From Verrucomicrobiota bacterium (GTDB taxonomy: Bacteria; Verrucomicrobiota; Verrucomicrobiia; Chthoniobacterales; UBA10450), in contig QHNU01000064.1 in NCBI GenBank assembly GCA_003218525.1, forward strand, positions 9,548 to 46,394: DNA of 36,847 bases. Reading direction: 5' to 3'. Under the pieces are notes generated by a model. The model was not told where the DNA came from. It was given only the letters and a program-made list of their open reading frames with translations, and ran no database searches. This document shows positions 1 through 36,847 of the stretch, one piece after another. The stretch's first letter is position 1; each line of letters opens with the position of its first letter. The translations under genes and the position numbers were made by a program.

Positions 1-1071
1 ACGAAGAGTGAAGTCGCGGCCGCCCTCCTGAAGCGGCACGAAGACATGCTTCGCTTCATGGGCGAACAATTTGCTAGCGCCTCCTTTGGTGTGTGGTTCG
101 GGCAGGCGTTCGGCTGGATTGTCGGGATTGTTTTTATGTTCCTGCTGCTGAGCGCGGCAAACACCGCCATCGTCGCCATGATCGGCCTGCTCTACATGAC
201 GGCGCGCGATGGCGAGATGCCGCCGCAGTTCAAACGTTTGAATCGACATGGCGTCCCGCGCTATCCCCTGTTGATCGCGGTCGGCCTCCCCATCGTCGTT
301 CTATTGGCCGCGACTAATTTCGAGAAATTGGCCGGTCTTTACGCAATTGGCGTGGTCGGCGCCATCACGGTCAATCTCGGATCCTGCACATTTAACCGCA
401 CGATTGGCTTTACCTGGTACGACCGCGTTCTATTCGGCCTCACCTTCACGATTCTTTTTCTTGTCGAAATTACCCTCGCGCATACCAAGCCAGACGCGCT
501 CTTCTTCGTCGTATGCGTCCTGGGCGTCGGGCTCGCCCTTCGTGCTTACACGTTAAAACGCCAGGGCATCACCACGCTGGTCGTAACCCGCCAGGTGGCG
601 GAGATGGTTTCGCCTACTCTCGGCGCGACGATGCGGCCGCGGCTGGAGGAGGGCCAGCGGATCATGGTCGCAGCCCGGGGCATTACCCCGGTGCTGTCCT
701 ACGCGCTGGATGAAGCGCAACTGCGCAAGGCCAGTCTCTATGTTGTATATGTGAAAGAACTCGCCGTTTACTACGGCGCCGGTCCGGTGCAGGCCACGCG
801 CGCCAAGTGGCAGGGCGATCCAGAAGCCAATGCAATTCTTTCCTTGATGTTGAAACTCGGCAGCGAACGCGATGTTCCGGTGATGCCAGTCTATGCCGTG
901 AGTGAGGATCCGGCTGCGACCATTCTCGATCTTGCCGCCACCATCGGAGTTGATTATCTCATGCTCGGTACGTCACATCGCCGCACCTTGGCGAATCTGC
1001 TTCGCGGCAATGTCGTGACCAACATCGCTGATCAATTACCCGACACGATCCGCTTGGTAATCTACGGATAA
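1..1071 (+). CDS. APC-superfamily amino-acid permease (C-terminal TM segments) fused to a universal stress protein (Usp) domain; 5' end lies outside the window
   Basis: Frame 1 is open from nt 1, with no stop before the first ATG at 46. Hydrophobic helices (GWIVGIVFMFLLLSAANTAIVAMIGLLY; HGVPRYPLLIAVGLPIVVLL) are followed by a soluble ~140 aa tail (RIMVAARGITP...VDYLMLGTSHRRTLANLLRGNVVTNIADQLPDTIRLVIYG) with a Usp-like pattern. Confidence 0.7.
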   Translation, partial: TKSEVAAALLKRHEDMLRFMGEQFASASFGVWFGQAFGWIVGIVFMFLLLSAANTAIVAMIGLLYMTARDGEMPPQFKRLNRHGVPRYPLLIAVGLPIVVLLAATNFEKLAGLYAIGVVGAITVNLGSCTFNRTIGFTWYDRVLFGLTFTILFLVEITLAHTKPDALFFVVCVLGVGLALRAYTLKRQGITTLVVTRQVAEMVSPTLGATMRPRLEEGQRIMVAARGITPVLSYALDEAQLRKASLYVVYVKELAVYYGAGPVQATRAKWQGDPEANAILSLMLKLGSERDVPVMPVYAVSEDPAATILDLAATIGVDYLMLGTSHRRTLANLLRGNVVTNIADQLPDTIRLVIYG

Positions 1072-1077
1072 GATTTA

Positions 1078-2673
1078 ATGGCGACGCGGCTGAAAGTACT
1101 GGTAGCTGATCCAATCTCACCCCGCGGGATTGAAGAACTCTCCCGTGATAAGTGTCTGGAAGTCGCTGTCTGCATGGAACTCCGCGAAGGCGAAATTCTC
1201 AAGCTCGTCGGTGATGCGCACGGAATAATTGTGCGCAGTCAAACCAAGATCACAGCGGAAATTCTAAATGCGGCGAAGCGATTGCGCGTCGTCGGCCGAG
1301 CCGGAGTCGGCGTAGATAATGTCGACGTCGAAACGGCGACGCGACGGGGCGTGGTCGTGCTCAATGCGCCGGGCGCAAACACTGTGTCCACAGCGGAACA
1401 CACATTCTCGTTGTTACTCGGGATCGCACGAAACATCTCGCGCGCGGACGCGACATTGAAAAGCGGCGTGTGGGAGCGAAAACGTCTCGAAGGCGTTGAA
1501 CTCTATAACAAAACGCTTGGTGTCATCGGAATGGGTCGAATCGGCAGTGAACTGAGCCGGCGCGCGATTGCTTTCGGCATGCGCGTGCTCGCATTCGATC
1601 CTTACCTTTCAGCCGCGCGTGCTCGCGGACTGCAAGTCGAGTTGGTGGAAGAAATCAACGACTTACTGTCAGCGGCAGACTTTATTACGCTGCACACCCC
1701 CCTGACGGCCGAGACACATCATATCCTGAATGCCGAACGTCTGAAGAAGACCAAATCTGGCGTACGCATTGTGAATTGCGCCCGCGGCGGGCTTATCGAC
1801 GAGCCTGCCTTAATTGAGGCGCTTCAATCCGGTCATGTCGCCGGCGCCGCTCTCGACGTCTTTGAAACTGAACCTTTACCGCCGGACTCGCCTCTCCGTT
1901 CTGTCCCGAACATCCTTCTCACGCCCCATCTTGGCGCCTCAACGGCGGAAGCGCAGGAGAGCGTCGGGATCGAAATTGCGCAATCGGTCCGGGCAGCACT
2001 GCTCGAGGGCACCATTCGCAATGCAGTCAATATGCCGGCACTGGATGCGAAAACGCTCGCCATCATCGGACCGCATTTGCGCTTCGGGGAAAAACTTGGC
2101 CGGTTTCTTTCGCAGCTGGCGCCCAGACGCGTCGATCACCTCAACATTAACTACAGCGGGAAAGTGAACGAAGTCGATACGACTGCGATCACGCGCGCAG
2201 TGCTAAAAGGGTTTTTACAAGCCGCTGGCGGCACGGAGGTGAACGAGGTGAATGCGCCCGCCTTCGCGGAAAGCCTTGGACTGAAAATCACCGAAACGCG
2301 ATTGAGCGCGCCCGGGGATTATTCGGACATGCTTGAGATTTCGGCAACGGCCGAGGGCACGAGCGTGTCAGTCGGAGGCGCATTTTTTGGAGCGACCCCT
2401 CGAATTGTCAGCGTGAACAGCCGCCCGGTTGAGGCGCGGCCCAGTGGCGTTGTCCTTGTGCTCGAAAACACCGATCGGCCCGGAATGGTAGGCCGAATTG
2501 GAACGCTGCTTGGGAATCGCGGTGTGAACATTGCCACCATGTCCCTCAGCCGAAATCAAGCCGGTGGCACCGCTCTGACTGTTTTGAATCTGGATAGCGC
2601 GCCCGGTGAAGACTTGCTCGATGAGATTCGCGCAAGCGAAGACATTCGAAACGCGCAAATCATCGAATTGTAA
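1078..2673 (+). CDS. serA: D-3-phosphoglycerate dehydrogenase, long form with C-terminal ACT domain
   Basis: 531 aa. NAD-binding GVIGMGRIGSEL. 2-hydroxyacid dehydrogenase motifs NCARGGLIDE, LDVFETEP and TPHLGAST. C-terminal ACT-like VLVLENTDRPGMVGRIGTLLGNRGVNIATMSL. Confidence 0.9.
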   Translation: MATRLKVLVADPISPRGIEELSRDKCLEVAVCMELREGEILKLVGDAHGIIVRSQTKITAEILNAAKRLRVVGRAGVGVDNVDVETATRRGVVVLNAPGANTVSTAEHTFSLLLGIARNISRADATLKSGVWERKRLEGVELYNKTLGVIGMGRIGSELSRRAIAFGMRVLAFDPYLSAARARGLQVELVEEINDLLSAADFITLHTPLTAETHHILNAERLKKTKSGVRIVNCARGGLIDEPALIEALQSGHVAGAALDVFETEPLPPDSPLRSVPNILLTPHLGASTAEAQESVGIEIAQSVRAALLEGTIRNAVNMPALDAKTLAIIGPHLRFGEKLGRFLSQLAPRRVDHLNINYSGKVNEVDTTAITRAVLKGFLQAAGGTEVNEVNAPAFAESLGLKITETRLSAPGDYSDMLEISATAEGTSVSVGGAFFGATPRIVSVNSRPVEARPSGVVLVLENTDRPGMVGRIGTLLGNRGVNIATMSLSRNQAGGTALTVLNLDSAPGEDLLDEIRASEDIRNAQIIEL

Positions 2674-2722
2674 GACACGCAGCCAAAACTCCGCTAAGTC
2701 GCGATATGCGAGAAGAACAGTC

Positions 2723-2977
2723 ATGCAAGGTCTGATTGGAACTTTGGTCATCGGTCTGATCATCGGCGCTGTGGCAAAGCTGCTGATGCCGGGTCGCGAT
2801 CCCGGCGGCTGCCTGATCACGATCCTGCTCGGTATCGCGGGGGCGCTAGTGGCTGGGTATCTCGGGCGTGCGGTTGGTTGGTACGAACCCGGAGAGCCGG
2901 CCGGCTTCATCGCCTCAGTGATCGGGGCGATGCTCATTTTATTGCTCTACCGGTTTTTTCTGCGTCGCCGCCCGTAA
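2723..2977 (+). CDS. GlsB/YeaQ/YmgE family (transglycosylase-associated) small membrane protein
   Basis: 84 aa Gly-rich TM protein (GLIIGAVAKLLMPGRDPGGCLITILLGIAGALVAGYLG). ATG at 2723 is preferred over the in-frame upstream start at 2606, whose extension is basic and low-complexity. Confidence 0.8.
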   Translation: MQGLIGTLVIGLIIGAVAKLLMPGRDPGGCLITILLGIAGALVAGYLGRAVGWYEPGEPAGFIASVIGAMLILLLYRFFLRRRP

Positions 2978-3013
2978 GCGCCGAAAACAACGATCAGCGG
3001 ACGCGCGCCTCAC

Positions 3014-3966
3014 TTGCGTCGGTGTCACTTCCGCGCTGATTTGCCTGTGCGACAACCGACTCGATTCGCGATCCTACCCGCCTTCGCTGCACTCTATGTA
3101 ATCTGGGGCTCAACTTATTTGTTCATTCGATTCGCGATCGATACCATTCCGCCGTTTCTCATGGCCGGGAGCCGTTATCTCACGCACACGCCCAAGGCGC
3201 GAAACGCCCGGACCCGGTAACATGGCGGAGCGCGGCGATCATCGGCGGTTTTCTCCTGCTTGGCGGGAACGGTGGTGTCACTCTTTCCGAAAAATTTATC
3301 CATACCGGCCTCGCCCCGGTCATGGTCGCAACTGTTCCCATTTACATCGCACTGCTCTCCTGGATCACCGGCGCGGCGCCGAGACCGAGACCGCTCGTCT
3401 TCGCTGGACTGGCCGGCGGGTTTCTTGGCGTCGGAATTTTGATGGCACCCTCGCTGCACTTCCGCGTGGGCGAAACGCGTCATCCGGGAATCGGCATGTT
3501 GATTCTGTTGGTTTCGTCCTTCCTTTGGTCCGTCGGTTCGCTCTATTCGCGCAACGCGAAAAACGCCGATTCACCATTTGTCGCCGCCAGCCAGCAGATG
3601 ATTTGCGGTGGGATGCTACTTGTGATTACGGGATTCGTTAGCAACGAAAGATTTCAACCGCATGCGCTCACGGCCCTCTCGGTTTGGGCCTGGATTTACC
3701 TCGTGCTCATCGGCGCAATCATCGGATTCACTGCTTACATTTTTCTGCTGCGACATTGTGATCCGGCCAAAGTCTCGACCTACGCCTACGTGAATCCAAT
3801 AGTAGCGGTAATTCTCGGCGCGTTTTTCGCAGGCGAAAAATTGAGCGGACGCTCGCTTCTGGCAACAGCTCTGATTATTGGCTCTGTCGCAATTGTGATT
3901 ACGGCCCAGCAATTTACGGCCAAATCTGCGCCGCCGATTTCGGCCGCGCTCGCGGAAGCGGATTAG
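3014..3966 (+). pseudogene. EamA/DMT-family (YedA-like) transporter gene interrupted by a frameshift, apparently with a short deletion in TM2
   Basis: The frame-2 ORF 3014-3220 encodes the N-terminus (AALYVIWGSTYLFIRFAIDTIPPFLMAGSRYL) and then runs into nonsense and a stop. Frame 1 is open from 3040. From about 3180 it reads ...HAHAQGAKRPDPVTWRSAAIIGGFLLLGGNGGVTLSEKFIHTGLAPVMVATVPIYIALLSW and continues to 3966 with typical EamA helices (SYAYVNPIVAVILGAFFAGEKL). About 7-8 residues of TM2 are missing relative to my recollection of YedA. Confidence 0.6.
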
Positions 3967-3980
3967 CTACATTCCCAGAA

Positions 3981-5138
3981 GTGGAAACGCCGAAGCGCGA
4001 GACGGTCGAGGTTGTGCAAAGAAACTGGCGTGCCGAAGTCGAAACGGCACGGGTGTATCGCGATCTGGCCGAACGCGAACGCGACGAGAAGCGGAAAGCC
4101 ATTTTACTGCGAATGGCAGAAGCCGAGGAACGCCACGCTGCGCGTTGGAAAGAAAAACTACGTGATATGGGAGAACCGATTCCCCATTTGACCGATACCA
4201 CTTGGACTCGATTTAAGCGCCGGTTCACTCGCTCGCTCGGCACAGACATTGCCATCCGCCGCATGGAAGCGGCCGAGGAAAAGCACGAGCGGGAATTCAG
4301 CGAGCAGCGCGATCGTGCGCTCGCAAATGAAGCGGACGTGCGGGAATTCTTACGAACAAGCGCGCTCGAAGAGAAGGCGCACGCTCGCGCCTTGAAGACG
4401 ATGGCGCCGCCGCCGAGTCCAAAGACCGTGCTGGACACGATTTTGAAACGCGAACGTTGGCACGGGCGCGGCGGCAGCTGGGTGGCCGATGCCATCTATG
4501 GCGTTAACGATGGACTTGGCGCGGTATTTGGAATCGTGTCCGGTGTCGCTGGTGCGACCAATAATCAACAGCATTACGTTCTGATTTCCGGTCTCGCCGG
4601 CATGCTCGCCTCAGCGCTGTCGATGGGTGCGGGCGCATACTTGGCCGGCAAAAGCGAAGCCGAAGTTTACGAAGCCGAGATCGCGCGGGAAAAAGCGGAG
4701 GTGGAGGAGAATCCGGAGGAAGAGATCGAGGAAATGGCGCTCTTTTATCAGCTCCAGGGCTTCAGCCCAGAAGAGTCGCAGAAAATGGCGGAGCGACTGG
4801 CCGAGCAACCCGAGCAACTGGTCCAAGCTATGGCACAAAGCGAACTGGGGCTGTCCGAACATCGCTTTCCTAATCCTTGGAAGTCTGCGGCGTCGGCTTC
4901 GCTATCAACCGCCCTCGGCGCGTTTATCCCGATCATCCCGTTTTTCTTCATGACTGGATTGCCGGCGGTCATAGCGGCATTCGTCATCAGCATCCTGGCC
5001 CACTTTGCCGTTGGCGCAGTGAAATCAATCATCACCATTCGCTCGTGGTGGGCTTCGGGTTTTGAGATGACGCTGGTCGGCGTGATCGAAGCCGTAGTGA
5101 CCTACGGACTCGGACTCGCCTTTGGATCCCTCACCTGA
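3981..5138 (+). CDS. mbfA: Erythrin-VIT1 fusion (membrane-bound ferritin-like / VIT-family iron transporter, MbfA-like)
   Basis: N-terminal ferritin-like domain with paired ExxH motifs (AEAEERHAARW; EAAEEKHEREF). C-terminal VIT1/CCC1 membrane domain (DAIYGVNDGLGAVFGIVSGVAG plus terminal TM helices). GTG start. Confidence 0.8.
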   Translation: METPKRETVEVVQRNWRAEVETARVYRDLAERERDEKRKAILLRMAEAEERHAARWKEKLRDMGEPIPHLTDTTWTRFKRRFTRSLGTDIAIRRMEAAEEKHEREFSEQRDRALANEADVREFLRTSALEEKAHARALKTMAPPPSPKTVLDTILKRERWHGRGGSWVADAIYGVNDGLGAVFGIVSGVAGATNNQQHYVLISGLAGMLASALSMGAGAYLAGKSEAEVYEAEIAREKAEVEENPEEEIEEMALFYQLQGFSPEESQKMAERLAEQPEQLVQAMAQSELGLSEHRFPNPWKSAASASLSTALGAFIPIIPFFFMTGLPAVIAAFVISILAHFAVGAVKSIITIRSWWASGFEMTLVGVIEAVVTYGLGLAFGSLT

Positions 5139-5208
5139 TCACTCGAGGCGCAGGGTGACCATCGGATTGAAATGCGTGGCGCGCCCCGCCCACGCCTCGC
5201 GAGCCTCC

Positions 5209-5697
5209 TCAGCCGCGAAGCCAAGGCTCGAGAAATTTCCGGATCGCGGGCGCAGGCATGGCTCCGGCTTGCCGCGCTTCTTCCAGCCCATTTTGAAACA
5301 AGATCATCGTGGGAATAGCGGTAACGCGGAAGCGGTGCGACAGACTCGGCAACTCTTCCGTATTCACCTTGATTACAAGCCACCGCCCGACACCTTCGGC
5401 AGCAATTTTCCGCAACTCCGGCGCGACCATCTTGCATGGCCCGCACCAAGGCGCCCAGAAATCGGCCAAAACGGGAATGGTGGCGCGCCTGGTCACCGCA
5501 TCGAAAATCAAATCGCTCTGCACGTCGATTGGCTCTGACCGCAGGTGCAATTCCGCCCGACACTGGCCGCAATGAAACGTCTGTTTCAGGCCTTCGTATC
5601 TTAGCCGATTGCGCTTGCCGCATTGAGGGCAAGTCAACAACACGCCACGCTCATCCAGTTCAAACGTGATCGCCGGGGCAGTTTGAGTCGTGTTCAT
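5209..5697 (-). CDS. trxC: Thioredoxin 2 type (N-terminal zinc-finger extension plus thioredoxin fold)
   Basis: 162 aa. CPQCGKRN...HCGQCRAEL zinc-finger-like N-terminus, then LADFWAPWCGPCKMVAPEL (WCGPC active site) and AIPTMILFQNG. Confidence 0.85.
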   Translation of the reverse strand: MNTTQTAPAITFELDERGVLLTCPQCGKRNRLRYEGLKQTFHCGQCRAELHLRSEPIDVQSDLIFDAVTRRATIPVLADFWAPWCGPCKMVAPELRKIAAEGVGRWLVIKVNTEELPSLSHRFRVTAIPTMILFQNGLEEARQAGAMPAPAIRKFLEPWLRG

Positions 5698-5822
5698 ATG
5701 AAACTATACCTCAAAGAGAGTCGTCGCTCGAATGCGGTCCGGTTTGGCTAGGGCGACCGCACGACAGTCTTTGCTCTCCGCTATCGCTGGGAGGTTGGAT
5801 TTTACCTCCGCGCCTGCGGCTT

Positions 5823-5895
5823 TGGAGGTAAGGGGATTCGAACCCCTGACCTTCTCATTGCGAACGAGACGCTCTACCAACTGAGCTATACCCCC
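5823..5895 (-). tRNA. tRNA-Ala (anticodon CGC)
   Basis: The reverse complement is GGGGGTATAGCTCAGTTGGTAGAGCGTCTCGTTCGCAATGAGAAGGTCAGGGGTTCGAATCCCCTTACCTCCA. It folds by hand into a cloverleaf: 7-bp acceptor stem with the G3:U70 alanine identity pair, D arm GCTC/GAGC, anticodon loop TTCGCAA, T arm AGGGG-TTCGAAT-CCCCT. CCA is not encoded. Confidence 0.93.
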
Positions 5896-5960
5896 GAAAG
5901 TCTTTTTCGACAGCGCGCATTAAAGTGAAGAATTCGGGCTCAATTTCAACCCAAGATGGC
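5854..5960. repeat. Direct repeat copy 1: 5' 42 nt of tRNA-Ala plus ~65 bp of its upstream (promoter-side) region
   Basis: Hand alignment with 7955-8056 gives roughly 85% identity. Example: ctcattgcgaacgagacgctctaccaactgagctatacccc ... ttaaagtgaagaattcg ... atttcaacccaagat versus ctcattgcgaccgagacgctctaccaactgagctatacccc ... ttaaggtgaagaattcg ... atttgaacccaagat. Confidence 0.8.
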
Positions 5961-6251
5961 ACCATATCGAACTTGAAGTTCAAACGGAATGCATTTGAGA
6001 GAATCTCTACTATTGCACGCACGATTGGATACTACGCGATTCCTCGACCAGCACATGAAACGCGGTCACGGCAGTTTTACGGGCAGACGGCTTCTCCTCT
6101 TAGCTGGTCGTCAAATGGAATTACATCATTCAGAACCTCGCTGTTCGGTTTAAACCGAGGCTCCGGAAAACTAGTTCGAGACCACCGTCAATAACCTAAC
6201 CAAGTCGATGTAGCCGGGTCGCGCGAGCTTATATTTATTTAACATCCGGTC

Positions 6252-6785
6252 TCATCGCAGGTTGGTGGCCGAAATTGGAATCTCGTAATCGATGCCATCG
6301 TGCCGGACGCGGACTTTATCGCTGGTGCGGGATAACAGCTGGACCTTTGTTCCAATCCGCAGTCCAATTATTCCGTAAGGAATCGTGATCGAAACCGGCT
6401 TTGTCAGCGTGATGATATTCGGAATGCGCGGCGGAGTGATTGACGTAACTGCGACCGGCGATTTCAACGGCGCTGATTTAGCGCTAACCGAACGGGATGG
6501 CGAGGCATCGGCTGGCGCCGTGGGAACGCGGCTAGTATGTTTGTTCCACAGGTGGAGGTAAGTGTCGGCGTGAGCAATTAGGTTCTGCAAATTCGTGCGA
6601 GCATGCTCGTTCGCGACATAGCTGGTTTTCAGCCAAACGATGATTCCAATAACGATGATGGCTGCGGTTATCGCGAAGAAAACCTGGGCAAAAATGTTTG
6701 CGGGCTTTGCACCCTTAGGTTGGGTTGGGAGCGATGGGGGATTCACGCGAATCCGATTGTAGCAAATCATCGAGTAAGCGAGCAA
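6252..6785 (-). CDS. Hypothetical single-pass membrane protein with a small beta-rich (SH3-like?) C-terminal domain
   Basis: This is the only long ORF in the 5.9-7.9 kb island. It has a clear TM helix (IFAQVFFAITAAIIVIGIIVWL), a Pro/Ser linker and an ordered-looking C-terminus (IPYGIIGLRIGTKVQLLSRTSDKVRVRHDGIDYEIPISATNL). No family recognised. Confidence 0.4.
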   Translation of the reverse strand: MLAYSMICYNRIRVNPPSLPTQPKGAKPANIFAQVFFAITAAIIVIGIIVWLKTSYVANEHARTNLQNLIAHADTYLHLWNKHTSRVPTAPADASPSRSVSAKSAPLKSPVAVTSITPPRIPNIITLTKPVSITIPYGIIGLRIGTKVQLLSRTSDKVRVRHDGIDYEIPISATNLR

Positions 6786-7431
6786 GGGATTGCGCTGAAA
6801 TTGGCGCGTAGATAATAAGTAATTTTGCCGACAAAGGCGACTCAGCGTTTAAAGCTCTCCGTCGCTCGTTCTGACGAGAGCGAGGAGCGAAAGTCCGACC
6901 GCTCAAGTGTCTCAGCGACCCAGGCCTACATTGCTATCATCGTCGGCACGCGCGTGATGAAATCAATGACTGGTTCGAGACGTATCATAGAATGCAAGTC
7001 GGGTGCTGCCACGGACCGGCCGCCAGACCGCGGGTTCGGCGCACCCGACCACGCGCTCGAAATGAGGATAGTCACGACTGACAGAGTCACTATAACGGGC
7101 TGTTTTGCGCCTTGCGCACCAAGAGATTCCCCGTCTTGACAATGACGATAGGAATTTCTGGACAAAACAAGTGCATTCGCGCTTTTTCCTTCTATCCGAA
7201 TGCCAGAAATGAGAGGCATCAAAAGCGGAGGAGCCATCTGTGCGATCATCCGCGTATCAAAAAGGAGTTTTTTTTTATTGGCGCGTGAAGCATGGACTCT
7301 GCCGCTCTGAGGACGCCACCATGAGCCGAAATGAAGCAGCAATTTTCAAGTCACAATCTCACATCCGAAGTGACTACAGTGGCTCCCGATTGCGAATTGC
7401 CAGCAGCCGGACTTTCTGTCACTTTACGAGT

Positions 7432-7704
7432 ATGAATACGCCGTGCAGGCTTTCGTGCTTGGCCGGTTGGATGAGGCAATGCGCCATCGCGTCTGTCACG
7501 CTGATAATTTGCGCATCGATGTTCGCGGCTGATCCAAGCAAGACCTTGGTAATTAAGACAGCACAGCAGACGGGGAAGAGCGTAAGGAAAAAGTGTTATG
7601 TCATGAGCTCCGTCTCTGGTGTTCCGCAGCCATGCGATCGGTTCGGCGGAATTCCGACCACGGCCAGCCCAATCCTCATCATCCGCTACGAGTCGACACG
7701 ATAA
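7432..7704 (+). CDS. Possible small secreted protein (90 aa)
   Basis: The internal ATG at 7432 gives a signal-peptide-like N-terminus (MNTPCRLSCLAGWMRQCAIASVTLIICASMFAADP). There is no recognisable family and it lies in a low-coding region, so support is weak. Confidence 0.25.
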   Translation: MNTPCRLSCLAGWMRQCAIASVTLIICASMFAADPSKTLVIKTAQQTGKSVRKKCYVMSSVSGVPQPCDRFGGIPTTASPILIIRYESTR

Positions 7705-7954
7705 TTCGGCGAGCCTTTTGCGGAAAATTGCGACGCGACTAGCAGAAAGCGCGCTGCTGGCTAACAGGGTTTCGCAGCGACCGATAGACAACAGTGACGC
7801 AATCGCGCGCGCGCGTTTTGTACGCCGGCTTTGTCCACTCGCGCCCCATTTCTTAGCACATGTGAGACAACGTGAGATAACCGCGATTGTGTCCTCTTCC
7901 CTCTACGTGAACACGTGTGAGCGCGTGGGATAACGTAAGCAAATCCGCAGTGGA

Positions 7955-7995
7955 CTCATTGCGACCGAGACGCTCTACCAACTGAGCTATACCCC
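7955..7995 (-). pseudogene. Truncated tRNA-Ala fragment (5' half only)
   Basis: The reverse complement GGGGTATAGCTCAGTTGGTAGAGCGTCTCGGTCGCAATGAG matches positions ~2-42 of the intact tRNA-Ala at 5823-5895, including anticodon CGC. No T arm or 3' acceptor strand follows (TCCACTGCGGATTTGCTTACG). Confidence 0.75.
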
Positions 7996-8056
7996 AAAAA
8001 GTTTTTGGCCGCAGTTTAAGGTGAAGAATTCGAGTTTTATTTGAACCCAAGATCCA
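7955..8056. repeat. Direct repeat copy 2 (tRNA-Ala 5' half plus upstream block)
   Basis: See copy 1 at 5854-5960. Similarity extends ~60 bp beyond the tRNA 5' end, into what would be its promoter region. Confidence 0.8.
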
Positions 8057-8155
8057 CCCGTTCTCTCGCAGTGTGTTGTTCTTGGCCCAAACAATCCCCG
8101 CCCCATAGAACAATTCCGCTGTGATGCAATTTGCCCTTCGATTTCCGTCGCAATC

Positions 8156-8755
8156 GTGCATGATCGGCAGGTGCCGCGTTGTCCCTGGGCCACTACCGAA
8201 CCGGCTATTGCTTATCACGACCAAGAATGGGGTGTGCCGGTGCACGATGATCGCGTACTTTTCGAATTCCTGATCCTCGAAGGCGCTCAGGCGGGGCTGA
8301 GCTGGATGACCATCCTAAAGAAACGCGAAAACTATCGGAAGGCATTCGATGGATTTCGCCCGGAGAAGATCGCGAGCTATAGCGCGGGCGATGTGAAGCG
8401 ACTGCTTGCCGACGCCGGGATCGTCCGCAACCAGCTGAAAATCGCAGCCACAATCCAGAACGCGAAGGCGTTTCTCGCAGTGCAAGAAGAACTGGAGAGT
8501 TTTGATGCCTATCTCTGGAGCTTCGTCGGCGGCAAGCCGATCCAGAATCACTGGCGGCGCATGGCGGACGTGCCCGCGCGCACGTCGGAGTCCGATGCGA
8601 TGAGCCGCGATTTACTGCGGCGCGGATTTAAGTTCGCGGGGTCGACGATCTGCTACGCATTGATGCAAGCGACCGGTATGGTTAATGATCACCTGGTTAG
8701 CTGTCAGCGACATGCGGAACTCGGCGCCGCGCTTCGGCATAACCTTTCCCGTTAG
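8156..8755 (+). CDS. tag: DNA-3-methyladenine glycosylase I
   Basis: 199 aa with Tag hallmarks: RCPWA, YHDQEWGVPVHDDRVLFEFLILEGAQAGLSWMTILKKRENYRKAF, IVRNQLKI, GSTICYALMQATGMVNDH. Confidence 0.9.
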   Translation: MHDRQVPRCPWATTEPAIAYHDQEWGVPVHDDRVLFEFLILEGAQAGLSWMTILKKRENYRKAFDGFRPEKIASYSAGDVKRLLADAGIVRNQLKIAATIQNAKAFLAVQEELESFDAYLWSFVGGKPIQNHWRRMADVPARTSESDAMSRDLLRRGFKFAGSTICYALMQATGMVNDHLVSCQRHAELGAALRHNLSR

Positions 8756-8878
8756 TCCCGCAACACTCGAACGGCGCGCAATGAACGACCGCCGTCCGTT
8801 CGTCGCCCAGAAATTCAGTCCACTTCTAACCGCGAAAGTCCATACAGTCGCGCTGCGCGTAATTACGTCTTCCCGCGA

Positions 8879-9877
8879 TTATAGAATCGCGCCGCCGCAG
8901 CTCGAGCCCGCACCGGCCGTACAACCAAAACAGTGATTGCCAGTCATGATCTCGCGATTTTCAACCTTCTCGGGATCGACATCCCAAAGAAACAGCAGCC
9001 GGCCATTTTGCCATTGCATTCCAAGCTGCTGATTGAAGTCGCAATCGTAAACTTCACCTCGCCAGCCTACGCTGATGGTATTGTGGCACATCAAGCCTTC
9101 GCTCGTCGCTGGATTAAAATTTTCGATTAGCAACTGCATGTATTCCTCCAGCTTGTTGTTGTGTTGCAGATAAGAGGCAAAGCGCGCGATCGGCAGGTTG
9201 GCGATGGTGTAAAGTTTGTTGAAGACGATCCCGAAATGTTCACGCAGCTCCCGCTTGTAATCGGCTTCGAGCTCGGCTTGGGGCGGCGGCAAAAACGCAC
9301 CGACTGGATTGTAGACCAGGTGCAACGGTAAATCACTGCCGTATTCCAGCAAATTCAACCGATACAGCGCTTCGATGCTGGCATCGAAAACACCGTGACC
9401 GCGCTGCGCGTTCACGTTTTTCGCCGAATAACAGGGCATCGAGGCGATGATTTCGACTTCGCGCTCAGCCAGAAACTCGGCCAGTCCATCATAGCCGGGC
9501 TCGAGCAAAATCGTCAGATTGCACCGATCGATCACGTGACGCGACGGCGAGAGCGCCTTCACCCGGTCGATGAAGTAGCGAAAATCGGGAATCATTTCCG
9601 GCGCGCCACCGGTCAGATCGATCGTCGGAATATCCGTTAGCGCCAACCAATCCACGATGCGATCGATCGTGGAGCGCTCCATGATTTCTTTGCGCTTCGG
9701 CCCAGCATTCACATGGCAGTGCCCACAGGTGAGATTGCAAAGCTTCCCCACGTTCACCTGTAACACTTCAGTGCACGTGTGGCGCAGCGTCAGCTGATGC
9801 TGAGCGAGCTTCTGCGCGAAACGGTTCACGCCCGACAAGTGGCAAGCTCCACCTCGAATGTCATCGTTGGCGCTCAT
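8879..9877 (-). CDS. arsS: Radical SAM / Cys-rich protein of the ArsS (arsenosugar biosynthesis) family
   Basis: 332 aa. Radical-SAM cluster motif CNLTCGHC, then DLTGGAPE. The C-terminal Cys-rich region (CHNTISVGWRGEVYDCDFNQQL ... HCFGCTAGAGSSCGGAI) is characteristic of this family. Confidence 0.8.
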   Translation of the reverse strand: MSANDDIRGGACHLSGVNRFAQKLAQHQLTLRHTCTEVLQVNVGKLCNLTCGHCHVNAGPKRKEIMERSTIDRIVDWLALTDIPTIDLTGGAPEMIPDFRYFIDRVKALSPSRHVIDRCNLTILLEPGYDGLAEFLAEREVEIIASMPCYSAKNVNAQRGHGVFDASIEALYRLNLLEYGSDLPLHLVYNPVGAFLPPPQAELEADYKRELREHFGIVFNKLYTIANLPIARFASYLQHNNKLEEYMQLLIENFNPATSEGLMCHNTISVGWRGEVYDCDFNQQLGMQWQNGRLLFLWDVDPEKVENREIMTGNHCFGCTAGAGSSCGGAIL

Positions 9878-9965
9878 CTCGGTTGCTTTTGATCAGGTCA
9901 TGCATAATCGGTTTTGCAGCAAATTTCCCATTTTGCCTCGGTCGATTCTGTATGAAGCCGCAAAT

Positions 9966-10499
9966 ATGATATACAAACGCTTTCGAATTCTCGGGGCTGG
10001 TCTCGCTCTGATCGGCATCGGCCTTCCGCTGAGCACGCCTGGCGCGCCGTCAAAGACTTCCCCCTCGCCGAGTGTGTCGCCTCGGCCAGCGACCACGGTG
10101 AAAGCCAGCCCGACCGCGTCACCTGCAAGCTCGGCGGCGGCAAAACTGCATCCGATTACGTTTCACGGCATGATCGTGTCCACGGATGAGAAAGCGAAGA
10201 CATTCACCATCGCGGGCAAGGAGAAATCGGCTTTGTTGAAGATTACCGATAAAACAGTCGTCACGAAAGCGGGTCGGCCGGCGGCGATAAGAGACATAGT
10301 AGCGAACGAAGAAGTTCGAGGGACTTATTACAAAGAACCCAACGGATCGATGGAGGCGCGAACGGTGAGCTTGGGCCCGTTAACCGATGCCGAGATCGCG
10401 GCGCAGCAAGCGCATCGACCAAAACGCGCAGATAAGAAGACAGGCGATTCTCCAGGAATCTCGCCGGTCACGTCTCCTTCAGCTAGCCCAAGAATTTAG
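9966..10499 (+). CDS. Secreted Pro/Ser-rich hypothetical protein
   Basis: The ATG at 9966 gives a signal peptide (MIYKRFRILGAGLALIGIGLPLS). A PS-rich linker follows, then a small beta domain (ITFHGMIVSTDEKAKTFTIAGKEKSALLKITDKTVVTKAGRPAAIRDI). The upstream extension from 9858 is not signal-like. Confidence 0.55.
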   Translation: MIYKRFRILGAGLALIGIGLPLSTPGAPSKTSPSPSVSPRPATTVKASPTASPASSAAAKLHPITFHGMIVSTDEKAKTFTIAGKEKSALLKITDKTVVTKAGRPAAIRDIVANEEVRGTYYKEPNGSMEARTVSLGPLTDAEIAAQQAHRPKRADKKTGDSPGISPVTSPSASPRI

Positions 10500-10602
10500 G
10501 TTGATCGACAGCGACGCTGGCGGGCAATTCCCGGGCCGCGGATCATAACAGGAACTGAGGAAATTTCTGCACAGCGACAGAGCGCCATTGCTACAGCTTT
10601 CA

Positions 10603-11304
10603 TCATTTCGCCGCTTTCACCGCGACCCGCAGATCGGCCACGAAGAGCTTGTATTCGCGTTCGCGCGATTCCTCGTTCGGCTGACGCAAGAGCGACGAGG
10701 GGTGGACCGTTGCTACTGCTTTTTTACCGAAAGGCGATTCCAACACTTTGCCCCGCTCTTTTGTCACGCGGAATGCGGGCCCAAAAACCGCCTGTCCTGC
10801 AGTCGAGCCCAGGCAGACGAGCAAATGTGGTTCCACCAAGCGTAATTCCGCTTCCAACCAGGGACGGCACGCCGCGATATCGCGCGAACTTGGTTTTTGA
10901 TGAATGCGACGTTTCCCGCGCGGCTCCCATTTGAAATGTTTAACCGCATTCGTGACGTAAACTTCGGCCCGATCGATGCCAGACTCTTCGAGAGCGCGAT
11001 TTAAAATCTTCCCAGCCGGTCCGACGAATGGTTTTCCCGCGACATCCTCGTAGTCACCCGGTTGTTCGCCGAGCAGCATCATGGTGGCGTGCTTGGGACC
11101 TTCGCCGAAGACAGTTTGGGTGGCATTTTTGTAGAGCGGACAGGCCGTGCACGACTTCGAGGCCGCGGCTACTTTCGCCAGACTCGTGGTGTCCGGCACG
11201 GGCGCCAGCATCCAGACATTGTCACCAGCCTGTGCAATTTTCCTTCCACTCTGTTCAATCATGAGTCGATACGTTTCCATCGTACCACAATAATTCTTCG
11301 GCAT
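10603..11304 (-). CDS. udgX: Family-4-like uracil-DNA glycosylase of the UdgX subtype (KRRIH loop)
   Basis: Motif A is GEQPGDYED. Also present: PFVGPAG, VTNAVKHFKWEPRGKRRIHQKPSSRDIAACRPWL (the UdgX-specific KRRIH insertion) and HPSSLLR. The Cys pair CTACPLY fits an Fe-S ligand region. Start is uncertain: ATG 11304 preferred, with TTG 11325, ATG 11280 or ATG 11262 possible. Confidence 0.8.
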   Translation of the reverse strand: MPKNYCGTMETYRLMIEQSGRKIAQAGDNVWMLAPVPDTTSLAKVAAASKSCTACPLYKNATQTVFGEGPKHATMMLLGEQPGDYEDVAGKPFVGPAGKILNRALEESGIDRAEVYVTNAVKHFKWEPRGKRRIHQKPSSRDIAACRPWLEAELRLVEPHLLVCLGSTAGQAVFGPAFRVTKERGKVLESPFGKKAVATVHPSSLLRQPNEESREREYKLFVADLRVAVKAAK

Positions 11305-11371
11305 CTGCGCGGCTCTCGCGTGCAAAAGATAATGGGAAAATTTAGCTTCGGAATATCTACTACCCCTCGCA

Positions 11372-11908
11372 ATGATTCTTCAGACAGCGCGTTTAATTCT
11401 GCGTCCCTTTGCTGAGAGCGACCTCGACCGCATCGGTGAGCTGATGGCTAATGAGGAATTCATGAAATTCTCGATGGGGCCAATGACACGACAACAAACG
11501 GCGACATTCCTTCAAAAAGTACTTCTATGGAGTCAGGCCGGATTACCCTCGCAATTTGCCGTGATCGAGCGGGAAACTGGCAGCCTCATCGGCTACTGCG
11601 GCTTTCTGCATCAGGAAGTTGACGGCGCCAAAGAAATCGAGATCGGCTACCGTTTGCATCCGGACTTCTGGAACCGCGGTCTCGCAACTGAAGCTGCGTG
11701 TGCTATCCGAGATCATGCTTTCCGTGACTTGCAATTGGAGCGCGTAATCTCGCTCATTCACCCGGACAATCACGCCTCGCGCCGGGTTATGGAAAAAAAC
11801 GGGATGACGATTGAAAAGCGCACCACCTTCCGGGGATTTCCAACCATTGTTTTCTCGATGAACCAAGAAACCTGGCAACGTCAGGTTCGCTCGGCCACCT
11901 GTCGCTGA
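11372..11908 (+). CDS. GNAT-family N-acetyltransferase (RimJ/RimL-like)
   Basis: 178 aa. TARLILRPFAESDLD..., acetyl-CoA-binding-type segment YRLHPDFWNRGLATEAACAIRDHAF, then HPDNHASRRVMEKNGM. The 3' end overlaps the convergent parA by 28 nt. Confidence 0.8.
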   Translation: MILQTARLILRPFAESDLDRIGELMANEEFMKFSMGPMTRQQTATFLQKVLLWSQAGLPSQFAVIERETGSLIGYCGFLHQEVDGAKEIEIGYRLHPDFWNRGLATEAACAIRDHAFRDLQLERVISLIHPDNHASRRVMEKNGMTIEKRTTFRGFPTIVFSMNQETWQRQVRSATCR

Positions 11909-12660
11909 ATGAATTCTTCCGCTAAGGCGCGATAGGCCCGCGCCCCCGTCCCAGCTGCGTCATATTCTAAAATCGTCTTGCCGAAACTGGGCGCCTCGCT
12001 CAATCGCACCGCGCGTGGAATTACTGTTCGATACACCTTTGAGGCGAAATGTTGTCGCACTTCAGCGACAACCTGTGCACTTATTTTGGTGCGGCTGTCG
12101 AACATCGTCATGACGATGCCGCCAATTTCGATTTGAGGGTTGGCGCCCGAATCGCGCACTTGCTCAACGATCCGCACAATTTTTACCAAGCCTTCGAGCG
12201 CAAAATATTCGCACTGAATCGGAGTGAGAATTTCATCCGCGGCAGCAAGCGCGTTGGTCATGAGAATGCCGAGCGATGGCGGACAATCGAGGAATACGAA
12301 GTCAAAAGCATTATCCTGCCGGAGCGGCCGCAGAGCAGTGGCCAGCCGCAGCAAATGATCTTCCATTCGCGCAATCTCCACTTCCGCGCCTGCTAGATCG
12401 ATATTAGCCGGGATGAGGAACAATCGCTCCAATCGCGTCGGAAGGATTTTATCGATGATCGATGACTCACCCAGGAGCGGATCGTAGAGACTCTGCCCTT
12501 CAAACTCCTGCATACCCGTGGAGCTGGTGGCGTTGCCTTGAGGATCGAGATCGACCAGTAAAAGACGCTGGCCCAGCTCAGCCAAAGCGGCGCCCAGATT
12601 CACTGCCGTTGTGGTTTTGCCGACGCCTCCCTTTTGATTGGCAACCGCGATGATTTTCAC
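11881..12660 (-). CDS. soj: ParA/Soj-type chromosome partitioning ATPase
   Basis: 259 aa. Deviant Walker A in MKIIAVANQKGGVGKTTTAVNLGAALA, then LLVDLDPQGNATS, FLDCPPSLGILMTNALAAAD, PIQCEYFALEGL and TVIPRAVRLSEAPSFGKTILEYD. This is close to my recollection of B. subtilis Soj. GTG start overlaps the upstream stop (GTGA). Confidence 0.9.
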   Translation of the reverse strand: MKIIAVANQKGGVGKTTTAVNLGAALAELGQRLLLVDLDPQGNATSSTGMQEFEGQSLYDPLLGESSIIDKILPTRLERLFLIPANIDLAGAEVEIARMEDHLLRLATALRPLRQDNAFDFVFLDCPPSLGILMTNALAAADEILTPIQCEYFALEGLVKIVRIVEQVRDSGANPQIEIGGIVMTMFDSRTKISAQVVAEVRQHFASKVYRTVIPRAVRLSEAPSFGKTILEYDAAGTGARAYRALAEEFIQRQVAERT

Positions 12661-15068
12661 GTTCGCGGAACGACCAGGGTGCGTAGTTCGAACGTGCGAC
12701 GGCCGTCACGTTCCTGCCAGCAAAGATCACTCGGGCCCGGTAACATTTCAGTCACCTCAAGCTCGCCCGCTTTCGTTAACCAACGATGAAAAATTTCCAG
12801 AAAGAGATAGCTCTCAAGATCGATAAACACAGGCTTGGTATCTTTGTCACGGCCTTCCGCCCCACTCCGCCGCAACGCCTGTTCCGTCGGACGGATGTAA
12901 ACGAAGCGCGGCCAGTCCTGTGCCGCGCGCAATTTCTCGACCGCTATGACAAGAGCGCGTGAAATACCGGAGAAATCTCCGGTTCCGAGCTCGCCAGCCG
13001 AAACCGTCCAGGCGCGCCGTTGCACGATCACTTTGCCGCAGCGCAGCCGCGGCATATGGGGTGACAACCCGAACTGAAAAGGATGAAATCCAAGCGGAAT
13101 CACCCAATTACGCGCAAAGGAACCAAGATATTCCTTCGTGCCGCGCTGATGTAGAGCGACATCACCACTTTTCTCATCGATAAAGACCTCTACCTCTGAT
13201 GGTGGAATGCATCTCCAATCCGGGTGCGCACGCTGCCGAGAAACAAAGACCGAACTTTGTGGTAAAGCGTCAAAGACGCGGACTGTGGTGTGCGCAGTGA
13301 AATCGGCAGCAAAGAATCCAAAATGGCAAACCGGCATACCATTAAGCATCGACTCAAGACCCCGCTTCAACGCCGCGGGGTCGGGACAACTCCAATACAT
13401 ACAGTGATGCAAAATGGCGACAGGTGGATGCAATTCGCCGATAATCCACTGATAATCGCCGCCATTAATCGCTTCGATCGAAGGCGCGGCAAGCTGCAGA
13501 TCGGCTGAAGGATACGTGAATTCATCAAATTTCGGATAGTCAAAATTGCGGCGTACGAGGTGACAGTCTTCGACACTTAGCTCGTATTCAGCTCTTGCCG
13601 CGTGGGGTCGCAGTTGTTCCCGAAAGGCTGCTTTAATTTCCTCAAAAGCGACGTGAGCCATCCCGACCAATCCCGGCCCGGTCAGCGGAACTTTGGCAGC
13701 CTCGCAAAAACGCAAAAAGGCAGGGAGTGCGATCGTACCGCCTTTCGACGACGCCTTTCGCAGTAACGCGCGAAGATTCGCTGTGACCCGTGCTGCAACA
13801 TAAGCATACGTGTCTCGCCAGAAATCGATCCACGGTTCTGCTTCCGTTGCAATTTCGTTGATGAGCTTTTGGTTAATTACGAAATGCGTCTTGCGGAAAC
13901 ATTCTTCGGCAATCGGATTGATTGCTGAATAAAGCGACCGTCGCCCAGCTATTGGGTTTGCTCCGACGGCCGCTAGGCGTTCGCTTGCCTCTCTTAAGAT
14001 TTGCTGACGCTGCTCCGTTTTCGAGGAAGCGGCAAATTTACGTGGCAACTCGGCGAGTGAACGGACCATTGGTAACCATCGATCGCGTACTGCACCCGGC
14101 CGCCAATTCGCGACCTCCCTGTGCAGAGCTTCAAAGGCGAAGGGATCGAGCGCGGGAATTTCCGCGGCCGCGACAAGGACTCGCCGGGCAACAAGATCGC
14201 GAATTATGTCAGTGGACTCAGCGAACGCGTACACTGGCGTGTTTCCATCGCAACGTACCAAAACCGCCGCTCCCGAGGCCCCGACTTGATGCGCTTCACC
14301 CGTGTCCGTAAAAATGAAGTTATCGTCGATCATCAGACCAATGGGATTTGGGCGCGGGCGCAACTCGGGAAAAACTTCTGGATCGGAGTTAATCGCCGCC
14401 GCAACTGCATTCGCCGTCCACCGCTCCAGAAATGCATCTCGCTCCGTTATTCCCGGTGCGGGATCGAATTGCACTCCGGCAATCGCCGGATCGATGCGAC
14501 CCCAGCTGGAGGGACCGAATTCGCTGAAGGTATCGTTTTTCGCCGCGACTCGTTGCAAATAAAGGAGCAAATGGCGTTCGCGTTCACGGGCACGTTTGTT
14601 TCGGGGAGAAAGATCAGTTTCGAGCGAATTCAATAGTTGCTGGGCACTGCCGGCACCAAAGATGAGATACGCTGGAAGAAATCGGCGCGAAGCAGCGAGC
14701 AGAGCGAGACGAGACTTCTCGAGGTCGCGCGCTAAGATCTCGTCTAATCGCTGGCCGGCATGCTCAGCCGCCATTAGAGCGCGCCCGTAATCAGATAGCT
14801 CCAATGGGGCATTTGATTCGATCTTCAGGGGCCGGTTGTTCCGCACGGCCCGCCGCAATTCGTGAAAAGTTTCCCGTGTGAACCCAGTGTCGCGACGGCC
14901 AAGAAGGTCTATCGCGGCCGTCTTCGTTCGTTCGAGATTGTCTTGGGTGAAGATTAGTTCCCGGGCAGCGGCAGCGGTGCTTGTGGTCGCGATTCCGTCA
15001 ACCGCGTCGAACGGCACGCCGGCGATTCTGATCAAAAAGAGTGGCGCGATCTCGTAGGTTGCCGACAT
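12657..15068 (-). CDS. Stand-alone LanB-like protein (lantibiotic dehydratase N-terminal / glutamylation-type domain only; split-LanB or PEARL-like)
   Basis: 803 aa. Segments line up with my recollection of NisB/SpaB. N-terminal APLFLIRIAGVPFDAV. aa ~166-190 LLLYLQRVAAKNDTFSEFGPSSWG (compare LanB ...Y..R...RSTPFGLFS). aa ~672-690 MPRLRCGKVIVQRRAWTV (compare NisB IPRLVFDEIVISPAKWKIW). WPRFVYIRP...KPVFIDLESYLFLEIF (compare ...GDNKLYLDL...). The protein ends right where the SpaB_C elimination domain would begin. Confidence 0.6.
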   Translation of the reverse strand: MSATYEIAPLFLIRIAGVPFDAVDGIATTSTAAAARELIFTQDNLERTKTAAIDLLGRRDTGFTRETFHELRRAVRNNRPLKIESNAPLELSDYGRALMAAEHAGQRLDEILARDLEKSRLALLAASRRFLPAYLIFGAGSAQQLLNSLETDLSPRNKRARERERHLLLYLQRVAAKNDTFSEFGPSSWGRIDPAIAGVQFDPAPGITERDAFLERWTANAVAAAINSDPEVFPELRPRPNPIGLMIDDNFIFTDTGEAHQVGASGAAVLVRCDGNTPVYAFAESTDIIRDLVARRVLVAAAEIPALDPFAFEALHREVANWRPGAVRDRWLPMVRSLAELPRKFAASSKTEQRQQILREASERLAAVGANPIAGRRSLYSAINPIAEECFRKTHFVINQKLINEIATEAEPWIDFWRDTYAYVAARVTANLRALLRKASSKGGTIALPAFLRFCEAAKVPLTGPGLVGMAHVAFEEIKAAFREQLRPHAARAEYELSVEDCHLVRRNFDYPKFDEFTYPSADLQLAAPSIEAINGGDYQWIIGELHPPVAILHHCMYWSCPDPAALKRGLESMLNGMPVCHFGFFAADFTAHTTVRVFDALPQSSVFVSRQRAHPDWRCIPPSEVEVFIDEKSGDVALHQRGTKEYLGSFARNWVIPLGFHPFQFGLSPHMPRLRCGKVIVQRRAWTVSAGELGTGDFSGISRALVIAVEKLRAAQDWPRFVYIRPTEQALRRSGAEGRDKDTKPVFIDLESYLFLEIFHRWLTKAGELEVTEMLPGPSDLCWQERDGRRTFELRTLVVPRT

Positions 15069-15116
15069 CCTGGCAACAAACCGAAAGCACGCGAGCGTGA
15101 CAAGTGAAACCGGCTG

Positions 15117-16271
15117 TCAGTCAGCCACGAGCGGAAGGCGTAGTGTGAAAGCCGTACCAACCTGGGGTGTGCTTTCCACTTTGATCGAACCGTGGTGATC
15201 CTCGATTACCTTTTTCGTGATGTACAATCCGAGGCCAGTCCCGTTCTTGCCCTGTTTCGTCGTAAAATATGGCTCGAAAATCTTCGACATTTGTTCCGCC
15301 GGGATACCGTAACCGGTATCTTCCACGCGAATATCGGCGTAAAAATCTTTTGCTACGCAACTGACCGCAACCGAGCCTTTCTTTTCCGCCGAGGCCTGGA
15401 TGGCGTTCATAATCACATTTTGAATCGCGCGCGTAAGTTGGGTCGGCTCACCCAGCACGGTGCACTCCTCCTCACAAATATTGCAATTCAGTTCCACACC
15501 GCTTTCCACGGCCATCCCACCACTGCTTTTGACCACTTCACGCACGATTTGCGAAATCGAAAGAGGCGTCGGCCTCGTTCCGCGGGTACTGCCATAGCTT
15601 TGCCACATCGTCAGGAGGTCCCGGCAGAGGCGGACGTTTTGCTCGATGATGTTCAATTCCCTCGGAGAACTCGCGCCTGCGCCGTTGCTACTTCCGTAAC
15701 CTGATTGCTCGAGTTTCTTGGCCAAAATTTGCACGTATCCCCATACAATCGTGAGCGGATTGCTGAGGTCGTGGACGAATTCGGCCGAGGCCTGCCCTAA
15801 CGACGCGAGATGCTCCTTCTGGGCAAGCTCGCCCATTAATCGTTGATTGAGCTCTTTAATCTCTTGCGCTGCCTCTACGCTTTTGCGGTGAGCGACCGTG
15901 CGTTCGACATTGCGACTGATTACCTCCCGCATTTTCGCGGCGTCAAACGGCTTATTAATATAATCGTTTGCGCCCAGCCGGAGCGCCTCCTGCGCGGTCT
16001 CGAGCGCACCGAAACCGGTAAGCATAATTACGGAAAGGTAAGGATCGATCTCCCGGATCTTGCGCAGGCCATCAATGCCATTGGTGCCCGGCATACGGAT
16101 GTCCATGACGATTGCATCGGGTGCGTTTTCTTGCAGCAACTGCAGCCCCAACTCCACATTATCAGCCGTGTGAACTTGATAATTGGGTTTTAGCAGCATG
16201 CGCAGACTTTCGCGCGGTCCCATTTCATCATCGATAATGAGAACCTTTGGCTGCTCGGCGGTACGGATCAT
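15117..16271 (-). CDS. Cytoplasmic hybrid protein: N-terminal receiver (REC) domain plus HisKA plus HATPase_c histidine kinase
   Basis: 384 aa. REC: VLIIDDEMG...AIVMDIRMPGTNG...VIMLTGFG...NDYINKPFD. Coiled linker. H-box FVHDLSNPLTIV. N/G boxes NVIMNAIQA, EDTGYGIPAEQMSKIFEPYFTTK, GTGLGLYITKKVIEDHHGSI. No TM segment. Confidence 0.85.
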   Translation of the reverse strand: MIRTAEQPKVLIIDDEMGPRESLRMLLKPNYQVHTADNVELGLQLLQENAPDAIVMDIRMPGTNGIDGLRKIREIDPYLSVIMLTGFGALETAQEALRLGANDYINKPFDAAKMREVISRNVERTVAHRKSVEAAQEIKELNQRLMGELAQKEHLASLGQASAEFVHDLSNPLTIVWGYVQILAKKLEQSGYGSSNGAGASSPRELNIIEQNVRLCRDLLTMWQSYGSTRGTRPTPLSISQIVREVVKSSGGMAVESGVELNCNICEEECTVLGEPTQLTRAIQNVIMNAIQASAEKKGSVAVSCVAKDFYADIRVEDTGYGIPAEQMSKIFEPYFTTKQGKNGTGLGLYITKKVIEDHHGSIKVESTPQVGTAFTLRLPLVAD

Positions 16272-16290
16272 GCGAAGTCGGGCGAATGAC

Positions 16291-16307
16291 AGCTAGGGGC
16301 GTGCCCA
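16291..16307 (-). promoter_or_regulatory. Candidate sigma-54 (-24/-12) promoter for the REC-HK / LanB-like / soj operon
   Basis: The minus strand reads TGGGCACGCCCCTAGCT, that is GGCACG-N4-TAGC with the exact GG-N10-GC spacing of the TGGCACG-N4-TTGC consensus. It sits ~20 nt upstream of the ATG at 16271. No enhancer-binding protein is seen in the window. Confidence 0.3.
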
Positions 16308-16591
16308 GTCAAGTGAGAAATTTAAATCGGCAACTCGTAAGGATAACGGAGTGCATTATTTGAGCCGAGGCTAGGCTGTGGCGAAGAATCGACCTTGTGA
16401 ATTGAAGACAAAAATGTGAATAAGTAAGCGGGCAAGGGTTGGGAAATATAATGACCGCATTTAATGTAGATATTAGAATCGGTTACTTTAGCATACGCCA
16501 GTGGCTCCCCCGCTTCCATCCTTAACATTTCTGCCACTTTTCGGCGGGCGCGCACCGGGGGGGCTCTTTCTCTTTTTCTCTGTTATTTGTC

Positions 16592-17833
16592 ATGATTAAA
16601 CGCAACCGCGTCGTCGTAACTGGAATGGGTATCCTGGCGCCTAATGGCATCGGCTTGGAAGCCTTTTGGAAGTCCCTTCTCACCGCCCGCAGCGGTATCG
16701 GCCCAATCACACTTTTCGATGCTTCGAACTTGAAAAGCCGGATTGCGGGCGAAGTGAAGAATTTCGATCCGAGCCAGTACATTGAAGCAGAACTAAAACC
16801 GAAGCGCATGGCACGGCATACGCAGTTTGCTTATGCCGCAACCATGATGGCCTTAAAAGATGCTGGTTTGGATGTCAATAACCTCGATTTGCCAAGTCCT
16901 ACGCCCGTCGTTATCGGCGTCAGTACTAGCGCCATGGATATCATTGAGCGCGGTTTCAGCGACTTCGATCGTCGCGGGCCAGATGGCGTATCCCCCATAA
17001 CACTTAGCGCCTTGTCACCTCAGGCCGCCGCGAACGTGATTGCTGACCGGATAGGGGCTTGCGCACGTGCGGCGACTGTCTCCTCCGCGTGTCCTTCTGG
17101 TCTCGATGCCGTTGCCGTCGCGGCGAATATGATTTTGTCCGGAGAAGCAGAGCTGGCAATAGCGGGAGGGACGGATGCTCCGATTACGAAGTATAGTTTA
17201 GCTGCCTTTATTGTCACAGGACTTAGTTCCTGTCGCAACGGCGATCCGGAAAAAGCAAGTCGGCCGTTCGATCTGGAACGCGATTCTGGCGTAATTTCGG
17301 AGGGCGCCGGAATATTCGTGCTCGAAAATCTTGAGCGCGCACAGGCCCGCGGCGCACATGTCTATCTTGAAATCGGCGGTTATGCGAGACAACGGGACCA
17401 CTCTCCTGAGGATCCAGGATCGGGCCTTGTCGACTCAATGAAGCTCGCATTGGCAAATGCGGCACGAATGACAGATGACATCGATTACATTTCTGCTTAC
17501 GGGCCGGGACATCCAGCCTTGGATTCAGCTGAAGTCCGCTACATCAAAGAGGTTTTTGGAGAACGAGCTTATTCAATTCCCATTAGCTCGATCAAAGGAG
17601 TGACTGGAAACCCACTGTCAGCCGGCGGACCGCTGCAGATCGCGACATGCGCACTGAGCTTCCGTGACCAGACGATCCCGCCAACAGCTAATTACGAAGT
17701 CCAAGATCCGCTGTGCGATCTCGATTTCGTGCCGGATCGCCCCCGAAAGGCAAAAGTGGATTGTGCTCTAGTGAATGTTCGTGGGCTCGGAGGAAGCGCA
17801 AGCACGATGCTGGTGAATCGCATCCCATGTTGA
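16592..17833 (+). CDS. FabF/FabB-family beta-ketoacyl synthase-like protein with a non-canonical active site (Cys-Tyr-Asn instead of Cys-His-His)
   Basis: 413 aa. RVVVTGMGILAPNG and SSACPSGLDAVAVAANMI (Cys retained). ISAYGPGHPALD aligns with FabF NAHGTSTPAGD (His to Tyr). SSIKGVTGNPLSAGG aligns with FabF SSTKSMTGHLLGAAG (Lys kept, His to Asn). C-terminal GLGGSAS. Confidence 0.85.
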   Translation: MIKRNRVVVTGMGILAPNGIGLEAFWKSLLTARSGIGPITLFDASNLKSRIAGEVKNFDPSQYIEAELKPKRMARHTQFAYAATMMALKDAGLDVNNLDLPSPTPVVIGVSTSAMDIIERGFSDFDRRGPDGVSPITLSALSPQAAANVIADRIGACARAATVSSACPSGLDAVAVAANMILSGEAELAIAGGTDAPITKYSLAAFIVTGLSSCRNGDPEKASRPFDLERDSGVISEGAGIFVLENLERAQARGAHVYLEIGGYARQRDHSPEDPGSGLVDSMKLALANAARMTDDIDYISAYGPGHPALDSAEVRYIKEVFGERAYSIPISSIKGVTGNPLSAGGPLQIATCALSFRDQTIPPTANYEVQDPLCDLDFVPDRPRKAKVDCALVNVRGLGGSASTMLVNRIPC

Positions 17834-20361
17834 TAAACAGTGCCGCGGCCCCGACCCTTGCGGCGATAGTCATTCAGCTGGTTTTGGGCTTGGCCGTATT
17901 TCAAGCCAATCCGCGACGCAAATCGAACCAATGTTTCCTGCTGCTCTCGCTCTTCATCGTGATGTGGCTGGGGAGCTTGTATTCGGTTCTCTCAGCAAGG
18001 AGCACTGAAGCGGCGGCGCTTTATATTCGTCAAGCGTCAGCAGCGGCGGCGTTAATTCTCACCGCTGCTAACCTTCTCCGGTTATCGATTCAGAAACAGG
18101 ATCGGAGCTGGGGAGGGATTTTGCGCGACTCATGGCTGTGGCTCATTGCGGCGCTTGCTATCGCGACATTCTGCCAAACAAAGTTCTTTTTACAGGGGGC
18201 GCGCTTTTCACAACCGGCGGGAGCGCTGATTGCGCTACCGGTACCCGTGTATGGGAATGCTTCGGTTGTATATGTCTTCTACTTCGTAATCGCCGGACTG
18301 GCGGTGATCATCAATTATGCGCGTGATGCAAGACAAGCGACGGGTCTTAGACGCGCCGAATTCGCCTTCATTCTTACTGGCGCCGTGGCAACTCTCGGCA
18401 CCGTGCTCGTTGCTTTCAGCCTAGGCTTCTTCCTTGACCGGTCGCGTCTAGTCTGGTTCGCGCCATTTCGGATTCTTCTTTTCAGCCTGATCGTCGCCTA
18501 TGGCATAGCCACACAGAAGATCATGGACGTGGGATTTTTCCTTCGTCGAGCCATGTCCTACGCGCTGCTCACTGCTTACGTCCTAGCGCTCTACGGTTTG
18601 GTTTGGTGGCTGGTTTTCGCCGTCTTCGGTCCACTGGTGCCGGCCAGCGCTAGATCTGTCGCCCATATCACCGCCGCAGTTATGGTGGCTTTTGCCATGG
18701 CGTCAGCTCGCGGCGTCTCGCAAAAGCTGGTCGATCGCCTGTTCGTAGGCACGCGCGGTTTAGATTTTCGAGCCACCGTACAGAAGGCAACTGCTATTTT
18801 GGAATCAGTTACGACTTTGCCCGATCTACTTCGCCGATTCGCCTCTACTATCGCCGAAGCAGTGGGGACGGACAATGTTGCAATCTTTTTAGAGGATCGA
18901 AAAGGTTTTGTGCGGCGCTATTCGAGTTTCAATGGCTCTGCGTTGGATCTCCGACTCGAAATTTCCGCAGACGGCCCGTTGATCACTTGGCTCAAGAATC
19001 ATCGCGAACCACTTATCCTAGACGAGCTTCACCGTAGGCGAGCGACGGCTGCCACGACCGCGATTCGAAAAAGGCTGGAAGAACTCGGAGTCGCTGCTGC
19101 TTTGGGAATTTTTTCTCGTGAGCATCTAGTTGGGGTCATGCTGCTAGGTCCACGCTTATCCGGCCGCATCTACGGCAGCGTCGAACAAGACGCGCTCCAG
19201 ATCTTGTGCGGACAACTGGCTGTGGCGATCGAGAACGCAGAGTTATTTACCGAAGTTCAGAATGCCAAGATTTATAACGAGATTCTACTTCAGAACCTGA
19301 CTACGGGCGTAATCGCCGCGGATGCCGACGGCGGTATATCGGTATTCAATCGTGAAGCGGAGAAGATCACCGGCTTGGACGCCAAGGCAACGTTGGAAAA
19401 GACGATTCGCGATTTGCCCGGTTCTCTATGCGCTATACTGGAAACGACCCTGCAATCAGGTGAACGACAGGAAGACCGCGAGATCTATCTGCGCTCTAGT
19501 TCAGGCGTAGTATATGCCCGGGCAAGTAGCTCGACGTTCCATAGTCAAGATCGTCAATTACTCGGCGCCCTTATCGTTATTACCGACATAACCCATTTGA
19601 AACGTCTCGAGCTTCAAATTCGACGGAGCGATCGATTAGCCAGTCTTGGTACTTTGTCGGCCGGAATGGCCCATGAGATCAAGAACCCGCTCGTTTCGAT
19701 AAAGACTTTCGCTCAATTGCTTCCCGAGCGTTATAGCGAATCCGACTTCCGCGAGACTTTCTCCAACCTCATTGTCCACGAAATCAACCGTATCGACTCG
19801 CTCGTGAACCAGCTTCTTCGTTTTGCACGTCCGGCCAAGCCTTTCCTCCGCCCGATGCGCGTTCATGAAATCCTCGACAAAACCCTGCTGCTCATCCAGC
19901 ACCGCTTGTATCAAAAAGAAATCAAGCTGACGAAGTCGTGGGAGGCGGACATCGATACGACTCGCGCTGATGCCGACCAATTGGAGCAGGTTTTTTTGAA
20001 CTTCTTTCTGAATGCGATGGATGCAATGAGACAAGGTGGCGAGTTAACCGTGACAACAAAAATCCGCTCCGGTGACGTCTTAGTTTCGCAGCTCTCGGCC
20101 GAGGACGAGGAAGCAACAGAAGCATTGTGCATCTCCATTCGGGACACCGGTGATGGAATTCGAGCAGAAGATATTCCGCATGTCTTCGATCCATTTTTTA
20201 CGACGAAAGATTACGGAACAGGTCTGGGTCTATCTGTCGTTCATGGCATTATTGAAGAGCACTGCGGCCAGATCGAAGTCGAAAGCGAACTGAGTAAAGG
20301 CACTGTCTTTCATATTCTTTTGCCGCTGGTTCGTTTTAATCAGGAGGTAGCGGTAGCGTGA
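17827..20361 (+). CDS. Sensor histidine kinase: multi-pass (about 7 TM) N-terminal membrane domain, then GAF, PAS, HisKA and HATPase_c
   Basis: ATG 17827 overlaps the ketosynthase stop (ATGTTGA). The N-terminal ~300 aa are serial hydrophobic helices. GAF-like ...LGVAAALGIFSREHLVGVMLLGPR. PAS LLQNLTTGVIAADADGGISVFNREAEKITG. H-box SAGMAHEIKNPLVSIKTFAQLLPERY. G boxes RDTGDGI...DPFFTTK, GTGLGLSVVHGI. Confidence 0.85.
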   Translation: MLINSAAAPTLAAIVIQLVLGLAVFQANPRRKSNQCFLLLSLFIVMWLGSLYSVLSARSTEAAALYIRQASAAAALILTAANLLRLSIQKQDRSWGGILRDSWLWLIAALAIATFCQTKFFLQGARFSQPAGALIALPVPVYGNASVVYVFYFVIAGLAVIINYARDARQATGLRRAEFAFILTGAVATLGTVLVAFSLGFFLDRSRLVWFAPFRILLFSLIVAYGIATQKIMDVGFFLRRAMSYALLTAYVLALYGLVWWLVFAVFGPLVPASARSVAHITAAVMVAFAMASARGVSQKLVDRLFVGTRGLDFRATVQKATAILESVTTLPDLLRRFASTIAEAVGTDNVAIFLEDRKGFVRRYSSFNGSALDLRLEISADGPLITWLKNHREPLILDELHRRRATAATTAIRKRLEELGVAAALGIFSREHLVGVMLLGPRLSGRIYGSVEQDALQILCGQLAVAIENAELFTEVQNAKIYNEILLQNLTTGVIAADADGGISVFNREAEKITGLDAKATLEKTIRDLPGSLCAILETTLQSGERQEDREIYLRSSSGVVYARASSSTFHSQDRQLLGALIVITDITHLKRLELQIRRSDRLASLGTLSAGMAHEIKNPLVSIKTFAQLLPERYSESDFRETFSNLIVHEINRIDSLVNQLLRFARPAKPFLRPMRVHEILDKTLLLIQHRLYQKEIKLTKSWEADIDTTRADADQLEQVFLNFFLNAMDAMRQGGELTVTTKIRSGDVLVSQLSAEDEEATEALCISIRDTGDGIRAEDIPHVFDPFFTTKDYGTGLGLSVVHGIIEEHCGQIEVESELSKGTVFHILLPLVRFNQEVAVA

Positions 20362-22364
20362 CGCTTTCGCCTGTTTGCATCCTTTATTCTCAAGACGGCG
20401 ATCTGCTGCGGCGAGTCAAAGCGTTCCTGCGCACGATGGCGCAAGTCCGACACGTGGCCGAACCGGATCGTCTCGAGGCGGTTCTGCAACAGGTGGCGCC
20501 TGCCGTGGTCATCATGGATCTGCGGGCAAAAGAATGTCGCGATTTGCTGGAGAAGTTGCAGCAGGATTGGTCCGATTCACTTCTCATTGCGCTTGGCGCC
20601 CCACGTTCTGAACCGCTGCGCGATGCTGAGCAATCTGGGATTTACGCGGCCGAAGATTTGCAATTGGAACGGCGCCGCTTTCAGGCACTAATCGGGCGGG
20701 CGTTTGACTATTTGAACTTAATACAGGCTAATCGAGAACTGCGCGACACTTCACGACAGGTCCCGCTGCCGGATTGGGAGCGCCATTCGGAGCGTGCGCC
20801 GGAACGAGTCTATTCCCCATCGCTTCCGATGCTGCGTTTCGCGCGGGTGTTTCGTCGTTTCGAGGACGTCGAGACGCTCCTCAATAATATTGTGGAACAA
20901 GTGGCAGACGCGGCGGGGGTGACACGGGTGGGAATTTTCTCTCGAATTCGCCACGGCGACAGCTATCGGCTTCGCGCCGGACTTCGGTCTTTGCCCGAAA
21001 CGGACCAACTTGAGTACACCGAACGCGATCCGCTGGTCCGTTGGTTCGAGACCCACGCTCATCTGATTTCGCGCGGCAATCTCGCCCAGCTCGGAGGTCA
21101 AAATCAGCGCATACTCTTGCGCCGCGCTCTCGATAGCTCCGGAGCCGAAGTTATTGCGCCCCTTTACGCGGGAGGCCGCATCATCGGCTGGCTTTTCTTT
21201 GGCCATCGTGTGACCGGACAACCGTTTGGCTACGCCGATTTGGAAGCCTTGACCGTGCTCGCGGAACAGGTCTCTACCGTCCTGGAAAACGCTCTTCTTT
21301 ACGAGGAGATCTCGGTCCAAAAAACGCTCGCTGAAACGCTTCTGAAGTCGATCCCGCCGGGAATTGTTGCGATTGACGAAGGAGGGATCGTGCGATGGTT
21401 TAATTCGCCGGCTGAAAACATCCTCGGCGTCAAAACGGAAGAGGCGCTTAATCGGCCCGTTGAAATTGCGGGGAGCAAGCTCGCGATGATGTTGCGCAAC
21501 ACGCTGGACGCGACAAACAACCTGCCGCCGCAGCAATGGATTGATCCTAATACGCGGCGTTCTCTCTCTGTCGAGACACGCCGACTCGCAGATCGTCGTA
21601 CTTCGCTGGGCGCCGTTGCTGTCATTCATGACCTGACAGCGGAGGAAAATCTCCGGCAGAAGCAGGACCTTGTTGATCGCGCGGCGTTCTGGACTGATTT
21701 GGCCGCGAGCATGTCACACGAAATTCGCAATCCTCTCGTCGCCATTAAAACCTTCGCTCAGCTTCTACCTGAACGATTTGATGACGCTGATTTTCGAAAG
21801 AATTTCACCGATATTGTCGTCCAGGAAATCGATCGACTGGACAAAATCATTACTCAGATCAACTCCTTCGCGCATCCGGCCGAGCTGAATATGAAACCGC
21901 TCGATATCCGGGCTCCAGTGAAGCGCGGGCTCGAATTGGCCCGGACGAAGTTTGGAACGAATGGCGGTGTTCCGGTCGAGACGCAGCTTTCGTCGGACCT
22001 GCCAACCGTTGTGGGAGACGAAGATGCGCTGGCTGAAGCATTCGCTCATTTGGTGGCGAACGCAGCTGAAGCGGTCCGGGATCAAAAGAAACCCCGCATC
22101 GTTCTTTCAGCCAAACCACTTCGCCACGGCGACCGCGGAGGCGGCGTGCTGGTGACAATCCAAGATAACGGGCGCGGCATTGCTCCGGAGATGAAGGAGA
22201 AAGTTTTTTCTCCCTTTTGCACGACAAAGGCGCGCGGAATGGGGCTAGGCTTGCCGATTGTGAAGCGAACCGTGTTCGATCATAACGGGCGCGTCGATAT
22301 CGATACGAGCACGCGCGGGACATCGGTCACCATTGCCTTGCCAGCGAGGGCGAAGTCCGAATAG
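20358..22364 (+). CDS. Soluble sensor histidine kinase: degenerate receiver-like N-terminus, then GAF, PAS, HisKA and HATPase_c
   Basis: GTG 20358 overlaps the upstream stop (GTGA) and follows AGGAGG by 10 nt. The N-terminal ~120 aa are REC-like but lack the acidic pair, T/S and K (see findings). GAF ...GRIIGWLFFGHRVTGQPF. PAS IPPGIVAIDEGGIVRWFNSPAENILG. H-box AASMSHEIRNPLVAIKTFAQLLPERF. G boxes QDNGRGI...SPFCTTK, GMGLGLPIVKR. Confidence 0.8.
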   Translation: MTLSPVCILYSQDGDLLRRVKAFLRTMAQVRHVAEPDRLEAVLQQVAPAVVIMDLRAKECRDLLEKLQQDWSDSLLIALGAPRSEPLRDAEQSGIYAAEDLQLERRRFQALIGRAFDYLNLIQANRELRDTSRQVPLPDWERHSERAPERVYSPSLPMLRFARVFRRFEDVETLLNNIVEQVADAAGVTRVGIFSRIRHGDSYRLRAGLRSLPETDQLEYTERDPLVRWFETHAHLISRGNLAQLGGQNQRILLRRALDSSGAEVIAPLYAGGRIIGWLFFGHRVTGQPFGYADLEALTVLAEQVSTVLENALLYEEISVQKTLAETLLKSIPPGIVAIDEGGIVRWFNSPAENILGVKTEEALNRPVEIAGSKLAMMLRNTLDATNNLPPQQWIDPNTRRSLSVETRRLADRRTSLGAVAVIHDLTAEENLRQKQDLVDRAAFWTDLAASMSHEIRNPLVAIKTFAQLLPERFDDADFRKNFTDIVVQEIDRLDKIITQINSFAHPAELNMKPLDIRAPVKRGLELARTKFGTNGGVPVETQLSSDLPTVVGDEDALAEAFAHLVANAAEAVRDQKKPRIVLSAKPLRHGDRGGGVLVTIQDNGRGIAPEMKEKVFSPFCTTKARGMGLGLPIVKRTVFDHNGRVDIDTSTRGTSVTIALPARAKSE

Positions 22365-22459
22365 GGTAAGAATTCCTATTTCAGATTTTCGATTTCGGAT
22401 TTAATTTGGGCGTTTCGTCGGGTCTCAATCCGATCTTCTATACCGTTTCTGAAATATTT

Positions 22460-23431
22460 ATGATCGTCACTACCGCCCAGCTCTACAAGGTGGCCTACGG
22501 AAAGTTCGCCGTCGGCGCTTACAATATTAACAATATGGAGCAGTTGCTGGGATTGTTCCGAGGAAATATCCAGAGCAAAGCGCCATTCATTATCCAGCTT
22601 TCAAAAGGGGCCAGAAGTTACGCCGACAAACGTATGCTCGAAGCCATGATTCGAGCGGCGGAAGAGATTTTTCCTGATGCAATTTTCGCCGTCCATCTTG
22701 ATCATGGCGATGAAGAGACCTGTTACGATTGCATCGATTCCGGTTTTTACAGTTCGGTTATGATTGATGCCAGTCACGAACCGTTCGAGAAAAACATCGC
22801 GATTACGAAACGGGTAGTTGATCGCGCTCATCCGAAAGGCGTCAGCGTGGAAGCGGAACTGGGGATGCTTGGAGGCGTCGAAGAAGACATCGCAGTCGAT
22901 GAGGGTCATGCCTGTCTGACAAATCCGGAGGAAGCTGTCGAATTCATCAAACAAACGAAATGCGACTCGCTGGCAGCTGCGATCGGCACCAGCCACGGCG
23001 CCTATAAATTCAAAGGTCAGCAATCGCTTCACTTCGACGTGATCGAGAAAATCCGGGAGAACGTGAAGAAAGCCGGTTTGCCGCCCACCCCGATCGTGAT
23101 GCACGGCTCGTCCAGCGTGCCGAAATCGGAAGTGGAACGAATTAATGCGGCTGGCGGAAAACTCGATCCGTCTGCGCGGGGAGTGAATGAAGAAGAATAC
23201 CTCCCAGCGGCAAAATTGGGAGTGACGAAAGTGAACATCGATACCGATGGCCGGCTCGTTTGGACGCGCGTGCATCGGGAATTTTTCCGGGATCATCCCG
23301 AGAAATTCGATTTTCGCGAACCGGGAAAAATTTTCGTCAGCGAATACGGCACTTTCATCGCCCACAAGAACGAGAAGCTCGGTTCGGCTGGACAACTCGA
23401 TGCAGTCCGTGCCAGCGTGAAGGCACGTTGA
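22460..23431 (+). CDS. fba: Class II fructose-1,6-bisphosphate aldolase
   Basis: Start at ATG 22460 ([28 protein letters not shown]). Motifs [40 protein letters not shown] and VMHGSSSVP. Confidence 0.9.
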
Positions 23432-24456
23432 CGCAAAGCAAGGCAGCTTTGACCCTCGGAGAAATCGCAGCAGCTACCCAGGGCGAGCTCCAAGGGAATC
23501 GGGAAACTCAGATTTTCGGCGCCGCATCATTGGCCGAAGCAACGGCTAACGAGATTTCCTTTTTCTATAATCCTCGTTACAGCACGCAGCTTCGAAAAAC
23601 CCGCGCTTCCGCCGTCTTTGTGCCGCGCGACTTTGCCGACGACATCGGTGCTGCCGTGATCAGGGTGGAAAACCCTGCTAAGGCTTTCGAGCAAATCGCG
23701 ATGCGGTTTGCTCCTGCGCCGGTACAGTTTGCGCCTAGAATCCATCCGAGCGCCGTTATCGATCACAGCGTGCAACTAGGTGAACATGTTTCGGTGCAGC
23801 CATATGTGGTGATCGAGGCCGGCGCGCGAATTGGAGCCGGCACCACCATCGGCGCCGGAAGCTACATTGGCCACGATGTGGTTATCGGCCCAGGCTGCAT
23901 AATCTATCCGCGCGCCACAGTCCGGGAACGATGCCGGATCGGGGCGCATGTGGTCTTGCATAGCGGCGTCGTCATCGGGGCAGACGGATTCGGCTTCGAG
24001 CTGACAGCCGAGGGTCAGCAAAAAGTGCCGCAGATCGGCATCGTGCAGATCGACGATAACGTGGAAATCGGCGCAAACACAACGATCGACCGCGCACGAT
24101 TTGGTCGCACTTGGATCCAAGAGGGAGCGAAGATCGACAATTTAGTACAGGTTGCTCACAACGTCGTGATTGGAAAACATACGGTCATTGCGGCACAGAC
24201 TGGTATCGCTGGAAGCGCGCGAATTGGCCAGCGGGTGATGATCGGGGGACAGGTCGGGATCATTGGTCACGTGGAGATTGGCGATGGCACTGCCATCGGC
24301 GCTCAGACCGGCGTTTCAAAGAACCTCAATGGTGGTGTTTGGTGGGCGACGCCCTCGGTCCCGCTTCGAGAGGCGAAATTGCATTTGGCCTGGGTGCGAC
24401 GGCTCGGTGAGTTTTTCGAACGGGTGAAAAAACTCGAAGCAAAGCTTGGATTGTAA
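23428..24456 (+). CDS. lpxD: UDP-3-O-acylglucosamine N-acyltransferase
   Basis: N-terminal [17 protein letters not shown]...ISFFYNPRY, then a long left-handed beta-helix of hexapeptide repeats ([10 protein letters not shown]..., [47 protein letters not shown]). The proposed TTG start at 23428 overlaps the fba stop (TTGA). The ORF-track start at 23260 would overlap fba by 170 nt. Confidence 0.85.
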
Positions 24457-24541
24457 CTTCGATTGTCACCCTCAGAGATGTTTTGGGCTTCTGAAGTTCA
24501 CCGGCTTCCGGACTGCAATGCCGCCGGCCAAGCGATAGTCC

Positions 24542-24557
24542 TGGCAGAGTTCATGCT
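24542..24557 (+). promoter_or_regulatory. Candidate sigma-54 (-24/-12) promoter upstream of the single-domain response regulator
   Basis: TGGCAGAGTTCATGCT has GG and GC with the canonical 10-nt spacing (consensus TGGCAC-N5-TTGC). It lies ~27 nt upstream of ATG 24584. Confidence 0.3.
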
Positions 24558-24583
24558 TATCACAATTCTAGAAATTCCAGCCA

Positions 24584-25003
24584 ATGAACCTATCTTCGGA
24601 AAGCGTCGAGTTTCTCATCGTCGATGATGATGCTCCGCTCTCTGGCTTCTTCCGCGCCTATTTGGAAAGCAAAGGACACAGTTGCTTCGCGATCACAGAT
24701 GCCTCGAGCGCGATCGCTTGGTTACGCGCCAATCATTGTGCAGTCGCAATCATTGATCTCAAAATGCCAAAAATCGATGGCATCTCACTCGTCTCCCTCG
24801 TTCGCGAATTTGATTCCGCGCTGCCGGTCATCGTATTGACCGGCGCCGGCTACGATGAAGACCAGATGCATGCGGCATTGGGTGCCGGCGCTAATGGCTA
24901 CGTCAGCAAGAATCTGCCGGTCGAGCAGCTATATCGCGTTCTTTCGCGCATCCTCGGAACGACGCGCCATCCGGCAGCAGGAGAATTGTTGGGAGCGGCT
25001 TAA
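24584..25003 (+). CDS. Single-domain (CheY-like) response regulator
   Basis: 139 aa. FLIVDDDAPL, AIIDLKMPKIDG, VIVLTGAG and GANGYVSKNLP supply all canonical REC residues. No output domain. Confidence 0.85.
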   Translation: MNLSSESVEFLIVDDDAPLSGFFRAYLESKGHSCFAITDASSAIAWLRANHCAVAIIDLKMPKIDGISLVSLVREFDSALPVIVLTGAGYDEDQMHAALGAGANGYVSKNLPVEQLYRVLSRILGTTRHPAAGELLGAA

Positions 25004-25404
25004 TCCGGCAGCGCTTCCTCAAGAAGCGCGCGAAGGTTTTCGATCGAAATACAGTTGGCGCCACATGCGCTGGCCGTTTCCTGCTCGAGCCGATCGGACG
25101 TGGCGACGACAAGATCGAACTTTTCACCATACTTGCCAGCGAGACGCTCGATGATGGCATCGGCAGGTTGGCCTGCGCGCGAATAGAAAATCTGTATCCC
25201 ATGCGGTTCAGAAAGGTCTGTCGGAGTCGAACCAGTGCCGTCGAAGACCACTACCACACGGACGCCAGTGTAATCCTGATAAGCGCGCAATTTCTTGACG
25301 AGCACATCCCGTGCGAGCGACGAGCGACGGGCGTGTAGCTTCGCCATTTCCGGCCATCCAAAGATAGCGCTGTGGCCATCGACAATGAGATATCGCGGCC
25401 GCAT
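25000..25404 (-). CDS. NYN-domain (YacP/Rae1-like, PIN-related) predicted RNase
   Basis: 134 aa. YLIVDGHSAIFGWPE, VRVVVVFDG, IQIFYSRAGQPADAIIERL, DLVVATSDRLEQ. This pattern matches the YacP-like NYN family from memory. Confidence 0.65.
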   Translation of the reverse strand: MRPRYLIVDGHSAIFGWPEMAKLHARRSSLARDVLVKKLRAYQDYTGVRVVVVFDGTGSTPTDLSEPHGIQIFYSRAGQPADAIIERLAGKYGEKFDLVVATSDRLEQETASACGANCISIENLRALLEEALPD

Positions 25405-25678
25405 CTGAATTTCGAGTGCGAAGCGTTATTCGACCACGCCCGTGCTTGCAGTTTTTTTGGCTTTGCCGCGTGGTGCTTGAGAGAGGGCAGTTTTCTCTTT
25501 CGTTTTTCGCCGCCCCCAGTAAGCTCGGCGCCGTTTTCGTTTTGCTCGCACGCGATGTTGCTGCCCCATTCAACTTCTATACGGGCGTGTGCTCGGGCGT
25601 GCAAGAACCACTCATTTGCACTGAAGTCTTGAAAAGCATGGCCGGTTGGCTAAAAACTGCGCGTAATCTTCCCACTCG

Positions 25679-26470
25679 GTGAATTCTCCAAGAACGCTCA
25701 TCCTTTTCTCGGTATTCCTGTTAATCGCTTCCACAGTTTTTGGGGTTTTGAATTCAACAAAGGTGAAGGCGCTTCGCGTAGGCATCAATGCGACCACTGC
25801 GCGAGAACAGATGGCTGAACGCCGTCGACTCGAGGCGGAAAAGGATATAGTCGCGCGCGAAGCGAACATCGCAGCACAATCATCTAGAGTGGCTGAGACC
25901 GAGAACCAAGTCGCTCGCGCTGAAGCTGAACTGGTCAAAACGCAAACCGAGAAATCCGATTTGGTCTCAAAGCTACGGGCCAATGAGACCCAGGTTGCTG
26001 AATTGCAGAAGCACCTGGATGAGCTGACGAAAACCACGGCCAGTCCGAACCCGGGCGCACCGTCGGTTGCCGAATTACAGGCCCAACTCGATGAAGCACG
26101 GAAACAAATCGATGCTGCTGAGGATGAGAAGACATTGCTGGCAGAAAAAATGCAGCCCAGCCGGGCACAGATGCGGAGTCCAGAAGTCGCGATCAAGCGG
26201 CGAGAAACGGTCTTTCGCGGAGCAATTCGTGGAACGGTCCTCGCGGTCAACCGCGCTTATAATTTTGTGGTGTTGAACCTTGGCGAGCACCAAGGCGTGG
26301 AGGCCAACACGGAAATGCTTGTTCTGCGAGGCGGGACAACGATCGGAAAAATTCGCATTTCTTCCGTTGAACCGGCGACAGCAATTGGCGATATTGTAGG
26401 AAATAGCCTGGCGCGTGGCGTCCAGGTGCAACCTGGTGACACCGTTGTTTATGCTGGCTCGAATTCCTAA
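25679..26470 (+). CDS. Membrane-anchored coiled-coil protein with a C-terminal beta-barrel-like domain (hypothetical)
   Basis: GTG start. N-terminal TM (LILFSVFLLIASTVFGVL), ~150 aa of heptad-like Glu/Ala/Gln-rich sequence, then GTVLAVNRAYNFVVLNLGEHQGVEANTEMLVLRGGTTIGKIRISSVEP. Confidence 0.6.
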   Translation: MNSPRTLILFSVFLLIASTVFGVLNSTKVKALRVGINATTAREQMAERRRLEAEKDIVAREANIAAQSSRVAETENQVARAEAELVKTQTEKSDLVSKLRANETQVAELQKHLDELTKTTASPNPGAPSVAELQAQLDEARKQIDAAEDEKTLLAEKMQPSRAQMRSPEVAIKRRETVFRGAIRGTVLAVNRAYNFVVLNLGEHQGVEANTEMLVLRGGTTIGKIRISSVEPATAIGDIVGNSLARGVQVQPGDTVVYAGSNS

Positions 26471-26654
26471 ACGTTCAATCGCATCGTTGCTTCTTTTCGT
26501 CGCATGCACCCTCTTGGCAGGCTGCGCTACCGAGAAACCGAAACCGGCCCTTGTTGACGATCCGCAGGCCGGACGCGAATCCCAAATTCCCTGGAACAAA
26601 CAGGAGAAATGGGAAAATCAGGGCCAGTTCGCCAACATGACCGATCGCCGGTAG
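26451..26654 (+). CDS. Small lipoprotein (67 aa)
   Basis: ATG 26451 gives MLARIPKRSIASLLLFVACTLLAGC with a lipobox (LLAGC). It overlaps the preceding ORF by 20 nt, suggesting co-translation. Confidence 0.55.
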   Translation: MLARIPKRSIASLLLFVACTLLAGCATEKPKPALVDDPQAGRESQIPWNKQEKWENQGQFANMTDRR

Positions 26655-26657
26655 CGA

Positions 26658-27953
26658 TCAGATCCAAAAACCGGGCGGAATCGTCGCGTCCTTCGGAATG
26701 ACCACGATTCCGTCCCGGAGATAATAATTCTCCGCGTCCAGATCTTCCGGCTTGCCTTCGGGAGTAATTACGACTCCGTCCGCAATCCGCGCGTTCTTGT
26801 CGATGATCGCGCGATCGATGACGCAGTTTTTGCCGATCCCAATCGGAATTTGATGCCCCGGCGTGGTGCTGTCGGTTTGGTAATAATCGGCGCCCATGAC
26901 GACGCTGTTGCGAATGGTTGCGCCGCTCTGAATGATGCTGCGCACCCCGACAACGCACCTTTCCAGGTGTGCGTCAGAAATGATGCAACCGTCAGAAATA
27001 ATGGCCTGGCGTAAGGTTGCACCATTGATCTTGCTGCCCGGCAGAAAGCGGGGGTGAGTATAAATAGGCACGTCCGCATCAAAAAAGCTGTATTCGGGCA
27101 CAATGTCAGTCAGATCGAGGTTTGCTTCGTAAAAGGCGCGGATGGTCCCGATATCCTCCCAGTAGCCGTCGAAGATATAAGCACTGACATTCCGCGTCTG
27201 GATGGCGGCGGGAATGACATGCTTGCCAAAATCTACAAGCGCGTTGTTGAGGCAATCCACCAGCACTTCGCGGTTGAAAACGTAAATGCCCATCGATGCT
27301 TGAAACAGTTCCTCTTCCGCGGCGTGTCCGATCGCGGTGAGCAAGTCAGGACCCATTTTCATTTGGTCGAGCACTTTTGACTCGTTCGGTTTCTCGACAA
27401 ATCGCGTGATGCGCCTGTCTTCTCCGCTCTGCATGATGCCGAATTCCGAGACTTGATCACGCGGGACCGGTTTTGTGGCGAGAGTGATCTCTGCCCCGGA
27501 TCGGATGTGCTGATGCAAAAGAGCACGAAAATCCATCCGGTAGAGCTGGTCGCCGCTTAGAATCAAATAGAATTCAAAGGGTCGCTCGAGGAAATAGCGC
27601 ATGTTTTGGCGAACGGCGTCGGCTGTGCCCTGGTACCATTGCGAACCTTCGGGCGTTTGTTGTGCGGCCAGAATGTCGACGAAGCTGCGGGAAAAATTAT
27701 CGAATTTATAGCTCGCCTGAATGTGGCGATGCAGTGACATGCTGTTGAACTGGGTCAGGACATAAATCGAACGCAGCCCAGAGTTAAGGCAGTTACTGAT
27801 CGGAATATCGACTAGGCGATACTTGCCACCTAGGGGAACGGCTGGTTTTGCCCGGTCTTTCGTCAACGGGAAGAGGCGTGTTCCCGCCCCGCCGCCCATG
27901 ATAATGGCGAGCGTTCGCTGCGTCGTACCGGGTGGAAGCGAAGGCGCTTGCAT
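26658..27953 (-). CDS. glgC: Glucose-1-phosphate adenylyltransferase
   Basis: LAIIMGGGAGTRLFPLTKDRAKPAVPLGGKYRLVDIPISNCLNSG, WYQGTADAV, SMGIYVF and a C-terminal left-handed beta-helix. Start placed at ATG 27953; in-frame upstream starts at 28016 and 28052 are possible. Confidence 0.9.
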   Translation of the reverse strand: MQAPSLPPGTTQRTLAIIMGGGAGTRLFPLTKDRAKPAVPLGGKYRLVDIPISNCLNSGLRSIYVLTQFNSMSLHRHIQASYKFDNFSRSFVDILAAQQTPEGSQWYQGTADAVRQNMRYFLERPFEFYLILSGDQLYRMDFRALLHQHIRSGAEITLATKPVPRDQVSEFGIMQSGEDRRITRFVEKPNESKVLDQMKMGPDLLTAIGHAAEEELFQASMGIYVFNREVLVDCLNNALVDFGKHVIPAAIQTRNVSAYIFDGYWEDIGTIRAFYEANLDLTDIVPEYSFFDADVPIYTHPRFLPGSKINGATLRQAIISDGCIISDAHLERCVVGVRSIIQSGATIRNSVVMGADYYQTDSTTPGHQIPIGIGKNCVIDRAIIDKNARIADGVVITPEGKPEDLDAENYYLRDGIVVIPKDATIPPGFWI

Positions 27954-28097
27954 TTCGCTAATGTGATAGCAAACAGGAATCGCCGCTCGCGAGATTTTGC
28001 GCCTCCAAAAATTCATCTCCACCCTACCCTTTGGCACGGCAATGCGCGGCACGACAGTTGCACCGCAAATGTGGTAATGTGAGCGTTCTCACGAATT

Positions 28098-29954
28098 ATG
28101 TGCGGAATTGTCGGATACGTCGGGCGATCTGAAGCAGCTCCCATTCTCCTGGACGGGTTACGCCGACTCGAGTACCGAGGCTACGATTCAGCCGGGGTTG
28201 CCATCGTTAATGGCGAAACCATTGAGACGCGAAAATGTGCCGGTCGCATCGCCAATCTCGCGAAATTGATGACGGAGAGGCCGCCGGCGGGGCAGTATGG
28301 GATCAGCCACACCCGCTGGGCTACCCACGGTAAAGTCACCGACGAAAACGCCCACCCGCATTTTGATCACAGCGGCAAGATCGCCTTGGTGCACAATGGG
28401 GTGATCGAGAATTACGCCGCGTTGCGTGAGCAGCTCGTGCGCGAAGTGGGACACAAATTCACCTCCGACACCGACACCGAAGTGCTCGCGCATCTGATTG
28501 GCAGCATTTATGAGCAACTAGATGGCAAGGATTCCAAAGCGCGGCTGGTGAACGCGACCCGCGCGGCGCTGAAACAGGTGATCGGCACCTACGGCATCGC
28601 CCTCGTTCACGCTCATATCAAAGATTTTCTGGTCGGAGCCCGTCGCGGTTCGCCTCTCGTTCTGGGCGTGGGCAAGGATGAGAATTTTCTCGCCAGTGAC
28701 GTCAGCGCAATCGTGGCTCACACTCGCGACGCTGTTTACTTGAACGATTTTGATATCGTCGCCGTTTCGCGGGACACCTTCGAAATCAGCTCGGTCGGAG
28801 GCGATACCGGCAGTTATCAGATCAGCAGGGTCGAATTCGGTGCGGAGGACGTGAATCGAGGCGAGTTCCCGCACTACATGCTGAAGGAAATCTTCGAGCA
28901 GGCGGACTCAGTCCGTGACGCCATGCGCGGTCGCCTCAACACCGAAGAATGTACCGCCAAGCTTGGTGGATTGAACATGACGGCGGCACAGCTTCGCGAC
29001 GTCACTCGGATCGTTCTCACCGGCTGTGGAACGGCGCTGCACGCAGCTTTGGTCGGCGAATACTTGATTGAGCAACTCGCCAGCCTCCCGGTCGAAGTGG
29101 AATACGCGAGCGAATTCCGTCACCGCAATACCCCGATGAGCGGGAATACGCTCGTGTTCGCCATCAGCCAAAGCGGCGAAACGGCTGACACCTTGGGCGC
29201 GTTACGCGAAAGTCGGCGCAAAGGCTATCGGACCCTCGGTATTTGCAATAACGTGGCCAGTACCGTCGCGCGTGAGAGCGACGGCGGAGTTTATATGCAC
29301 GCTGGCCCGGAGATCGGAGTGGCGGCCACGAAATCGTTTACCTCACAGCTGGTGATTCTGACGCTCATCGGGCTGCTTCTTGGCCGCATGCGCCATCTCT
29401 CAACTTCGGAAGGTTCGCTCATCATCGAAGCTTTGGAAGCGCTGCCGGGACAAATCGAGTCTGTCCTGAAGCTGAGCGATCACATTCGCGCGATCGCCAA
29501 AGAATATGTCTCAGTCAACGGTATACTCTTTTTCGGGCGGCAATTCAATTTTCCGATCGCACTCGAAGGGGCGCTAAAGATGAAAGAGATCACCTATCTT
29601 TTCGCCGAGGGTCATCCAAGCGCAGAACTAAAACACGGTATTATTGCCCTCGTCCGGCCTGATCTGCCTTCTGTTTTCATCGCTCCGGATGATGCCGTGT
29701 TTTCGAAAAACCTTAACAACATCGAGCAGGTTAAAGCGCGCAAGGGACCGATTATCGCGCTGACCAGCGGTGACGGTAGGAAACAGTTGAAAGGCATCGC
29801 CAACGACATCATCGAGATCCCGCGCGCTGCGGACGTCGTCACACCAGTCCTCACCGTTATCCCGTTACAATTGCTCGCCTATCATATGGCAGTCGAGCTC
29901 GGACTGGACGTCGATAAGCCTCGCAACCTGGCCAAAAGCGTAACCGTCGAATGA
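28098..29954 (+). CDS. glmS: Glutamine--fructose-6-phosphate aminotransferase (isomerizing)
   Basis: 618 aa. N-terminal nucleophile MCGIVGY, RLEYRGYDSAG, HTRWATHG, two SIS domains (FAISQSGETADT) and the C-terminal PRNLAKSVTVE. Confidence 0.95.
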   Translation: MCGIVGYVGRSEAAPILLDGLRRLEYRGYDSAGVAIVNGETIETRKCAGRIANLAKLMTERPPAGQYGISHTRWATHGKVTDENAHPHFDHSGKIALVHNGVIENYAALREQLVREVGHKFTSDTDTEVLAHLIGSIYEQLDGKDSKARLVNATRAALKQVIGTYGIALVHAHIKDFLVGARRGSPLVLGVGKDENFLASDVSAIVAHTRDAVYLNDFDIVAVSRDTFEISSVGGDTGSYQISRVEFGAEDVNRGEFPHYMLKEIFEQADSVRDAMRGRLNTEECTAKLGGLNMTAAQLRDVTRIVLTGCGTALHAALVGEYLIEQLASLPVEVEYASEFRHRNTPMSGNTLVFAISQSGETADTLGALRESRRKGYRTLGICNNVASTVARESDGGVYMHAGPEIGVAATKSFTSQLVILTLIGLLLGRMRHLSTSEGSLIIEALEALPGQIESVLKLSDHIRAIAKEYVSVNGILFFGRQFNFPIALEGALKMKEITYLFAEGHPSAELKHGIIALVRPDLPSVFIAPDDAVFSKNLNNIEQVKARKGPIIALTSGDGRKQLKGIANDIIEIPRAADVVTPVLTVIPLQLLAYHMAVELGLDVDKPRNLAKSVTVE

Positions 29955-30016
29955 GAGTCGGGCGGACAAATTCCGATAAATAATCGGGCCGGCGGGCGCC
30001 GTTTGTTTTACAATTC

Positions 30017-31720
30017 TTGACCGTGCAGACGAATGAAGATTACGTCCTTCGAGTTCTTGAAGACGTCGGCCTGCTATCAGGCGACCAAATCGCAAACGCC
30101 CGCATAAAGCTCAACGGCGACGGCGCCGTTGTTGACAGCCTGATTCGTGAGGGAGTGGTCTCATCCGATCAAATCTCCCGCTCGCTCGCGGCTCAGGCCC
30201 ACATGGATTGGATCGATCTTTCAGCCATGGTCATTCCGCCAGACATTATCGCGCAAATCAGCGCGGAAGACGCGCACCGATTCAAGGTCATCCCGGTCGG
30301 GTTCGGCGCAAACGGCCTCGTCCTCGCGATCGGTGACCCGCTCGATGTCGATACGATTGACAGTCTCAATTTCCTTCTCCAACGGGACCTCGAGCTTGTC
30401 TGCACCTCTCCTCAAAAAATTCGCGACTCGCTCATCAAATATTACGGCACGGCCGAGGAAGCCGTAGACGTTCTTCAACATCGTCTCGGTGATCAAATCG
30501 ATCTGGGACTCGAAATCGTCGAACAAACGGCCGACGTCGCTGAAGCCGATGCGCCGATTATCCGGCTGGTTTCCATGTTGATCATCGAAGCGCACAAGCT
30601 CGGTGCCAGTGACATTCACCTCGAACCGCTCGACAAAAAATTCCGTGTCCGCTTTCGCATCGATGGTGTCTTGCAGGAAATGCAGGCGCCGCCCAAAAGA
30701 CTGCAATCAGCCATCATTAGCCGGCTGAAGATTATGACGGGCTCGATGAGCATCGCCGAAAAACGCCTGCCCCAGGACGGGCGAATTCAGGTTAGAATCC
30801 GCAAAACGCCGGTTGACCTCCGTGTTTCCACGATTCCAACCAATCACGGTGAGAGCATTGTCATCCGTGTCCTCGATAAATCGCGGCTCGTGTTCGGTCT
30901 GCCGCAACTCGGATTTTTCAGCGATGATCAAGAAAAATTCGAACGGCTCCTGCGTTGCCCTGACGGCATCCTGCTCGTTACTGGTCCGACCGGCTCTGGA
31001 AAAACCAGCACCCTTTACGCCTGCCTGAACTACATCAACAAACCGGACCGCAAAATCATTACCGTAGAAGAGCCGGTTGAATACCAAATGGCCGGTATCA
31101 ATCAGGTGCAGGTAAACACGGAAGTGGGGATGACATTTCCGATCGCGCTCCGGTCGATTCTGCGGCAAGCACCCAATGTCATCATGATCGGGGAAATTCG
31201 GGACGCGGAGACAGCGTCCATTGCGACCAATGCCAGCCTGACCGGACACCTCGTCTTTAGCACACTCCACACGAATGATGCGCCTGCCGCGGTCGCGCGC
31301 TTGGTTGATATCGGTGTGCCACCTTTCCTCGTCGCTTCGTCTATCCGCGCCATCATGGCGCAACGATTGGTTCGGAGGCTGTGCACCCACTGCAAAAAAG
31401 CCGCAGCCTTGAGCGAAACAGAGATGCGGGCGCTTTGCATCGAACCGTCGCAAATGAAAGACGCGCAGGTCATGGGCGCGACCGGGTGCGAGCATTGCCG
31501 GCGTACCGGCTACCGCGGGCGTATAGGAATTTTTGAGATCTTCCTGATCGACGACGAAGTGCGGCATATGATCACCAAACGGGCGTCCACATTTCTGCTG
31601 CGCCGGCGTGCGCGCGAGTTAGGGATGCGGACACTGCGCGAAGATGGGGTCCGGAAAGTTTTGGCCGGCCTGACTTCGCCTGAAGAGGTGATTTCGGCCA
31701 CGATCACAGACGCGAGCTAG
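30017..31720 (+). CDS. GspE/PilB-family secretion ATPase, paralog 1
   Basis: 567 aa. T2SSE_N-type N-terminus. Walker A GPTGSGKTSTLY, Walker B region VIMIGEIRD, His box TGHLVFSTLHTNDA. Tetra-Cys CTHC...CEHCRRTGYRGRIGIFE. TTG start at 30017; GTG at 30023 is an alternative. Confidence 0.9.
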   Translation: MTVQTNEDYVLRVLEDVGLLSGDQIANARIKLNGDGAVVDSLIREGVVSSDQISRSLAAQAHMDWIDLSAMVIPPDIIAQISAEDAHRFKVIPVGFGANGLVLAIGDPLDVDTIDSLNFLLQRDLELVCTSPQKIRDSLIKYYGTAEEAVDVLQHRLGDQIDLGLEIVEQTADVAEADAPIIRLVSMLIIEAHKLGASDIHLEPLDKKFRVRFRIDGVLQEMQAPPKRLQSAIISRLKIMTGSMSIAEKRLPQDGRIQVRIRKTPVDLRVSTIPTNHGESIVIRVLDKSRLVFGLPQLGFFSDDQEKFERLLRCPDGILLVTGPTGSGKTSTLYACLNYINKPDRKIITVEEPVEYQMAGINQVQVNTEVGMTFPIALRSILRQAPNVIMIGEIRDAETASIATNASLTGHLVFSTLHTNDAPAAVARLVDIGVPPFLVASSIRAIMAQRLVRRLCTHCKKAAALSETEMRALCIEPSQMKDAQVMGATGCEHCRRTGYRGRIGIFEIFLIDDEVRHMITKRASTFLLRRRARELGMRTLREDGVRKVLAGLTSPEEVISATITDAS

Positions 31721-31723
31721 GGC

Positions 31724-33412
31724 ATGAACAATCACCAAATTCTTGATTTGTTCGTTGATCGGCAAGTTCTCCAGAGATTACAGGCCGACGACGTGCTGAT
31801 CGAAGCACAGCAAAATGGCAAGACGATCATGCAAGCGATGGTGGACAGTGGATTTACCGACGAGGTCGGATTCTATCGTGCCATTGCGGAGGGAATCGGG
31901 GCGGAGTTTATCGACCTGAGAGATCGGGAAATTGCACCTGAGATTGCAAAGCTAATTCCGGGCGGGCTGGCGCGCTTACACCGGGTCTTGCCGGTTGATT
32001 TCGTTGATCACACGTTGCGCGTCGCCGCGGCCGATCCGCTCGATCCCAGAACGGCAGAAGACTTGCGCTTTGCGCTCGGTCACGACATCGAGGTGGTGGT
32101 GGCGCCGATCGAGCAGATCGACGAGGGGATCAGGAACTTTTACGGCACCGACACCGCAAGCATGGAGGAGGTGCTCAAGCAACTCGGCGAATCGGGCGAG
32201 TTGTTGAAGGTCCGAAGCGAAGATGGCGCCGCGGCCAAGGTAGAAACGGAGGCGAACGCCGCACCGATCATTCGGTTTGTCGATTTGATTCTGTATCAGG
32301 CGATTCAGGATCGGGCGAGTGACATTCACTTCGAGCCGTTCGAAAACGAATTCAAAATTCGATATCGCGTTGATGGCGCGCTTTATGAAATGGCGCCTCC
32401 ACCGCGCCATCTCGCGCTGCCGGTGATCTCACGCGTGAAAGTCATGGCAAATATGAACATCGCTGAGCGCCGGCTGCCGCAGGACGGGCGAATTCAAAAG
32501 AACATCGCAGGCCGAAATGTCGATCTGCGTGTCTCGACCTTACCGACGCAATTTGGCGAGAGTGTTGTTCTGCGGGTGCTCGATCGGACAACGGTCAATC
32601 TCGATCTCGAGATGCTCGGGATGCCGCAATATGTTCACGATTACATCCTCGAGCTGATCCAGCGGCCAAACGGAATTTTCATTGTGACTGGCCCGACCGG
32701 GTCAGGCAAAACGACCACGCTTTATTCCTGTTTGCGCAATGTCAACAGCATCGATTCGAAGCTTCTCACCGCAGAAGAGCCGGTCGAATATGATCTTGAA
32801 GGAATTGTTCAGGTGCCGGTGAATGAAGCGATCGGGCTGACTTTTGCGCGCGTATTGCGCGCCTTTCTGCGGCAGGATCCAGATCGAATCATGGTTGGCG
32901 AGACGCGCGATCTCGAGACCGCCCAAATCGCCATTCAAGCTTCTCTCACCGGCCACTTGGTGTTCACCACTCTGCACACGACCGATGCGCCCGGGGCCGT
33001 CACCCGCCTGGTGGACATGGGGGTCGAACCTTTCCTCATTTCTTCCACGCTTGAAGCGGTGCTTGGCCAACGGTTATTGCGTACCATTTGCCTTAATTGC
33101 CGGGCGAGCTGCGAACCGAACCGAAATGTGCTTGATCAAGTCGAAGTTAGTCGGGGCGATCTCGGCGGTCGAAAATTTTACTATGGCAAAGGCTGTGATG
33201 TTTGTAATCACACCGGCTACAAAGGCCGCAAAGGCATCTATGAGCTGATGAAAATAACCGATCCGCTGCGCGAGCTCATCAACGAGCGGGCGCCGACGGT
33301 GGTGCTGAAACAAAAGGCAATCGAGCTTGGAATGGTGACCCTGCGCCAGGATGGATTGCGTAGTGTCTTCAATGGCGACACTACCTTCGAAGAAGTATTG
33401 AAATACACGTAG
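31724..33412 (+). CDS. GspE/PilB-family secretion ATPase, paralog 2
   Basis: 562 aa. GPTGSGKTTTLY, IMVGETRD, TGHLVFTTLHTTDA, CLNC...CDVCNHTGYKGRKGIYE. By eye ~55-60% identical to paralog 1 across the ATPase core. Starts 3 nt after the paralog 1 stop. Confidence 0.9.
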   Translation: MNNHQILDLFVDRQVLQRLQADDVLIEAQQNGKTIMQAMVDSGFTDEVGFYRAIAEGIGAEFIDLRDREIAPEIAKLIPGGLARLHRVLPVDFVDHTLRVAAADPLDPRTAEDLRFALGHDIEVVVAPIEQIDEGIRNFYGTDTASMEEVLKQLGESGELLKVRSEDGAAAKVETEANAAPIIRFVDLILYQAIQDRASDIHFEPFENEFKIRYRVDGALYEMAPPPRHLALPVISRVKVMANMNIAERRLPQDGRIQKNIAGRNVDLRVSTLPTQFGESVVLRVLDRTTVNLDLEMLGMPQYVHDYILELIQRPNGIFIVTGPTGSGKTTTLYSCLRNVNSIDSKLLTAEEPVEYDLEGIVQVPVNEAIGLTFARVLRAFLRQDPDRIMVGETRDLETAQIAIQASLTGHLVFTTLHTTDAPGAVTRLVDMGVEPFLISSTLEAVLGQRLLRTICLNCRASCEPNRNVLDQVEVSRGDLGGRKFYYGKGCDVCNHTGYKGRKGIYELMKITDPLRELINERAPTVVLKQKAIELGMVTLRQDGLRSVFNGDTTFEEVLKYT

Positions 33413-33472
33413 TTTCGGCCCTCCGAGCCAAATCTTCGGATCGAGAGCACGGCGACCCCGAAAGCGTTCGGG

Positions 33473-33508
33473 GTGGCTATATTGTAGCCGCCTCGCCCTG
33501 CCGAGGCG
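33473..33508 (+). repeat. Composite hairpin repeat, copy A (GTGGCTA..TGTAGCC plus CGCCTCG-N6-CGAGGCG)
   Basis: gtggctatattgtagccgcctcgccctgccgaggcg has the same architecture and near-identical sequence as 33629-33669. Confidence 0.75.
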
Positions 33509-33513
33509 TTTTT
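33489..33513 (+). terminator. Rho-independent terminator-like hairpin after gspE paralog 2
   Basis: CGCCTCG - ccctgc - CGAGGCG followed directly by TTTTT. It is preceded by a second perfect 8-bp hairpin, ACCCCGAA-agcg-TTCGGGGT, at 33455-33474. Confidence 0.5.
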
Positions 33514-33628
33514 CGCATCGTCGATGCGGGATCGCTTTCATGCGGCGGAGCGCGATCGCTACAATCTTTCGGATTGGGTATTCAGCGATTTGCAGCAGCA
33601 AAATAGCCTCACACGGCGACTGAGCGCC

Positions 33629-33669
33629 GTGGCTACAACCACCTGTAGCCGCCTCGCTTTGTCGAGGCG
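33629..33669 (+). repeat. Composite hairpin repeat, copy B
   Basis: gtggctacaaccacctgtagccgcctcgctttgtcgaggcg. It contains GGCTACA-N6-TGTAGCC (7-bp stem), immediately followed by CGCCTCG-N6-CGAGGCG. No T-run follows. Confidence 0.75.
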
Positions 33670-33718
33670 CACCCTTAGCTCGACACCGAGGTTCGAATTT
33701 TGCTATAATTCCTACCCA

Positions 33719-35014
33719 ATGGCCCGCTTTCAGTACGTAGCGCTCGATGGTCGCGGTCAGGAATCGACCGGACTTGTCGAGGCGAACTCGGAAAACGAAG
33801 TCATCGGCCAGCTGCGTCAAGCCGGGTATTTCCCGACCGGGGTTTACGCTGAAGGCAAGGCGCCGTCGCGCGACGGCAAGGCCAAGAGGCCGCGCGTGAC
33901 CAGCCTGCCGGCCCTGCCGAAAACAGCGCGGCGGCGGGGTGAGATTACGCTGTTCCAGCGCCGCAAAGTAAAAACAAAGACGCTGATGATTTTCACGCGA
34001 CAGCTCGCGACTCTGATTGATTCTGGTCTCCCGTTATTGCGTTCGCTTAATGTGTTATCGAAGCAAGAGCGCGATGCCGTGCTCAAACGTACCACCGACG
34101 CGTTGGCCGAGGCCGTGCAAGGCGGCAGCACGTTCTCGGATTCGCTGACGCAGCACCCGCGCATCTTTAATCAGCTTTACATCAGCATGGTGAAGGCAGG
34201 CGAACTTGGCGGCGTACTCGAGGTCGTGCTCACCCGGTTGGCCGAGTTTCAGGAGAAAGCGCAGAAGATCAAAAACAAGGTTCTCGCGGCCATGGTCTAT
34301 CCGATCATTGTTCTCACTCTCGCGCTTTCGATTCTGTCCTTTCTTCTCGTATTCATCGTGCCGAGGTTTCAACTGATCTTTCACGAAATGTTGGGCGACA
34401 AACCACTGCCCACCATCACGCTGGTCGTGATGGGCGCTAGCGATTTCGTGCAAAGAAACTGGGCTGTTATCATTGGCGCAATCGTTGCCCTCGTCATCGG
34501 GATTAAGGTGCTTGCGCGCACGCCCGGTGGACGCGCGGGCATTGATCGGCTGAAGCTACGCCTGCCGCTCTTTGGCGACTTGATGCGGAAGACCGCGATC
34601 TCGCGGTTTTCTCGTACCCTTGGCACGCTGGTCACAAGCGGTGTCTCGATTTTACAAGCGCTCAATATTACGCGCGAAACGGCCGGGAACCGGGTGATTG
34701 CAGACGCAATCTCGCAGGTCCACGATCGGGTCAAGGAAGGCGAATCAATCGTGCAGCCGCTGGAGACCAGTGGCGCGTTCCCACCGATGGTCGTCAGCAT
34801 GATCGATGTCGGTGAAGAGACCGGCCAGCTTCCCGAGATGCTGTTAAAGATCGCTGATGTTTACGACGACGAAGTCGATAACTCCGTTGCCGCGATGACC
34901 TCATTACTCGAGCCGATGATGATTGTATTTCTCGCGGCCATCGTTGGCACAATCGTGATCGCCTTGTTTCTTCCGCTCATCGGTATCATCAGCGGATTGC
35001 AGCAGCAGTCGTGA
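33719..35014 (+). CDS. GspF/PilC-family inner-membrane platform protein
   Basis: Start at ATG 33719 (MARFQYVALDGRGQESTGLVEANSENEVIGQLRQAGYFP). Two T2SSF repeats (FTRQLATLIDSGLPLLRSL; FSRTLGTLVTSGVSILQAL) and TM helices. The ORF-track start at 33524 would read through the intergenic hairpin repeats. Confidence 0.9.
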   Translation: MARFQYVALDGRGQESTGLVEANSENEVIGQLRQAGYFPTGVYAEGKAPSRDGKAKRPRVTSLPALPKTARRRGEITLFQRRKVKTKTLMIFTRQLATLIDSGLPLLRSLNVLSKQERDAVLKRTTDALAEAVQGGSTFSDSLTQHPRIFNQLYISMVKAGELGGVLEVVLTRLAEFQEKAQKIKNKVLAAMVYPIIVLTLALSILSFLLVFIVPRFQLIFHEMLGDKPLPTITLVVMGASDFVQRNWAVIIGAIVALVIGIKVLARTPGGRAGIDRLKLRLPLFGDLMRKTAISRFSRTLGTLVTSGVSILQALNITRETAGNRVIADAISQVHDRVKEGESIVQPLETSGAFPPMVVSMIDVGEETGQLPEMLLKIADVYDDEVDNSVAAMTSLLEPMMIVFLAAIVGTIVIALFLPLIGIISGLQQQS

Positions 35015-35553
35015 ATCCGGTCACCGACGCGGAAATCAGATTCTCTGGAGGAGATAGATCATTGGGACGAGACGGAGCTGGTCCCTCTGCAGCCGTCGCG
35101 GTGGCCGAAGGTCGGAAGGACAAGAAATCTGAAACCCGTATCTACTCGTCCGCTGCCTTCACGCTCATCGAAATACTTATCGTTATCGGGATCATTCTGT
35201 TTCTCGCGGGATTATTACTTGCGGTTAGCGGCTTTGTTCAGGAGAAAGGTAAGCGTTCCCGCGCCGAGGCCGAGATCGCGGCTATGTCAGCCGCACTGGA
35301 AACTTACAAGGCGGATAATGGGATTTATCCGCAGAACGCCGACACAATAGCTTTAGACCCGACGGCTGACTTTGATTCAACTCCACCTTCGGCTGGGCAG
35401 ACGAATAAATATAGCAAGGCGAGCCTCTATTTGTACGAGCAATTATTCGGCGTTACTTCTGGGACACGATCCGAGACTCCTTCCAGTAAGTCTTATCTTA
35501 CATTCCAACCAAGCATGTTGTATCCCTGGTCCAGAGCACTGGTGGTTCGATAA
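35011..35553 (+). CDS. Prepilin-type N-terminal methylation-domain protein (GspG-like pseudopilin / type IV pilin-like)
   Basis: AAFTLIEILIVIGIILFLAGLLLAV (class III signal / N-methylation motif with Glu+5), followed by a GspG-like helix (KRSRAEAEIAAMSAALETYKADNGIYPQ). Start is ambiguous: GTG 35011 (GTGA overlap with gspF), TTG 35062 (9 nt after GGAGGAG) or GTG 35101. Confidence 0.75.
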   Translation: MNPVTDAEIRFSGGDRSLGRDGAGPSAAVAVAEGRKDKKSETRIYSSAAFTLIEILIVIGIILFLAGLLLAVSGFVQEKGKRSRAEAEIAAMSAALETYKADNGIYPQNADTIALDPTADFDSTPPSAGQTNKYSKASLYLYEQLFGVTSGTRSETPSSKSYLTFQPSMLYPWSRALVVR

Positions 35554-35692
35554 CAGCTGATACATCGAAGTGGATCAAGAATTGGTGACGCCATAGCGGC
35601 AATCCGTGATCAGTGAGATAGTGAGAGATTCCTCGGCTTCGCTCGGAACGACAAAAATTGTCTGCGCGGCTCAGGATGACGACGCCTCATTT

Positions 35693-35717
35693 TGTAGCGG
35701 CGGTCTCTGACCGTCGC
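35693..35717 (+). repeat. TGTAGC-type REP-like hairpin in the convergent intergenic region
   Basis: tgtaGCGGCGGTctctgACCGTCGC has an 8-bp stem with one G:T pair. It shares the TGTAGC lead-in with the two copies at 33.5-33.7 kb. Confidence 0.5.
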
Positions 35718-35749
35718 TAATCGCCGCCCGGCGAGCGCCCGCAAAAGAT

Positions 35750-36821
35750 TTACTCGTTAGTGTGAACGACGATCACCACGCGCCGATTCGGCTGCTGGCG
35801 CCTGATCTCGGCTTCTTCCTGCAACGGGTCCATCACCGGCCGAGGCGCGACCAGGAACTTCGAGGCACCAAATCCGCGCGTTTGAATCTGAGCTGGGTTA
35901 ATTCCCATGACGTTGACCAGATAATCTTTCACGCTATCGGCCCGTCGTTGGCTTAGATCCAGGTTGTATTCAAAAGAGCCGAAGGCATCGGTGTAACCTT
36001 CGATCGAAAATGTCGCTTTTGGATTTCTCCGGATCAGTGTCCCAAGCTTCTGCAGCTGCTCGACCGAACTAGCCTGCAATTCAGCGCTGTCGTATTGGAA
36101 AAGCTGGTCGTCTGGCATCCGGATCGCAGTGCCCGATCCAAGTGGACCTTTTTGCGCAAGTAACGAGTCCAGATCGCTAAATCCAAGATTGCGCCCTTTG
36201 CTCGGTCCGGCGCTGTCGGCCTGAATCTGGCTGGTGAAACTATTTGGACGCTTGATCGTTGTACTGGTCGCCAGCTCAGTGCCGCTCAACGCCGGTTGCG
36301 GCCGACCTGAGACGGCGGAATCGTTCAACATCGTTTGCCATCGTTTGCTCACGCGTTCCGTTCGGACTTTTCGACAGCGTCTGCGCTGTGCTTCGCTCGA
36401 TTTCGGTCAACATCGAAGTTGCGTCTGTCGGATCCACTCGCGGTTTATCCGGCAAGACATTCTGTGTGTCATCCGGAACCGCCGTTGTCGCCTGCACATC
36501 TTGCAGTAATTGATCGAACGACTTCTTCTCGTCGGGCAATTGCACGTCTGTCTTGTCCGGCTCTGGTTTGGCCGCCGGATTCAACTGATCCACACTGGCT
36601 TTGTCGAGAGCCGCCTGAGGCTCGACGCTTTTGACCTTGAAGGTTGGCGGCTGCGATGAAGAAGCCACCGCTACTTCGGCCGGCGTAAAGCGCACCCCGT
36701 AAAAATAGGCGCAAAGAATAAGGTGCAGGATCAGTGAAATGACCAGTCCGAAGAAGAGCCAGTTTCGCTGGCCGGTCGCGTTCAGAAGCGCCTCGTGCTC
36801 GTCGTAATCTGAAACTCGCAT
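35750..36821 (-). pseudogene. OmpA/MotB-like peptidoglycan-binding protein with an N-terminal TM anchor, frameshifted by a 10-bp tandem duplication
   Basis: ORF 36821-36276 gives the N-terminal TM segment (NWLFFGLVISLILHLILCAYFYG) and a linker. ORF 36352-35750 gives the OmpA_C domain (FSIEGYTDAFGSFEYNLDLSQRRADSVKDYL...NRRVVIVV). Deleting one copy of the repeat at 36329-36348 fuses both into one 353-codon frame (...GTREQTM|LNDSAVSGRPQP...). Confidence 0.75.
36329..36348. repeat. Perfect 10-bp tandem duplication (catcgtttgc x2)
   Basis: Read directly: 36329-36338 and 36339-36348 are both catcgtttgc. Confidence 0.95.
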
Positions 36822-36847
36822 CTGTAAACGAACCGGTAGCTGCTGCC

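Follow-up and report, generated by a model that had tools for sequence, protein, structure and literature searches.

To our knowledge, PEARL-type tRNA-dependent ligases (the 'small LanB' or LanB-C enzymes, which include TglB, BhaB7 and the AmmB proteins) have to date been described only in natural-product gene clusters; antibiotic clusters are usually patchy in distribution. The split LanB glutamylation enzymes TbtB and GodF, of thiopeptide and goadsporin biosynthesis, work with a precursor peptide and with a distinct protein that carries the elimination domain. Among regulatory circuits, the histidine kinases AtoS and ZraS are partners of NtrC-family regulators, and the consensus of the sigma-54 -12 element is TTGC. 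A LanB-like amide ligase, SnaE of Stackebrandtia nassauensis, is encoded in an NRPS-PKS cluster (PMC10769383), and in BhaB7 the tRNA-CCA and ATP/Mg residues are Y205, R208, R429, D558, E575, R715, E813 and R815 (PMC11962472).

The stretch of DNA analyzed here (the window) comprises 36,847 nucleotides from a Verrucomicrobiota bacterium. A sequence-only reading of the window had proposed a minus-strand operon of a receiver-kinase hybrid, a LanB-like enzyme and ParA, possibly driven by sigma-54; overall, we found this interpretation to be partly supported. The three minus-strand ORFs match their description, and Pfam backs the domain calls: a soluble REC-HisKA-HATPase histidine kinase of 384 aa (REC-HK, 15117..16271), a LanB-N-like protein of 803 aa (12657..15068) and a chromosomal Soj-type ParA of 259 aa with a GTG start (11881..12660), for which NCBIfam matches were also found. 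The gaps of 48 nt between REC-HK and the LanB-like gene and of -4 nt (GTGA) between the latter and parA were reproduced; terminator-like hairpins in the region are at shuffle level (6 observed, 6.1 in shuffles), and the 48-nt spacer folds no better than its shuffles (z = 0.66). The three genes are a candidate transcription unit; the only metatranscriptomes that turned up contained nothing from this organism. On the plus strand lie a ketosynthase (FabF)-like gene (16592..17833), identified by alignment to Thermus thermophilus FabF (1J3N), and two histidine kinase genes assigned from Pfam domains and synteny. These are HK1, a membrane GAF-PAS kinase (17827..20361) whose ATG at 17827 overlaps the ketosynthase-like stop (the longest ORF begins at 17713), and HK2, a soluble GAF-PAS kinase (20358..22364) whose start overlaps the HK1 stop.

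The gene order HK2-HK1-ketosynthase on one side and REC-HK-LanB-like-ParA on the other did not vary among 51 species loci and was seen again in two additional metagenome contigs; HK1 and HK2 belong to the same invariant block as the ketosynthase-like gene. The LanB-like gene was present in 168 of the 201 genomes of the family (97 of 114 of high quality) and in 31 of 36 genera, where it is single-copy and vertically inherited. It was found in no other family among the 301 genomes of the order that were sampled, and 400 genomes of the phylum gave one weak match; the module is confined to one family of the Chthoniobacterales, soil Verrucomicrobia. REC-HK orthologs, as well as ketosynthase-like orthologs of more than 57% identity, occur only in genomes with the LanB-like gene, and these three genes are gained and lost together. 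Judged from gene order and co-occurrence, the real module appears to be two divergent operons, with the ketosynthase-like gene and two sensor kinases facing REC-HK and the ligase.

In REC-HK both the receiver and the kinase core are intact (Response_reg, 1e-28; HATPase_c, 7e-27), in agreement with its earlier description. Residues D14, D15, D57, T85, K107 and H167 are invariant, D57 and H167 across 46 orthologs. The best NCBIfam similarities of its kinase core are to AtoS and ZraS-type kinases. An ortholog of HK1 carries a HisKA_7TM domain. In the ketosynthase-like protein, comparison with 1J3N shows Cys167-Tyr303-Lys335-Asn340 in place of Cys-His-Lys-His, a set of four that is unchanged across 41 orthologs.

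The sequence GGCACG-N4-TAGC that had been noted about 20 nt upstream of the first ATG is indeed found 20 nt before it, at 16306..16291 on the minus strand, where we predict a sigma-54-type -24/-12 element, tGGGCACGCCCCTAGCt, with GG-N10-GC geometry. Phylogenetic footprinting identified this element in 41 of 42 orthologous intergenic regions, 40 times at 19-24 nt and once at 14 nt before the REC-HK start; this is far more than chance would give, with matches in only 0.4% of shuffled intergenic regions. The family consensus from the 42 loci is C-GGCAyG-N4-TAGCT. In it, GG, TAGCT and most positions of GGCAyG never change, and GG and GC are always exactly N10 apart, whereas the flanking sequence and the N4 spacer are variable. 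The genome encodes rpoN (432 bits) and four enhancer-binding proteins, three REC-AAA-HTH activators and one without a receiver. The motif is missing upstream of parA in module-free genomes. Footprinting, rpoN and the four enhancer-binding proteins give strong backing to the earlier suggestion of sigma-54 drive, and the REC-HK unit is probably sigma-54-controlled.

Other elements of the control region are conserved as well. A block conserved in the 42 intergenic regions (16394..16423, minus strand), which precedes the -24 element by some 90-118 nt, contains direct repeats, TTATTCAC...(T/C)(T/A)ATTCACAAG, followed by a CACAAG..CTTG half-palindrome. This repeat pair is the only one of its kind in the genome ahead of a sigma-54 motif, and its distance from the promoter is typical of enhancers; the repeats are a candidate enhancer (UAS) that would be common to both divergent promoters. 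On the plus strand, a promoter scan detected a sigma-70-like sequence, ATGACC-17-TAGAAT (16451..16479), both hexamers of which are within blocks conserved across the 42 loci, and which may drive the ketosynthase-like/kinase operon. Directly upstream of the LanB-like gene is a conserved non-coding motif, cTTGTCA-N12-TTTsGkTTTGCTG-N4/5-start codon (15069..15103, minus strand). It is unique in the genome and its spacing is rigid in 48 of 48 loci, even where the gap between REC-HK and the LanB-like gene has grown to 139-512 nt; no consensus RNA structure was found for it. This motif may be an operator or an internal promoter for a leaderless transcript, and in the latter case expression of the ligase and of parA could be independent of sigma-54.

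An NtrC-type protein encoded elsewhere, next to rpoN (C280:2344-3708), is an orphan, with no kinase gene beside it. Its orthologs, at 83-89% identity, were found in three of three module-bearing and in neither of two module-free genomes. Across the 201 genomes, 155 have both activator and ligase, 13 the ligase only, 7 the activator only and 26 neither, counts for which the Fisher test applied carries no correction for phylogeny. The co-loss comes mostly from genus g192 and three small, incomplete genera and represents perhaps one to four evolutionary events. The presence or absence of the orphan protein across genomes follows that of the module, of which it is the candidate activator.

The LanB-like identity proposed for the second protein is supported by its predicted structure. 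With an AF2 model (pLDDT 75), the top 11 Foldseek matches were all LanB-type proteins, including MibB, NisB and MadB, with TbtB (E 1e-17) and GodF (7e-16) the best at TM 0.55-0.60; TbtB was also the only PDB sequence match (E 7e-8). The full-length LanB glutamylation fold is kept, and a search of 8 family genomes for the elimination domain, Lant_dehydr_C, found none. Seventeen residues, charged or structural, do not vary even at 21% identity, among them R173, K177, E388, D523, E545, R674, R684, K745, D750, E794 and R796. By position and invariance, rather than by alignment to a characterized PEARL, Y170-x2-R173, R392, D523, E545, R684 and E794-x-R796 fit the spacing of the BhaB7 residues (PMC11962472). 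Outside the family, the closest relatives (39-44% identity) are encoded in tandem arrays of LanB-N genes, or next to a BBE oxidase, a PLP decarboxylase and an M20/M28 peptidase, which are pearlin-type contexts. The protein appears to be a PEARL-like, putative ATP- and aminoacyl-tRNA-dependent ligase without an elimination domain.

The three minus-strand genes are adjacent and co-directional in all of the approximately 48 species-level relatives whose contig reaches all three. The end of the LanB-like gene and the beginning of parA overlap (ATGA or GTGA) or come within 4 nt of each other in 34 of the 48 loci. This overlap and the universal adjacency speak for ParA as a specific partner of the enzyme and kinase, be it as substrate, positioning ATPase or cell-cycle output of a phosphorelay. 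However, this protein (AAA_31/CbiA) is the only ParA of the genome, with parB on another contig, and all genomes of the class that were checked have a 1:1 ortholog (53-74% identity). In the module-free sister genus g192, a 73% ortholog stays beside the same GNAT and UDG genes, with the LpxD/GlgC/GlmS side also retained, although the kinase, the LanB-like gene, the ketosynthase-like gene and, in the region around parA, HK1 and HK2 are all missing. Moreover, in 13 loci palindromic repeat elements are inserted between the LanB-like gene and parA and both genes are kept, and the ParA C-terminus is not conserved. Since ParA is the sole one in the genome and keeps its place in g192, we do not regard the triad as a functional unit, and a specific partnership seems quite improbable; ParA, a housekeeping chromosome-partition protein, appears to be a passenger of the module. 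It is less improbable, but still unlikely, that we are dealing with a natural-product pathway, minimal or cryptic and pearlin or RiPP-like, with scaffold and tailoring genes elsewhere and the kinases as mere regulators. The cluster-like contexts of the outside relatives, the adjacent and co-varying ketosynthase-like gene and the precedent of LanB-like enzymes in NRPS-PKS pathways (PMC10769383) are consistent with such a pathway. Arguing against it, neither the control region nor the gaps between REC-HK and the LanB-like gene yielded a conserved small ORF, no substrate or precursor gene, peptidase or tailoring enzyme was found near the ligase, the conserved block has no peptidase, oxidase or transporter, and the gene is single-copy, vertically inherited and kept in 31 of 36 genera, a pattern unlike the patchy one of antibiotic clusters.

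Two further alternatives concern single elements. GGCAyG-N4-TAGCT could be the site of another factor or part of a 5' leader, with transcription starting at a sigma-70-type promoter further upstream, such as the weak minus-strand match at 16384-16355 found in the promoter scan. The -12 element of this locus is TAGC, not TTGC; the element stands unusually near the start codon, and the predicted leader after it is only about 8-12 nt and lacks a Shine-Dalgarno sequence; and in this genome taken alone the motif occurs no more often than chance would give (8 matches, about 9 expected). Set against these points are the invariance of GG and GC at exact spacing between variable positions, rpoN and its activators, the repeats at enhancer distance, and the other sigma-54-like sites of this genome, which are likewise 14-20 nt before start codons. 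We therefore consider a non-sigma-54 origin improbable. Far less credible is that the LanB-like protein is catalytically dead, with a structural or scaffolding role: its Pfam match is weak and limited to the N-terminal part (Lant_dehydr_N, 1.8e-17, 63 bits), no NCBIfam family was matched and some genera lack residues ~233-300, but the fold is complete, and among the invariant residues are the E-x-R, D, E and R positions that an enzyme handling ATP and a carboxylate should have.

The explanation we favor, with a probability of roughly 0.6, is a lineage-specific signalling module fixed immediately upstream of a resident parA and composed of two divergent units with a common control region. The plus-strand unit, probably starting at the sigma-70-like promoter, would supply the ketosynthase-like protein and the membrane and soluble GAF-PAS kinases; the minus-strand unit, starting at the sigma-54 promoter, would supply the receiver-gated kinase and the PEARL-like ligase and read into parA in most species. 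The sensor kinases could phosphorylate the REC-HK receiver, the orphan NtrC-type protein or both. The activator would bind the TTATTCAC repeats ~100 bp upstream and open the sigma-54 promoter, producing more REC-HK (a feedback), the ligase and, as a passenger, ParA. The ligase would most likely consume ATP and couple an amino acid, supplied by an aminoacyl-tRNA, to a carboxylate. That carboxylate could be the C-terminus of a peptide or protein, or belong to an acid produced by the ketosynthase-like enzyme. A PEARL-like ligase would then be kept in a signalling context, in a conserved, probably sigma-54-controlled sensor-kinase module reading into a housekeeping parA.

The papers searched gave no description of a kinase, LanB-like and ParA set, in line with the sequence-only reading, and each known system resembles the locus in part. 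Like the PEARLs, the putative ligase is ~800 aa long and has the glutamylation fold alone, a Tyr-x2-Arg helix, a C-terminal Glu-x-Arg and Asp, Glu and Arg at the BhaB7/TglB ATP/Mg and tRNA-CCA positions, and its nearest outgroup homologs are in pearlin-like clusters. Unlike them, its gene has no scaffold peptide, peptidase or tailoring enzymes nearby, is single-copy and vertical through a whole family in a kinase module with a sigma-54-type promoter, and appears translationally coupled to parA. SnaE (PMC10769383) is similar in that a LanB-like gene lies by a condensing-enzyme gene and not by a ribosomal precursor, which provides a precedent for a non-ribosomal carboxylate; here, however, the partner is one FabF-like protein that stands alone and has a Cys-Tyr-Asn triad, and the block has no NRPS/PKS megasynthase, carrier protein or adenylation gene. 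TbtB and GodF are the best structural matches, but of the partners with which they work neither was found here (Lant_dehydr_C was searched in 8 genomes). What the locus has in common with the NtrB/NtrC and ZraS/ZraR circuits is a promoter of GG-N10-GC type with repeats upstream at the distance of an enhancer, a kinase core resembling those of AtoS and ZraS, and a genome that encodes an NtrC-type activator of REC-AAA-HTH architecture. In contrast to those circuits, REC-HK would be controlled through a receiver of its own, the divergent unit encodes two further kinases, the gene of the candidate activator lies elsewhere, next to rpoN, and the regulated cargo would be a putative tRNA-dependent ligase together with parA.

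The locus consists of three minus-strand genes, which encode a receiver-kinase hybrid (REC-HK; 16271..15117; 384 aa, with Response_reg, a weak HisKA match and HATPase_c), a LanB-like protein (15068..12657; 803 aa) and a ParA protein (12660..11881; 259 aa, AAA_31/CbiA). REC-HK and the LanB-like gene are separated by 48 nt, and the LanB-like gene overlaps parA by GTGA. The sequence-only reading had proposed that these genes form an operon, possibly driven by sigma-54, and its account of the genes, their spacings and the position of the GG-N10-GC motif proved correct as written when the ORFs, domains and junctions were re-derived. The absence of a convincing terminator between REC-HK and the LanB-like gene was borne out as well. 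Terminator-like hairpins were no more frequent in the region than in shuffled sequence, and the 48-nt spacer folded no better than its shuffles; ORFs, junctions, motif and shuffle tests thus all agree with the original observation. The three genes lie on the same strand, have short or overlapping junctions and keep their adjacency, as is usual for operons, and from this layout REC-HK, the LanB-like gene and parA are probably carried on one transcript. The stretch was found in DNA soil metagenomes alone; in three metatranscriptomes of the same study, the sole matches were to 30 nt of conserved parA and came from other organisms.

Across the orthologous loci REC-HK and the LanB-like gene are 38 to 512 nt apart. 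In 34/48 loci the LanB-like gene and parA overlap by ATGA or GTGA or are separated by at most 4 nt, and in 13/48 a stretch of 127-510 nt, taken up by GC-rich palindromic repeat elements, lies between them. The tight coupling of these two genes therefore appears to be ancestral but dispensable. The inverted repeats in the 127-510-nt gaps are long, GC-rich and REP- or MITE-like (loci L009, L010, L012, L014, L018, L023, L043, L045, L046 and L052), and in some of the same genomes the REC-HK-to-LanB gap has been enlarged by similar insertions.

The sigma-54-type element tGGGCACGCCCCTAGCt (16306-16291, minus strand) has the form GG-N10-GC and lies 20 nt before the REC-HK ATG. Sigma-54 promoters follow the pattern GG-N10-GC with TGGCAC-N5-TTGC-like flanks, from which the element departs once, in having TAGC for TTGC. 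The strict motif occurs 8 times in the source genome, approximately the chance expectation. When orthologous control regions were compared, C-GGCAyG-N4-TAGCT was found in 41/42, at 19-24 nt from the start codon in 40 of 41 loci and at 14 nt in one. Within these 42 regions the GG and TAGCT are invariant and C-GGCAyG is nearly so, the N4 spacer and the flanks being variable; 0.4% of shuffled control regions matched the motif. The source genome encodes rpoN (432 bits against a cut-off of 277) and four Sigma54_activat proteins (>215 bits each), three of which have an N-terminal receiver, in the NtrC-type REC-AAA-HTH arrangement. The suggested search for rpoN and enhancer-binding proteins was thus positive, and with the footprint it upholds the -24/-12 reading of the element, as a predicted promoter. 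No sigma-54-type motif is present upstream of parA in genomes that do not have the module.

The control region has other conserved blocks. A TTATTCAC repeat pair and a CACAAG..CTTG half-palindrome, approximately 90-118 nt upstream of it, form a candidate enhancer, and such a pair ahead of a sigma-54 motif is a single case in the genome. A further conserved block fits a predicted sigma-70-like promoter (ATGACC-17-TAGAAT) for the divergent operon. A 77-codon ORF (16555-16322) was rejected as a precursor peptide, as its reading frame is interrupted in the closest relative and alignment gaps do not fall in threes; its tblastn similarity to relatives is due to the conserved DNA blocks. Elsewhere, a near-consensus sigma-54 -24/-12 element, GGCACGACAGTTGCA, is located at 28048-28062 (plus strand), approximately 35 nt before the glmS start (28098), and sigma-54-like sites are found 14-20 nt before the start codons of a PilT-like gene, a TPR protein gene and a response regulator gene (contigs C95, C77 and C57 of the source genome, respectively). 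The positions of these sites hint that sigma-54 transcripts of the source organism have very short leaders.

A second regulatory sequence may act within the unit. The non-coding stretch directly upstream of the LanB-like start (15069-15103, minus strand) contains a leader motif, cTTGTCA-N12-TTTsGkTTTGCTG-N4/5-start, whose spacing is rigid in 48/48 loci even where the REC-HK gap has grown to 139-512 nt. Consensus base pairs were sought in this motif and none were found. Its geometry would fit a -35/-10-like promoter, with a poor '-10', from which transcription begins at the start codon. The motif may therefore drive a leaderless transcript as an internal promoter, or it may equally be an operator. 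Should it act as a promoter, the putative ligase and parA would not be fully dependent on sigma-54, which would explain how a housekeeping parA can lie behind an activator-dependent promoter. The leader motif has no second occurrence in the genome, and a general promoter type behind it or behind the TTATTCAC repeats was rejected, as each is unique to the locus within the genome.

The larger module includes a divergent plus-strand block, which encodes a FabF-like ketosynthase (KS-like), a membrane GAF-PAS kinase (HK1) and a soluble GAF-PAS kinase (HK2). The order HK2-HK1-KS-like, divergent from REC-HK, LanB-like and ParA, did not vary among 51 species-level loci or in two metagenome contigs, read as far as each contig reaches. 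The source genome is a MAG of 2.43 Mb (79% complete), and homologs of the LanB-like protein come from MAGs of soil Chthoniobacterales (Verrucomicrobiota). The gene is present in 168/201 genomes of a single soil family, including 97/114 high-quality genomes, and in 31/36 genera; none was found in the other families of the order (301 order genomes sampled), and 400 genomes from across the phylum gave one weak match. In this sampling, the range of the LanB-like gene is a single GTDB family and not the whole order. The FBA gene was rejected as part of the module, since it is the genome's sole class II aldolase and another gene takes its place in one relative. An anti-phage defence system was also rejected, as PADLOC gave no meaningful match. 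A literature search found no description of the locus and no link of LanB-like genes to Udaeobacter, Verrucomicrobia or ParA. The claim that the combination matches no described system therefore holds for both searches.

The position of parA requires a different interpretation. The protein matches AAA_31 (1.7e-57) and has the deviant Walker A motif KGGxGK[ST], as NQKGGVGKTT. It is the only ParA copy in the source genome, and a single ortholog (53-74% identity) was found in each of nine further genomes from across the class. The source genome carries parB on another contig (C282:1516-2442, minus strand) with no parA beside it, and no parB was found within 10 kb of parA in the eight other class genomes for which flanks were fetched, so a split parA/parB is normal for the lineage. 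The genus g192, a member of the same family, has no LanB-like gene and no REC-HK or KS-like ortholog, its best KS-like matches being FabF paralogs at <=40% identity. Its parA still adjoins the same GNAT and UDG genes, with LpxD, GlgC and GlmS on the other side. From these gene contents and neighbors, it is the kinase/KS-like/LanB-like set that comes or goes as a unit, with parA staying in place. The three-gene unit of the sequence-only reading is thus upheld in that the genes are adjacent wherever the contig reaches, but parA persists in g192 without REC-HK or the LanB-like gene. By this comparison of gene order parA is a passenger, a neighbor captured into the transcription unit rather than a defining member of the module, and its passenger status corrects the apparent tie of the module to chromosome partitioning.

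One of the four activators is a plausible regulator of the module. This orphan NtrC-type enhancer-binding protein (C280:2344-3708) is encoded directly upstream of rpoN, the pair spanning C280:2344-5781. Orthologs at 83-89% identity were found in 3/3 module-bearing genomes and in neither of 2 module-free genomes; across the family its conservation is unusually high (77-97% identity), and it is absent from g192. The other three activators (C112, C201 and C91) were rejected as module-tracking, their presence being unrelated to the module. Among the 201 family genomes, activator and LanB-like gene occur together in 155, the LanB-like gene alone in 13, the activator alone in 7 and neither in 26, incomplete MAGs being among the mismatches. 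Since the 'neither' class is mostly g192, this co-variation goes back to only a few events in evolution. The C280 activator has no kinase gene next to it, whereas the module encodes three kinases but lacks an output regulator. In its kinase core REC-HK most closely resembles AtoS and ZraS, both of which pair with NtrC-type regulators, and D57, H167 and the other signature residues of REC-HK are invariant in 46 orthologs. An orphan CheY-like receiver of 139 aa without an output domain is encoded approximately 2 kb past HK2 (24584-25003, plus strand) and is a possible phosphotransfer partner of the module kinases. HK1 is the one module protein whose C-terminal tail is conserved; in all 35 orthologs seen the tail reads ...(E/K)V(A/V)AA, with an ssrA-like 'AA' end (20320-20361, plus strand). 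Conservation of this tail is partly due to overlap with the HK2 ribosome-binding site and ATGA/GTGA start codon; despite the overlap, its Ala codons vary at synonymous sites.

Lant_dehydr_N is the sole domain of the LanB-like protein (63 bits, profile positions 18-292 of 649 alone), and no elimination domain was found in cis. Lant_dehydr_C (PF14028) was not found in trans in 8 family genomes, in a search that had no positive control genome. TbtB was the only PDB sequence match. The AF2 model (pLDDT 75, pTM 0.72) matched LanB-type structures alone at E <= 1e-9 (TbtB at 1e-17, GodF, MibB, NisB and MadB), and in this model the LanB glutamylation-domain fold spans the whole protein. Of 1.84 billion representative proteins, 1,931 were related at E <= 0.001, of which 157 reached E <= 1e-30. 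When 45 full-length relatives with identities as low as 21% were aligned, 17 residues proved invariant (R173, K177, G185, P186, E388, D523, E545, P673, R674, R684, P720, K745, D750, E774, P777, E794 and R796). Y170, conserved in >=90% of these relatives, and R173 form a Y-L-Q-R sequence which, with K177, aligns with the YVAR..K segment of TbtB, the tRNA 3'-CCA-binding helix (Tyr-x2-Arg). For BhaB7, a peptide aminoacyl-tRNA ligase (PEARL), the reported residues are Y205 and R208 for the tRNA CCA, R429, D558 and E575 (Mg), R715 for adenine, and E813-x-R815 for ATP plus carboxylate (PMC11962472); ATP-grasp-like ATP/Mg and carboxylate residues published for the PEARL TglB are E542, E801 and R803. 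The spacing of the invariant residues, among them D523, E545, R684, E794 and R796, fits these published residues, a correspondence based on position and not on aligning the protein with a characterised PEARL.

Outside the family, the closest relatives (34-44% identity) occur in tandem LanB-N arrays or beside genes for a BBE oxidase, a PLP decarboxylase and an M20/M28 peptidase. These neighborhoods look like pearlin-type clusters, and no REC-HK, KS-like gene or ParA was found in them. Within the family, the LanB-like ORF of several genera (genomes G433, G471, G300, G428 and others) is approximately 670-760 aa and is without query residues ~233-300, which form a subdomain of three strands plus helices in the model; this subdomain could be a peptide-recognition (RRE-like) element. 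The gene of one relative, G436, is probably a pseudogene, as it has four in-frame stops.

No conserved small ORF was found in the REC-HK-to-LanB gaps, including the enlarged ones. A precedent exists in a LanB-like amide ligase whose product is non-ribosomal (PMC10769383), and this together with the co-varying KS-like gene makes a small-molecule carboxylate a plausible substrate. The KS-like protein (16592-17833, plus strand) aligns over its full length with FabF and is encoded only in genomes that have the LanB-like gene. It has Cys167-Tyr303-Lys335-Asn340 in place of the Cys-His-Lys-His of FabF, and these four residues are invariant in 41 orthologs. Loss of both catalytic histidines argues against normal decarboxylative condensation.

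Taken together, we favor, at a probability of about 0.6, a family-specific kinase module that carries a PEARL-like ligase as cargo, in which sigma-54 and an NtrC-type activator would drive the REC-HK/ligase unit and transcription would read into the resident parA. A bolder proposal, which we consider unlikely in either of its versions, is that a PEARL-type tRNA-dependent ligase has moved from natural-product biosynthesis into a bacterial signalling circuit. The ligase might aminoacylate the C-terminus of a signalling protein, for which the HK1 ...V(A/V)AA sequence is the only invariant tail in the module. Or the ligase and the histidine-less KS-like enzyme might make an acyl-amino-acid-type signal sensed by the module's kinases, in which case parA expression would be tied to the signal through the sigma-54 feedback loop.

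Several elements of the cargo-module reading are new here: the block indel with parA as passenger, the footprint of the promoter along with its candidate enhancer, an NtrC-type activator that co-varies with the module, the conserved leader motif and the family-level range. The setting is unusual for a PEARL-like gene, which is here vertically inherited and nearly universal in a large soil Verrucomicrobia family, with no precursor gene nearby, and lies behind a sigma-54-type promoter, with three histidine kinase genes and an aberrant KS-like gene on its flanks. If the ligase is active, soil bacteria that are abundant but uncultured would be using tRNA-dependent amide-bond chemistry for regulation or physiology, and enzymology would gain a PEARL that acts on a novel type of substrate.

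To our knowledge, PEARLs and other LanB-like enzymes are known only from peptide or hybrid natural-product pathways in which a scaffold peptide is encoded alongside. LanB dehydratases of class I lanthipeptides and thiopeptides have a glutamate-elimination domain or partner, which was not found for the LanB-like protein. Their clusters include LanC or azoline enzymes and a precursor, whereas the 36.8-kb window has no LanC cyclase, azoline-forming enzymes or precursor peptide. PEARL clusters contain a scaffold peptide and tailoring genes, and in this context the locus differs from them, since no scaffold or precursor peptide, tailoring or peptidase genes lie by the LanB-like gene, whose neighbors are kinases, KS-like, ParA, GNAT and UDG. 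With the PEARLs themselves, the protein shares the fold and the lack of an elimination domain, and the spacing of its conserved residues fits theirs, features that point to a putative PEARL-like ligase.

What the first reader, a model, noticed from the sequence alone, without database searches (positions are those of the whole stretch)
12657..15068. Orphan LanB-like enzyme: glutamylation/PEARL-type domain with no elimination domain, cyclase, transporter or precursor nearby
The 803-aa protein shows several LanB N-domain landmarks, listed in the features. It terminates where NisB-type enzymes begin their SpaB_C elimination domain. Known contexts for such stand-alone domains are split LanBs (thiopeptide or lanthipeptide clusters with a separate eliminase, LanC or YcaO) and PEARLs (tRNA-dependent amino-acid addition to a scaffold peptide, with tailoring enzymes).

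None of those partners is visible within 12 kb on one side and 21 kb on the other. The neighbours are signalling proteins and a Soj ATPase instead. This suggests a tRNA-dependent aminoacylation or glutamylation activity used outside a classical RiPP cluster, possibly on a protein substrate. That is inference.
Basis: partly seen in the sequence, partly recalled or inferred. Interest (0 to 1): 0.7.

Follow-up and report, generated by a model that had tools for sequence, protein, structure and literature searches.

The report
Orphan PEARL-like ligase in signalling operon
An enzyme of a type known only from antibiotic-style biosynthetic gene clusters (it joins an amino acid carried by tRNA onto a carboxyl group) is kept across a whole order of soil bacteria in a fixed operon between a signalling kinase and a ParA ATPase. 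No usual partner genes lie nearby, so it may have a cellular role that nobody has described.

Summary
ORF 12657..15068 (-) encodes an 803-aa protein whose only Pfam family is Lant_dehydr_N (E=1.8e-17). A confident AlphaFold2 model (pLDDT 95) matches only LanB glutamylation domains, best TbtB (TM 0.67). No elimination domain, LanC, YcaO, protease or exporter was found in the 36.8-kb window.

It carries the signature of PEARLs (ATP- and aminoacyl-tRNA-dependent peptide ligases), not of glutamylating LanBs. D523, G-E545-L-H547 and Y170-x-Q-R173-x3-K177 match motifs read from the characterised PEARL BhaB7. The E794-x-R796 assignment to TglB E801/R803 rests on position only.

The gene forms a monophyletic, single-copy clade (49-100% identity, 163 distinct loci). 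All named records are Chthoniobacterales or Verrucomicrobiota. ParA lies directly downstream in 141/141 loci, with a 4-nt overlap in 75 of 139 junctions. A REC-histidine kinase lies upstream in 117/119.

Relatives at 44% identity or less sit in biosynthetic-type contexts instead: tandem LanB-like genes, or oxidase/decarboxylase/peptidase neighbours.

Best reading: a domesticated PEARL-type ligase acting on an unidentified carboxylate. Substrate and physiological role are unknown. No paper describing it was found in the library searched.

The parts
12657..15068 (-). 803-aa PEARL-like protein with the LanB glutamylation-domain fold and no elimination domain
   Evidence: ORF. PF04738 E=1.8e-17. 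AF2 pLDDT 95. Foldseek TbtB TM 0.67, E=4.6e-25.
14529..14597 (-). Helix 158-180 with Y170-L-Q172-R173-x3-K177-N-D-T, the predicted binding helix for the tRNA 3'-CCA end
   Evidence: R173 and K177 are invariant, and Y170 and Q172 at least 90% conserved, across 102 sequences down to about 22% identity. BhaB7 has Y205, Q207, R208 and K212 at the same spacing. The role of Y205/R208 is given in PMC11962472 section 11.
14163..14342 (-). Three strands then helices, residues about 243-302: possible RRE-like winged-helix (peptide-binding) module, dispensable in a subclade
   Evidence: Secondary structure. Weak profile match to PqqD 5sxy, E=0.066; no Pfam PqqD hit. Deleted in L164/L167/L168, which keep the synteny.
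13428..13502 (-). A-D523-L ... G-E545-L-H547: ATP-grasp-like Mg/ATP site typical of PEARLs
   Evidence: D523 and E545 are invariant and H547 at least 90% conserved. BhaB7 reads P557-D558-L559 and G574-E575-I576-H577. TglB D542/E564 have the same 22-residue spacing. The Asp is reported as Tyr in split LanBs (PMC11117183).
12897..13019 (-). Q683-R684 ... Y724: adenine-stacking Arg and aromatic pair
   Evidence: The alignment to TbtB puts R684 on chain residue R746 and Y724 on F786. These are paper residues R743 and F783, assuming chain numbering runs 3 ahead of the paper's. The assignment follows PMC11117183. R684 is invariant.
12681..12689 (-). E794-L-R796 in the last strand, assigned to TglB E801-x-R803 (phosphoryl-transfer / carboxylate-binding Arg)
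   Evidence: Both residues are invariant in 102 sequences. The assignment rests on position and literature; no PEARL sequence was aligned over this stretch.
11881..12660 (-). ParA/Soj-type Walker ATPase (259 aa), with its start overlapping the PEARL-like stop by 4 nt (GTGA)
   Evidence: Pfam AAA_31 1.7e-57, CbiA, ParA. Downstream of the PEARL-like gene in 141/141 loci. 75 of 139 junctions have the 4-nt overlap.
15117..16271 (-). Hybrid receiver + histidine-kinase protein (REC, H-box FVHDLSNPL, HATPase_c), first gene of the putative operon, ending 48 nt before the PEARL-like start
   Evidence: Pfam, NCBIfam. Upstream on the same strand in 117/119 loci.
16592..17833 (+). Divergently transcribed FabF-like ketosynthase lacking both catalytic His residues (Cys kept, His to Tyr, His to Asn); part of the conserved six-gene block
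   Evidence: Pfam. Below both fabF NCBIfam cut-offs. Alignment to FabF 1j3n. Conserved position in relatives.
17713..22364 (+). Two GAF-PAS-HisKA-HATPase_c sensor kinases (HK1 ending at 20361, real start probably near 17833; HK2 at 20358..22364) following the KS-like gene; part of the conserved block
   Evidence: Pfam. Conserved order in relatives.

Best explanation
The gene encodes a PEARL-type enzyme: a stand-alone LanB-like, ATP-grasp-derived ligase.

By analogy with TglB and BhaB7, it should work in three steps. It phosphorylates a carboxylate with ATP. It lets the amino group of an aminoacyl-tRNA attack the acyl-phosphate. It then releases the tRNA, which adds one amino acid to the substrate.

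Unlike every characterised PEARL, it is not part of a biosynthetic cluster. It is a single-copy, vertically inherited gene in Chthoniobacterales (Verrucomicrobiota). It is fixed as the middle gene of a REC-histidine-kinase / PEARL-like / ParA operon, opposite a KS-like + two-sensor-kinase operon.

The most likely history is capture of one enzyme from a multi-PEARL natural-product cluster, followed by domestication for a cellular role. That role would be linked to signalling or ParA-dependent organisation. The substrate would be a carboxylate, protein or peptide C-terminus or metabolite, that is not encoded as an adjacent scaffold peptide.

Shown here: fold, catalytic signature, clade structure, synteny, absence of cluster partners. 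Inferred: the chemistry (by homology), co-transcription (from the gene overlaps), the domestication scenario, and any link to signalling or ParA. Unknown: substrate and amino acid.
For: Fold and domain.
- PF04738 is the only Pfam family.
- The AF2 model has pLDDT 95.
- Foldseek hits only LanB glutamylation domains.

PEARL signature.
- Fourteen residues, among them R173, K177, D523, E545, R684, E794 and R796, are invariant in 102 sequences down to about 22% identity; H547, Y170 and Q172 are at least 90% conserved.
- BhaB7 residues read from its published AF3 model give P-D558-L, G-E575-I-H577 and Y205-x-Q207-R208-x3-K212. These are the same motifs at the same spacing.
- The literature assigns these residues to ATP/Mg and tRNA CCA binding. 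It states that the Asp and Arg are PEARL-specific, being Tyr and Leu in split LanBs.

Clade and synteny.
- 163 distinct loci at 49-100% identity, one copy each.
- ParA downstream in 141/141 and REC-HK upstream in 117/119.
- 75 of 139 junctions have a 4-nt stop/start overlap.
- The NJ tree places all 43 sampled family members in one clade with no outsiders.
- Named records are Chthoniobacterales or Verrucomicrobiota MAGs.

Outgroups at 27-44% identity lie in biosynthetic-type contexts.
- Four tandem LanB-like genes (L086); tandem pairs (L170, an Anaeromyxobacter MAG; L173).
- BBE oxidase + PLP decarboxylase + M28 peptidase (L089).
- Gamma-glutamyltranspeptidase (L172).
- PCP + adenylating enzyme + ABC exporter (L087).

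No cluster partners were found in the window or in annotated relatives. GC content of the gene matches its surroundings.
Against: - No biochemical data exist for this family.
- The E794/R796 assignment rests on position and literature, not on an alignment with a PEARL. The BhaB7 file was cut before residue 813, and no TglB sequence was available.
- I did not see TbtB's residues at the two discriminating positions; that contrast comes from PMC11117183 only.
- Conserved gene order within one order can reflect shared ancestry rather than function. Operons also carry unrelated genes.
- No substrate candidate was found. ParA and REC-HK C-termini vary. No indel in ParA or REC-HK tracks the loss of the RRE-like module.
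- Genomes were examined only within about 10 kb either side, so unlinked partners are not excluded.
- It is unknown how many Chthoniobacterales genomes lack the gene.
Confidence: 0.55

Rival explanations
1. It is an ordinary natural-product PEARL. Its scaffold peptide, tailoring enzymes, protease and exporter are encoded elsewhere in the genome, and its position next to REC-HK and ParA is a historical accident.
For: It has the same catalytic signature as biosynthetic PEARLs. Its sister lineages are in biosynthetic contexts. Only about 10 kb either side was inspected. An RRE-like module is present in most members.
Against: The gene is single-copy and sits in the same operon slot in 141/141 and 117/119 loci, with a stop/start overlap to ParA. 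The flanks beyond the six-gene block vary. Bacterial pathways of this kind are normally clustered. A subclade has lost the RRE-like module yet keeps the synteny.
Confidence: 0.2
2. It ligates an amino acid from aminoacyl-tRNA onto a small-molecule carboxylate, as SnaE does in threopeptin biosynthesis. This would make a signal or metabolite, possibly together with the neighbouring KS-like protein, that the adjacent kinases sense.
For: PEARL-like enzymes without any carrier peptide act on non-ribosomal carboxylates (PMC10769383). The RRE-like module is dispensable in a subclade. No scaffold ORF is conserved nearby. A non-canonical Cys-Tyr-Asn KS-like gene and three kinases are always adjacent.
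Against: The block contains no ACP, adenylating enzyme, exporter or other metabolic gene. The KS-like protein lacks both decarboxylation histidines. Nothing links the kinases to a ligand.
Confidence: 0.15
3. It is a split-LanB glutamylation subunit of the TbtB/GodF type. It would dehydrate Ser/Thr in a peptide together with an elimination protein encoded elsewhere.
For: The closest solved structures are TbtB and GodF. Size and end-to-end colinearity match.
Against: It has Asp523 and Arg796 where split LanBs are reported to have Tyr and Leu. It also has the E-x-H Mg site of PEARLs. No SpaB_C, YcaO, LanC or Ser/Thr/Cys-rich precursor is present in any inspected locus. No solved PEARL structure matched in either PDB search, and a 2026 review says none has been reported, so 'closest structure' is uninformative.
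Confidence: 0.05
4. It is a catalytically dead or purely structural or regulatory remnant, for example a ParA or kinase partner that merely keeps the fold.
For: It evolves faster than its neighbours: about 55% identity against 75-83% for ParA and 70-76% for REC-HK. One MAG shows an in-frame fusion to ParA.
Against: All residues mapped to ATP, Mg and tRNA binding are invariant or nearly invariant across the clade and far beyond it. The C-terminal catalytic half is almost identical among members.
Confidence: 0.05

Closest known systems
PEARLs (peptide aminoacyl-tRNA ligases, LanBC): TglB (Pseudomonas syringae), BhaB7 = BhaBC-Trp (Bacillus halodurans), AmmB enzymes
   Same: About 800 aa with only the LanB glutamylation-like domain. 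It shares the Y-x-Q-R-x3-K tRNA CCA helix, the Asp (D523 = BhaB7 D558 / TglB D542), the G-E-x-H Mg site, the adenine-binding Arg and aromatic pair, and the C-terminal E-x-R. [quoted passage not shown]
   Different: No scaffold peptide, tailoring enzyme, protease or exporter is nearby. It is single-copy and conserved across an order in a REC-kinase/ParA operon. One subclade has lost the RRE-like module. Activity is untested.
SnaE (PEARL-like enzyme of the Stackebrandtia nassauensis NRPS-PKS cluster, threopeptin)
   Same: A LanB-like enzyme with no carrier peptide nearby, proposed to aminoacylate a non-ribosomal carboxylate using ATP and aminoacyl-tRNA.
   Different: SnaE sits inside an NRPS-PKS cluster with exporters. 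Here there is no NRPS, PKS, ACP or exporter. No sequence comparison with SnaE was possible.
Split LanB glutamylation subunits TbtB (6ec7/6ec8) and GodF (9jhq)
   Same: These are the best structural matches (TM 0.64-0.68) and the only PDB sequence or profile matches. Size is similar, and the N-terminal Arg, CCA helix and adenine-binding Arg are shared.
   Different: Split LanBs do not use ATP. They are reported to have Tyr and Leu at the positions of D523 and R796. They work with a SpaB_C eliminase and a precursor peptide, and neither is present here.
Full-length class I lanthipeptide dehydratases (NisB, MibB, MadB)
   Same: The N-terminal glutamylation-domain fold (TMq 0.52-0.61).
   Different: They carry a C-terminal SpaB_C elimination domain and are encoded with LanC, LanA and LanT. 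All of these are absent here.
ATP-grasp C-terminal protein or peptide ligases (RimK, tubulin-tyrosine ligase, glutathione synthetase). This comparison is analogy from my own knowledge plus PMC11117183.
   Same: The proposed ancestry of PEARLs, and the chemistry of activating a C-terminal carboxylate as an acyl-phosphate. They are a precedent for housekeeping C-terminal tailing of proteins.
   Different: Those enzymes use free amino acids, not aminoacyl-tRNA. No significant structural hit was found: D-Ala-D-Ala ligase scored E=2.0 over 96 columns.

Membership tests
PEARL (LanBC) | LanB glutamylation-like domain alone, about 800 aa, no SpaB_C elimination domain | tested here: met
   PF04738 only. 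803 aa. Foldseek covers only the glutamylation domain of LanBs.
PEARL (LanBC) | ATP/Mg site: Asp (TglB D542 / BhaB7 D558) and Glu-x-His (TglB E564 / BhaB7 E575, H577) | tested here: met
   D523 and E545 invariant, H547 at least 90% conserved. Local motifs A-D-L and G-E-L-H equal BhaB7 P-D-L and G-E-I-H as read from its model file.
PEARL (LanBC) | C-terminal Glu-x-Arg (TglB E801/R803, BhaB7 E813/R815); the Arg is Leu in split LanBs | tested here: inconclusive
   E794-L-R796 is invariant in 102 sequences, 8-10 residues from the C-terminus. The correspondence is by position only, because no PEARL sequence was available for this stretch.
PEARL (LanBC) | tRNA 3'-CCA-binding helix (BhaB7 Y205, R208) | tested here: met
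   Y170-L-Q172-R173-x3-K177 against BhaB7 Y205-x-Q207-R208-x3-K212.
PEARL (LanBC) | Scaffold or carrier peptide gene next to the enzyme | tested here: not met
   No small ORF outside known genes is conserved beyond 14 of 164 loci near the operon. Intergenic gaps are 48 nt and -4 nt in the window.
PEARL (LanBC) | Cluster with tailoring enzymes, a releasing protease and often several PEARLs | tested here: not met
   Window neighbours are kinases, ParA, DNA glycosylases, GNAT and housekeeping genes. The same holds in L001, L003, L005 and L088. One copy per locus.
PEARL (LanBC) | ATP- and aminoacyl-tRNA-dependent addition of an amino acid to a carboxylate | not testable with these tools
   Needs enzymology.
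Split LanB glutamylation subunit (LanBB: TbtB, GodF) | Same fold | tested here: met
   TM 0.67 and 0.64, E down to 4.6e-25. Profile E=4.9e-33.
Split LanB glutamylation subunit (LanBB: TbtB, GodF) | No ATP site: Tyr and Leu at the PEARL Asp and Arg positions | tested here: not met
   The protein has D523 and R796. The Tyr/Leu statement comes from PMC11117183; I did not see the TbtB residues myself.
Split LanB glutamylation subunit (LanBB: TbtB, GodF) | Separate SpaB_C eliminase plus precursor peptide and YcaO or LanC nearby | tested here: not met
   None in the window or in annotated relatives.
Class I LanB (NisB type) | Fused C-terminal SpaB_C elimination domain | tested here: not met
   No PF14028 hit. 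The protein ends 8-10 residues after the last conserved glutamylation-domain motif.
ParABS chromosome or plasmid partition (for the downstream gene) | ParA Walker ATPase with an adjacent parB | tested here: inconclusive
   ParA-type ATPase confirmed (Pfam) but below every NCBIfam equivalog cut-off. No ParB domain in the window or in annotated relatives' flanks. The rest of the genome was not searched.

The most novel reading that the evidence does not exclude
[quoted passage not shown] It would be a C-terminal counterpart of the aminoacyl-tRNA protein transferases (Aat, Bpt), and the first PEARL outside secondary metabolism.
Probability: 0.2. Interest if true: 0.85.

Novelty: new variant of a known kind. 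Interest (0 to 1): 0.62.

Why it matters
Every PEARL and LanB enzyme described in the papers read here belongs to a natural-product pathway. A member that is fixed in an operon with signalling proteins and a ParA ATPase across an abundant order of soil bacteria would be different.

It would extend tRNA-dependent, non-ribosomal amide-bond formation into cell physiology. It would also point to an unknown post-translational or metabolite modification.

It has practical uses too. It gives genome miners a concrete false-positive class: these genes are annotated 'lantibiotic dehydratase' but probably mark no lanthipeptide cluster. It also gives enzymologists a PEARL whose substrate recognition may not need a leader peptide.

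Tried and rejected
1. First AlphaFold2 run on 21 close homologues gave pLDDT 59 and was not used.
2. NCBIfam gave no hit for the protein.
3. Looked for a conserved small ORF (scaffold peptide) across 164 loci. Nothing near the operon was conserved beyond close relatives. The best 'hit' was a tRNA-Ala fragment 4 kb away.
4. Tested whether the 130-200-nt gaps between the LanB-like gene and ParA hide a peptide gene. They hold palindromic MITE/REP-like insertions.
5. Compared C-termini of all block proteins as possible PEARL substrates. ParA, REC-HK, KS and HK2 tails vary. HK1 ends in a conserved ...E-V-A-A-A, but this may instead reflect a Shine-Dalgarno-like GAGG and the start overlap of the next gene; I inferred this without inspecting the nucleotide sequence. 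It was not adopted.
6. Looked for indels in ParA or REC-HK that track the loss of the RRE-like module. None found.
7. Pfam PqqD/RRE scan of residues 230-310 was negative, so the RRE-like label rests on a weak PDB profile hit only.
8. The metagenome scan seeded with outgroup sequences returned only the Chthoniobacterales family, so it added synteny counts but no new outgroup contexts.
9. Could not obtain TglB, or BhaB7 beyond about residue 590. PMC6927032 and PMC6686864 are not held and the BhaB7 model file is truncated.
10. Promoter and terminator scans were at chance level.
11. Literature searches for this family in Verrucomicrobia or Chthoniobacterales, or for a ParA/kinase link, found nothing.


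Full report

Yes. An ATG-to-TGA ORF of 803 aa occupies exactly 12657..15068 on the minus strand.
- Its only Pfam family is PF04738 Lant_dehydr_N (E=1.8e-17, 63.2 bits, cut-off 28). PF14028 SpaB_C does not hit, and NCBIfam has no model for it.
- By sequence, the only solved relative is the split-LanB glutamylation subunit TbtB (6ec7). It aligns colinearly from residue 6 to 786. A profile of 45 relatives raises this to E=4.9e-33 and adds GodF (9jhq).
- A first AlphaFold2 model from 21 close homologues was poor, with pLDDT 59. A second, from 102 sequences spanning 22-80% identity, is confident, with pLDDT 95.0 and pTM 0.92.
- Foldseek against the PDB returns only LanB glutamylation domains: TbtB TM 0.67, GodF 0.64, then MibB, NisB and MadB. 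After these there is a gap to E>1.
- The full-length dehydratases are 948-1036 residues. This protein stops at the end of the glutamylation-like domain.

**2. Surroundings in the window**

On the same strand, a 384-aa receiver + histidine-kinase hybrid (15117..16271) ends 48 nt upstream. A 259-aa ParA/Soj-type ATPase (11881..12660) starts with a GTG that overlaps the stop codon by 4 nt.

Divergently transcribed are a FabF-like ketosynthase and two GAF-PAS sensor kinases.

The rest of the 36.8 kb is housekeeping or unrelated:
- DNA glycosylases, a GNAT and an ArsS-type radical SAM protein;
- fructose-bisphosphate aldolase, LpxD, GlgC and GlmS;
- a type II/IV secretion ATPase cluster.

No SpaB_C, LanC, YcaO, peptidase or ABC exporter was found among the window ORFs scanned. 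GC content of the gene (0.54-0.55) equals its surroundings.

**3. What kind of LanB-like enzyme is it?**

Across 102 sequences down to about 22% identity, fourteen columns are invariant: R173, K177, G185, P186, D523, E545, R674, R684, K745, D750, E774, P777, E794 and R796. H547, Y170, Q172 and Q683 are at least 90% conserved.

The literature on PEARLs gives the following.
- TglB D542, E564, a conserved His, E801 and R803 (BhaB7 D558, E575, E813, R815) are assigned to an ATP-grasp-like ATP/Mg site.
- An Arg/Phe pair (TbtB R743/F783) stacks on adenine in both classes (PMC11117183 and PMC11962472).
- BhaB7 Y205 and R208, on a helix, bind the tRNA 3'-CCA end.

I read individual residues from the BhaB7 AlphaFold3 model deposited with PMC11962472. 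It has P557-D558-L559, L573-G574-E575-I576-H577, and Y205, Q207, R208 and K212. The window protein has A522-D523-L524, I543-G544-E545-L546-H547, and Y170-L-Q172-R173-x3-K177. These are the same motifs with the same internal spacing.
- D523 to E545 is 22 residues, exactly as TglB D542 to E564.
- The TbtB alignment puts R684 on TbtB R743 and Y724 on F783, assuming chain numbering runs 3 ahead of the paper's numbering.
- E794-L-R796 lies 8-10 residues from the C-terminus. I assign it to TglB E801-x-R803 by position only, because the BhaB7 file is cut before residue 813 and no TglB sequence was at hand.

The enzyme therefore carries the PEARL signature: ATP-dependent activation of a carboxylate, then attack by an aminoacyl-tRNA. 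It does not carry the signature reported for glutamylating LanBs.

**4. Family, distribution and synteny**

The 5.8-billion-protein search gave 644 hits. The best 120 are all about 800 aa at 54-100% identity, with only PF04738, and are named Chthoniobacterales or Verrucomicrobiota where named.

One genome per GTDB species gave 228 species with a relative. The best 80 are all labelled Chthoniobacterales, Verrucomicrobia/Verrucomicrobiota/Verrucomicrobiae or 'Spartobacteria' MAGs.

The metagenome scan gave 80 more loci of the same family. These include contigs identical to the window (WNGI01004490.1, WNGO01003724.1).

Counts over 163 distinct loci:
- ParA is directly downstream in 141 of 141 loci with enough sequence.
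- REC-HK is upstream on the same strand in 117 of 119.
- Of 139 distinct LanB-like/ParA junctions, 75 have the 4-nt xTGA overlap, 2 a 1-nt overlap, and 13 a gap of 0-30 nt.
- A further 46 have 31-300 nt, where the examples I read hold palindromic insertions. Two have larger insertions and one is an in-frame fusion.
- The KS-like + HK1 + HK2 operon is also constant, whereas sequence beyond ParA and beyond HK2 varies.
- There is one copy per locus.

**5. Where the clade comes from**

HMMER against 1.84 billion representatives gives 1931 relatives at E<1e-3. Full-length relatives form a continuum at 52%, 44-34%, about 29% and 22-28% identity, all 730-860 aa.

In an NJ tree, the 43 sampled family members form one clade with no outsiders. 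They nest among the 34-44% group, and the sister is P0126/P0128.

The representative at 52% identity (P0121) has the same synteny. Every outgroup looked up has a biosynthetic-type context:
- P0123: four tandem LanB-like genes.
- P0124 (Anaeromyxobacter sp. MAG) and P0128: tandem LanB-like genes.
- P0125: BBE/FAD oxidase, PLP decarboxylase and M28 peptidase.
- P0126: gamma-glutamyltranspeptidase.
- P0164: carrier protein, adenylating enzyme, a second LanB-like gene and an ABC exporter.

Multi-PEARL clusters and PEARLs in NRPS contexts are both documented (bioRxiv 10.1101/338681; PMC10769383). The simplest history is that one enzyme of such a cluster was captured and fixed in the REC-HK/ParA operon in an ancestor of this clade. 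This is inference.

**6. Mechanism and what remains open**

By homology, the enzyme should bind ATP/Mg at D523/E545/H547/E794/R796. It should phosphorylate a carboxylate, bind the CCA end of an aminoacyl-tRNA on the Y170/R173/K177 helix, form an amide bond, and release the tRNA.

The substrate is not identified.
- No small ORF near the operon is conserved across the family.
- The C-terminal tails of ParA, REC-HK, KS-like and HK2 are variable. The conserved ...EVAAA end of HK1 may instead reflect a Shine-Dalgarno-like GAGG and the overlapping start of HK2; I inferred this without inspecting the nucleotide sequence.
- Residues about 243-302 form a three-strand-plus-helices module with a weak profile match to the RRE protein PqqD (E=0.066). 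A subclade (L164, L167, L168 and others) has deleted it, together with part of the long helical insert, while keeping the synteny.
- No compensating change is seen in REC-HK or ParA.

Leader-peptide binding may therefore not be essential. This keeps both a protein C-terminus and a small-molecule carboxylate, as for SnaE, on the table.

The stop/start overlap with ParA suggests translational coupling and hence co-expression. A single in-frame fusion to ParA (L048) could equally be a 1-nt assembly error.

**7. Comparison with what is known, and novelty**

The protein works like a PEARL and meets the sequence and structure criteria that could be tested. It fails the contextual criteria: scaffold peptide, tailoring enzymes, protease and multiplicity. 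It fails the residue criterion and the context criteria for split LanBs, and the domain criterion for NisB-type enzymes.

Searches of the held literature found no description of this family or of any PEARL linked to ParA or two-component genes. I rate it a new variant of a known kind: a known enzyme type in a conserved, non-biosynthetic genomic setting, with an unknown substrate.

**8. Verdict**

The enzyme is PEARL-type rather than glutamylating, and the orphan status is real and evolutionarily stable.
- The protein-substrate idea is untested.
- Interest is 0.62. It would surprise RiPP enzymologists and is directly testable, but it currently rests on comparative genomics alone.

Noticed in passing
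L029:12385-12565, also L031, L044, L059, L005, L011, L015 (between the LanB-like gene and parA): About 130-200-nt insertions with long terminal inverted repeats (for example GGGGAGCGCACGCGCC..TCGCGTGC / GCACGCGA..GGCGCGTGCGCTCCCC). They sit exactly at the stop/start overlap, and the parA start (ATGAAGATCAT) is duplicated on both sides. They look like MITE/REP-like elements. A second sequence type (GTGACATGTGAC... / TTCGAATTTCGA...) occurs in other loci. 46 of 139 junctions have a 31-300-nt gap of this size.
   Followed up: partly
L048:12341-12490: In one long-read MAG (MFD00822.bin.1.61) the LanB-like ORF reads in frame into parA (...FELRTLIVTSH-MKIVAIANQKGG...). This makes a fusion ORF. It is either a Rosetta-stone fusion or a 1-nt assembly error.
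   Followed up: partly
window 16592-17833 (+): The FabF-like ketosynthase keeps the active-site Cys (SSACPSG). Aligned to FabF 1j3n, it has Tyr and Asn in place of the two catalytic histidines (AYGPGH, TGNPL), and it scores below both fabF NCBIfam cut-offs. It is always followed by two GAF-PAS histidine kinases, which is an unusual association.
   Followed up: partly
L164, L167, L168, L161, L169 (and P0097 for the first deletion only): A subclade of the family is about 680 aa. It lacks residues about 50-103 (part of the long helical insert) and about 243-302 (the RRE-like module), but keeps all catalytic motifs and the REC-HK/ParA synteny.
   Followed up: partly
window 5823-5895 (-) and about 7954-8053: A tRNA-Ala(CGC) gene plus a partial second copy of the same tRNA sequence lie about 2 kb apart. 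They bracket a lower-GC stretch (about 0.53) that holds four ORFs with no Pfam match. This looks like the remnant of an element integrated at the tRNA gene.
   Followed up: partly
window about 20330-20361 (C-terminus of HK1) and relatives: HK1 ends in a strongly conserved ...LPLVRFxxEVAAA in most loci. This could be a degron-like tail, but it may instead reflect a Shine-Dalgarno-like GAGG and the GTGA overlap with the next kinase gene. The nucleotide sequence was not inspected.
   Followed up: no
L066:12394-14389 and L062:12403-13745: Two loci have 1.3-2 kb inserted between the LanB-like gene and parA. In L066 a truncated parA start (MKVVAIANQKGGVGK...) remains at the original overlapping position and a complete parA follows the insertion.
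   Followed up: no
window 8879-9877 (-) and 9858-10499 (+): There is an ArsS-type arsenosugar-biosynthesis radical SAM protein (TIGR04167, 428 bits against a cut-off of 300). Beside it is a 213-aa ORF with no family match that is conserved in some relatives.
   Followed up: no
window 30017-35553 (+): Two tandem T2SSE/MshEN secretion ATPases are followed by a T2SSF platform protein and a pseudopilin-like protein. This is a type II secretion or type IV pilus cluster unrelated to the finding.
   Followed up: no
L134 (WNGI01004490.1) and L136 (WNGO01003724.1): In these metagenome contigs the seven block proteins compared match the window's at 98-100% identity. They probably come from the same population.
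   Followed up: no
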